DNA of 48,439 nt, from the NCBI GenBank assembly GCA_048550035.1, contig JBLYYQ010000086.1, positions 1 to 48,439 on the forward strand. The letters are read 5' to 3'. This DNA comes from Nitrospinota bacterium (GTDB lineage Bacteria > Nitrospinota_A > UBA7883 > JBLYYQ01). The notes beneath the pieces are model-generated. The model saw nothing but the letters and a program-made list of their open reading frames with translations. It ran no database searches and had not been told where the DNA came from. Shown here piece after piece: positions 1 to 48,439 of the stretch; positions within the stretch are counted from its first letter, which is position 1; every line of letters begins with the position of its first letter. The translations under genes were made by a program, and so were the position numbers.

Positions 1-623
1 AAGGTTATAATTTCATGTAGGCGGTTCTTATCATTAAATATTGTGTCATCAATAGCCGAGCTTACCTTCTCTATAAAAGTCTTGACCATAATCTCTGCTA
101 CAACCTTTGATGTAGCATTTCTTGTAAAATAATAGGTTTCAGGATAGAGGTAGCCTTCTAGTGATACACCTTTTAAAAAATTATATTCACTACCACGCTC
201 AAGGGAGAGTGCAAATTCAATGAAATCATCACCCCCTTTGATCGGACTTGCATCTAATAGATTTGCGATATCTTTGATACTACTCCCTTCAGGCACTGTC
301 AATTTATGTAGCAGTGATTTCCCATCTGTTATAATCTCAACAATTTTAGATATCGAATATGATCGGTTTAGACTATATTCACCCGCCTTAATCTTGGTGC
401 CGACTCTCCAGAGCCTTACATGAAATTCAAATAGCACTCCAGAGCCGATTAGCTCCTCACTCATTAATTTTTTCTTGATTTGATTAAGAGTATCACCATG
501 CTCTATATTAATAATAATATCGGCCGATGGATCTCCTTCCTTATGAATCAGAAGGGAATAGGTCAAAGCAAGTAACAAAATAGAAGTAAATACTGTAATC
601 GTTATTACTGTTATCTTCTTCAT
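1..623 (-). CDS. mltG: Endolytic murein transglycosylase MltG/YceG, N-terminal part (runs off the window start)
   Basis: Minus-strand frame is open from the ATG at 623-621 to position 1, with no stop, so it is absent from the ORF track. My translation MKKITVITITVFTSILLLALTY... has an N-terminal membrane anchor and the YceG signature LEGYLYPETYYF. It lies directly downstream of ruvX, a common pairing. Confidence 0.75.
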   Translation of the reverse strand, partial: MKKITVITITVFTSILLLALTYSLLIHKEGDPSADIIINIEHGDTLNQIKKKLMSEELIGSGVLFEFHVRLWRVGTKIKAGEYSLNRSYSISKIVEIITDGKSLLHKLTVPEGSSIKDIANLLDASPIKGGDDFIEFALSLERGSEYNFLKGVSLEGYLYPETYYFTRNATSKVVAEIMVKTFIEKVSSAIDDTIFNDKNRLHEIIT

Positions 624-632
624 ATTGTAAGT

Positions 633-3126
<2,494 letters not shown>

Positions 3127-3150
3127 CTATTATCCTATTTCTAAACTGAT

Positions 3151-3954
3151 TTAGCGGAGAGTCGCATGGAAATATAGAAGATTATATGTTGCGTAAACAT
3201 TATTTGCGCTAGTCGAAAAATTTCGACTGTATATATCTAAAAACTGATCCATTATTTGTCGCCGTCCTAATCCATGTCTAGATAAAGCATAGCCAGAGCT
3301 TGCCCCGACACCTTTTATACTTTTTAAGAGCATCTTAACATCTGAATAATAGCTTCTCTTTGGCTCAGAGTAAACTGTAACTGTATTAAACCCACTCTTA
3401 GTTAACGCTTCTGTTAGTTTCTCTTCTGTATGAAAGTTATGTAAATGATTCAATTCTACCGATCGATTCGTAACTCGTAGCGCCTCCTTAATTGAATAGT
3501 CAATTTCGATTAGACTTTTTGCACCGAGTGTAACAAAAAAAAGCTTTCCGTTAGTTTTTAGGATACGTCCTATTTCTAAAAACAGTCGGTCAAGATCTGC
3601 TATCCATTGCAACATTAAGCTTGAGGCCACAATCTCAAATGATCCTGATCTAAGCGGAAGTTTTTCAGCATCTCCCTGTAAAATAAGGCTAGATTGTAAT
3701 TTTTCCTTTGCCAGTTTTGCCATATTAAATGCAATATCTACTCCGACTATTCTTTCAAGATTAATATATTCTTTTAGTAGAGCAGTTAATGTTGCATCGC
3801 CTATCCCAAGGTCTAGGTAGCTCTGATAAGTTAAGCTCCCTTCATCTTTTATAAGTGACGCTAAATTCTGAGCTGCAAAACGTTGAAGTCTGTTGTGCTT
3901 GCTATATTGATCTGCATTTTTATTAAATGATCGTTTTATTATCAACTTGCACAA
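3151..3954 (-). CDS. bioC: Malonyl-ACP O-methyltransferase BioC (SAM-dependent class I methyltransferase)
   Basis: 267 aa. Has the BioC-like N-terminus SFNKNADQYSKHNRLQRFAA, the SAM motif LDLGIGDATL and LMLQWI. Sits in a biotin gene context. Confidence 0.7.
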   Translation of the reverse strand: MCKLIIKRSFNKNADQYSKHNRLQRFAAQNLASLIKDEGSLTYQSYLDLGIGDATLTALLKEYINLERIVGVDIAFNMAKLAKEKLQSSLILQGDAEKLPLRSGSFEIVASSLMLQWIADLDRLFLEIGRILKTNGKLFFVTLGAKSLIEIDYSIKEALRVTNRSVELNHLHNFHTEEKLTEALTKSGFNTVTVYSEPKRSYYSDVKMLLKSIKGVGASSGYALSRHGLGRRQIMDQFLDIYSRNFSTSANNVYATYNLLYFHATLR

Positions 3955-3962
3955 AAGAACCT

Positions 3963-4790
3963 TTAGTTTCCAGTTGTAAGGAATTTTTCTATTCGTAGCG
4001 AAAGTTTATTAAGCGCCGTTAACTGTGGAGCATGACCTACATTCTTGATATTAAACTTAACAATATTTTTAAAGAGTTTATACCAGTATAGTTGAGACTT
4101 GATCGGTGTTACATTATCAATCTCGCCATGTGCTAAAAGAAGTGGGGTTGACATCTTCTCATTATCACTTACTAACAATGTTAAGTCGGTCTTGATAAGC
4201 TCATTTAATGTATCGATTAATACTTTTTTGGGTGGAGGAAAGTTCGCTTCATCCACAAGATGAGTCTCAACCCATTTGCGGCTTTCATCATCAACTTTCT
4301 CATTAGATGCAAGTAGCATTCCTACAAATGATCGGAGTCCAAACTCATGATCTTCGTTTAATAGTTTAAGTGTTTTTTTTAAGGTAGCTTTAGGCTGACC
4401 CATGTCAGACTCTTCTTTACTATCGACCGCAAACTTCGCTGTTGCAGAGAGGAATATGAGCGATGCCGGAGATGGACCTACCTTTTTTAATGCATATAAC
4501 GCTGCGATCGCTCCTCCCATTGACCATCCTAGCAATGTGAACGGTCCTCCTTTGATCTTCTCAGTCACAACCTCTTTTACTATATTACAGTACCGACTAT
4601 AACTGTATGGTCCTTGATCTGATTTCAGCTCGCCATGACCTGGCAGGTCCAAAAGTATCGTTCTAAATTTGCTCGATAACGATTTTGCTAATGGGTAGAG
4701 TGCTTTTTTTGTCTGACCCCACCCATGGAGCATCACAAGAGGATGTCCATCACCTATATCTAAAACTGATTCAGCCCGAAAGGTAGTCAT
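3963..4790 (-). CDS. Alpha/beta hydrolase, BioH-like pimeloyl-ACP methyl ester esterase
   Basis: 275 aa. HGWG oxyanion region, nucleophile elbow GWSMGG and a C-terminal GH. Lies between metK and bioC. The function is inferred from family and context. Confidence 0.6.
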
Positions 4791-5959
4791 AACTTTGCTT
4801 CTCTTCTTAACTTATCTTTTAAATCTACCCGCTCCCAAGTAAACTCTGGGAGCTCTCTCCCAAAATGACCATAAGCTGCCGTTCTACGATATATTGGTCG
4901 TTTTAGATCTAAACTTTTAATGATTCCATAAGGGGTAAGATCAAAATTGTTACAGATTAGATCATAGATTATTTCGTGCGATACCTTTTCACTCTGAAAT
5001 GTTTCAACAAAAAGTGAGACCGGCTCTGCTACTCCTATTGCGTATGCTAGCTGTACTTGACATCGATCTACAATCCCTGCCGCAACAAGGTTCTTAGCAA
5101 TATATCTTCCCATGTATGATGCCGAACGATCAACTTTCGATGGATCTTTACCTGAAAATGCTCCTCCTCCATGCGCACTTATACCGCCATAAGTATCAAC
5201 TATGATCTTCCGACCGGTCAGACCTGTATCACCATGCGGACCCCCTATAATAAAACGACCTGTCGGGTTGATATGGTATTTTATCTCCCCATTTGACAAT
5301 CTCAGTTCATCTAGAACCGGCCCTATAACATCCTTGATCATCTTGCTTGAGAGCTCGCTTGAACTTATATCTTCTGAATGTTGTGTCGACAATACTATTG
5401 TATCAACCCTCGTTGGCTTCCCATCTTGATATTCAATTGTGGCTTGAGCTTTCGCATCAGGGCGAAGAAAAGGGGCATCTCCACTCTTCCTATATTTCGA
5501 TAGCTGCTCTAATATCTTATGTGACAGCATAATAGGTAGAGGCATCAATTCTTTGGTCTCATTGCATGCGTAACCAAACATTATACCTTGATCGCCTGCT
5601 CCTTGTGCTTTCGGGTCTGACCTTCGAACACCCATTGCAATGTCAGACGATTGGCTATGCATACAGTTTAAGATCGCGCAACTTTTATAATCAAATCCTA
5701 GCTCAGATGAATCATACCCTATATCTTTTATAATAGATCTAATCTCTTCTTCAAAGTTGAGATTAATCTTATCTTTGACACTATATTCGCCACCTATTAG
5801 AACTAAACCGGTGGTAACAAAAGCTTCGCACGCCAGATGAGCATCTTTATCAATCGATAAAAGCTTATCCAAAATTGCATCTGAAATTTGATCTGCTATC
5901 TTGTCAGGATGACCTTCTGATACAGATTCAGATGTGAAGAGATAATTGTTCTTTGACAT
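4787..5959 (-). CDS. metK: S-adenosylmethionine synthetase
   Basis: 390 aa with canonical MetK motifs [33 protein letters not shown] and [16 protein letters not shown]. Its stop overlaps the bioH-like start by 4 nt (ATGA). Confidence 0.97.
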
Positions 5960-6093
5960 CTATACCTTAAAATTAATCTTATAATAGTTGAGTTATTTAA
6001 TATTTTGAATTAAATATTTTTTCTATTGTATAATAACAGATTAAATATAAATTACACTTTACAATTTTTTTTGTAAGCTCAAAATAGGATACG

Positions 6094-6384
6094 ATGGTAA
6101 AACGCGCACGGAAGGGACGGGCACCAAGAAAGGATCGGAGAAGAGATCCGCTTGAAAAGAAGGAAAGCTCCGCTGAAAAAGCTGTTGAAGTTGAAGGGAA
6201 TGTCATGGAAGCCTTACCTAATGGGATGTTTAAAGTCAAGCTTCCTAACGATCTTGTTATTCTTGCACATGTCTCTGGTAAAATGCGTAAGTTCTTTATT
6301 CGGATACTACCTGGCGATCTTGTTAAAGTAGAACTCTCTCCTTATGATCTGACCAGAGGAAGGATAACTTTTCGCCATAAATAA
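6094..6384 (+). CDS. infA: Translation initiation factor IF-1 with a basic N-terminal extension
   Basis: The C-terminal 70 aa align with IF-1 ([20 protein letters not shown]...[36 protein letters not shown]). AGGA lies 4 nt upstream of the ATG at 6094. The only other in-frame start (6205) would remove conserved residues. Confidence 0.9.
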
Positions 6385-6386
6385 AA

Positions 6387-6719
6387 CTAGCCGACTGTTA
6401 GTTTCTCTATTTGCTCAAACTTGGCTCCCGATAGATCTTTCCATGTAATTTTCAGGTCGCTCGCTTTCTCTATCACCACTGTAAGCTCAAAATATGGATT
6501 ATTACTCACTCCAGGTGAGAGATCTAGCTTGAATATTCGTTTAGAATCTAAAAATATTTCACCGGCTATGATATAGTTGACCGGTTCCATTTTGCCAGTT
6601 GCCGGATCTGTAATTAGGCCATTATTGTTAGGATGAGTAATGATAGTTTTCAGGGTAAATGGTTTACCCTTCGTTATCGGTCCATCAACCTTAACTCTGA
6701 TCTTTCCAATATTTGCCAT
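6387..6719 (-). CDS. soxZ: Thiosulfate-oxidation carrier complex protein SoxZ
   Basis: SoxZ-like motifs: ITHPNNNGL, SPGVSNNPYFEL, ITWKD. I prefer the ATG at 6719-6717, which forms a TAATG overlap with the soxY stop, over the track's GTG at 6728. Confidence 0.8.
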   Translation of the reverse strand: MANIGKIRVKVDGPITKGKPFTLKTIITHPNNNGLITDPATGKMEPVNYIIAGEIFLDSKRIFKLDLSPGVSNNPYFELTVVIEKASDLKITWKDLSGAKFEQIEKLTVG

Positions 6720-7171
6720 TAGCCGCACCCTCCAACAGCTACCTGCACTACCTTGCTTTGGGAATATGCTTTTTTATCGCTACCTATAATCACTAACCGA
6801 ACAGTTGATGTCTCCTTCATTCTAATTCTAGTTGCAAATTTGCTATTACCTGGAAATTGCATCGAAAACTCTACCTCGAATATCTTTGGCCTTGGATTAT
6901 TATCAACCCAAAGAGCTGCTTTACTTGCTGTAATTGACCCACCATCAATCTGAATTGGAACTGCACGACCATCCTCTGCCACATTTGCAACATCTAGCTT
7001 CACCAGTTGATCCATTATCTTATTATCAGCAATGAATTTTTTCATCGATTTTTCTACCAATCTTCTATTTTTATTCGCGTTACTTGCAAAAATTGATTTT
7101 GGATTAATCAAAAATGTAGCAAGAAAAGTTAAAAAAAGATGTATTGCACCCCTACGATCTATTTTGTTCAT
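6719..7171 (-). CDS. soxY: Sulfur carrier protein SoxY (Tat-type signal, C-terminal GGCG carrier cysteine)
   Basis: 150 aa. Twin-arginine-like leader DRRGAIHLFLTFLATFL...FA and a C-terminus ...VQVAVGGCG carrying the carrier cysteine. Immediately upstream of soxZ. Confidence 0.85.
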   Translation of the reverse strand: MNKIDRRGAIHLFLTFLATFLINPKSIFASNANKNRRLVEKSMKKFIADNKIMDQLVKLDVANVAEDGRAVPIQIDGGSITASKAALWVDNNPRPKIFEVEFSMQFPGNSKFATRIRMKETSTVRLVIIGSDKKAYSQSKVVQVAVGGCG

Positions 7172-7278
7172 ATTTTAAACTCTTTAAATTTGGATGGTAT
7201 TCAATATCTATTATAAGACAGATCTGATTAGCACTCTTAAATTTCGATGACCCTGTTTATTGAAAACTATAAACCTTC

Positions 7279-7809
7279 CTAGCTGACCTGGTTAAATGGA
7301 GAATAATAATCAATATTCTCTTGCTCAACTAACTCAATACCATAACGCTTGAGCTCTTTTAAAACCATCTTAACAGTAGGTTTTATTGCATTAGCAACCG
7401 GATCTGTTAGGACCATTGAATCTTCATCAATATTCTGAGGTTTAGTGCCAATTATGGTTACTTCATTTGGGAGGCTATCGTTGATTTCGGCAAGAGCCAT
7501 AACTTCAAGAAACCCCATATCATGTAGTGAAATTTTCTTACCGATTGTCAGTTTGAACTCATCTAATGAAAATCGATATAGAGTGCCTGCTTCCCCATCA
7601 CCCTTAATTGCATCAAGTACAATAAGATTCTGAGACTCTTCAACATGAGGAAGTAGTGCTAATCCTGAGGTTCCACCATCTATAACATTAACATTTGACG
7701 GGAATATATAGTGACGGGTCAGCTCTTCAATAGCTCGAACGCCAAACCCGTCATCTTTACGTAGTATATTACCTATACCTAGTATTGTTACTTTGTTGTC
7801 CAAAATCAT
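7279..7809 (-). CDS. hupD: [NiFe] hydrogenase maturation endopeptidase (HyaD/HupD/HoxM family)
   Basis: 176 aa. LGIGNILRKDDGFGV and DGGT motifs. Located downstream of the hydrogenase structural genes. Confidence 0.85.
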   Translation of the reverse strand: MILDNKVTILGIGNILRKDDGFGVRAIEELTRHYIFPSNVNVIDGGTSGLALLPHVEESQNLIVLDAIKGDGEAGTLYRFSLDEFKLTIGKKISLHDMGFLEVMALAEINDSLPNEVTIIGTKPQNIDEDSMVLTDPVANAIKPTVKMVLKELKRYGIELVEQENIDYYSPFNQVS

Positions 7810-7872
7810 AAAATTATAATTAAACTATAGCTAAATCAAGCAGACATGATCTAGCTATAATAGATATCAAAA

Positions 7873-8565
7873 CTACTTTACATTCCTGAATTTGAACCCA
7901 CCAAAAATTGCAGCTATATGACCATCTCGCCAGATCAGTGTCTTTGCTACCTGCATATAGACATGAGTTATCACTCCTCCTAACATTACCCATAAGAAGA
8001 GATGATGAACCAGCCTTATATTCTGATCAGTCCCCAAAATCCAATAGATAGGGAGCGTAGCGATTCTTAATAACGATCCCCACCAGTAATCAAGTGAGAG
8101 TCCCGCTGCATAGAGGGCAAATCCTGTCCCGATCTGGAGCATACCGATAATAAAAAAAGCTAAAAAGATTAACCCGTCTAATGGATCGGTATGATAATAA
8201 AATGGTGGAGTCTTAAAATTAAAGTAACTTTTAAAAATATCCTTTGCACCTGTTAACCTATCTTTAGTCGGCATAAGCTCAAACCAATCTCTATTAAAAT
8301 TAGAGAAAAATGCTAGATATAAGCGGAGCAAGAGTGAAACACTCATAACAATAGCTGCTACAAAATGGATCAGCCTTATATCAGCCATTACTGTCTGATT
8401 ATAAGCTTCACCCTGTCCATAAAAGAAAGTAGGATCTCCTATATAATAGCCTGTAAGCATCAAGATTGTAATCGCCACAAACATTACCCAATGGATAACT
8501 CTTGTTGTTACATTCCGTACAAAGAAAATCTGTCTCTTCTGTGGAGATATCCAACTTTTAGCCAT
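7873..8565 (-). CDS. hupC: Ni/Fe-hydrogenase b-type cytochrome subunit
   Basis: 230 aa, four predicted TM helices. Conserved haem-ligand His residues in VIHWVMF, RLIHFVA, LVHHLF and ITHVY. Follows the large subunit. Confidence 0.85.
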   Translation of the reverse strand: MAKSWISPQKRQIFFVRNVTTRVIHWVMFVAITILMLTGYYIGDPTFFYGQGEAYNQTVMADIRLIHFVAAIVMSVSLLLRLYLAFFSNFNRDWFELMPTKDRLTGAKDIFKSYFNFKTPPFYYHTDPLDGLIFLAFFIIGMLQIGTGFALYAAGLSLDYWWGSLLRIATLPIYWILGTDQNIRLVHHLFLWVMLGGVITHVYMQVAKTLIWRDGHIAAIFGGFKFRNVK

Positions 8566-8585
8566 AATATTACCTCCGTTAAGCG

Positions 8586-10247
8586 TTATTCGACTACCTT
8601 GACTTCATACGAATCATTATTATCTTTATCAATAACATGAACCGAACAAGCAAGACATGGGTCAAATGAGTGTATAGTTCTCAACACTTCTAACGGCTCT
8701 TTTGGATTAGCAATTGGAGTTCCAACGAGCGATGCCTCAAATGCTGATTTGATACCATTCATATCTCTTGGTGAACCGTTCCAAGTAGTTGGAACCACTA
8801 GTTGATAGTTCTTGATCTTACCATTCCCTATTTCTATCCAGTGACCTAATGCTCCTCGTGGTGCTTCAGTCAATCCATATCCGGTTGCAGCTCTTGGCAT
8901 CGTTGGCTTGTTATATGTATCATAGTTACCACCTCGCAAATTTGCTAGCAACTCATCTAATAATAGATATGCTTTCTCAGTTACTATCTTTGCTTCAATT
9001 GCTCTAGCAGCAGTCCTCCCTAATGTTGAAAATAGAACATCAGGCTTAGCTCCTAGCTTACCAAGCAACCAGTTAACATTCTCGACAGTCTCCTTATGAC
9101 CAGATGCATAGTTGACCAACATTCTTGAGAGTGGACCAACCTCACATGCCATACCATCATATCGTGGAGTTTTAAGCCATGAATATTTCTCGGAGGTATC
9201 AAGACCTGTATAATAAGGTTCTGTCTCTCCAACCGAAGGATGCAACGGCTTATCAGATTGATGTTTAAACCAAGTGTGAGTAACATCTTCAGTTATCTTA
9301 TCTATATCGACAGGATGGACTGTTGAAAGATCTCTATCTTTAATCATGCCTCGTGGGAACCAGAGGTTATCAGGTTCGCTACCAGTAACATTCTCTGGTG
9401 TCATCCCATATGATAAATAGTTTGTCAACCCACCACCGATTGCAGCCCAATCTAGGTAAAATGGTGCTACAGCAAGTATATCTGGTAAATAGACATTATT
9501 AACGAAGCTTGCTGTCTCATCTAGTAAGAATTTAAAATGAGCAATCCGATCAGGATCAAGATCATTTACACAGGTAACACCACCTACAGTATAGGTCTGA
9601 ATATGAGGGTTTTTAGCACCAAAGATGGCATGCATTTGAGCTGTATGAGCCTGCAACTTCAATGCATCAAGATAGTGCGAAACTGCCATAAGATTTGCTT
9701 CCGGTGGGAGCTTCATTGCAGGGTGACCCCAATAACCATTTGTGAACGGTCCAAGTTGTCCACCTTTAACAAACTTTGCTAACTTATCTTTAACATTCTT
9801 AAAATCACCTGGTCCAGATTTTGGAGAGTTTGGATTAATTGAGTTTGCTAGCTCTGAAGTCTTTTGTGGACTTGCAGATAGTGCAGATACTACATCTACC
9901 CAATCTAATGCATGGAGATGATAAAAATGTACCACATGATCGTGAATATGCTGAACCATATGGATCAGCTCTCTGATAATCCTAGCATTATCAGGAATAG
10001 TAATTCCAACTGCGTTTTCTACAGCCTTTACTGATGCTAGCGCATGAACAGTAGTGCAGACTCCGCATACTCTCTGAGTAATGATCCAGGCGTCACGTGG
10101 ATCACGATTACGTAAAAAGACCTCAAATCCACGCCACATAGTCCCTGATGACCATGCATCAGTAATTCTCCCATTCTCAACTTCTATCTCAACCCGAAGG
10201 TGTCCTTCAATCCTAGTTATTGGATCTACTACATGCCTTTGTCCCAT
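8586..10247 (-). CDS. hupL: [NiFe] uptake hydrogenase large subunit
   Basis: 553 aa. RIEGHLR, the N-terminal Ni-Fe ligands RVCGVCTTVH and the C-terminal DPCLACSVH, followed by a 16-aa tail that would be removed by the maturation protease. Confidence 0.97.
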   Translation of the reverse strand: MGQRHVVDPITRIEGHLRVEIEVENGRITDAWSSGTMWRGFEVFLRNRDPRDAWIITQRVCGVCTTVHALASVKAVENAVGITIPDNARIIRELIHMVQHIHDHVVHFYHLHALDWVDVVSALSASPQKTSELANSINPNSPKSGPGDFKNVKDKLAKFVKGGQLGPFTNGYWGHPAMKLPPEANLMAVSHYLDALKLQAHTAQMHAIFGAKNPHIQTYTVGGVTCVNDLDPDRIAHFKFLLDETASFVNNVYLPDILAVAPFYLDWAAIGGGLTNYLSYGMTPENVTGSEPDNLWFPRGMIKDRDLSTVHPVDIDKITEDVTHTWFKHQSDKPLHPSVGETEPYYTGLDTSEKYSWLKTPRYDGMACEVGPLSRMLVNYASGHKETVENVNWLLGKLGAKPDVLFSTLGRTAARAIEAKIVTEKAYLLLDELLANLRGGNYDTYNKPTMPRAATGYGLTEAPRGALGHWIEIGNGKIKNYQLVVPTTWNGSPRDMNGIKSAFEASLVGTPIANPKEPLEVLRTIHSFDPCLACSVHVIDKDNNDSYEVKVVE

Positions 10248-10253
10248 TATTTT

Positions 10254-11402
10254 CTATTCTCCACTTGTATCATTGAATTTGTTTCGACTTGCATATGTAT
10301 AGATTGCATGTGCTGTAGCTCCTAAAGTTGCCGCACCAACCAATGTTATCCCAATCTGATCAGCAGTAGCTTCTACCCCTGGCAATGATACTTTAGGAAG
10401 TCTCTCGTAAAATGGTTGCATATTCTCCCAGAACTCTGGCTCTGAACAACCAATACAGCCATGCCCACCTTTAATTGGCCATGAAGTGTTTTGATTATAC
10501 TCAACCCAAGCACAGTTATGGTATGTCTGCGGACCTTTACATCCAACCTTGTAGAGACACCATTTCTCTTTTGCTCCTTGATCACCAAACTCCTCTACAA
10601 ACTGACCTGCATCAAAATGAGCACGCCTTGGGCAGTTGTCATGGATTCGCTTCCCGTATGCAAATACTGGGCGACCAACTTTATCAGTCTTAGGTAATGA
10701 CCCTAAAAGTAAAAAATTAACTATTGTGGCTACAGAGTTGACAACATTATGTGGACAGCCTGGAATCTTAACTAATGGAACACTTGGTGGAACCACTCCA
10801 GACTCTTCTGCTCCTCCTGCTCCGGTTGGGTTTGGATATTGTGCCTGAACTCCTCCATACGAAGAGCAGGTCCCAACTGTTAAAACTGCCATCGCATCTT
10901 TACAGACATCGGTTGCTATCTCTAATGCAGTTTTGCCAGCTATCATACAGTAGCCACCTTTAACACCTTTTGGTCCAGCTGTTACTTTTGATGGAATAGC
11001 TCCTTCAATCACTACTATATATTTACCACGGTTCTCTTCCATAGCTTGTTCTAGCGCTGCCTCTGCCTGATAGCCAGACGCTGCCATGATTGTCTCATGG
11101 TAATCAACTGAAATAAGATTTAAGATCAACTCCTCTGCTGTTGGATATTCTGATCTTATGAATGCTTCAGAATCTCCTGTACATTCTTGGAAATGAAGCC
11201 AAATTACTGACGGTTTCCTTACTCCTGTTTCTACCGCCTCTGCTATTTTAGGAATCCACGCTGCTGATAATCCTAATGTCGCTGCCATTTTTGTGCAAAA
11301 TGAGATAAAAGATCGTCTATCCATATCTTTTAAAATCTTATCTCGCACATCTGACTGACCCGCTATATGACCTGCAATCGGACTCTGGATTGTTTTACAC
11401 AT
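10254..11402 (-). CDS. hupS: [NiFe] uptake hydrogenase small subunit (Tat signal)
   Basis: 382 aa. Twin-arginine leader DRRSFISFC...AEA. Fe-S ligand regions ECTGD(S), GTCSSYGG, GCPHN, HDNCPRRAHF, CLYKVGCKGP and GHGCIGC. GGAG lies about 10 nt upstream of the ATG at 11402. Confidence 0.95.
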   Translation of the reverse strand: MCKTIQSPIAGHIAGQSDVRDKILKDMDRRSFISFCTKMAATLGLSAAWIPKIAEAVETGVRKPSVIWLHFQECTGDSEAFIRSEYPTAEELILNLISVDYHETIMAASGYQAEAALEQAMEENRGKYIVVIEGAIPSKVTAGPKGVKGGYCMIAGKTALEIATDVCKDAMAVLTVGTCSSYGGVQAQYPNPTGAGGAEESGVVPPSVPLVKIPGCPHNVVNSVATIVNFLLLGSLPKTDKVGRPVFAYGKRIHDNCPRRAHFDAGQFVEEFGDQGAKEKWCLYKVGCKGPQTYHNCAWVEYNQNTSWPIKGGHGCIGCSEPEFWENMQPFYERLPKVSLPGVEATADQIGITLVGAATLGATAHAIYTYASRNKFNDTSGE

Positions 11403-11507
11403 AATTAAATTGCTCCATTGCTTATTATATTTATTTGACTATTTAACAACTATTTGATTACTACTCCTCTTTTTACTCTTCCTCCCCTCATTAAACTAAA
11501 TTTTTGA

Positions 11508-12326
11508 CTAATGATTGCCAGGACCTTCTGGCATATCTTTTGAACATTCATTAATTAACTCTTCAGATGGTGCAGCTTCATTAACCCGCTCACCATACTG
11601 ATCATTGAAATTACCTAACTCCTCTTTTCGAAAAAGTTTATAGCCACCTATTATTGACGACATATCCGAATCTAAATAGTTTGTATTCTTCCAAAACTGC
11701 ATGTAGACATGAATAACAACAAATAATCCGAGTAGATACATTGTCATGTGATGAATCAATCTTACCTGTTGCTGACTTCCTAGAAATGTCTCTGAATGAT
11801 TCCAAAAATTACCCCAAATAGTATGGTCTGCACCTGGTAAGTAGAGTAGCATTCCTGTGACAGTCATTATCAGTAATGCTGTTGCTATTGAAAACACTCC
11901 TATTCCACCTAGGGGGTTGACAAATCTATAATGATCCTCTGGCTCTTTTAAAACAATATACTTTTGCACCAATTTCATCGAGCCTATAACATTGCTTGGA
12001 GTTGGGAGAAACTGCATTATATCTTTGCTGCAAAGTGAGGTAAATGCTAAATAAAATCTAATAATAACAGATGCCAACGCTAAGCCTGCAAAACTAAAAT
12101 GTATCAGACGGGTCTTCCCCATTATATATGTCTGATATGCCTCTGTGTAATTAAAGTTTGATGGGGGATTTGCTATCATAAACCCTGTTATTCCCAGCAT
12201 CAAAACTGATATTGCCAATATCCAGTGCAAAATACAGGCAAAAGATGACCTTGTCTGGCAGAGAAAATAGGTGTTATTATCAGTATAGACCCCTTCTTGT
12301 ACCTTGATCCTTGTCGCTGACTCCAT
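11508..12326 (-). CDS. Second b-type cytochrome, paralog of the hydrogenase cytochrome b subunit (PF01292-like)
   Basis: 272 aa. Same four-helix, four-His pattern as hupC (ILHWILA, RLIHFSF, LIHHMT, VIHVYM) plus a hydrophilic C-terminal tail. Sits upstream of hupS on the same strand. Confidence 0.7.
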   Translation of the reverse strand: MESATRIKVQEGVYTDNNTYFLCQTRSSFACILHWILAISVLMLGITGFMIANPPSNFNYTEAYQTYIMGKTRLIHFSFAGLALASVIIRFYLAFTSLCSKDIMQFLPTPSNVIGSMKLVQKYIVLKEPEDHYRFVNPLGGIGVFSIATALLIMTVTGMLLYLPGADHTIWGNFWNHSETFLGSQQQVRLIHHMTMYLLGLFVVIHVYMQFWKNTNYLDSDMSSIIGGYKLFRKEELGNFNDQYGERVNEAAPSEELINECSKDMPEGPGNH

Positions 12327-12674
12327 ATCAATTACCTCCTATGCTAAGAAATGTATATGATACCGAATTTATAGCTTTTGTGATCTGTCTGTCTTGATGA
12401 AAACCTGCTTGTATATTGTTCATGTTACATCCTTTCATCTTAAAACAACTGTATAGAGGAACAAGCGATAAACTGCAATAGCCTACCCCTTCTTGCTATC
12501 ATTGCTTGTTGAGCAGTTATGACGAATGTTGAAGTCTAAACAGAATATATCTGTTTGTCAAGGTCAAAAATGAAAAAGATAGATTAATCCCAATTTTTCC
12601 ATGAAAGTATTGGAAATAGTAGGGTTACTAATCTAGAGGGTTAGTTTTGATCTGATTTGAAGTAGAGAGCTTTG

Positions 12675-14069
12675 TTAAAATTTGCTAGCTTCTACCTGGT
12701 TATTACTACTGTTGAGGTTGTTTTGATACTGTTTGACCTTTCGGTAGAGTTTTGGTCTTGAAACATTCAAAATTTTTGCTGCTTTAGAGATATTCCCATT
12801 TAACCTATTGAATATATAGAGTATATGTTCTTTTTCAACCTGATCTAATGTCGCAAACTCTCTGTTTTCATTTTCAAATTTAGCTCTTTTAGAAGTAATA
12901 GAGAGATCTGTATGTTTAATTAAATTTTCGTTTGAGGTTGCACATGCCCGCTTCATTACACTCTGCAGCTCTCGTATATTACCTGGCCAACCATGTTCTA
13001 GTAAAGTAGAGTATCCCTGTTTTGATAGCTTCTTAATTGGTTCATTAGATCTCGCAGCCTCATTTTGCAAAATATTTTCTACAATTAAACCTATATCGCT
13101 CTTTCGCTCTTTAAGTGATGCAATTTTGATGGTAAATGTTGAAAGTTTATAATAAAGATCATCACGAAACTCACCCTTCTTAACTAGAGGCCATAGATCT
13201 TTCGTAGTTGAAAATATCAATCGCGCTGATGACTTGATAGTCTGATATCCACCGATTCTTTGAAATTCTGAATGTTCAAGAAATTGTAGCAGTTTTGCCT
13301 GTAGAGAAGCTGAGACCCTGTCAATATCATGAATGAATAGAGTTCCATTTGATCCAAGTTCTAATAGTCCAATTTCTCTTCTTACTGCCCCAATAAAGGT
13401 ATCTGGTTCATGTCCGAATATCTGGCTTTCAAGTGATAGATCATTACTTGTAGCAGAGCTAGTAAAAAATAGAGGCCCGCTGCTCCGGCTTGAGAGTGAA
13501 TGGAGTTTCGCGGCAACAGTTCTTTTCCCAACACCTGAATCCCCGATCAATAGTAGAGGATCATCTAATGGTCCTAATTTTTTAATCTCTTCTCTCATGT
13601 TGTTAACAGGGAGTGATTCCCCTATTAGCTGCTGGTCAGCAAGGTTATCTTTAAGATTGCTCTCTTTTAATCGTTTCCTCTCAAATGCCCGCTTCACAAT
13701 CGATTCAAGTTCAAGTAGCTTACACGGTTTAGTTATATAGTCATATGCACCAAGCTTCATCGCTTCAATGGCAGTCTCAAGGTTAGCTTCGCCTGTTAAT
13801 ATTATCGCTTCAAAGTTTGGAGAGAATCTATTTATCTCTTTTAATAGCTCGATCCCTGACATATTTGGCATAAAAAGATCGAATATCCCTACATCAAAGT
13901 TATGAGTACGGGCAATTTCTAACGCTTCAGTTCCGCTTGATGCAGTTGTCACATCAAATTGAGTAGATTGAAACTGTCGAGCAAGTTGGCTATTTATAGT
14001 TTCGTCGTCATCTACAACCAATACTTCAGGGTGATGTTCTAACCTCTCGTTAGCTGTTTGCCAGCTCAT
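12675..14069 (-). CDS. NtrC-family response regulator (receiver + AAA+ + Fis-type HTH), HoxA/HupR-like by position
   Basis: 464 aa. Receiver domain with VVDDDE, acceptor D64 (IFDLFMP) and K114. AAA+ core with GDSGVGKR, WPGNIREL and DLYYKL. C-terminal HTH ISKAAKILNVSRPKLYRK. The GAFTGA and Walker B motifs are degenerate (see findings). Confidence 0.85.
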   Translation of the reverse strand: MSWQTANERLEHHPEVLVVDDDETINSQLARQFQSTQFDVTTASSGTEALEIARTHNFDVGIFDLFMPNMSGIELLKEINRFSPNFEAIILTGEANLETAIEAMKLGAYDYITKPCKLLELESIVKRAFERKRLKESNLKDNLADQQLIGESLPVNNMREEIKKLGPLDDPLLLIGDSGVGKRTVAAKLHSLSSRSSGPLFFTSSATSNDLSLESQIFGHEPDTFIGAVRREIGLLELGSNGTLFIHDIDRVSASLQAKLLQFLEHSEFQRIGGYQTIKSSARLIFSTTKDLWPLVKKGEFRDDLYYKLSTFTIKIASLKERKSDIGLIVENILQNEAARSNEPIKKLSKQGYSTLLEHGWPGNIRELQSVMKRACATSNENLIKHTDLSITSKRAKFENENREFATLDQVEKEHILYIFNRLNGNISKAAKILNVSRPKLYRKVKQYQNNLNSSNNQVEASKF

Positions 14070-14245
14070 AGCAGGTTTTTTGCAAATAGGTGGACTGAAT
14101 AAGCCGATCTAATTCCCAAATTCGTATAGCACATTTGCATCCTCTTAACCGACCTTATAGTTCGCTATCTAACAGTAGTATCCTATATAACAATAAGACA
14201 GTTAGTTTGAAAAAGTCAAATCGACCGTTTGCAAAGTTCGCTTGA

Positions 14246-14743
14246 TTAGATATGATCTAGTATGAGATCAATAAACTCGCGGACCGCTCCTTGTCCACCT
14301 TTTTTCAAAGTAATGTAATCGGCAGCAGCTAGCGTATCCTCGGTGGAATCTGCAACTGCAACTCCAATCCCAGCGACTTTCATTGCGCTAATATCAAGTA
14401 TATCATCACCTATAAAGACAACCTGATCAGGAGTAAGCTGATTTTCATCCATTATCTCTTTTAGGGTTTCACCTTTATCAACAGTAGCTATCTTAACAAC
14501 TTCAATCCCAAGCTCGTCTGCTCGATGAAAAGTTGACTTTGAATAGCGACCAGATATGATAGCAAATCGGATCCCAGCTTTAATCGCCATTACAATCCCT
14601 GCTCCATCTTTAACATCAAACCGTTTAAACTCATCTCTTGAACCAGAAATATAAATCGAGCCATCTGTTAAAGTCCCATCTATATCTAAGGCAACTAGTT
14701 TAATCTTCTTCAATTTTGATATTAATTTAGAGTCTATTTCCAT
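14246..14743 (-). CDS. kdsC: 3-deoxy-D-manno-octulosonate 8-phosphate phosphatase (HAD superfamily)
   Basis: 165 aa. LVALDIDGTLTDG, FDVKDGAGI and IGDDILD match the KdsC subfamily. Confidence 0.8.
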   Translation of the reverse strand: MEIDSKLISKLKKIKLVALDIDGTLTDGSIYISGSRDEFKRFDVKDGAGIVMAIKAGIRFAIISGRYSKSTFHRADELGIEVVKIATVDKGETLKEIMDENQLTPDQVVFIGDDILDISAMKVAGIGVAVADSTEDTLAAADYITLKKGGQGAVREFIDLILDHI

Positions 14744-14849
14744 GTTGATCCTTAAAATTGTATTGATCCGTCAGCTATTCATATCATAATAACTTAGGTC
14801 ATATGAGTTTAAATGTAACAATAATTGGCATCTGTATTTATCGCTGTAA

Positions 14850-14925
14850 TGGTGAGCCGTGCAGGGATCGAACCTGCGACAAGCTGATTAAGAGTCAGCT
14901 GCTCTACCAGCTGAGCTAACGGCCC
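14850..14925 (-). tRNA. tRNA-Lys (anticodon CTT), CCA encoded
   Basis: The reverse complement GGGCCGTTAGCTCAGCTGGTAGAGCAGCTGACTCTTAATCAGCTTGTCGCAGGTTCGATCCCTGCACGGCTCACCA folds by hand into a cloverleaf. It has a 7-bp acceptor stem, a GCTC/GAGC D stem, a GCTGA/TCAGC anticodon stem with loop CTCTTAA, and a GCAGG/CCTGC T stem with TTCGATC. Confidence 0.9.
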
Positions 14926-15098
14926 TACAGTAATGATAGCTGATAGCTGATAAAAAAAGAAACAATTATTTAAAAATGAAGTTATATTACTAAAATAAGA
15001 AAACATCTTAATTATAGACAATTGTCCTTTTCTTATTTCAAGTTATTTAGTATTATGAAGTTGTCCCCATTCTCCGCAAAATTACTTTGCGAGGAAAT

Positions 15099-15584
15099 AT
15101 GATAGCATTACCAATGAGCAATAAGCGAAAAGTTAATAGCTCTTGTCTTCTGCTAGCTTCTAACAAGTCTGGCTTCACCCTGATTGAAGTACTTGTAGCA
15201 ATGGCAGTTATCTTGATTGCTATATTAGGTCTAACCTCTTTACAGGTTACCTCAATCTCAGCGGAGCGAACAGCAAAGCTTAATGAAGCTTGTTACAACA
15301 CTGCGGCTGCTTTACTTGATACCACAATGCAGGAGCTTGCTGTGCGAGGGATGGACTCTTCTACTAATACCTATGCTGAAATTGCGGCTACTGTTACCGA
15401 TATTGGGGCCGAGCTAACCAGTGCTATGCCAGAACTTGGTTCTGGTGTTACAGCAAGTAGCGTCAACATCGGAAGTACACTAGCATCATTTCCTCCAGGA
15501 CTAAGCCTTGCTGATATATCAATAACAATTGGGTGGCAAAATAAAGGTACAAATAAAACATGCGTAACATCAACCCTCTTTTAA
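15099..15584 (+). CDS. Type IV pilus minor pilin, PilV-like (prepilin N-terminal methylation motif)
   Basis: Class III signal motif SGFTLIEVLVAMAVILIAILGL. GAGGA lies 4 nt upstream of the ATG at 15099; the track's TTG at 15087 is less likely. First gene of a minor-pilin cluster. Confidence 0.65.
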   Translation: MIALPMSNKRKVNSSCLLLASNKSGFTLIEVLVAMAVILIAILGLTSLQVTSISAERTAKLNEACYNTAAALLDTTMQELAVRGMDSSTNTYAEIAATVTDIGAELTSAMPELGSGVTASSVNIGSTLASFPPGLSLADISITIGWQNKGTNKTCVTSTLF

Positions 15585-16669
15585 GAACTAACTCGATAGG
15601 CTATACCTTAATCGAGGTCCTTGTTGCAATAGCAATCGGTGGTATAGTCTTAGCTGGGCTAGCCAGTATCTTAACTACTAATCAGCAATCTAAGCACCTT
15701 GTCAATGAGCAGCAGCTATTGTCAGAAAGTGGACGGACTGCAATGAGCTTCTTACGCCACTCTATTCAAGGTGCAATAGTCTCACAAATTATACCGTTTG
15801 ACAATGTCGCTACACCTCCTATAGAACCAACTGGAATTGCTAACAGGTTGGCCGGCACTGATGCTATCAGACTCTTTACTCCAGTGGCATTACAGAGTGC
15901 TATTCAGATCCCAGCTGGATCAATATGTCCTGCTTATGGTAGTGGTGGTCGGAGACTTGCTCTGCCAGACAACTTGCTAGAAACTGCTCCAGATTATACA
16001 GCCTCATTCACAACTAACCGTTATAAAGTATTACTTTTTGATTGTAATGCCCCTACTAATAGTTGTACCGCAACCGCACGACGAACTGGCCCTACATTAC
16101 CAGGCTCTATCGCTGCATCTCCGGGTGGTGGGTTACCAGCGGCTATACCAGATACAGGATGTGATAACTATGCTCTCGATGCTGATGCTACTTTAACTAA
16201 TAGTAGTACAGGTGGGCCTGGGGGTAGCTGTAGTGCAGTTGCCCTCTCTACTAATATCTGTTTCTCTATCGGCACTGAATCGCTCTATTACATACGAACT
16301 TCTGATCCAGGATTGTCGTCTGGCCCAGCAGTTGCCCCACAGCTGGTTAGATATACCCCAGATGGCTCCACAGAGGTGATCGCAGATAACGTACTTGATA
16401 TGCAAATAGAGTACCAGTATAGCGATAACCCGGGAACTTGGGTAGGTAGCGACCCTGCGGTTACAAGCAGTAGCCTATTGGCAAATGCAAGTAACATATC
16501 TCTAGTCAGGGTTAGATTACAATTATATAGTGATAAAAAACGCTCAGCTACCGATACCAGCACTTTAACATTACTAGATGACTCTGGTATATCAGCGGCC
16601 GTTCAAACTAGCCTTGCTGGCCGAATCACTAGAGACACTGAACGCATATTTAGACTTCGAGGTAACTAA
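15560..16669 (+). CDS. Type IV pilus minor pilin, PilW-like
   Basis: 369 aa. N-terminus IGYTLIEVLVAIAIGGIVLAGL. Size and position (second in the cluster) fit PilW. Overlaps the previous gene by 25 nt. Confidence 0.65.
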   Translation: MRNINPLLRTNSIGYTLIEVLVAIAIGGIVLAGLASILTTNQQSKHLVNEQQLLSESGRTAMSFLRHSIQGAIVSQIIPFDNVATPPIEPTGIANRLAGTDAIRLFTPVALQSAIQIPAGSICPAYGSGGRRLALPDNLLETAPDYTASFTTNRYKVLLFDCNAPTNSCTATARRTGPTLPGSIAASPGGGLPAAIPDTGCDNYALDADATLTNSSTGGPGGSCSAVALSTNICFSIGTESLYYIRTSDPGLSSGPAVAPQLVRYTPDGSTEVIADNVLDMQIEYQYSDNPGTWVGSDPAVTSSSLLANASNISLVRVRLQLYSDKKRSATDTSTLTLLDDSGISAAVQTSLAGRITRDTERIFRLRGN

Positions 16670-16670
16670 A

Positions 16671-17360
16671 ATGATAAAAAAACGGATATTTAATCGACTT
16701 TTATTACTATCTATCACCACAAATCGCACTGGCATTGTTTTATTAACTTCACTTGCGATAATTTCAATAGTTAGTATGTTGGCACTCTTCGTTGCTGCAA
16801 CTGCATTGAGTGAGCAACGTCTATCATTCAACTCAATCAATAAAACAAGGGCATTTCTCCTAGCAGATGAGGGCCTAACGTTAGCTCAAGCAAGGTTAAA
16901 TGCAGATCTTACTGGTAGCTCGTTAACCACCTATCTAACAACACCCCCAACCACAGCTACTGGATCTGCTACTAGCTTTTACTGTCAAGGCTGCGGGGGC
17001 AACGACGCAGGTGGCGATCCAATCAATATTGGAAATGGCCCTTGGCTAGATGGCGGTATAACGGTAGCTATCTCTGAGCTTCCAGCTGGCGCAGGCCGGA
17101 TCTTTGCTGAATCTTACAGAGTTACTCTATGGGATAATGATGAGAGCCTCGCTTCTAGCTGTGGTGATACCGATCCAGCAGTAGATTGTGATGGTCTAGC
17201 TATCATTCGCTCTGTAGGAACTATTAGTCTTCCTAATGGTAATCCAGTAGCTCGTTCTGTTCAGGAAATAACTTTTTCTAACCGAAGCATGTCAATCCCT
17301 ACCGGTGGTCTTTCTGAGGCCCAAAGTGGTGGCGGAAGTAGCAAAAGCGGTACTAATTAA
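16671..17360 (+). CDS. PilX-like minor pilin / pilus assembly protein
   Basis: The ATG at 16671 follows GAGG by 7 nt and lies 1 nt after the pilW-like stop. N-terminal hydrophobic helix GIVLLTSLAIISIVSMLALFV followed by a PilX_N-like SEQRLSFNSINKTRAFLLADEG. The longer track ORF (16578) overlaps pilW-like and is probably not used. Confidence 0.55.
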   Translation: MIKKRIFNRLLLLSITTNRTGIVLLTSLAIISIVSMLALFVAATALSEQRLSFNSINKTRAFLLADEGLTLAQARLNADLTGSSLTTYLTTPPTTATGSATSFYCQGCGGNDAGGDPINIGNGPWLDGGITVAISELPAGAGRIFAESYRVTLWDNDESLASSCGDTDPAVDCDGLAIIRSVGTISLPNGNPVARSVQEITFSNRSMSIPTGGLSEAQSGGGSSKSGTN

Positions 17361-17397
17361 TTTGAAAATATATATGAGTTTCATGAAAGGAGTGGTT

Positions 17398-20300
17398 ATG
17401 TTTACTGCTATTAATAACTGTTTTTCAAGAAGAGTGCCAACGCTTGCCTCTCTTGTTTTACTTACCGCATTATCATTGACGCTATTAGATAGTAGTGATA
17501 ATCGAGCATGTGCGGCAGTTTCAGGTTGTGTGGCGACTAGCGAAAAAAATACATCGACCTCCGGATTACAACCTACTGACCTAGATGCTGCTGGGGTTGA
17601 TGTTCTTGGAGGGGATGCTATATTGCAGACAGGAGCGACAGATGCGATTGATGTTTCTAATATAAAGATTCCTTTTAATCAAGATGTTTACTTCTCATTT
17701 ATATATGAGGGTGCTACTGATGATTCATCTCTAGGCTTTTTTGAATATCAAGTTTTATTGGACTGTTTCGCTGATGCCGGGATGAATATCAATTTTACCA
17801 CGGAAGCAAACATCAATAACGGGGTAACCAATCTTGGGATACCATTTACCGAACTATACAAGGCCCACACATACTGTAAAACCAATAAAAATATTAATCT
17901 AATTAACTTTATCCTTCCAGCTCTAAAACAATCAACAGGATTTGGTGGTGTTGTAACAGGTCTAAGCGACTTATACAATCGTGACGAGTGGTGCTTGGTT
18001 CCAACAGTGACACCTCCAAATCCAGATGATCCAAACCACAACAGATTGCGTTTTAACAGCTTAACTCAAACTGGGGACCCTTGCCTTTTGACTGCTCACA
18101 CTCCTACAAATCCATCTCGTGGAGGTTGGAGTGCCGAGGAGGCATATAGAGAAGCTGGCTTTTTAGTCAACAACAATGGAAGCAACGATTTAGGTGATGT
18201 TAGACTTCACCTCGGAACCTTTACAGCAGGAACAGAACTTGTCTTTTTTCTTGTCAGGAAGAATAGTGGTAATACTACAAGGACTTTTTACTCAAAGCCA
18301 ACGCTAACCTCATACGGTTGGTCCTTTAATAATAGTGATAATGTACTATTAGGTGGTCCCGCCGGTAATGCCCCTAAATGTCCTTCAACTCCTGGAGGTT
18401 CTGGGTCACTTTGCAAGCTAGGAAATATAGCACTAGGAGATACAGCAACTTCCTCTGTTGGTTGTGGTTCTGGTACCGGAACAATTGATCTTATAATAAA
18501 TCTTGACGAAGCGGCGCCTGAAGATTTTACGGATGCTAATAGATGTAGCGGTGGTAAAATTGAATGGGATAACTCTCCCTCAACTCCTTCTTGGACACAG
18601 GGAATCTTAACAGGTAATTCACGCCAATCATTATTAGATCTCTATGATATTAATTTTACCGGCAAAATTACGGTAGCAACTTTGGAACCATACAAACCCT
18701 TCAATAACTTTGTGGCATTGGCACCTGAAGGTGATAAATACAAATGGCTCATCGGTGCTGAAAATCAAAAGGGAGGTGGTGACTTAGATTTTAATGATGT
18801 TGTCTTTTTATTAGAGCGAAAGTCAGGTGGAGTAATCGAGTTAAAAGAGAGCGAAGCATTATCACCTACTGATCCTGCTGCATATATAACATCAACTACC
18901 ATCAAGGTAAAAGATACAATCTGTGCTGGAGGTGAAATAAAATATTCTGTTTCGGTTGAAGATCTATATGGCAATCGAAACTGGATTGAGATTGATCGAA
19001 ACCAATGGCAGATAGTAAGAGAAGGTGGTCCAACTGGACCGATAGTCACTAACTGGAATTATGGAGAACCTGAAACAACCTATAGAGAGGCAGTAATTAA
19101 CTTTGCAGAAGCCGGCACTACTGGTACAAAATTGCGGTGGAAGGCAGAACTATCCTCCACTAAAACTGAATGTGCACCTGTAATTGATTTTGTTGATCTA
19201 GCGTATGTTGCAAATGTTGAAGAAGAATTTAGTAGATCAACCCCTGTTCCGTTAGCTCATATGTTATATCGATCGTCATATGCAACACCAAGCCGAACTG
19301 GGAAAGATAGAGGGCTGCGAGGTCATATGAGAGCATGGGAAAGATACAACCCGAATATCAAAGACAGTACTGACAATCCTAATTATTTATCTCTCGCTGA
19401 CCCTGCTGACCCTGCAGCGGAGATTGCAACATATGGGGCATTATCATTAGATGTTATTCATAATAGTTGGGATGGTGGTAAAGAATTAAAAACTAGCTCT
19501 TATCCCAATCGAAAAATTTATACACCTAAGGTGGAGGTAACACTGGTTGAAAATGAACTTTTGGCAACAGGTGATGACACTCGAAGTGTATTTGATAGTC
19601 TACAGTTGCGTAATAGTAGCGGGGGAGCTAGGGGGGACATTGTACTTGGTACATTAGAAATTTCTGCAGGCTCTGAAATACTTAAGCAATCTAGTGGCAG
19701 CACATTAGAAGGGGATGCAGGTGGCACTGCTGACTTTAATCGCCAAGATGGGATCATAACCAATCTTGTTTTTGCTACTCCACCACAAAATAACGTGCGG
19801 ATCACTGCTACTTACTACTACTATTCTAAGAGTGCGCTTAGTAGAACTAATGAAGGTTTAATTGAGTTTGAGAAAGGTACTCGTTCTAATCCTTCAAAAA
19901 TCACTCCTGAGCTACTCGGATTAGATGAAAGCTCTATTAGCTCTGCTGGCCGTATCATCAAATACTACGACTTTAATGCTGATCAAGCTGTTGATAATAG
20001 TGATGTAGAAACTTTAATAGATTGGGTCACTACTAGAGATGTTGATTATAAGTATAACTTTGGAGCGGCCGCAGGTCTTGGTTCCACTGGAGGAACAAGC
20101 CCAACCCACACATGGCCATTAGCAGCGATTGACCGATCAAGTCCTTCAATTTTAGGCTCACGCGGATTCCCTGTATGGTCTAATAAAGCTGGCACACAAG
20201 ATCTAACTGATGATCTACTAAAATTTATCTGTGAAGCATATGTCCATGGTGGAAGCAACGATCCAGATACTTACCTTTTTGTTGGTTCAAGCATGGGAAT

Positions 20301-21747
20301 GCTACATGCCTTTAATGCTGGCAAATTTAGACCATTTGCTATTGATACATCCGGAATCACAACATGTAGTACTTCCGCTGGTGTAGATGCATTTGTTAGG
20401 GCGCTTAGTAACCAACAAACAATGAATCGACCTGGATCAGGAAGCATAAAAGACTTTATTCATGAAACAACAGATAATCGCGGTAACTCTGTTACGATTG
20501 TTACTAATCAAGGTTATTTTGAATGGGAGGCAGGAGCTGAGGCATCCAATATAGGAACAGGTAAAGAAGAGTGGGCATTTATTCCTCAATATCAGCTACC
20601 ACGCCTGAAGAATAATTACACTAATAGTCCTAAGGAATTAGCTTCCGTTAATTCTTCACCTTCGCTTGCTCTGGTTAAATTTTCTGATGGTGAATTTCGT
20701 CGCGTATTACTCTCAGCAACAGGGAGTGGAGGTGACTCACTCTTCGCACTAGATGTTACGGATCCAGCAAACCCTGAACTATTATGGGAATTTTCTGATT
20801 CTGATCTATTTAGATCAAATTCGTCACCAGCGATAGCACTTACCAAACTGACTACAGGAGAATATCAATGGCGAGCATATTTTACCTCTGGTCAAGCTGT
20901 AGATGCAGATGCCAATATAAAAGTTTTTGCACTTGATGTCGAGGAAGGTCCTACCACCAGCAGTCATGGTGAAATAGAACTTGATAAAGATGATAAAACG
21001 AAAGGGCAAATATCATCAGGACAGCCTGTGGCAGTAGATACCGATGGTAATGGAATTATTGATCGGCTCTACCTTTCAACCAGTAATGGCTACATATACA
21101 AGATACTAATTCCTGATAATACTAACGATGATCCTGAAGTATGTAAATATCTTTATCAAACTGATGATGGGCACGGCATATATAGCGCCCCAGCCGTTGT
21201 TATGGCAAAACTTTCTGGTGCATCAACTGCCTATCCAACTATACTCTTTGGCACCTCTGACAATCCTAACGATAGTTCTGATGGACGTAAATCTGACGGT
21301 TCGCTAAAAGAGTTTACCTTTTATGCAGTACAGGATAAGGAGCTAAGCAAGACAGACTGTGGTGCAGTTGATATTAACGAAACCTGGAAAGTCGGGCTTC
21401 CTGAAGGTCATCGTGTCTTTGGATCACCTTTTGTTAGCGATGGAAAGGTAGGATTTGGGACCTCTACTGCTGAAACTGATGATCCATGTGCGGTTTCAAC
21501 ACTTGCATCTGGCGCAGATGGTAATTTCTATGTCCTAAATGTTGACGATGGATCAGAAGCAGAGGTAGAGGAGAATATTGGTAATAACGTTGCAGGACTA
21601 CATAGTTCAGGAACAAAAATCATAACTTCAACTGTTAATAATCTGATCAAAGAATCAGGAGGTAGTATTTCTGCTCCAGAGCCAGCAGGATCGATTGATC
21701 TAGGTGGCGGCATGCTGATCAACTCTTGGCGTGAGATTACTTTATAG
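17398..21747 (+). CDS. PilY1-like type IV pilus tip adhesin / biogenesis factor (about 1450 aa)
   Basis: The ATG at 17398 is preceded by AAAGGAG. Signal peptide MFTAINNCFSRRVPTLASLVLLTALSL. C-terminal PilY1-type region with the Ca-binding-like loop DTDGNGIIDRLYLSTSNGYIYKI (21037-21063). The N-terminal part has a DUF4114-like GGGDLDFNDVVFLLERK. Positioned after the pilX-like gene. Confidence 0.75.
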   Translation: MFTAINNCFSRRVPTLASLVLLTALSLTLLDSSDNRACAAVSGCVATSEKNTSTSGLQPTDLDAAGVDVLGGDAILQTGATDAIDVSNIKIPFNQDVYFSFIYEGATDDSSLGFFEYQVLLDCFADAGMNINFTTEANINNGVTNLGIPFTELYKAHTYCKTNKNINLINFILPALKQSTGFGGVVTGLSDLYNRDEWCLVPTVTPPNPDDPNHNRLRFNSLTQTGDPCLLTAHTPTNPSRGGWSAEEAYREAGFLVNNNGSNDLGDVRLHLGTFTAGTELVFFLVRKNSGNTTRTFYSKPTLTSYGWSFNNSDNVLLGGPAGNAPKCPSTPGGSGSLCKLGNIALGDTATSSVGCGSGTGTIDLIINLDEAAPEDFTDANRCSGGKIEWDNSPSTPSWTQGILTGNSRQSLLDLYDINFTGKITVATLEPYKPFNNFVALAPEGDKYKWLIGAENQKGGGDLDFNDVVFLLERKSGGVIELKESEALSPTDPAAYITSTTIKVKDTICAGGEIKYSVSVEDLYGNRNWIEIDRNQWQIVREGGPTGPIVTNWNYGEPETTYREAVINFAEAGTTGTKLRWKAELSSTKTECAPVIDFVDLAYVANVEEEFSRSTPVPLAHMLYRSSYATPSRTGKDRGLRGHMRAWERYNPNIKDSTDNPNYLSLADPADPAAEIATYGALSLDVIHNSWDGGKELKTSSYPNRKIYTPKVEVTLVENELLATGDDTRSVFDSLQLRNSSGGARGDIVLGTLEISAGSEILKQSSGSTLEGDAGGTADFNRQDGIITNLVFATPPQNNVRITATYYYYSKSALSRTNEGLIEFEKGTRSNPSKITPELLGLDESSISSAGRIIKYYDFNADQAVDNSDVETLIDWVTTRDVDYKYNFGAAAGLGSTGGTSPTHTWPLAAIDRSSPSILGSRGFPVWSNKAGTQDLTDDLLKFICEAYVHGGSNDPDTYLFVGSSMGMLHAFNAGKFRPFAIDTSGITTCSTSAGVDAFVRALSNQQTMNRPGSGSIKDFIHETTDNRGNSVTIVTNQGYFEWEAGAEASNIGTGKEEWAFIPQYQLPRLKNNYTNSPKELASVNSSPSLALVKFSDGEFRRVLLSATGSGGDSLFALDVTDPANPELLWEFSDSDLFRSNSSPAIALTKLTTGEYQWRAYFTSGQAVDADANIKVFALDVEEGPTTSSHGEIELDKDDKTKGQISSGQPVAVDTDGNGIIDRLYLSTSNGYIYKILIPDNTNDDPEVCKYLYQTDDGHGIYSAPAVVMAKLSGASTAYPTILFGTSDNPNDSSDGRKSDGSLKEFTFYAVQDKELSKTDCGAVDINETWKVGLPEGHRVFGSPFVSDGKVGFGTSTAETDDPCAVSTLASGADGNFYVLNVDDGSEAEVEENIGNNVAGLHSSGTKIITSTVNNLIKESGGSISAPEPAGSIDLGGGMLINSWREITL

Positions 21748-21761
21748 GAAAGGTACTTTTG

Positions 21762-22340
21762 ATGAGACATTTATCGGTCCAGTCAGCTACTAGCCGGGGG
21801 TTTACACTGATTGAGATGCTAGTTGTAATTGCAATTGTTGGAATTTTAACATCTATCGTCTATTTTTCTGGCTCCGCGGTTTTGCCACATAAAAGGATTG
21901 ATAATGCAACCAACAGTGTGAAAGCTATTATCAAGCGGGCTCGCTCTGAAGCAATTACCCAAAGTGCTGATAGGGCTCTTCGTATTAACCCTACAGCCGA
22001 AACATTTGAACTCAAGGTGGATCTTGCAGATACTACCAATATTCAAACCTTGGATTTAACTGGTGGGCTGGCTGAAATTAACACTCTAGCCAATTGTGGT
22101 ACTTCTCCTTCTGCCTCCAATACTATGGTGATGGTTTTTGGGAGTGATGGATCAATTAAGCAGTACTATCAAAATGGTGCTACTGCAATTCCAGGGAGCT
22201 TCCCAATAGTAATTGCTATTACTGCCGGTGGGACAACAGATAATAAAGAGATTGTTATTCACCGAGCTGGAATAGCAAAAATTTTAGATTTTGGGACAAC
22301 TTACGATCTTACTCCTGGTACTGGTGCCTGTCCTTCTTAA
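21762..22340 (+). CDS. GspH/FimT-family minor pilin
   Basis: N-terminus RGFTLIEMLVVIAIVGILTSI. About 190 aa with a GspH/FimT-like body (IIKRARSEAI). The ATG at 21762 (AAGG 7 nt upstream) is preferred over the TTG at 21759. Confidence 0.65.
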   Translation: MRHLSVQSATSRGFTLIEMLVVIAIVGILTSIVYFSGSAVLPHKRIDNATNSVKAIIKRARSEAITQSADRALRINPTAETFELKVDLADTTNIQTLDLTGGLAEINTLANCGTSPSASNTMVMVFGSDGSIKQYYQNGATAIPGSFPIVIAITAGGTTDNKEIVIHRAGIAKILDFGTTYDLTPGTGACPS

Positions 22341-22352
22341 AATGAGTTTATT

Positions 22353-22412
22353 AACTCCCTTAATAACAAGGGGAGTTGATAGATTCTAGGGCTACCCTCA
22401 AGTAGCTTTTTT
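22353..22412. terminator. Possible terminator region between the convergent fimT-like and uvrB genes
   Basis: Two hairpins were read by eye: AACTCCCTT/AAGGGGAGTT (22353-22377, one bulge) and GCTAC-CCTCAA-GTAGC followed by TTTTTT (22391-22412). The stems are short. Confidence 0.3.
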
Positions 22413-22414
22413 AA

Positions 22415-24415
22415 TTAACCTACAGTTAGGAGTAGCTCTTGTAACTTTTTAAGCTCATCTCGAAGTTTAGCTGCCTTCTCAAATTCAAACTCTTTTGCGG
22501 CAGCTAACATCTTCTTCTCTTTAAGGTTTATCAATCGACCAATTTCATCCTGACTAGAATATTCTAAAGCGAACTTATCTGCCGGGATATCGATATAATC
22601 TTTATCAGAGAGTGTGACCAATGGATCAGTCATATTACGCTTAACTGTGGCAGGTTTGATCTTATATTTTTTATTATATGCTTCCTGTTTTTTTCTACGG
22701 CGATTCATCTCTCTAGTCGCTACATTAATAGAATCTGTAATTCTATCAGCATATATTATAACCTTACCGTTTATATTTCGTGCCGCTCGACCAGAGGTCT
22801 GAATTAATGATGTAGCTGATCGTAAAAATCCTTCGACATCACCATTTAAAATTGCAACCCGGCTTACTTCTGGAATATCTAATCCTTCCCTCAAAAGATT
22901 GACTCCGATCAAAACATCAAACTTGCCGATTCGTAAATCTTGGAGTATTGCTATCCTATCTAAAGTCACTATATCAGAGTGAAGGTAGGCAGCCTTGATC
23001 TTTAAAGATTGAAGATAGTCTGCTAAATCTTCCGCTTGACGCTTCGTTAATGCTGAAACTAATATCCGCTCTCCCTTCTCAATCCTCTCATTTATCTCCC
23101 CTAACAGATCATCAACCTGGTTCTTGACAGGTCTAATTTCAACTGCAGGGTCTACTAAACCTGTCGGTCTTATTACCTGTTCAGCTGATAGACCATCGCT
23201 AATCTCTAATTCATATCTACTAGGGGTTGCTGAAACATAGATTCGGGTTGATGATATTATCGATTCAAACTCCCCAAATGATAGTGGCCGGTTATCTAAC
23301 GCTGAAGGGAGCCTGAATCCATGTTCAATCAGACTCTCCTTTCGGGATCTGTCACCTTTATACATCGCCCCTATTTGCGGAATCGTCTGATGCGATTCAT
23401 CAATAATTACTAATGTATCTTTTGGTAAATATTCTAATAAGGTGGGTGGGGGTGCTCCTGCTACACGACTATATAAATATCGAGAATAGTTCTCAATTCC
23501 TTTGCAATAGTTAGTCGCCTCTAACATCGCAATATCATTCATCGTCCGCTCTTCAATTCGTTGCGCCTCAATCAATTTATTGGCTCTTTTAAATTTCTTG
23601 ATCTGGCTTGAAAGCTCTAGCTTTACATCTTTGATTGCTCGCTTTAATAGCTTAGCACTTACTGCATAATGGGTTGCAGGGTAAATGTTAACTTTCTCTA
23701 TAGTACCAAATGGCCTCCCTGTTAATGAATCGACTAACTTTATATCTTCAATCTCATCATCAAAAAATTCTATACGGATCGATGAATCACTATCGTAAAC
23801 CGGGATAATCTCTACTAGATCACCATTAACTCTAAATGTACCCCGTTTGAAATCTATATTGTTTCGCTCATACTGTATATCTACTAACTTCCTTAAAAAT
23901 TGATCGCGCTCTAGTTTCATCCCTTTCTCTATTGAGATACGCATCTCTTTGTATAGCTCTGGCGTCCCAAGTCCGTAGATGCAAGAGACTGATGAGACTA
24001 TTATCACATCTTGATGTTCAAAGAGCGACATCGTTGCACTATGTCTTAATTTGTCTAGTTGGTCATTGATACTTGCATCCTTTTCGATATAAATATCTTT
24101 TGATGGAATATATGCTTCTGGCTGGTAATAATCATAATATGAAACAAAATATTCTACTTTGTTTGCTGGGAAAAACTGCTTGAACTCACTATATAGCTGT
24201 GCAGCTAAGGTCTTATTATGAGCAATTATTAATGCAGGGCGAAGAGATGATGCTATTACATGTGCTATCGTAAATGTTTTTCCCGAACCTGTCACCCCTA
24301 GTAATGTCTGATGCTGTTTGCCGAGACGTTCACCTTCAACTAAATTGGCTATTGCAGCTGGCTGATCGCCTGATGGAATAAAATCAGATACAAGTTTAAA
24401 CCGAGCTTTGTTCAT
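22415..24415 (-). CDS. uvrB: Excinuclease ABC subunit B
   Basis: 666 aa. GVTGSGKTFT Walker A, DESH box, beta-hairpin region YYDYYQPEAY and the C-terminal UVR domain EFEKAAKLRDEL. Confidence 0.97.
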   Translation of the reverse strand: MNKARFKLVSDFIPSGDQPAAIANLVEGERLGKQHQTLLGVTGSGKTFTIAHVIASSLRPALIIAHNKTLAAQLYSEFKQFFPANKVEYFVSYYDYYQPEAYIPSKDIYIEKDASINDQLDKLRHSATMSLFEHQDVIIVSSVSCIYGLGTPELYKEMRISIEKGMKLERDQFLRKLVDIQYERNNIDFKRGTFRVNGDLVEIIPVYDSDSSIRIEFFDDEIEDIKLVDSLTGRPFGTIEKVNIYPATHYAVSAKLLKRAIKDVKLELSSQIKKFKRANKLIEAQRIEERTMNDIAMLEATNYCKGIENYSRYLYSRVAGAPPPTLLEYLPKDTLVIIDESHQTIPQIGAMYKGDRSRKESLIEHGFRLPSALDNRPLSFGEFESIISSTRIYVSATPSRYELEISDGLSAEQVIRPTGLVDPAVEIRPVKNQVDDLLGEINERIEKGERILVSALTKRQAEDLADYLQSLKIKAAYLHSDIVTLDRIAILQDLRIGKFDVLIGVNLLREGLDIPEVSRVAILNGDVEGFLRSATSLIQTSGRAARNINGKVIIYADRITDSINVATREMNRRRKKQEAYNKKYKIKPATVKRNMTDPLVTLSDKDYIDIPADKFALEYSSQDEIGRLINLKEKKMLAAAKEFEFEKAAKLRDELKKLQELLLTVG

Positions 24416-24469
24416 CAGAGGTCCGAATTTTGTAACAATAGAATTTGGGGCAACTTAAGTAAGAACAGT

Positions 24470-24901
24470 CTATCTAGACTCTAATACTATATTGTCTGGC
24501 TCATCCAAAGGGGTGCTTGCCTGAGCTGATCCATTATCTTCCTTACTATTATGTGAACTATCTTTCGTCATCGATATCTGCCCTTCTAATACAGCACCAT
24601 CCTCAATATTGAGTACAGGGGTATAGACATTTCCGATTAGCTGACCTTTCCCTGTGATTTGAACCTTCTGTTCTGCATAAACATCCCCTTCTACCTTACC
24701 TTTGATTACTATTGAGCTGACCCTTACTTCTGCAATAATATGACCACTCTCTCCTACTATTAAGTTGTCTCCACTCTCAATGTTCCCTTCAAACTTACCA
24801 TCAATCCGGACTGCACCATCAAACTTTAAGATACCTTTAAACTCGGTCTCTTCCCCTAAAAATGCCTTTATTATATCTTTACCACTACCTAGCTTGCTCA
24901 T
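24470..24901 (-). CDS. Bactofilin (polymer-forming cytoskeletal protein, DUF583)
   Basis: 143 aa. Repetitive beta-helix pattern (FKGILKFDGAVRIDGKFEGNIESGDNLIVGESGHIIAEVRVSSIVIKGKVEGDVYA...) with a disordered C-terminal tail. Confidence 0.85.
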   Translation of the reverse strand: MSKLGSGKDIIKAFLGEETEFKGILKFDGAVRIDGKFEGNIESGDNLIVGESGHIIAEVRVSSIVIKGKVEGDVYAEQKVQITGKGQLIGNVYTPVLNIEDGAVLEGQISMTKDSSHNSKEDNGSAQASTPLDEPDNIVLESR

Positions 24902-25034
24902 CTATTAACCCTTCTTTAAATAATCGATATTGTAGAGTAAAATCTCATCATATTAAATCACTTTATACTCTATATAACCTTTTGGCAGTTCATAACTTGC
25001 AGATCGGCAGAGTAAAAATTTTACGAGTCAATTA

Positions 25035-25871
25035 CTATTTGACTCCAAGGAGCTTCAAAAGATGATCAAACTCCTCCTCTCCTTCGAATTTAATCGTTAA
25101 TCTACCCTTTAACCCATTGAGATCAACTGAACTTTTTAGACCAACTCTCTGTTCAATCAGCTCAATAATTCGGGTTAGCTCAACCGGTATCTCCTTTTTT
25201 TTAGGACGATTCCTCTGCTCCACTGCACGAACATTAAGATTCTGGCTTAATATATTATCTCTAGCAGCTAGCTGTGCTTCTTTCCCTTCTATCGATAAGA
25301 GCGCTCTAGCATGACCTGCTGTCAGACGAGATTCAATTAAATCTGCTTGAATTTCATCTGGAAGTTTTAAGAGTCGTAAACTATTTGCGATCGATGATCT
25401 ACTCTTATTAATCTTTTCTGATAACCCCTCTTGCGTTATATCAAACTCTAACATTAATCGACGGTAGCTGTTTGCAATCTCAATTGGATTCAGGTCTTCA
25501 CGCTGAATGTTCTCAATCAATGCTAGCTCCAACCGCTTTGACTCTTTTACAGTCCGGACTATTGCTGGAATCTCTTTTAAGCCAATTAACTTTGATGCAC
25601 GCCAACGTCTCTCACCTGCTATCAGTTCGAATTGACTCCCTCGCCTACTTACAACAATAGGTTGAATGAAGCCATCTTTCTTAATTGACTCTCCTAACTC
25701 TATTAGCTTTTCATCATTAAATAGTTTGCGTGGCTGATATCTGGAACTCTGAATATGGCTGACATTTAACAATCGAATCTCAAGCTTATCTCCCAAACTC
25801 TTACCTGAACTACTACTATAATTTGGAATCAACGCATCCAATCCTCGACCGAGCGCTTTTCTTGAACTCAT
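25035..25871 (-). CDS. parB: Chromosome partitioning protein ParB
   Basis: 278 aa. ParB box LIAGERRWRAS, ENIQREDLNPIE and an HTH region. Confidence 0.95.
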   Translation of the reverse strand: MSSRKALGRGLDALIPNYSSSSGKSLGDKLEIRLLNVSHIQSSRYQPRKLFNDEKLIELGESIKKDGFIQPIVVSRRGSQFELIAGERRWRASKLIGLKEIPAIVRTVKESKRLELALIENIQREDLNPIEIANSYRRLMLEFDITQEGLSEKINKSRSSIANSLRLLKLPDEIQADLIESRLTAGHARALLSIEGKEAQLAARDNILSQNLNVRAVEQRNRPKKKEIPVELTRIIELIEQRVGLKSSVDLNGLKGRLTIKFEGEEEFDHLLKLLGVK

Positions 25872-25883
25872 AATCTATCCTCT

Positions 25884-26654
25884 TTAATTCGGACTACTTT
25901 TTGCTATTAATTCATAAGCAAGATTTATATATGCATCAGAACCTTTTGACTTTATATCATATAAAATCAATGGTTTCCCAAATGATTGAGCCTCTGGAAC
26001 TCTTATATTTCTTGGTATAATTGAGTCAAAAACCTCTTTATTATAATGGCTCCTAACATCGTCTATTACCTGCCTTGAGAGTGCAGTCCTACTATCGACC
26101 ATTGTAAGGAGTATCCCCTCTAATGTTAATCCTGAATTAAACTGCTCTCTAACTCGCTCAATTGTATCAAGCAGTTGACTTAAACCTTCTAAAGCATAAA
26201 ACTCAGTCTGCATCGGGATAATTACCGATTCAGCTGCAGTTAACGCATTTATTGTCAACATTCCTAACGATGGAGGGCAATCAATGAGGATATAGTCGAA
26301 TCTCCCATTAAGAGTGCCAATCAACTCTTTTAATTTCCATTCTCGATTATCGATTGTTAATAATTCAACCTCCGCTCCATAAAGATCTACAGTAGAACTA
26401 ATCGCTTTAAGTTTATCAATCGATGTATCAGAAATCATAGAATCATTTAATACCCCTTCAGTTAGTGCATTATAGATATTTTTCTTCTGATTACCTTTCC
26501 CTAATCCCAACCCTGTAGAGCCGTTCCCTTGTGGATCAAAGTCGATGATTAAAACCTCTTTGTCAGCAATTGCTAATGCGGCAGCTAAGTTCACTGCTGT
26601 CGTGGTTTTCCCAACCCCACCTTTCTGGTTTGCAACCGCTATAATTTTTTTCAT
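25884..26654 (-). CDS. parA: Chromosome partitioning ATPase ParA/Soj
   Basis: 256 aa. Deviant Walker A NQKGGVGKTTT and IIDCPPSLG. Confidence 0.95.
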   Translation of the reverse strand: MKKIIAVANQKGGVGKTTTAVNLAAALAIADKEVLIIDFDPQGNGSTGLGLGKGNQKKNIYNALTEGVLNDSMISDTSIDKLKAISSTVDLYGAEVELLTIDNREWKLKELIGTLNGRFDYILIDCPPSLGMLTINALTAAESVIIPMQTEFYALEGLSQLLDTIERVREQFNSGLTLEGILLTMVDSRTALSRQVIDDVRSHYNKEVFDSIIPRNIRVPEAQSFGKPLILYDIKSKGSDAYINLAYELIAKSSPN

Positions 26655-26723
26655 CTACTTTTATCCTTAGAATTTCATAATTCTAACAGCTTTTTATCGT
26701 TTATTAGCTAACTTTTCTTGCAA

Positions 26724-26739
26724 TGTTTCACGTGAAACA
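26724..26739. promoter_or_regulatory. parS site 1 (perfect TGTTTCACGTGAAACA)
   Basis: Exact 16-bp match to the canonical palindromic parS. The palindrome extends to 20 bp (AATGTTTCACGTGAAACATT). Lies in the mnmG-parA spacer. Confidence 0.9.
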
Positions 26740-26774
26740 TTTTCTAACCCAAGATTTCATCTCAAATATTACAA

Positions 26775-26790
26775 TGTTTCACGTGAAACA
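26775..26790. promoter_or_regulatory. parS site 2 (perfect TGTTTCACGTGAAACA)
   Basis: Second exact copy, 51 bp from the first. The palindrome extends to 22 bp (CAATGTTTCACGTGAAACATTG). Confidence 0.9.
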
Positions 26791-26829
26791 TTGCTTAAGC
26801 AAAGATTGAATCTCAAAATAGAGTTTTAG

Positions 26830-28689
26830 CTACACTCCTCGTGGTCTGCTTCTTAATAATTTGCTTATATGTAGATAGATTATCCCGATCGCCGCAGGAG
26901 TTATCCCAGAAATCCTCGATGCTTGACCTATCGTTAACGGTCGAATTAATTCTAGCTTCTCTTTTACCTCTGTCGATAGCCCTTCTATCTCTTTGTAGTC
27001 GAAATTGGAGGGAATCTCGACTTTGCCACTCTTTTCGCTCTTTTTAAGGAGACGCTCTTGCCTTCGAATATACCCTTCATACTTAGATGAAATCTCTACC
27101 TGCTCTAACTCATCGTCAGTTAATTCTCCTCTTGTATAGCTAGCTATATCTTCTAACTTGAGCTTCGGCCGCTTTAATAGCTCTTTAATCGTGATACCGT
27201 CTGCTGGGATATTGAGTGAGAGCGCCTCTCCATCTGAGCGGTGAAGTCGAATTCTCTCTAAACGGTCTAGCTCTTTCTCAATATTCTCTCGCTTCTCTGA
27301 AAACTTATTATAATCAGACTCGCTTAATAGTCCTACTTTGTAGCCGACATCAGAAAGTCTAAGATCTGCATTATCCTGTCTTAATAGAAGTCTGAATTCT
27401 GCTCTAGAGGTAAACATCCTATAAGGTTCGTTAGTCCCTTTTGTTACTAAGTCATCTACAAGGACCCCTAAATAGCTCGATTCTCGGCCGAAACTTATCT
27501 TCTCCTTACCTAGTAGAGTCAACGCTCCATTAATACCTGCTAGCAGACCTTGAGCTGCCGCCTCTTCGTAACCTGAAGTCCCATTTATCTGTCCTGCAAA
27601 AAAGAGATTTTTGATAAGTTTAGTCTCTAATGTTGGAAATAGTTGTGTCGGCTGAAAAAAATCGTATTCAACTGCATAGCCTGGTTTTAAAATTTTAGCA
27701 CCCTCTAAACCTATTACTGTATGAAGAAACTGCTCCTGAATCTCAATTGGGAGTGAAGTCGAAAGACCGTTCAAATAGAGCTCGTTGCTATCTACCCCTT
27801 CTGGCTCTAAAAATATCTGATGCGATAGCTTGTCAGGAAACTTTTTGACTTTATCCTCAATTGATGGGCAATATCTCGGTCCAACACCATCAATTTCGCC
27901 TGAGAAGAGAGGTGATTTATCAAAATTTGCTTCAATCAGACGGTTAGTTGCCTCTGTCGTCTCGGTTATAAAACAGGATATCTGGTTTGCTCCCTGATGA
28001 TCACCATAGAAAGAAAATTTTGGAACCGGTTCGTCTCCTTGTTGCTCAACCGTTTTACTGAAGTCGACACTATTGATATCGATTCTAGCTGATGTGCCGG
28101 TTTTAAGACGTCCAATATCAAATCCTATTTCAGATAAAAATTTGCTAATCGATCTTGCTGAATCTGCAGAGTAACGGCCACCTCTGATTTTACTCTTTCC
28201 GATATGGATTAGACCGTTTAGAAATGTCCCAGCTGACAAAACCACTCCCTTGGATAAAAACTTTTCACCAGTTGAGAGAGTAACCCCGCTGACCGTCTCA
28301 CCTTTTAACAGAACTCTATCTACCATTCCTTCAACGATTGAGATGTTAGGCTCACTCTCTACTACTGCTTGAGTCATTTTTTGATATATGACCCGATCAG
28401 CCTGAGCCCTGAATGCTTGAACCGCAGGACCTTTTGATCGATTGAGTGTTCGAAACTGTATTCCAGCTCGATCAATTAACCTCCCCATCTCGCCACCTAA
28501 TGCGTCAATCTCTCTTACAAGATGACCCTTGGCAACTCCACCTATCGCAGGATTGCAGCTCATTGCTCCGATCTGGTCAACATTCATTGTAATCAAGAGT
28601 ACCTTCACGCCGATTCTAGCGGAAGCTAATGCTGCCTCAACTCCAGCATGCCCTCCTCCAACTACAATAATTCTATCCTCTTCTCCCAT
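26830..28689 (-). CDS. mnmG: tRNA uridine 5-carboxymethylaminomethyl modification enzyme MnmG (GidA)
   Basis: 619 aa. FAD motif [18 protein letters not shown] and [16 protein letters not shown]. Confidence 0.97.
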
Positions 28690-28773
28690 TTCTATGCTTG
28701 CCTTACCGCTTCTTTATTCTGTTATATTTTCTGCTACTATTCTGATTGCTCTTTACTCTGCTACCTTCTTCTA

Positions 28774-30177
28774 TCATTTCCCTATGCAGTACTCGCTAAA
28801 TATTAGATCTAGCGCCTCTTCAGTTATGTTTTTACCTGTCAACTCCTCAATCGAATATCTGGCTGACTCCAAATCTGCAACTACAAACTCGCGCGATAAC
28901 CCTTTCTCTACTGTCTCAATAGCTAACCTGATCGAATTTAAAGTCTCATTAATCAGATTAAAATGGCGATCCCTCGTAATGACTGGCAGATTATCAGCTA
29001 CAGTAGAAGATGATTCAATAGTCGCTCTTATTAGCTCCTTTAGCTCCTCTAACCGATCAGAGGTTTTAGCAGATACCTTCACTATCGGATCTGAAAGCCC
29101 TCTATCTCTTAAATCAGATCTGCTCAATAGTTGCGGGAGATCAGATTTGTTCATAACCAGAATTTTTTTACTCGCTAAACGGCTTACCTCCTCAATAACT
29201 AGAAGATCTTCACTACTTAACCGCTCTGAACTATCAAATACTACTAATAAAAGATTGGCGATCGAAGCAAATTTGAGCGAACGATTAATCCCCTCGCGCT
29301 CAATTGAATCAGTTGTGCTACTAATGCCAGCACTATCTATTATCTTTATCTCGATCCCTGCTATTTGAAAAGATTCTTCAATAATATCTCTAGTCGTCCC
29401 TGCAACATCAGTTACAATTGCACGATCTTCTCCTAGCAACCGGTTCAATAGTGATGACTTTCCACTATTTGGGCGACCAATTAATATAGCGCTGCACCCA
29501 TCTCGATATAATTTTCCTTCTACCTCTGTTGCCTTAAGGGCATCTAGAGAATCTCTCAAGCTTATCAATTTGCATAATAATGACTTATCATCAATAATAT
29601 CAATGACTTCGTCTGGGAAATCTAATGAAACCTCTAACCTTGCTATAATATCTATTAGCTCCCCTTGCGCTATCGCTATTGCCTTTGAGAGTGAGCCTGT
29701 AAGGTGTGAAAATGCGGTTGACCATCCTCTATCTGAGCGACTCTTGATTATATCTATAATCGCTTCAGCCTGAACTAAATCGATCCGCCCATTAATAAAT
29801 GCTCTCTTAGAAAACTCACCACCTCTCGCTAGCCGACAATCGAATTCAGTCGTTACTAATTTTAATATCGCCCTCGCTGCAATCATCCCTCCATGAGAAG
29901 AAATTTCAATAATATCTTCACAAGTATAGCTCTTTGGACCTTGCATATATGTTAGCAGAACCTCGTCTATTTTTTCTCCAGTTGGCCGAACAATATATCC
30001 ATAATTAACTAACCTTGGGGTGAAACTCTTGACTTTTTTATCGGTCGCTGTCCGAAAAATAGAACTCCCTATCGAGAGTGATAGATCGCCTGAAATCCTG
30101 ATTATCGCTATTCCACCTTCACCTGCAGCTGTTGAAATGGCAGCTATCGTATCGCCATCTTCTGTTAGTACACTCAT
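28774..30177 (-). CDS. mnmE: tRNA modification GTPase MnmE (TrmE)
   Basis: 467 aa. N-terminus DTIAAISTAAGEGGIAIIRISG, G domain GRPNSGKSSLLN / DVAGTTRD / DSAG and the C-terminal CIGK motif. Confidence 0.95.
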   Translation of the reverse strand: MSVLTEDGDTIAAISTAAGEGGIAIIRISGDLSLSIGSSIFRTATDKKVKSFTPRLVNYGYIVRPTGEKIDEVLLTYMQGPKSYTCEDIIEISSHGGMIAARAILKLVTTEFDCRLARGGEFSKRAFINGRIDLVQAEAIIDIIKSRSDRGWSTAFSHLTGSLSKAIAIAQGELIDIIARLEVSLDFPDEVIDIIDDKSLLCKLISLRDSLDALKATEVEGKLYRDGCSAILIGRPNSGKSSLLNRLLGEDRAIVTDVAGTTRDIIEESFQIAGIEIKIIDSAGISSTTDSIEREGINRSLKFASIANLLLVVFDSSERLSSEDLLVIEEVSRLASKKILVMNKSDLPQLLSRSDLRDRGLSDPIVKVSAKTSDRLEELKELIRATIESSSTVADNLPVITRDRHFNLINETLNSIRLAIETVEKGLSREFVVADLESARYSIEELTGKNITEEALDLIFSEYCIGK

Positions 30178-30374
30178 GTTTTTTTAGATAGAATTTATTG
30201 AAAATTGCTGTTACTAAACTTCCATTGAGCTTGCAGTTCAAATGCTAAACAACTTTAATAAATGATAAACGCCTAGAGCCTATTAGCTTTTATCGCTTAT
30301 CAATATTATTAAATAATTTAGCAGATGCCGTCGAATCTACTTTAACTAACTTGGTCGACTGCCGTTAAGCAGTC

Positions 30375-31526
30375 CTACTTATAATATTTATGTTTCCTCT
30401 TATTGCCTGATTTTCTATCTTCCGATCCTGCAGGTGCAATAACAATTCGACGCCTTCTCCCTTCTCCTTCTGAGAAAGTCACTACCTCTTTACTGTCGGC
30501 CAACATCATATGAACCACTCGACGTTCGGCTCCGTTCATAGGAGGAAGCGATACTGGCTGACCCCGGCGAACAACATCGTATGCTCCATCTCTTGCAATC
30601 GTTTTTATCTTCTCCAGACAACGCTCTCTATAACGGTTAATATCAACTGTTACACGAATTCGATTACTTTCCGTCTTGTTAATCATAATGTCAATCAGAG
30701 ACTCTAGCGCATTTAATGTCACCCCCCGCTTCCCTATTAGCAGTCCAGTTATCTGATTCTGGCTACTTACATCTATAAGAAGTTTATCGGTCAGGCAGAA
30801 TCCATCAATCTTGGCATCTGCATCCATCCCTTTTAAAATTGTCTCAAGAAACGCTACAGCCTTAACTCTTATTTCATCACTAACAGGCGACTCTTCATCG
30901 TCACTATATACTGCAGGATCATGCTCTAACGAATCATCTCTAGCTACTTGATTATCAGAGTTGTTCCCTCTATTTGAAAAAGTTGCAGAGCTTTCACTCA
31001 AATTTTCATTCTCATATTCAGAATATAGATCTTCTGAATCTATCTCTCTATCTGAATCGTCACTTGGATCTGGTTGATAGAGCCTCTTTTTATATCCTCG
31101 CCCTTTGAATGGAATCTTTATCCGGTTCTTACCCTTATTAGCAGGCTCTGGCTGGTAAGTTGCCTCTAATGTCGTCAATAGAACTCTTTCTTGACGATCT
31201 GGCAGATCATCACCTTCTGCTTCAACTAGAATTACCTCGTTATCATCCCCGCCTTCACTCTCATCAACGCTCGTAGTTTCTACAGCCTCTGCTATATCTT
31301 CTTTCTCAAAATTAATCTCTTGAAAGTCACCGTCATCGGCATCTAAGTTAAGCTTACCCTGGAGTTTCCAGATTTTGCCACCAACTCCAAGAAACTTTCT
31401 TGTTATCTTCTCATCTGTAATCGTAACTTGCTCTAAACTTTCAACCGCCAACAACTCTAATAGCTTCTTTACTGCCTCTTCCTTGCTTCTACCTTCGGCC
31501 TCTACTATCTCACTCATATTGTACAA
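30375..31526 (-). CDS. Jag/KhpB-type RNA-binding protein (Jag_N + KH + R3H) with a long acidic insert
   Basis: 383 aa. Jag_N-like N-terminus (EAEGRSKEEAVKKLLELL), a C-terminal KH region (GLLIGKRGVTLNALESLI) and R3H (AERRVVHMML). Conserved position between yidC and mnmE. Confidence 0.8.
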   Translation of the reverse strand: MYNMSEIVEAEGRSKEEAVKKLLELLAVESLEQVTITDEKITRKFLGVGGKIWKLQGKLNLDADDGDFQEINFEKEDIAEAVETTSVDESEGGDDNEVILVEAEGDDLPDRQERVLLTTLEATYQPEPANKGKNRIKIPFKGRGYKKRLYQPDPSDDSDREIDSEDLYSEYENENLSESSATFSNRGNNSDNQVARDDSLEHDPAVYSDDEESPVSDEIRVKAVAFLETILKGMDADAKIDGFCLTDKLLIDVSSQNQITGLLIGKRGVTLNALESLIDIMINKTESNRIRVTVDINRYRERCLEKIKTIARDGAYDVVRRGQPVSLPPMNGAERRVVHMMLADSKEVVTFSEGEGRRRRIVIAPAGSEDRKSGNKRKHKYYK

Positions 31527-31535
31527 TCCTCTCTA

Positions 31536-33215
31536 TTATGTTTCTTTTGCCAGCTCATTAGTGGCCTCTCTATTTATGATCCCCTGCTGCGCTATTGTAA
31601 TGAGATTGTTAACCAACCAATAAATGACTAAACCAGATGGGAATGACAAAAATAAAAATGTAAATACTACCGGTAGTATCATCATAATTTTTCGTTGGGT
31701 CGGGTCGCCGGTGCTTGGTGTTAATAGCTGTTGAACAAACATTGAGGCTCCCATCAAGAGCGGAGTAATGTAATATGGATCTTTTTGTGAGAGATCTACA
31801 ATCCATAATATCCAAGGGGCTCCTTTTAATTCTATCGACTCTAACAACACCTTATACAGTGCAAAAAATATTGGTATCTGTAGCAACATCGGCATACAAC
31901 CAGATAGTGGGTTAACCTTATGTTCCTTATATAATCCCATTAACGCTTCGTTAAGACGCTCTTTATCCCCTTTATACATCGTCTGAATCCGCTTTAGATG
32001 AGGTTGCAATTTCTGCAATGCTTTCATTGATCTAAAGCTTTTCTGGGTCAATGGGAAAAAAAGAATTTTCGTCAAAACTGTAAGGGCAATTATCGACCAG
32101 CCCCAGTTATCAAAAATATTGTTAAACCAATTTAGGAGCCAATAAATAGGACGAGCTATAAAATCAAACCAACCATAATTTATTAATAACATTACAGTCG
32201 GATCATACTCTTTTAAAACCTTATGCACCTTTGGTCCTAAAAATATTCTAAAACTATATCCTTGCCCGGTCTCTAGTCCCTTACGCTCTACTGAATAAAG
32301 GTCATCACCTTCATAATGAGTCGCTATCTTGCTATCAATATTATCACCTAAATCGGTAATAAAGTTTGCATAATATCTGTTTACCAATGCTCCCCATTTG
32401 ATATCACCTTCGTAATTATAGGTCGGTTGATCCTCATCTGGCGAATCGGCTGCCTTGATATTGTTATTATAAACAATCGGTCCTTGGTATGAATAGATAG
32501 CCTGTAAGCTTGATTGCTCGTCTCCTAATCCAAACCAGAGTAGGCTATAGTCAAACTTTCCCCACTTCTGATTGGAGATTACCCGTAATTCTAAATCAAA
32601 ATGATACTTGTCATTATAAAAAGTATATAGCTTCTCAACCTTTATCCCAGATTGTTGGTCTACCACTCTCATTAGTAGATCGCGCTGCTCCCCAGTTTGG
32701 CGATCAGTTACAACTTCAAAATTTAGATGATTTAATTTGTCTGAAAATGATGATGATTCAAACTTGACTGATGGACTTGGAATAATCTTTACTTTACTAT
32801 CTGCACTTTGATGATAGATAAGATCAACCATCCCCCCATCAATCTCATTATAGTTCTTAAGCTTATATGATGAAATTACTCCACCTTCAGTATTAAGTGT
32901 AACTACTGCTAAATCTGTTTCGATCAAAATCGATCTTTTCTCTCCTCGTACAAGAGAAGAAGTCGGCTGATCATCCCCTAGTTCGTCACGATTTTCTAGA
33001 AGATCTAACGAAGGGAGTCTGCTATCTGATACTGTAGGAGTTGGATTCTCACTTCTGTTATCTACCTTATCAGACTCGCTCTGCTCGTTAGTCGCCACCT
33101 CTTCTGACTTAACCTGATTATTAGCTGGCGAACTGATCAGCTGATAAACTTGAAACATTAGAAATAGCCCTATCATTAAAAATAGAGCTGTAAATAGATT
33201 CTTTTGCTCATCCAT
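31536..33215 (-). CDS. yidC: Membrane protein insertase YidC
   Basis: 559 aa. N-terminal TM helix, a large periplasmic domain and the conserved C-terminal core (GWSIIALTVLTKILFFPL, GCMPMLLQIPIFFALY, SGLVIYW). Confidence 0.95.
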   Translation of the reverse strand: MDEQKNLFTALFLMIGLFLMFQVYQLISSPANNQVKSEEVATNEQSESDKVDNRSENPTPTVSDSRLPSLDLLENRDELGDDQPTSSLVRGEKRSILIETDLAVVTLNTEGGVISSYKLKNYNEIDGGMVDLIYHQSADSKVKIIPSPSVKFESSSFSDKLNHLNFEVVTDRQTGEQRDLLMRVVDQQSGIKVEKLYTFYNDKYHFDLELRVISNQKWGKFDYSLLWFGLGDEQSSLQAIYSYQGPIVYNNNIKAADSPDEDQPTYNYEGDIKWGALVNRYYANFITDLGDNIDSKIATHYEGDDLYSVERKGLETGQGYSFRIFLGPKVHKVLKEYDPTVMLLINYGWFDFIARPIYWLLNWFNNIFDNWGWSIIALTVLTKILFFPLTQKSFRSMKALQKLQPHLKRIQTMYKGDKERLNEALMGLYKEHKVNPLSGCMPMLLQIPIFFALYKVLLESIELKGAPWILWIVDLSQKDPYYITPLLMGASMFVQQLLTPSTGDPTQRKIMMILPVVFTFLFLSFPSGLVIYWLVNNLITIAQQGIINREATNELAKET

Positions 33216-33433
33216 TATGGTAAATCTACTCCACCTTTGAATAATGGGTTACATTTCATTAATCGTCCCAAACTTTTTAAACTCCCTCTCATAGGTCCAA
33301 ACTTCGTTATTGATTCTACTGTGTAATTAGAACAGGTTGGATAAAAACGGCAAGATGGTAATGTGAGTGGTGATATATACCGTTGGTACTGAGCAATCAA
33401 AAATATCATAATAGCTGCTAGGGTGCGACTCAT
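33215..33433 (-). CDS. yidD: Membrane protein insertion efficiency factor YidD
   Basis: 72 aa. YQRYISP...[10 protein letters not shown] signature. Its stop overlaps the yidC start. Confidence 0.9.
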
Positions 33434-33439
33434 ATCAAA

Positions 33440-33766
33440 TTATCTCGCCAACCTATTCATTCTAGCTATAAATAGATTAAATAGCTCACTTACTTCATCA
33501 AACTTTATTATCTTCCGCTCCAGAGATGGCTTCATAGTAATTAGAATATCTAGACTTTGATCTAATTTAAATCTGTTCAATCTAAAAATCTCTCTAATAA
33601 CCCGTTTTACTCTATTTCTGTATGGAGCATTCCCTACTTTTTTAGGAACTCGTACCACTAAACGGCTACTCTCTAACTTATTAAAACAGGCTATAAATTC
33701 AATCGCTTCTCTTCTAAAGCGGTTTCCTGATTGATAAATACGGTTAATATCAGCTTTGAGATTAAT
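33440..33766 (-). CDS. rnpA: Ribonuclease P protein component (start codon uncertain, probably non-canonical)
   Basis: The track ORF (GTG at 33658, 72 aa) begins right at the KKVGNAPYRNRVKR RNR motif. The same frame stays open upstream and encodes an RnpA-like N-terminus (..NLKADINRIYQSGNRFRREAIEFIACFNKLESSRLVVRV). It has no ATG, GTG or TTG. The ATT at 33766-33764 would give 108 aa. Confidence 0.7.
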   Translation of the reverse strand: MNLKADINRIYQSGNRFRREAIEFIACFNKLESSRLVVRVPKKVGNAPYRNRVKRVIREIFRLNRFKLDQSLDILITMKPSLERKIIKFDEVSELFNLFIARMNRLAR

Positions 33767-33801
33767 CGTATCTTGTTTCCTGAACTTGAGGCTCGCTGAT
33801 T

Positions 33802-33936
33802 TTAAACTGTTAACCGTCGTCGCCCCTTGTCTCGTCTTGCTTTTAAAACTCGCCGACCACCTTTAGTTCTTTGCCTTGCTATAAACCCATGCCGGCGCTT
33901 TCTTCGTATATTGCTTGGCTGATATGTTCGCTTCAC
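33802..33936 (-). CDS. rpmH: 50S ribosomal protein L34
   Basis: Not in the ORF track. Hand translation from the GTG at 33936 gives [44 protein letters not shown] plus a stop, a textbook 44-aa L34. Lies immediately upstream of rnpA. Confidence 0.95.
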
Positions 33937-33978
33937 CTTATGACCTTTCCAACAAAATCTACATCTTGAAAAAAAGAT

Positions 33979-34008
33979 ATTTTAATCTATTGAATAGCTA
34001 GCTGTCAA
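33979..34008 (-). promoter_or_regulatory. Candidate sigma-70 promoter for rpmH-rnpA
   Basis: The minus strand reads TTGACA (34008-34003), an 18-nt spacer, then TAAAAT (33984-33979), about 40 nt upstream of the rpmH GTG. Confidence 0.4.
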
Positions 34009-34021
34009 CTTTTTCTTACGG

Positions 34022-34723
34022 CTACCCCTCTTCGCCTTGAATTTTGTATAGAGATCTAATGCCAGATTTTGCTAATTTTAACATCGCCTCTAGATTGCTA
34101 TTATCAAATGGCTCTGACTCTGCTGTTCCTTGGATCTCTACAAATTTGTCAGCATCAGTCATAACGATATTCATATCAACCTCTGCTTTAGAATCTTCAT
34201 TATAATCTAAATCTAGTAGTACTTCCCCTCCTAATAGCCCGACAGAAACCGCTGCTACCTTACCTTTGATTGGATCTTCACTGATCCGATTTTGATCTAG
34301 TAACGAATTGACTGCCTCTCGTAATGCTATATAGCCGCCTGTGATCGCTGCACATCTCGTACCTCCATCTGCCTGCAATACATCGCAATCTATAATTATA
34401 GTCCGTTTGCTTAGAAGCTTTAGATCTACAACCGAACGTAAGCTCCGACCTATTAGACGTTGAATCTCCATTGTCCGCCCTGATGCACCACGCCGTTCGC
34501 GAATTGTCCGTCTGTTGGTTGCAGTTGGTAACATTGCATATTCGGCTGTCAACCAACCTTTCCCACTATCTATTAAAAAAGGGGGGACTCGATCTTCTAC
34601 TGTCGCTGTACAGAGTACTACTGTCGATCCTAATGTTATCAATGCAGAGCCTGCTGCATGACAGTTACTATTTAGCTTGACTGTGTGCGGTCGCAGTTGA
34701 TCAGCTTTCCTATCTATCCTCAT
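34022..34723 (-). CDS. rph: Ribonuclease PH
   Basis: 233 aa. RKADQLRP, GSALITLGSTVVLCTA, GRTMEIQRLIGRSLR and DCDVLQADGGTR. Confidence 0.95.
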   Translation of the reverse strand: MRIDRKADQLRPHTVKLNSNCHAAGSALITLGSTVVLCTATVEDRVPPFLIDSGKGWLTAEYAMLPTATNRRTIRERRGASGRTMEIQRLIGRSLRSVVDLKLLSKRTIIIDCDVLQADGGTRCAAITGGYIALREAVNSLLDQNRISEDPIKGKVAAVSVGLLGGEVLLDLDYNEDSKAEVDMNIVMTDADKFVEIQGTAESEPFDNSNLEAMLKLAKSGIRSLYKIQGEEG

Positions 34724-34776
34724 ATTCTATTTCTCTTATCCCTTTTATTATCAATCAGTTACAAACTTATACTATT

Positions 34777-35586
34777 TTAAATATTGACTAGCTTTAAACT
34801 ATCAATCTTAATTTTATCTTGCGTAAACCGTTTTGCTACCTTCAGTGTCCGCTCTGGCGAATCTGTTACATTAATTATAATTTGACCCTCCTCGCTACTA
34901 TTTGAAAGTAGAGATTTTGCTATCAGTTGCTCTTTTAAGAGCTTGGCTGTCTCATTGGCAGAGTCGACCAGCGTTATATTGCTACCTAGCAATTTCCCGA
35001 TCGTACCTCTCAAATGTGGATAGTGTGTGCAACCTAAAATTATTGTATCAACTTTACCTTGGAAATCTGTTAGATATTTTTTAGCGATTAGCCTAGTGAT
35101 TTCGTTATCTACCCATCCTTCTTCTACTAATGGGACAAAGAGAGGACAAGCTTTACTATAGACCTTAATCTTACTATCTGCATCTTTGATTAGCCGCTCA
35201 TAGATGTTTGAACGGATTGTTGACTCTGTACCTATTACACCGATTGAGCCATCGCTAACCTTAACTGCTCTTGCAACTCCGCTGTCGATCACACCTATTA
35301 TTGGAATAGTAAATCGCTTTTTCAGATGGTCTAATGCATATGCTGATGCTGTATTGCAAGCTACCACAATACATTTGACATTCTCCTTTAAGAGCAACTC
35401 CACATTGCTTATCGAATAGTCTGTTACAGTCGCTTCTGATTTGATACCATAAGGTAACCTAGCAGTGTCGGCTAGATAGATTATATTCTCTTGCTCAATG
35501 ATATTATGGATCGCAGTTAAAAGTGTTAGCCCTCCTAACCCTGAGTCAAATATCCCAATCGGGCGAGAATCAGTTGACTGGCTCAA
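34777..35586 (-). CDS. murI: Glutamate racemase
   Basis: 269 aa. IGIFDSGLGGLT, VVACNTAS and ILGCTHYP catalytic Cys motifs. Confidence 0.92.
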   Translation of the reverse strand: MSQSTDSRPIGIFDSGLGGLTLLTAIHNIIEQENIIYLADTARLPYGIKSEATVTDYSISNVELLLKENVKCIVVACNTASAYALDHLKKRFTIPIIGVIDSGVARAVKVSDGSIGVIGTESTIRSNIYERLIKDADSKIKVYSKACPLFVPLVEEGWVDNEITRLIAKKYLTDFQGKVDTIILGCTHYPHLRGTIGKLLGSNITLVDSANETAKLLKEQLIAKSLLSNSSEEGQIIINVTDSPERTLKVAKRFTQDKIKIDSLKLVNI

Positions 35587-36125
35587 TTAACTAGCTCATT
35601 ACTTATATCAAGATGGCTTATAAATAGTTCGCTCTCTTCATCATCAATTAATATTTTAAGTTTATCAATCGACTCGGAGTTTGCCTGGATAGTTCTAAAT
35701 AATGATTCTAACAAAAGCTCTTCCTCAACTATTCCCCCATTAAAATCTTTTCTAAATCTTGAGTCTATATTTATTATTGCAGTCTGATTATAAATAAAAA
35801 CATCTTTTAGCTCAATCGGCTTATTGAGAATCTCTCCACTATTTATATCATTGGTCAGAGTTGCTACTACAGTTTTGATATTCAAATTGTCACTATCCTC
35901 TTTCTTTAATTCTACTTGTCGCTCAACTAACTTCTCATGGTTTGCATCAATTACAAAAAGACTAAAATTAGCATATCGACCCTTAAAGCTACCGATATCT
36001 GAAGCATTATCCTTTATCAGCGCAGTAGGGAAAGGTGAGCTTAAGAGATAATATCCAATCAGTGATAAAAGTATCAGGTTTGATACGACTAATGAGATAA
36101 TAATTCTCTTCGTTGTAAATAGCAT
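35583..36125 (-). CDS. Membrane-anchored GerMN-like domain protein (hypothetical)
   Basis: 180 aa. N-terminal TM helix. The C-terminal part resembles GerMN (..AIINIDSRFRKDFNGGIVEEELLLESLFRTI...KILIDDEE). Overlaps both neighbours by 1-4 nt, downstream of the amidase. The family call is tentative. Confidence 0.4.
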   Translation of the reverse strand: MLFTTKRIIISLVVSNLILLSLIGYYLLSSPFPTALIKDNASDIGSFKGRYANFSLFVIDANHEKLVERQVELKKEDSDNLNIKTVVATLTNDINSGEILNKPIELKDVFIYNQTAIINIDSRFRKDFNGGIVEEELLLESLFRTIQANSESIDKLKILIDDEESELFISHLDISNELVN

Positions 36126-36871
36126 CAGGAATTATCTTGGCTCTTATTATTTAAAACTAGGCTAACTTTCTGTATCGCATTATAAAAGTGTTGCGCTAAC
36201 TGATCTAATTTTTCTTTATCACTAACTATTGTCGTTGCCCCACTATCTGCAAAATCTATCATCTCAACTATAATCGCTGCCGAGTTAATCTCTCCTAGAA
36301 ATAATCGGTTTGACTTCCTGACCACTATTTTATCATTTATACCATAAAATTGTGAGAGCTCTTCTTGAACAGTCGTTGCAAGTAGCCTTGAGCTTTCACT
36401 ATGCTTCCGATTTTGATAAGCAAATAGATCATCCCGGTCTAGCTTTGTAGCTACTGGTTTATCTATGAAAATTGTTAATGGTCTATTCAATCGCTGTTTG
36501 GCAGCTGCTAGATGTAGGGCTATATAAATATCTACTTTCGATCTGTTTGCTCGTGTTATTCTATCTAAAACCGAACTCTCTTCTTCTATATTGCGAACTA
36601 TAATAAACCTTAAATTGTCTTCTTGCCGAAGTTTGCTAACGATTAGGTTTGCAACCTTTAATGTAATATTTTTTTCTAAAAAACCAGCACTATCTGTTAC
36701 CCCTAGATCAGAGCCTCCATGTCCTGGATCAAGCGCTATTACTGTCGCATTACCTGTAGTTTGAAAAACAGTCGTAGAGAGTAATATTAATAAGATTGTT
36801 TGATAAAGAAATTTTATGCAAAAACTAGCTTTCCTATCAAACAGTAGATCACTTTTATCACTAGTAATCAT
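36125..36871 (-). CDS. N-acetylmuramoyl-L-alanine amidase (Amidase_3, AmiC-like)
   Basis: 248 aa. Signal/anchor sequence, then IALDPGHGGSDLGV and DIYIALHLAA, typical of the zinc amidase_3 family. Confidence 0.8.
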   Translation of the reverse strand: MITSDKSDLLFDRKASFCIKFLYQTILLILLSTTVFQTTGNATVIALDPGHGGSDLGVTDSAGFLEKNITLKVANLIVSKLRQEDNLRFIIVRNIEEESSVLDRITRANRSKVDIYIALHLAAAKQRLNRPLTIFIDKPVATKLDRDDLFAYQNRKHSESSRLLATTVQEELSQFYGINDKIVVRKSNRLFLGEINSAAIIVEMIDFADSGATTIVSDKEKLDQLAQHFYNAIQKVSLVLNNKSQDNS

Positions 36872-36879
36872 ATCAATAG

Positions 36880-39327
<2,448 letters not shown>

Positions 39328-39465
39328 TTATTCCCACTTATAATTGAAGATAAATCTCGATTCTGCTATTGGAACTACTAAATTGAAAATTCGGGAGCTT
39401 TTAACTCAATCTGTTGACAATTTTAAGATTGTCACTCTGTAGGAATACTACTTACAAACAGATAG

Positions 39466-40878
39466 CTATTTATAAGTAGTATTGAGATTGCTCTCTAAAA
39501 TTTTGTTCCACTTCTTGGCTGGAATATTGTCTGCTATCATAGCATGGCATGAGTCACAACTTTGAGTGATATTATTACCATCTTTATCTTTCATCCGTTG
39601 ATTATGGCAACGATAGCAGCCTTCACCTTGAGCATCATGACCTAGATTATCTTTATAGGTCGACCAAGTTATATTCATATCCTTATAATAGTTAGCACTA
39701 ACCTCTTGTTCAATCAGCTTGCTACTCTCTTCAAGATCAATATTGGCTGTTGGCCACTCTACTTGCAATTTATTAGAAATATAGCTTTCCCTATCATCTC
39801 TATCAATAATTGCTGCATTTTCTATGATTGAGACTAGCTTCGGTTTCGCATATGGGAGCTCTTCACTAAACAACCCTTCAACTAAAAATTTATCTGCTAA
39901 ACTACCTGACTTCTTAAATGGATGTCCTGTTCTGTTGTGACAATCAATGCAGTTAAAACTTCTGATCGATCCTTTATTATCAGATGAACCATTACTACCT
40001 TCTAGTTCCCATCTCTTTAAATTACCATCTACTCGTGCCTCCACCCAACTAATCTTATTACCACTTTTATCATCGGCGTAGTATCTAATCTCTAAGTTGT
40101 CAGCTACATGAAAGTGAGGTCCTTGATCGCTACTACCTCCTATATCAAGTAAGACAGCAGATATCTTTTTTGAACTCTCTTTATCATTGCCAAAGCTAGT
40201 ATAAACATTCATCTTCTTATACATATCTTTTTCCAGCTTATGACAGTTTAGACATGTTTCACTAGTTGAAGGGATATCTGTAGTCGAGGTTAATATCGGT
40301 CTATCATAGTGCTTAAATAAAATCGATACTACCTGTAGCATCCCTCTACTCTTTGCTTCTACCATCCCTGCGACACCTTCTCCTACATGACAATCAACAC
40401 ATGGAACAGTAGAGTGAGGTCCAAGGTTATGCGCAACCGCTTGAGGTTCCATTACACTATGACAGGTCTCTCCACAAAACTTGGTCGAATCGGCAAAATT
40501 CATCGCCTCTATCCCACCTATAAATGCAACAGCTACAAAGATCAATGTCCCTGCTATAAGGATTGAAACTGTCTTATACTCTACTATATCAGATGGTTCA
40601 TCTAATATAATAGAATCCTTTGCTTCTTTATCCTTATAGAGAAAGTGGCTAACAGCTATCAATCCTAATCCTACTATAACTCCAAAAGGGAGCACCAAAA
40701 ATCCGATCGCACCAAAATAGGGATTTATCGATTTAGAACTCAAGAAATAAAGTAATAAGAAAATAGATAGTATTACTATAGAGCCTACTGTTAATATTGC
40801 ACCTATAGTCCGAAGCCAGTTATTAGTAAGCCATACTGCTAGATTAACAACTCCTCTCAACACAATATACTTTAACAT
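39466..40878 (-). CDS. Membrane-anchored multihaem cytochrome c (6 CxxCH; NapC/NirT-like first haem module)
   Basis: 470 aa with several N-terminal TM helices. Six CxxCH motifs are seen: CGETCH, CVDCH, CLNCH, CIDCH, CYRCH, CDSCH. The first motif context FCGETCHSVMEP resembles the NapC/NrfH family. Confidence 0.75.
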   Translation of the reverse strand: MLKYIVLRGVVNLAVWLTNNWLRTIGAILTVGSIVILSIFLLLYFLSSKSINPYFGAIGFLVLPFGVIVGLGLIAVSHFLYKDKEAKDSIILDEPSDIVEYKTVSILIAGTLIFVAVAFIGGIEAMNFADSTKFCGETCHSVMEPQAVAHNLGPHSTVPCVDCHVGEGVAGMVEAKSRGMLQVVSILFKHYDRPILTSTTDIPSTSETCLNCHKLEKDMYKKMNVYTSFGNDKESSKKISAVLLDIGGSSDQGPHFHVADNLEIRYYADDKSGNKISWVEARVDGNLKRWELEGSNGSSDNKGSIRSFNCIDCHNRTGHPFKKSGSLADKFLVEGLFSEELPYAKPKLVSIIENAAIIDRDDRESYISNKLQVEWPTANIDLEESSKLIEQEVSANYYKDMNITWSTYKDNLGHDAQGEGCYRCHNQRMKDKDGNNITQSCDSCHAMIADNIPAKKWNKILESNLNTTYK

Positions 40879-40913
40879 CGTAAGCCCCTATATCTCTATT
40901 TCAGTAAGTAAGT

Positions 40914-42287
40914 TTACTTTTTTACCTTTTTGACCCGTTCCCAAGGAGGTGTGAAAAGTGAGGAATAGCTCTTTTCCATTTTACCTGATTTTAACTCAGC
41001 CATAATCTCCTTTGTGCTAGCATTTCTATACCATTTATGCCAATCAGTCTTCAGTAATTTCTCTATATAGGCATTAGCTTCTTTGTCTTTTAGTTTCTCT
41101 ACTCCTGGGATAAACTTTACATAAAAATGTTTGGCTACATCATAAATCCCATGCCACCAAGTATAGTCAGGTCCTCCCATAGCAGCTCCCATTCTCGCTC
41201 GTCTACCTTCATGATGCCAGATTTCCCAATAGAGCCATTCAACATCATTTGTAAATTTATTTTGATTCTTAAATGATTTGTTCTTCTTTAAAATGGCCAT
41301 AATCTCTTTTGCCGGAATACCAAATTTTTGGTCATAGAGATTTACTACACCATCATATTGACTATAAAAACCTTCTATAAATCGTTGACCATGGCAGTTT
41401 TTGCAGACTGATATCATTTTTGCTCGCTTCGCTTTTGAATTTTTCTTTGGCTTGCTTACAGGGGGTCTTAGATTCCATGATAGTCTGTCTCCTACGTCAT
41501 GCGTTGATTGCATTGTAGAGGTTGCACTTAAATGACATGTAGCACAGGTTGGCGCATTAAAATAATCTTCGCCTACTATCCATTTCTTTCGATCCATATT
41601 CATTTTACCTGCTGCATGTGCATACCTATATGCAATTCCATGTTTACTCTCTTCGTAAATCTCTTTTTGAGGGTGATCTGGACCTAAGTGACATTTACCG
41701 CAGTTTTCTGGCTCACGGGATTGCTCTAGAGAAAATGCATGCCTACTATGACATGCTGAACATGATCCTTCAGACCCGTCAGGATTAACTCTACCAATCC
41801 CAGTATTAGGCCACGATTTCTTTGATAATTTATTTGGGCTCTTATTATCGATCTTAACAACACTTCCATGACACATTTCACACCCTGCTATAACTGCGGG
41901 TGAGCCGCCTACTACACCTGCTAAATAGTTATCTAATGAGTCTAAGATCCGACCTGCTTTTGCATGGTGAGACTTTTGTACCTCTTCCTCTTGCCTCTCA
42001 TGACAACGACCACAATCTTTTGGAGTTACTAATGTTGCTATCGTTAAACCTTCATGTTTGAACGCATCTACATCTGTTGCTCCTGCCTGATGACAAGAAT
42101 AACAGGTTACATTTTTTGATCCATGTTCTGATGTTGCCCATTGATTATAAAGACCTGGGGTCTCTCGCTTATGGCAGGTCATACATTTACCCTGAAGCTT
42201 CTCTACAGTTTCAGCCCTTCCTTCAGAAAATAATATGACAGTTGATATTATTAGTAAAAAAAAGATTTTTAAATAGCCTCTACACAT
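40914..42287 (-). CDS. Octahaem cytochrome c of the hydroxylamine oxidoreductase (HAO) family, short form
   Basis: 457 aa with a Sec signal. Eight CxxCH motifs: CMTCH, CYSCH, CGRCH, CEMCH, CSACH, CGKCH, CATCH, CKNCH. Also has the HAO-like CGKCHLGPDHPQKEIYEESKHG and GPDYTWWHG. Confidence 0.75.
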   Translation of the reverse strand: MCRGYLKIFFLLIISTVILFSEGRAETVEKLQGKCMTCHKRETPGLYNQWATSEHGSKNVTCYSCHQAGATDVDAFKHEGLTIATLVTPKDCGRCHERQEEEVQKSHHAKAGRILDSLDNYLAGVVGGSPAVIAGCEMCHGSVVKIDNKSPNKLSKKSWPNTGIGRVNPDGSEGSCSACHSRHAFSLEQSREPENCGKCHLGPDHPQKEIYEESKHGIAYRYAHAAGKMNMDRKKWIVGEDYFNAPTCATCHLSATSTMQSTHDVGDRLSWNLRPPVSKPKKNSKAKRAKMISVCKNCHGQRFIEGFYSQYDGVVNLYDQKFGIPAKEIMAILKKNKSFKNQNKFTNDVEWLYWEIWHHEGRRARMGAAMGGPDYTWWHGIYDVAKHFYVKFIPGVEKLKDKEANAYIEKLLKTDWHKWYRNASTKEIMAELKSGKMEKSYSSLFTPPWERVKKVKK

Positions 42288-42603
42288 TATCTCTCTCCAG
42301 AAAGTTTTACGATGTATAGAATTTTATTATTAGCTTATTTGAATTGCAACTCTTTTCTACACTTTTTATTTAAAAATGAATTATTTAGAATGAGTCTAAA
42401 CTTACGATAAGGCTGCTTTTAAGAAATTATAAACTATGTAGTTAAGTCTTATTAAGTTCTATTTATATATATAAATAATAGTAACAGTAGTTATGAAATA
42501 TCTGTTGATAAGTCATATTTTACATTCTAAAACAGTAGTTTACTTTATAAAGGATATATTAAGTTATTATAAAATGAGCGGACTATTAATTAGAATTGCT
42601 TAT

Positions 42604-42612
42604 TTATCCACA
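42604..42612 (+). promoter_or_regulatory. DnaA box (TTATCCACA, perfect)
   Basis: Exact 9-mer, embedded in the 15-nt repeat TTTATCCACAGTTTA. Confidence 0.75.
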
Positions 42613-42635
42613 GTTTAGCAAAGTTTTAAAGATGT

Positions 42636-42644
42636 TTATCCACA
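42636..42644 (+). promoter_or_regulatory. DnaA box (TTATCCACA, perfect)
   Basis: Exact 9-mer, same orientation, 32 bp from the first, in the same 15-nt context. Ends 2 nt before the dnaA stop codon. Confidence 0.75.
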
Positions 42645-42646
42645 GT

Positions 42647-43981
42647 TTAAATACCTAATTCTAATTTAATCTTACTTATATGATTATAAAGCTCGGTATT
42701 AACTTCAATATTATTCTTTATTTTAGTTATTGCATGAATAACTGTTGTATGGTCTCTATTACCAAACATTTTACCTATTTCTGGTAATGAAAATCCTGTA
42801 TATTCTCGTGCAAGAAAAAATGCTATATGACGAGGAGTAGTAATCATTTTAGTTCTCTGTTTAGACTTTAAATCTGAGACCTTTACTTTAAAATAGTTAG
42901 CAACTACCTTTTGAATCTGTTCTATTGATATTGATCGATGGGTATCGTCATAAACACCTTTTAGAGTTTCCTTTGCCATCTCTATATCTATACTTCGACC
43001 AGTAAGAGATGCAAATGCCATAACTCTCGCTAATATACCTTCTAACTCTCTTATATTTGATCTTACCTTGTTAGCAAGAAATTGTGAAACTTCATCGTCG
43101 ATTTTAAATCCTTCTTTTTTTATTATATTTTTTACTATTGCAATTTTTATCTCTAATTCAGGTGGCTGTATATCAGATATTAATCCCCATGCAAATCTTG
43201 ACCGCAATCTCTCCTCTAAATTATTTATATCTTTTGGAAATTTATCTGATGAGAGTACTATCTGTTTTTTGAAATCAAACAGGGTATTAAATGTATGGAA
43301 AAACTCCTCTTGAGTCCGCTCTTTGCCTGATATAAATTGTATATCATCAACAAGTAGTAGATCTATACTCCTATATTTATTCCGAAATGAATTCATCTTG
43401 CCACGCTGCAACGAAGTAATTAGATCATTAACAAACTTTTCACTTGAGACATAGAGAACTCCTAATTCACTGTTTTTTTCGATTATTGCATTTCCGATAG
43501 CATGGAGCAGATGTGTTTTACCAAGCCCTACACCACCATAAATAAAAAGTGGATTGTATCTACTCCCAAGTTTTGATGCGACAGCCTTTGCAGATGCAAA
43601 ACAGAACTCATTCGACTTACCAACAACAAAATTATCAAATTTATAACGCTCATTTACAAAAGTAGGATCTTTTGCTTTAACAGCTACTTTTGGCTTTAAA
43701 ACTTCCTCTTTAGCTAAAACTTTCTTACTTTGTTTACGCTCAACTATAAGAAAATCAACCTCGATATTTTTACTTTTTATCAGCTCCTCTAATGTTGCTT
43801 TAATAAAATCTAGATAATGATCTCTGATCCACTCTACATAAAATTGAGATGGTACTTCTAAGACAATCTTTTTATCTTTTGATGAGACATATTTTATCGG
43901 CTCAATCCACGATTCATAATTAAATGGATTTATCTTCTCTTTGAGAGCAAGAAGACAATTGTCCCAGTTCTGTTTTAGCAT
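42647..43981 (-). CDS. dnaA: Chromosomal replication initiator protein DnaA
   Basis: 444 aa. AAA+ motifs YNPLFIYGGVGLGKTHLL and LLVDDIQF. Domain IV has SKQRTKMITTPRHIAFFLAREYT and GNRDHTTVIHA. Confidence 0.97.
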   Translation of the reverse strand: MLKQNWDNCLLALKEKINPFNYESWIEPIKYVSSKDKKIVLEVPSQFYVEWIRDHYLDFIKATLEELIKSKNIEVDFLIVERKQSKKVLAKEEVLKPKVAVKAKDPTFVNERYKFDNFVVGKSNEFCFASAKAVASKLGSRYNPLFIYGGVGLGKTHLLHAIGNAIIEKNSELGVLYVSSEKFVNDLITSLQRGKMNSFRNKYRSIDLLLVDDIQFISGKERTQEEFFHTFNTLFDFKKQIVLSSDKFPKDINNLEERLRSRFAWGLISDIQPPELEIKIAIVKNIIKKEGFKIDDEVSQFLANKVRSNIRELEGILARVMAFASLTGRSIDIEMAKETLKGVYDDTHRSISIEQIQKVVANYFKVKVSDLKSKQRTKMITTPRHIAFFLAREYTGFSLPEIGKMFGNRDHTTVIHAITKIKNNIEVNTELYNHISKIKLELGI

Positions 43982-44106
43982 TGAAAAGAGTTAACTAACC
44001 TTGAAATAGATTATAAAGGATTGCATTATACCACCAATAACTAGTAGGTCAAGATTTTCTATTCGACCTTACGATAGCCTAAACAATAGAAATTAAGTAC
44101 TACTAC

Positions 44107-44544
44107 TTACTTTCGAACAATATCAGTGTCAAAGATATCCCCTGTTAAGATATCCTCTATAGTTATTGAATAAAGTAAAGTTTCAAACTGTTTAAAAAGA
44201 TAAGACCATAGTCGTTGTGTCTTACATAGATATGATTTAGAACATGTCAATAACTCTTCAGATGTACTACATTCTGTAAGCTCCATTGATTCATCAACCG
44301 CCATAAAGATATCACCAATTGATATTTCTGACGGATCTTTTGTCAAAAGATAGCCTCCACCAGGTCCACGGACTGATTTTACTAACCCACCTTTTCGCAA
44401 TTTTAAAAAGAGCTGTTCTAAATAATGAAGAGATGTATTTTCGATCCTCGATATCTCAGCTAGCGATAGAGGTTTAGATTTATCTCTAGATGCCATGCAG
44501 ACTAACGCTTCAACAGCATAATGACCTTTAGAAGAGATTTTCAT
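44107..44544 (-). CDS. Rrf2-family transcriptional regulator (three-Cys, IscR/NsrR-like)
   Basis: 145 aa. SSKGHYAVEALVCMA, wHTH LSLAEISRIENTSLHYLEQLFLKLRKGGLVKSVRGPGGGY and a C-x8-C-x5-C cluster (TECSTSEELLTCSKSYLC). Confidence 0.85.
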   Translation of the reverse strand: MKISSKGHYAVEALVCMASRDKSKPLSLAEISRIENTSLHYLEQLFLKLRKGGLVKSVRGPGGGYLLTKDPSEISIGDIFMAVDESMELTECSTSEELLTCSKSYLCKTQRLWSYLFKQFETLLYSITIEDILTGDIFDTDIVRK

Positions 44545-44545
44545 A

Positions 44546-44785
44546 TTACTTTTTCTTTACATATATTTCCCACAAATTATTCCCAATCAGGTCAGGTCCT
44601 TTTACAATTTCGTGACCCTCATTTTGCAAACTCTTTGGGACATTGATACTAGCAGGTTGATGATCTAAGATAATTTTCAGAATTTCGCCTGAGTTTATAG
44701 ACTCAATCTTTAACTTTGACTCTACAAATGTATAAGGACAGACTTCACCTTGTATATCTATAGTATGATCTGCTTTGATATCCAT
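44546..44785 (-). CDS. tusA: TusA/SirA-family sulfurtransferase
   Basis: 79 aa. The active-site context DIQGEVCPYTFVESKLKI (CP motif) and the alpha/beta two-layer length fit TusA. Confidence 0.85.
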   Translation of the reverse strand: MDIKADHTIDIQGEVCPYTFVESKLKIESINSGEILKIILDHQPASINVPKSLQNEGHEIVKGPDLIGNNLWEIYVKKK

Positions 44786-44816
44786 AACACTCCTTTAATA
44801 AGAGATAGTAAAACTA

Positions 44817-45101
44817 CTAATATGTAATAACTGCTCCAGACTTCTCAAGTAGATCGATAAAATTGCCATAATCAAATTTTTCAAAACTAGAATCGATCTT
44901 CCGGTTGGCAATGGCACTTTTTAAGACATAAATTTTTTTATTTTTTAACGAACATTTAAGCTTACTTTCAAAATCATCTTCTCTCCAATACGAGCCATTT
45001 TGAGCAAGTACAATATTTGCCGATGCATCAAAATAGATCTTAAGCTTATCAATGACCGCTTCATCTGGGGTTTTAGTCAAAAATAGGATTCCATTACCCA
45101 T
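44817..45101 (-). CDS. DsrH/TusB-like small sulfur-relay protein
   Basis: 94 aa. By-eye alignment to TusB/DsrH: ILFL..P, IVLAQNG, IYVLKSAIANRKI, DYGNFIDLL. The family call needs an HMM check. Confidence 0.55.
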   Translation of the reverse strand: MGNGILFLTKTPDEAVIDKLKIYFDASANIVLAQNGSYWREDDFESKLKCSLKNKKIYVLKSAIANRKIDSSFEKFDYGNFIDLLEKSGAVITY

Positions 45102-45107
45102 AATTAT

Positions 45108-46094
45108 TTAACCACCAGAAGTAAATTCACAATCGCAAGAATCAGGCAACACGGTAACAATAGTAGCATCCTGATCCAAAGTTGAGGCAAGCTCCACAGC
45201 CGCTGCTAACGCAGCACCTGATGAAGAACCGATATTAATATTGTAAAGTTCATAAATGAGTCCGACCATTTTATATGCTTGATCAGTTGTTACAGAGATC
45301 TTACCATCTAGTTCGTCAGGTCTGTAGATTTTAGGAACAATAGAGGATGGCATATGTTTAAGCCCCTCAATGCCATGTAACGATTCAGCAGGTTCAACGG
45401 CAAATGCTTTTATATCACTATTGAATCGCTCCTTCAAACCGCGAGAGACACCCATAATAGTTCCAGTAGTACCAAGACCTGCAAGAAAATGTGTCACTTT
45501 ATGACCGGTCTGCTCCCATATCTCAGTGGCCGTACTATTATAATGAGCACGCCAGTTGGCATCGTTATTATATTGATCAGGCCAGAAGTACGATTTGGGA
45601 TTTTGTTGATAGATTTCTTCACATAATTTTATCGCACCATCTGACCCTTCAAATGGGGATGAATAGACTATCTCTGCATGGTATGAAGAGCTCATCAACT
45701 GTTTACGCTCACCACAGACATTTTGTGGCATCACGATTTTAACATGATAGCCTTTAATGAGACCGATCAGTGCATAAGCCACTCCGGTATTACCAGAGGT
45801 TGAATCTAATATCGTAATACCAGGTTTAAGTAGCCCACTCTTTTCACCTTCTAGAATCATATTAAGGGCTGCCCTAGATTTAACAGATCCGCCTGCGTTA
45901 TACCATTCAGCTTTGGCAAAAATAGTCACATTTGGGTTTAGCCCAAACTGATCATTCAGCTTACTAAACTCGAGCAGAGGTGTGTTCCCGATTGTTTTAA
46001 ATAGCGATTCATTTAGATCCTCTTTCGCTACATGGGATGTCTTAGTTAATTTTGATTTTGTTGTTAGTAGTTGCTTTGCCACTTTAAAATTCAC
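45108..46094 (-). CDS. PLP-dependent cysteine synthase, CysM-like (thiocarboxylate-dependent type)
   Basis: 328 aa. GNTPLLEF, PLP lysine GSVKSRAA, TSGNTGVAYA and HFLAGLGTTGTIMG. DQYNNDAN closely parallels mycobacterial CysM (YQYGNPAN, HFVAGLGTTGTLMG). Confidence 0.85.
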   Translation of the reverse strand: MNFKVAKQLLTTKSKLTKTSHVAKEDLNESLFKTIGNTPLLEFSKLNDQFGLNPNVTIFAKAEWYNAGGSVKSRAALNMILEGEKSGLLKPGITILDSTSGNTGVAYALIGLIKGYHVKIVMPQNVCGERKQLMSSSYHAEIVYSSPFEGSDGAIKLCEEIYQQNPKSYFWPDQYNNDANWRAHYNSTATEIWEQTGHKVTHFLAGLGTTGTIMGVSRGLKERFNSDIKAFAVEPAESLHGIEGLKHMPSSIVPKIYRPDELDGKISVTTDQAYKMVGLIYELYNINIGSSSGAALAAAVELASTLDQDATIVTVLPDSCDCEFTSGG

Positions 46095-46109
46095 CTATCA
46101 TAATAGAAG

Positions 46110-46457
46110 TTACAATATTGCAGACTGCTTACTTAAAAAGATGCTTATCTGATTACTATCTAACAATGTTAGATTAGATTTCGAATCGCTTTTTATGTTG
46201 GCATTGATTGCAGCCTCTTGTTCTATAAAAAATGGGACTTCGACTTGAGATAACATAAGTAAATGTTTACTTAGATCAAACGGATCATAGCTTCGATCTT
46301 CTCCTGGTTTGATTAGAAAAGTTCTGATTCCATCAGCAATAACCAGAATATTTACTCTATTTTCATCAACCAGAGTTAATCCGAGCCCCATTCTCATCTT
46401 TTCAGCCAGCTTTAAAGATGGCGCTTGATCTAGTAGTATAGTGATATTTTTTTCCAT
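46110..46457 (-). CDS. DsrF/TusC-like small sulfur-relay protein (cysteine-free)
   Basis: 115 aa. ITILLDQAP...GLGLTLVDE..VNILVIADGIRTFL resembles the TusC/DsrF N-terminal half. The protein has no Cys. Confidence 0.5.
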   Translation of the reverse strand: MEKNITILLDQAPSLKLAEKMRMGLGLTLVDENRVNILVIADGIRTFLIKPGEDRSYDPFDLSKHLLMLSQVEVPFFIEQEAAINANIKSDSKSNLTLLDSNQISIFLSKQSAIL

Positions 46458-46460
46458 AAA

Positions 46461-46772
46461 TCATCTATCAATAAATGCGATAACTTTATCTGCGGTCGCC
46501 ACAAGTTGAGCCAGTTCATATTGACTTTGATATTTAACATCTGGAAGATTAAGAGGAGCTTGAAGCATTATACGGTTATGCTCGCAGACTGTAATAACTG
46601 CTCCAAGCTTAGCTAGTTCCAGAAACTTTTCATCGGCAAGATGAGTTACTCCATCAGCCATAAGAAAAATATCGACATTATGTCTCTTTTTTAATGCAGC
46701 TTTAGTAAGGTTAATGACCGAAATTTTATCTTGATCAAAGTAGCTACTTTGCAATGTAAAGAGTATCTTCAC
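46461..46772 (-). CDS. DsrE/TusD-like small sulfur-relay protein (conserved Cys)
   Basis: 103 aa. ILFTLQSS.., IFLMADGV. The single Cys, in VITVCEHNR, is positioned like the active Cys of TusD/DsrE (..ICVAAA..). Confidence 0.55.
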   Translation of the reverse strand: MKILFTLQSSYFDQDKISVINLTKAALKKRHNVDIFLMADGVTHLADEKFLELAKLGAVITVCEHNRIMLQAPLNLPDVKYQSQYELAQLVATADKVIAFIDR

Positions 46773-46779
46773 AACTCTC

Positions 46780-47583
46780 TTACGTCCTTACTTGGCAAAA
46801 CTCTTCGTAATCAATAGGCTCATGAATTGTCCGGTTGCTAGAGCATATCAAGCAGTCAGGATCTTTCTGGATCTTAAGCTTACGAAATTCAGTGGCTAAT
46901 GCATCATAAAGTAAAAGTCTCCCAATAAGAGGCTGACCGATACCAATGATAATTTTAATAACCTCTTGAGCCTGTAGTAATCCAATAATGCCAGGTAATA
47001 TCCCTAGCACACCTGCTTCATGGCACGATGGTGTGGAACCTGGAGGAGGAGGTTCAGGATAGAGACAACGATAGCAAGGACCAGTTTTACTATCAAATAC
47101 TGTGACCTGTCCTTCAAACCGGAAGATAGAGCCATGGATATTTGGTTTCTTTTGAAAGACCGTTAGATCGTTTATAAGATAGCGTGCTGGGAAATTATCT
47201 GTCCCGTCAACTACAATATCAAACTCCGATATTATATCAGCCCCATTTTTGGCATTAAACCTCTCATAAAAAAGTTCAACATCTACGCCAGGGTTGAGCT
47301 TGTTGATAAACTCTTTAGCAGAGTCTGCCTTATACTGACCGACATTATCGACATTATGTATAATTTGTCGCTGTAGATTAGATACCTCAACCTTATCAAA
47401 ATCTACGATTCCGATCTTACCAACACCAGCTGCTGCAAGATAAGCCAGTAATGGCGATCCTAACCCACCAGCACCAATAGATAAAACTTTGGATTTTAAT
47501 AATTTTTCCTGACCAACACCACCAACTTCAGGTAATATTATATGGCGTGCATATCTATAAACCTCTTCTTTTGTAAACTCCAT
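46780..47583 (-). CDS. MoeB/ThiF-family E1-like adenylyltransferase (no rhodanese domain)
   Basis: 267 aa. RYARHIILPEVGGVGQEKL, GAGGLGSP, SNLQRQ, the Zn pairs CYRC and CLIC, and the conserved Cys in PSCHEAGVLG. The protein ends right after the second CxxC, so it has no C-terminal rhodanese module. Confidence 0.9.
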   Translation of the reverse strand: MEFTKEEVYRYARHIILPEVGGVGQEKLLKSKVLSIGAGGLGSPLLAYLAAAGVGKIGIVDFDKVEVSNLQRQIIHNVDNVGQYKADSAKEFINKLNPGVDVELFYERFNAKNGADIISEFDIVVDGTDNFPARYLINDLTVFQKKPNIHGSIFRFEGQVTVFDSKTGPCYRCLYPEPPPPGSTPSCHEAGVLGILPGIIGLLQAQEVIKIIIGIGQPLIGRLLLYDALATEFRKLKIQKDPDCLICSSNRTIHEPIDYEEFCQVRT

Positions 47584-47599
47584 ATCTTAAGCCTCTTCT

Positions 47600-47884
47600 T
47601 TACCTAATCCCACCTGCAATAGCCGGAATGACTGAAATTTCATCACCATCAGCTAATTTAGTATCAAGTCCATCTCTTGAGCGAATATCTTCGTCATTAA
47701 CAAAGATATTGATAAACTTCCGTAGATTACCATCCTCATCGAGCAGTTTAGTGGCAATGCCTGGATAACTCCCATCCAGATTTGTAATTAGCTCTCCTAA
47801 TTTCTCTGCAGACCCATTAATAGTAGGTTCACCATCAGTCAAAAGCTGTAGTGCAGTCGGAATTCTGACCGTAACGGTTGACAT
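47600..47884 (-). CDS. ThiS/MoaD-fold sulfur carrier protein, CysO-like (GG followed by two extra residues)
   Basis: 94 aa. VTVRIPTAL..., FINIFVNDEDIRSRDGLDTKLADGDEISVIPAIAGG-IR closely parallels mycobacterial CysO (..FVNIYVNDEDVRFSGGL..ADGDSVTILPAVAGG). Confidence 0.85.
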   Translation of the reverse strand: MSTVTVRIPTALQLLTDGEPTINGSAEKLGELITNLDGSYPGIATKLLDEDGNLRKFINIFVNDEDIRSRDGLDTKLADGDEISVIPAIAGGIR

Positions 47885-48094
47885 TCTTATATAGTTCCTT
47901 TCTGGCTTGGTAGCGTAACTGTTTAGACTTAATATTAGTATAAGTACTTGACTGTTGTTGTCAACTATTATTCGACTTTTAATCTAGGAGAGTGGTAGGC
48001 AAAAACTACCTCTATTTAAAGCCATTTTTGATACAAATAGTTATCCGAATTCAAGCAAATTCTATAAGTCATTGATTTTATACTCATTTCATTT

Positions 48095-48110
48095 TGGCAC
48101 AGTAGTTGAA
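48095..48110 (+). promoter_or_regulatory. Weak candidate sigma-54 (-24/-12) promoter
   Basis: TGGCAC-AGTAG-TTGAA has the correct GG-to-(GC) spacing, but the -12 element reads GA instead of GC. It lies 86 nt upstream of the ATG at 48196. Confidence 0.25.
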
Positions 48111-48195
48111 ATCAGAAAAGAATATGTTAACTGTAACAGAGAGATTAGAGCACGAAGTTACAAATCTCAATAATGCTCAGGAGGGGACAATTAAA

Positions 48196-48439
48196 ATGAA
48201 TAGTAATAGTTTTAAGGAAATTTTCCAATCAGAGGAGCAAGAACAGGCAAAAGGTGGCGTAGGGGAGATAAATCTAGTCAGCGAAGAGGAAGCTCAGCCG
48301 CAAGAGAGTGTAGGGAAGATAAATCTAGTCAGCGAAGAGGAAGGTCAGCCGCAAGAGAGTGTAGGGAAGATAAATCTAGTCAACGAGGAGCAAGCTCAGC
48401 CACAAGATACTATAGAGAAAATAAATCTAGTCAGCGAAG
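48196..48439 (+). CDS. Acidic tandem-repeat protein, N-terminal part only (runs off the window end)
   Basis: AGGAGG lies about 10 nt upstream of the ATG at 48196; an in-frame ATG at 48124 is also possible. The frame is open to the window end and reads MNSNSFKEIFQSEEQEQAKGG, then 17-aa repeats VG(E/K)INLVSEEE(A/G)QPQES. Not in the ORF track because there is no stop. Confidence 0.6.
   Translation, partial: MNSNSFKEIFQSEEQEQAKGGVGEINLVSEEEAQPQESVGKINLVSEEEGQPQESVGKINLVNEEQAQPQDTIEKINLVSE
48259..48439 (+). repeat. 51-bp in-frame tandem repeat (3.5 units visible)
   Basis: Units at 48259-48309, 48310-48360, 48361-48411 and 48412 to the window end. Units 1 and 2 differ at 2 of 51 positions by my reading. 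Confidence 0.9.

What the first reader, a model, noticed from the sequence alone, without database searches (positions are those of the whole stretch)
44107..47884. Eight-gene operon joining a CysO/CysM-type thiocarboxylate cysteine pathway to a TusA/DsrEFH-like persulfide relay
Seen directly: eight tightly packed co-directional genes with gaps of 1-31 nt. In order they are a CysO-like ThiS-fold carrier, a MoeB-like E1, a DsrE-like protein with a Cys, a Cys-free DsrF-like protein, a CysM-like PLP synthase, a DsrH-like protein, TusA, and an Rrf2 regulator.

Established background:
- In mycobacteria, CysO-thiocarboxylate plus CysM makes cysteine, and the E1 (MoeZ) carries its own rhodanese domain for sulfur loading.
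- Wolinella uses an analogous HcyS/HcyF system for homocysteine.
- TusA to TusBCD/DsrEFH relays feed tRNA thiolation or DsrC.

Inference: the E1 here is only 267 aa and lacks a rhodanese module, while TusA and three DsrE-family proteins are interleaved with the synthase gene (dsrE-dsrF-cysM-dsrH). This suggests a persulfide relay that loads the carrier thiocarboxylate in trans. It would tap the sulfur-oxidiser's sulfane pool for assimilation without free sulfide. I do not know of a characterised system with this composition.
Basis: partly seen in the sequence, partly recalled or inferred. Interest (0 to 1): 0.8.

Follow-up and report, generated by a model that had tools for sequence, protein, structure and literature searches.

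The report
Sulfur relay built into cysteine-synthesis operon
A Nitrospinota bacterium carries an operon for making cysteine through a small sulfur-carrier protein, and built into it are four sulfur-passing proteins (TusA and a short DsrE/F/H trio) that are found beside the same kind of carrier-activating enzyme in at least eight phyla of bacteria and archaea, which points to an undescribed way of loading sulfur onto such carriers.

Summary
Eight co-directional genes lie on the minus strand at 44107-47884, with gaps of 1-31 nt. In order they are:
- a ThiS/CysO-like carrier;
- a 267-aa ThiF/MoeB/UbaA-type E1 with no rhodanese domain;
- DsrE-like, DsrF-like, a CysM-type PLP synthase, and DsrH-like;
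- TusA and an Rrf2 regulator.

Family profiles of the three small proteins each hit their own subunit of solved DsrEFH/TusBCD. The DsrE-like protein has one Cys (Cys63), invariant across its family.

The cluster is conserved. A scan of species-representative genomes found this short DsrE family in 128 places. In the 83 loci mapped, an RHD-less E1 was nearby in 69 and TusA in 66. The taxa include Nitrospinota, Nitrospirota, Methylomirabilota, Thermodesulfobacteriota, Chloroflexota, Poribacteria and Methanoperedens. Bacterial loci usually add ThiS, CysM, a ThrC/MetM-like synthase, NIL proteins, Rrf2 and sometimes a JAMM peptidase.

Best reading: thiocarboxylate-dependent cysteine synthesis, with TusA and short DsrEFH supplying persulfide sulfur to the E1-carrier adenylate. 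This is inferred, not shown.

- The relay is accessory: Nitrohelix-type relatives have the same E1 without it.
- The carrier ends GG-IR, so it needs a peptidase.
- The link to sulfur oxidation is weak.

This is a new variant of known kinds.

The parts
47937..47964 (-). Promoter-like site TTGACA-16-TATACT, about 53 nt upstream of the carrier gene. Its -35 hexamer lies in the palindrome TTGAC-N7-GTCAA, a candidate operator.
   Evidence: 11 of 12 consensus matches, the best in the region. One search shows clusters in other phyla with a similar CTTGACA -35. Function is not shown, and the scan as a whole is not enriched over shuffles.
47600..47884 (-). ThiS/MoaD-fold sulfur-carrier protein (CysO/MetO/SAMP-like), 94 aa. 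The C-terminus is ...AIAGG-IR.
   Evidence: Pfam ThiS 56.1 bits. NCBIfam SAMP1 58 bits and archaeal MoaD 47 bits, both just below cut-off. The AIAGG motif is conserved in 25 homologues, with 0-2 extra residues in most.
46780..47583 (-). E1-type adenylyltransferase (ThiF/MoeB/UbaA-like), 267 aa, with no rhodanese domain.
   Evidence: Pfam ThiF 282.7 bits over residues 11-245. It matches only the E1 part of the MoeZ and rhodanese-MoeB models, and UbaA end to end. Invariant Cys170/173/244/247 (two CxxC), loop Cys187 and C-terminal Cys263.
46461..46772 (-). Short DsrE/TusD-like subunit, 103 aa, with a single Cys (Cys63) as the candidate persulfide carrier.
   Evidence: Pfam DsrE 23.5 bits. The family profile hits YchN, DsrE 2hy5_A and TusD 2d1p_A. 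Cys63 is invariant in 46 and in 55 family members. AF2 model pLDDT 95.1 places Cys63 at the strand-to-helix junction; Foldseek gives TM 0.83 to DsrE.
46110..46457 (-). Short DsrF/TusC-like subunit, 115 aa, with no Cys.
   Evidence: The single sequence scores only 14.4 bits to Pfam DsrE. The family profile hits DsrF 2hy5_B at 3.1e-12 and TusC 2d1p_B at 5.7e-4. It is adjacent to the DsrE-like gene in 81 of 83 loci.
45108..46094 (-). CysM-type PLP-dependent cysteine synthase, 328 aa (an alternative start gives 324 aa). It sits between the DsrF-like and DsrH-like genes.
   Evidence: Pfam PALP 208.9 bits. TIGR01138 cysM 294 bits vs cysK 235, both below equivalog cut-offs. PDB: E. coli CysM 189 bits, M. 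tuberculosis CysM 180, CysK types 150-162. Orthologues at 58-70% identity across Nitrospinota always lie next to ThiS-ThiF.
44817..45101 (-). Short DsrH/TusB-like subunit, 94 aa; a divergent member of its family.
   Evidence: Pfam DsrH 21.0 bits and TIGR03011 TusB 25.8 bits (E 8.8e-6), both below cut-off. The family profile hits TM0979 at 1e-12, DsrH 2hy5_C at 4.7e-9 and TusB 2d1p_C at 6e-7.
44546..44785 (-). TusA-family sulfur carrier, 79 aa, of a distinct subfamily with the motif GEVCPYTFV(K/E)SKL.
   Evidence: Pfam TusA 65.7 bits. The motif is nearly identical from Nitrospinota to Methanoperedens.
44107..44544 (-). Rrf2-family regulator, 145 aa, with Cys92, Cys101 and Cys107 in IscR-like spacing.
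   Evidence: Pfam Rrf2 127.3 bits. IscR model 140 bits and CymR 90 bits, both below cut-offs. An Rrf2 gene is part of the cluster in 18 of 83 loci across five named phyla and unclassified bacteria.

Best explanation
The operon encodes a protein-thiocarboxylate route to cysteine with its own sulfur-delivery module.

Proposed steps:
1. The 94-aa ThiS-fold carrier is trimmed to its GG end by a JAMM peptidase encoded elsewhere.
2. The rhodanese-less E1 adenylates the carrier.
3. Sulfane sulfur is picked up by TusA and passed to Cys63 of the DsrE-like subunit of a short DsrE/F/H complex.
4. One of these persulfides attacks the carrier acyl-adenylate on the E1, doing the job that the fused rhodanese domain does in MoeZ, MOCS3 and Uba4. 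After reduction the carrier thiocarboxylate is released.
5. The CysM-type PLP enzyme uses the thiocarboxylate as nucleophile on an activated serine (O-phosphoserine or O-acetylserine). The product rearranges and is cleaved to cysteine.
6. The Rrf2 protein, probably sensing an Fe-S cluster or thiol state, controls the operon from the promoter at about 47950.

Shown here: the gene identities, the invariant Cys63, the DsrE fold, and the conserved linkage.

Inferred: the direction of sulfur flow, the direct donor to the E1, the serine ester used, the origin of the sulfane sulfur, and the regulation.
For: - Identities of all eight proteins.
- The same order, ThiS-ThiF-DsrE-DsrF-CysM-DsrH-TusA-(NIL)-Rrf2, appears in other Nitrospinota, including a locus whose DsrE is 38% identical.
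- Of 83 loci with this DsrE family, 81 have DsrF, at least 65 have DsrH, 69 have an E1 of about 269 aa without rhodanese, and 66 have TusA within seven genes.
- In bacteria other than anammox, the E1 is present in 29 of 32 loci and is commonly joined by ThiS, CysM, a ThrC/MetM-like synthase, NIL and Rrf2. In Methanoperedenaceae/Methanosarcinales, 37 of 42 loci have E1-TusA-DsrE-DsrF-DsrH as a stand-alone unit.
- JAMM/desampylase-like peptidases lie inside the cluster in at least 8 loci.
- One NC10 locus fuses ThiS to the E1 directly upstream of DsrE-F-H, with Rrf2-CysM in front.
- No ORF with a DsrC/TusE-type C-terminal Cys-x10-Cys end occurs in the window or in 88 loci, so the usual acceptor of DsrEFH/TusBCD is not encoded nearby.
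- Published biochemistry makes each step plausible. TusA to DsrE transfer through the conserved Cys is shown for type II DsrEFH (PMC13293266). The SirA/TusA-for-rhodanese idea is from PMC1779556. The MetM/MetO thiocarboxylate pathway is cited in bioRxiv 10.1101/2024.10.14.618325.
Against: - No experiment exists; everything beyond identity is based on gene linkage.
- Relatives (Ca. Nitrohelix and another Nitrospinia genome) have CysK-ThrC/MetM-ThiS-E1-CysM-ferredoxin with the same E1 and no relay nearby. The E1 can therefore presumably be loaded otherwise, for example by sulfide.
- TusA/DsrE transfer is bidirectional in vitro, so direction is open.
- In anammox bacteria the short DsrEFH usually sits with LplA-like and radical-SAM genes and without an E1 (5 of 7 loci).
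- One Poribacteria locus has a second E1 and a ThiI/MnmA-like tRNA-thiolation enzyme after TusA. The module may serve several clients.
- The window's DsrH-like and DsrF-like proteins are divergent members (14-27% and 18-33% identity to the family sets).
- The window's cluster lacks the ThrC/MetM-like, NIL and JAMM genes seen elsewhere.
- CysM scores below the equivalog cut-offs, and its substrate preference was not tested.
Confidence: 0.55

Rival explanations
1. General sulfur-mobilisation hub. E1 + TusA + short DsrEFH make or handle protein thiocarboxylates and persulfides for several acceptors, such as tRNA thiolation, molybdopterin, homocysteine and cysteine. CysM is only one client. Alternatively, sulfur flows from the thiocarboxylate or cysteine pool out to the relay.
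For: - Methanoperedens has the five-gene E1-TusA-DsrEFH unit with no CysM or ThiS beside it.
- A Poribacteria locus adds a second E1 and a ThiI/MnmA-like PP-loop protein with an RNA-binding domain.
- ThrC/MetM-like synthases share the cluster in 19 loci.
- TusA/DsrE transfer is reversible in vitro.
Against: - In the window and in other Nitrospinota, cysM is physically interleaved between dsrF and dsrH, and the only carrier client encoded is CysM.
- No MoaE, TtuA or NcsA gene was recognised in the clusters inspected, although no profile for them was run.
- Using cysteine-derived sulfur to make cysteine would be futile.
Confidence: 0.2
2. The relay carries thiosulfate or another oxidised sulfur species, as DsrE3A/TusA of Metallosphaera do. 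It feeds the CysM-type enzyme directly to give S-sulfocysteine. The E1-carrier pair would be a parallel or reductive branch.
For: - E. coli CysM is the thiosulfate-using isozyme, and the window enzyme scores best against it in the PDB.
- JGI names some orthologues 'S-sulfo-L-cysteine synthase'.
- One NC10 locus has a YeeE-type Sulf_transp protein and a double rhodanese next to two TusA genes and a ThrC/MetM-like gene.
- SoxYZ is in the window.
Against: - The linkage that is conserved across phyla is relay-E1, not relay-CysM.
- Type II DsrEFH and its TusA did not bind thiosulfate in vitro.
- No YeeE gene is in the window cluster.
Confidence: 0.08
3. The DsrE/F/H-like proteins and TusA belong to dissimilatory sulfur oxidation, passing sulfur to DsrC for reverse DsrAB as in type I or type II DsrEFH. 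They merely sit next to assimilation genes.
For: - Some Nitrospinota classes encode DsrAB. A comparative study counted dsrEFH and tusA-next-to-dsrE as oxidation markers (PMC10839748).
- SoxYZ and a hydrogenase are in the window.
- Some related loci carry DsrM/DsrK-like and GcvH-like genes.
Against: - The genes are interleaved with cysM and co-directional, with 3-31 nt gaps.
- The linkage to the E1 persists in Methanoperedens, Poribacteria and NC10.
- No DsrC/TusE-like ORF and no dsrAB was seen in the window or in the gene maps of 88 loci.
- The family is small and separate from canonical DsrE: 50 representatives at E<=1e-3 among 1.84 billion proteins.
Confidence: 0.07

Closest known systems
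M. tuberculosis CysO-CysM-MoeZ-Mec cysteine pathway (established knowledge; Table 1 rows 4c/4d of PMC1779556)
   Same: A ThiS-fold carrier, an E1 and a CysM-type PLP synthase lie together. Related loci also carry a JAMM peptidase.
   Different: The E1 here has no rhodanese domain. TusA plus three DsrE/F/H-like genes are inserted. There is no JAMM gene in this window although the carrier ends GG-IR. The regulator is an Rrf2 protein. The CysM substrate (O-phosphoserine or O-acetylserine) is untested.
Wolinella-type HcyS/HcyF/HcyD/MetY sulfur-assimilation operons with SirA (=TusA) (PMC1779556 row 4e)
   Same: A rhodanese-less E1 is always accompanied by a TusA-family protein, predicted in 2006 to play the rhodanese role. 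The thiocarboxylate is used for amino-acid sulfur.
   Different: Those operons carry the sulfate-reduction genes and MetY, and they lack a DsrE/F/H trio. Here the synthase is CysM-type (plus ThrC/MetM-like in relatives), and sulfate or sulfite reduction genes are absent from nearly all clusters examined (the exception is L016).
Streptomyces MetM/MetO thiocarboxylate homocysteine pathway (Hasebe et al. 2024, as cited in bioRxiv 10.1101/2024.10.14.618325)
   Same: Most related clusters start with a threonine-synthase homologue directly upstream of the carrier gene, the arrangement expected for MetM and MetO.
   Different: That gene is missing from this window's cluster. The Streptomyces system uses MoeZ with a rhodanese domain. 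MetM identity of the Nitrospinota protein is not proven: it passes the generic thrC model.
DsrEFH type II / YTD cluster of cable bacteria and sulfate reducers (PMC13293266; PMC13047784)
   Same: A short, divergent E/F/H trio (33 kDa trimer) encoded with tusA. The active Cys lies near position 65 (Cys67 there, Cys63 here). TusA-to-DsrE transfer is shown in vitro.
   Different: Type II is syntenic with yeeE/yedE, co-occurs with reductive DsrAB, and hands sulfur to DsrC. Here the partners are an E1, a carrier and CysM, with no YeeE in the window cluster and no DsrC-like ORF nearby. Those papers mention neither E1 linkage nor Nitrospinota nor Methanoperedens. The F and H subunits here still align with canonical DsrF and DsrH, unlike those of cable bacteria. 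No direct sequence comparison was possible.
E. coli TusA-TusBCD-TusE-MnmA relay, and TusA's influence on MoaD/MoeB (established knowledge; PMC5372717 and PMC11302665 listed)
   Same: TusA plus a D/C/B (E/F/H) complex with one catalytic Cys. TusA is already linked to a rhodanese-less E1 (MoeB) pathway.
   Different: In E. coli the TusBCD acceptor is TusE and the sulfur comes from IscS. There is no genetic linkage of tusBCD to an E1, and the product is tRNA s2U, not an amino acid.

Membership tests
ThiS/MoaD sulfur-carrier proteins (CysO/MetO/SAMP type) | Beta-grasp ThiS-family domain | tested here: met
   Pfam ThiS 56.1 bits, cut-off 22.5.
ThiS/MoaD sulfur-carrier proteins (CysO/MetO/SAMP type) | C-terminal Gly-Gly available for adenylation | tested here: inconclusive
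   The GG is present but followed by Ile-Arg. Relatives carry mostly 0-2 extra residues. A peptidase is needed and none is encoded in the window cluster.
ThiS/MoaD sulfur-carrier proteins (CysO/MetO/SAMP type) | Formation of a C-terminal thiocarboxylate | not testable with these tools
   Needs mass spectrometry of the protein.
E1 adenylyltransferases (ThiF/MoeB/UbaA) | ThiF nucleotide-binding domain, two CxxC zinc motifs and a loop Cys | tested here: met
   Pfam ThiF 282.7 bits. Cys170/173/244/247/187 are invariant in 21 E1s.
MoeZ/MOCS3/Uba4 (E1 fused to rhodanese) | C-terminal rhodanese domain with a catalytic Cys | tested here: not met
   The protein ends at residue 267. It matches MoeZ model positions 14-275 of 392 only, and there is no Rhodanese hit.
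DsrEFH/TusBCD sulfur-relay complex | Three paralogous subunits, each matching its own subunit type | tested here: met
   The profiles hit 2hy5_A/2d1p_A, 2hy5_B/2d1p_B and 2hy5_C/2d1p_C respectively.
DsrEFH/TusBCD sulfur-relay complex | Conserved catalytic Cys in the E/D subunit, at the start of a helix | tested here: met
   Cys63 is invariant. The model has strand 59-63 and helix 64-70. TM 0.83 to DsrE.
DsrEFH/TusBCD sulfur-relay complex | Stable E-F-H heterotrimer or heterohexamer | not testable with these tools
   No multimer prediction was available. Only co-occurrence was tested (81 of 83 and at least 65 of 83 loci).
DsrEFH/TusBCD sulfur-relay complex | DsrC/TusE-type acceptor as partner | tested here: not met
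   No ORF with a C-terminal Cys-x10-Cys end occurs in the window or in 88 loci (a crude motif test). All eight cluster genes are otherwise assigned.
DsrEFH type II (YTD cluster) | Synteny with yeeE/yedE and tusA | tested here: not met
   tusA is present. There is no Sulf_transp gene in the window cluster; one was seen only in L084 among the neighbours scanned.
DsrEFH type II (YTD cluster) | Sequence membership in the published type II clusters | not tested
   No type II sequence could be obtained. Size and Cys position are similar.
TusA family | TusA domain with a conserved Cys in a Cys-Pro-x-Pro motif | tested here: inconclusive
   Pfam TusA 65.7 bits. The motif here is Cys-Pro-Tyr-Thr, conserved in this subfamily. 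CPxP is the canonical form.
CysM-type cysteine synthase (carrier- or thiosulfate-using) | PLP fold type II enzyme closer to CysM than to CysK | tested here: met
   cysM 294 vs cysK 235 bits. PDB CysM 180-190 vs CysK 150-162 bits.
CysM-type cysteine synthase (carrier- or thiosulfate-using) | Passes an equivalog model of CysM | tested here: not met
   294.4 bits, below the 394.2 cut-off of TIGR01138; 248.6 bits, below the 413 cut-off of PRK11761.
CysM-type cysteine synthase (carrier- or thiosulfate-using) | Uses carrier thiocarboxylate and O-phosphoserine | not testable with these tools
   Only gene adjacency to the carrier and E1 in all relatives examined.
Rrf2 regulators | Rrf2 winged-helix domain and three Cys for a cluster | tested here: met
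   Pfam Rrf2 127.3 bits. Cys92, Cys101 and Cys107 are read from the sequence. It is below the IscR and CymR equivalog cut-offs.

The most novel reading that the evidence does not exclude
A short DsrE/F/H complex with a dedicated TusA (motif GEVCPYTFVKSKL) is a trans-acting substitute for the rhodanese domain of ubiquitin-like-carrier E1 enzymes. It loads persulfide sulfur onto carrier acyl-adenylates in bacteria and in Methanoperedens archaea. This would be the first DsrEFH-type relay whose acceptor is a ThiS-fold thiocarboxylate rather than DsrC or TusE. It would allow cysteine and methionine to be made from sulfane sulfur without a free sulfide pool.
Probability: 0.45. Interest if true: 0.75.

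Novelty: new variant of a known kind. Interest (0 to 1): 0.62.

Why it matters
- **Sulfur donor for rhodanese-less E1 enzymes.** To my knowledge, how these enzymes (UbaA of archaea, many MoeB/ThiF-like proteins) obtain sulfur for thiocarboxylate formation is unresolved. A five-gene E1-TusA-DsrEFH unit conserved from Nitrospinota to Methanoperedens gives a concrete donor that can be tested in vitro.
- **A new acceptor and role for DsrEFH-type complexes.** If correct, these complexes serve assimilation as well as tRNA thiolation and dissimilatory sulfur oxidation.
- **A caution for genome-based predictions.** dsrEFH and tusA-next-to-dsrE are used as markers of sulfur oxidation, including in Nitrospinota (PMC10839748). 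Copies embedded in these assimilation clusters would be miscounted.
- **Combined clusters.** They join two recently described thiocarboxylate routes (CysO/CysM and MetO/MetM) on one carrier and one E1. The organisms are nitrogen-cycle specialists that are hard to culture.

Tried and rejected
- **Word-indexed homologue search with the 103-aa DsrE-like protein** found only itself. The exhaustive phmmer search and a profile search were needed.
- **Locus search with the 46-sequence alignment** failed for lack of a conserved stretch. A 10-sequence subset worked.
- **A DsrH-like HMM seeded only from the window protein** found nothing else. It was rebuilt from positional orthologues.
- **Riboswitch or other RNA leader:** Rfam at gathering threshold finds only a tRNA in the whole window.
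- **Terminator between Rrf2 and dnaA:** none predicted. Promoter and terminator counts are no higher than in shuffles, so only the single best promoter match is reported.
- **Inverted repeats in the upstream gap:** one weak pair, 76% complementary. It was not used.
- **Methanoperedens neighbours of the module** were inspected by reading their sequences. They look like an ABC transporter ATPase, membrane proteins with an HEAGH metalloprotease-like motif, and thiolase-like proteins. None looked sulfur-related, so that module stands alone.
- **Equating the family with DsrEFH type II:** not possible without a reference sequence, and the papers' supplements held none.
- **M. tuberculosis-specific CysM residues (O-phosphoserine binding):** not checked, because no reference sequence could be brought into an alignment.
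- **A linked-chain or multimer structure prediction** was not attempted. The tool folds single chains and accepts only window or database sequences.
- **Canonical dissimilatory Dsr function** was considered and rated low (see the rival explanations).

Full report
**What is there.** The window is a contig of a Nitrospinota metagenome-assembled genome. The CysM-like protein is 100% identical to an NCBI entry from a 48,439-bp contig. On the minus strand between 47884 and 44107 lie eight ORFs with gaps of 16, 7, 3, 15, 6, 31 and 1 nt. Upstream is a 311-bp gap shared with a divergently transcribed gene. That gap holds the best sigma-70-like match of the region, TTGACA-16-TATACT at 47964-47937. Downstream, after 125 nt, comes dnaA.

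**Identities of the large proteins.**
- Pfam places the first protein in ThiS (56 bits), the second in ThiF (283 bits), the fifth in PALP (209 bits), the seventh in TusA (66 bits) and the eighth in Rrf2 (127 bits).
- The E1 is 267 aa and has nothing beyond the ThiF domain. Against NCBIfam it matches only the E1 part of MoeZ (model positions 14-275 of 392) and of a rhodanese-MoeB model. It aligns end to end with the archaeal SAMP-activating UbaA model.
- The synthase scores higher with CysM models than with CysK models (294 vs 235 bits) but stays below all equivalog cut-offs. Against solved structures it scores 189 bits with E. coli CysM, 180 with M. tuberculosis CysM, and 150-162 with CysK-type enzymes.
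- In related clusters a separate true CysK (428 bits, above cut-off) is also present. The window enzyme is therefore not an ordinary CysK.

**Identities of the three small proteins.**
- As single sequences they are weak: DsrE 23.5 bits (just above cut-off), DsrE 14.4 bits, and DsrH 21.0 bits.
- I collected their families from related loci and searched the PDB with profiles. The DsrE-like profile hits YchN, A. vinosum DsrE (1.6e-6) and E. coli TusD. The DsrF-like profile hits DsrF (3.1e-12) and TusC. The DsrH-like profile hits TM0979, DsrH (4.7e-9) and TusB. Each family finds its own subunit.
- The DsrE-like protein has one cysteine, Cys63, invariant in 46 and in 55 family members.
- An AlphaFold2 model (pLDDT 95.1) puts Cys63 at the end of a strand and the start of a helix. 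Its best structural matches are YchN and DsrE, with TM-score 0.80-0.83.
- The DsrF-like protein has no cysteine.

**How common is the DsrE-like family.** An exhaustive phmmer search of 1.84 billion representative proteins gave only 50 hits at E<=1e-3. A profile search of the larger collection gave about 85 strong hits, then a sharp drop to a different group of 117-aa DsrE proteins. It is a small, discrete family of roughly 100-aa proteins.

**Where it occurs.** A scan of one genome per species found 128 places, of which 80 were fetched. I called ORFs in all loci and assigned them with HMMs built from the window proteins and their positional orthologues. Of 83 loci with a DsrE-like gene:
- 81 have the DsrF-like gene next to it, and at least 65 the DsrH-like gene;
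- 69 have an E1 of about 269 aa within seven genes, and 66 have TusA;
- 23 have ThiS, 20 CysM, 19 a threonine-synthase homologue, 19 NIL-domain proteins, 18 Rrf2, and at least 8 a JAMM peptidase.

**Breakdown by taxon.**
- Nitrospinota (14 loci) mostly show [CysK]-ThrC/MetM-like-ThiS-E1-DsrE-DsrF-CysM-DsrH-TusA-NIL-Rrf2.
- Nitrospirota, Methylomirabilota, Thermodesulfobacteriota, Poribacteria, Chloroflexota and unclassified bacteria show the same parts in other orders, often with a JAMM gene.
- Of 42 Methanoperedenaceae/Methanosarcinales loci, 37 carry E1-TusA-DsrE-DsrF-DsrH as a stand-alone unit.
- Anammox bacteria are the exception: an E1 is nearby in only 2 of 7 loci.
- One Methylomirabilis locus fuses ThiS to the E1 directly upstream of DsrE-F-H.

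The part that stays together across domains is thus the rhodanese-less E1 with TusA and the short DsrEFH. That is the comparative-genomic signature of a functional unit.

**The relay is accessory.** Ca. Nitrohelix vancouverensis and another Nitrospinia genome have CysK-ThrC/MetM-like-ThiS-E1-CysM followed by a thioredoxin-like 2Fe-2S ferredoxin, with no DsrE/F/H or TusA nearby. Their E1s are the same length and keep all six invariant cysteines, including the loop Cys187 and the C-terminal Cys263. The absence of a rhodanese domain therefore does not by itself call for the relay. The relay is an added sulfur-supply module in some lineages.

**The carrier needs processing.** It ends AIAGG-IR. Nitrospinota homologues usually carry one or two residues after GG, while several Nitrospirota-type loci end exactly at GG. 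JAMM/desampylase-like genes lie inside the cluster in other phyla, but none is in this window.

**The TusA is a distinct subfamily.** It carries GEVCPYTFV(K/E)SKL, almost unchanged from Nitrospinota to Methanoperedens. The canonical motif is Cys-Pro-x-Pro.

**Mechanism.** The best-supported reading is a CysO/CysM-type thiocarboxylate route to cysteine. In it, TusA and the DsrE-like Cys63 deliver a persulfide to the carrier adenylate held by the E1.
- Identity, the invariant Cys, the fold and the linkage are shown here.
- TusA-to-DsrE transfer through the equivalent cysteine has been shown for the related type II DsrEFH (PMC13293266).
- Everything else is inference: direction of flow, which protein touches the E1, the reductant, the serine ester and the sulfur source.
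- The usual acceptor of such relays, a DsrC/TusE protein, is not encoded in the window or in any of the 88 loci, by a simple C-terminal motif test. This leaves the E1-carrier pair as the obvious neighbouring acceptor.

**Sulfur source.** The window does contain SoxY and SoxZ, about 37 kb away. But the module is most frequent in Methanoperedens and also occurs in anammox and NC10 bacteria, so a general tie to sulfur oxidation is not supported. Some loci hint at varied sources and reductants:
- a small sulfite-reductase-like protein and a DsrM/DsrK-like fusion (L016);
- DsrM-like, DsrK-like and GcvH-like proteins (L018);
- a YeeE-type transporter with a double rhodanese (L084);
- GcvH-like, radical-SAM and LplA-like genes (L030 and anammox loci).

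**Comparison with what is known.**
- Iyer, Burroughs and Aravind (2006) already noted that sulfur-assimilation operons with a rhodanese-less E1 always contain SirA (=TusA), and they proposed that it replaces the rhodanese (PMC1779556). Those operons have no DsrE/F/H genes.
- The MetM/MetO thiocarboxylate route to homocysteine (cited) explains the threonine-synthase homologue next to the carrier in most relatives.
- A short 'DsrEFH type II' encoded with tusA and yeeE was described in 2026 and assigned to dissimilatory sulfur oxidation through DsrC. It resembles the present trio in size and Cys position. Its context differs, and the paper and its supplements mention neither an E1 nor Nitrospinota nor Methanoperedens. 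I could not compare sequences directly.
- In the searchable literature, none of the nine papers returned for TusA, DsrE, thiocarboxylate and MoeB contains 'DsrE', so none combines TusA, DsrE and thiocarboxylate. Searches combining DsrE/DsrH with ThiF/ThiS/cysteine synthase found no description of this cluster.
- A comparative study of Nitrospinota counted dsrEFH and tusA-next-to-dsrE as sulfur-oxidation markers (PMC10839748). Some of those counts may be this assimilation cluster.

**Verdict.** The relay-E1 coupling is strongly suggested by conservation across at least eight phyla of bacteria and archaea. However, the relay is accessory, the sulfur-oxidiser rationale is weak, and parts of the idea have precedents. 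I rate it a new variant of known kinds, with moderate-to-high interest, because it offers a testable candidate for the sulfur donor of rhodanese-less E1 enzymes.

Noticed in passing
window 6387-7171 (-) and 7279-12326 (-): A SoxZ (6387-6728) and SoxY (6719-7171) pair lies directly beside a [NiFe] uptake-hydrogenase set: HycI-like protease, two cytochrome b subunits, and large and small subunits. No SoxAX or SoxB was seen in the window.
   Followed up: partly
window 39466-42287 (-): Two multihaem c-type cytochromes (470 aa NapC/NirT-like; 457 aa Multi-haem_cyto) sit between gyrB and dnaA.
   Followed up: no
window 42288-42646: The only two perfect DnaA boxes (TTATCCACA) of the whole window are at 42604-42612 and 42636-42644, in the AT-rich gap next to dnaA. 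This is probably oriC, about 1.5 kb from the cluster. The relative L005 also has its cluster beside dnaA-gyrB.
   Followed up: partly
window 48196-48439 (+): A divergently transcribed gene begins at 48196 and runs off the window. It encodes an acidic 17-aa tandem repeat (consensus about VGKINLVSEEEAQPQES; 51 bp x 3.5 copies, 89% matches).
   Followed up: partly
window 1051-5959 (-): A biotin-synthesis block: a fused BioD-BioA-like protein (AAA_26 + class III aminotransferase, 690 aa), a BioC-like methyltransferase and a BioH-like hydrolase, followed by SAM synthetase MetK.
   Followed up: no
window 15087-22340 (+): A type IV pilus minor-pilin set with a 1480-aa PilY1-like protein. It is the only large plus-strand block in the window, and GC skew is positive there.
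   Followed up: no
L016, L018, L020, L030, L037 (e.g. L030 7976-9024): These loci carry a second, different DsrE/F/H set. Its DsrE is 117-130 aa with the motif ACG(I/V)CVNARG, and it has its own TusA type (GKICPYTL...). It often lies next to DsrM/DsrK-like, GcvH-like, radical-SAM and LplA-like genes. In L018 and L020 this set also lies beside an E1.
   Followed up: partly
L019, L022, L032, L035 (anammox), e.g. L032 4723-7937: In most anammox loci (e.g. L022, L032) the short DsrE/F/H trio follows a radical-SAM gene, preceded in L032 by an LplA-like lipoate ligase, and has no E1 or TusA nearby. This suggests another client, possibly lipoate-related sulfur insertion.
   Followed up: partly
L042 8294-10485: In a Poribacteria MAG, TusA is followed by a second E1 (283 aa) and a ThiI/MnmA-like PP-loop protein with an NFACT-R RNA-binding domain. 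This looks like a tRNA-thiolation branch attached to the same relay.
   Followed up: partly
L088 5749-6891: In a Methylomirabilis MAG the ThiS domain is fused to the N-terminus of the E1 (380 aa). The order is Rrf2-CysM-ThiS::E1-DsrE-DsrF-DsrH.
   Followed up: yes
L002 8507-9001 and equivalents in 19 loci: Small proteins made only of NIL domains (one or two copies, no cysteines in the L002 protein) are a regular member of the clusters. They lie next to ThiS, E1 or TusA, and they are absent from this window. Their role is unknown; NIL domains are known as methionine-binding regulatory domains (established knowledge).
   Followed up: partly
upstream regions of clusters in window, L002, L005, L009, L010, L015, L042, L073, L076, L081, L088: Clusters from several phyla start with a very similar strong -35 element (CTTGACA). 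L042 and L073 share a palindrome (GACCAAGTTGGTC) just after the -10, and the window has TTGAC-N7-GTCAA over its -35. These are candidate Rrf2 operators.
   Followed up: partly
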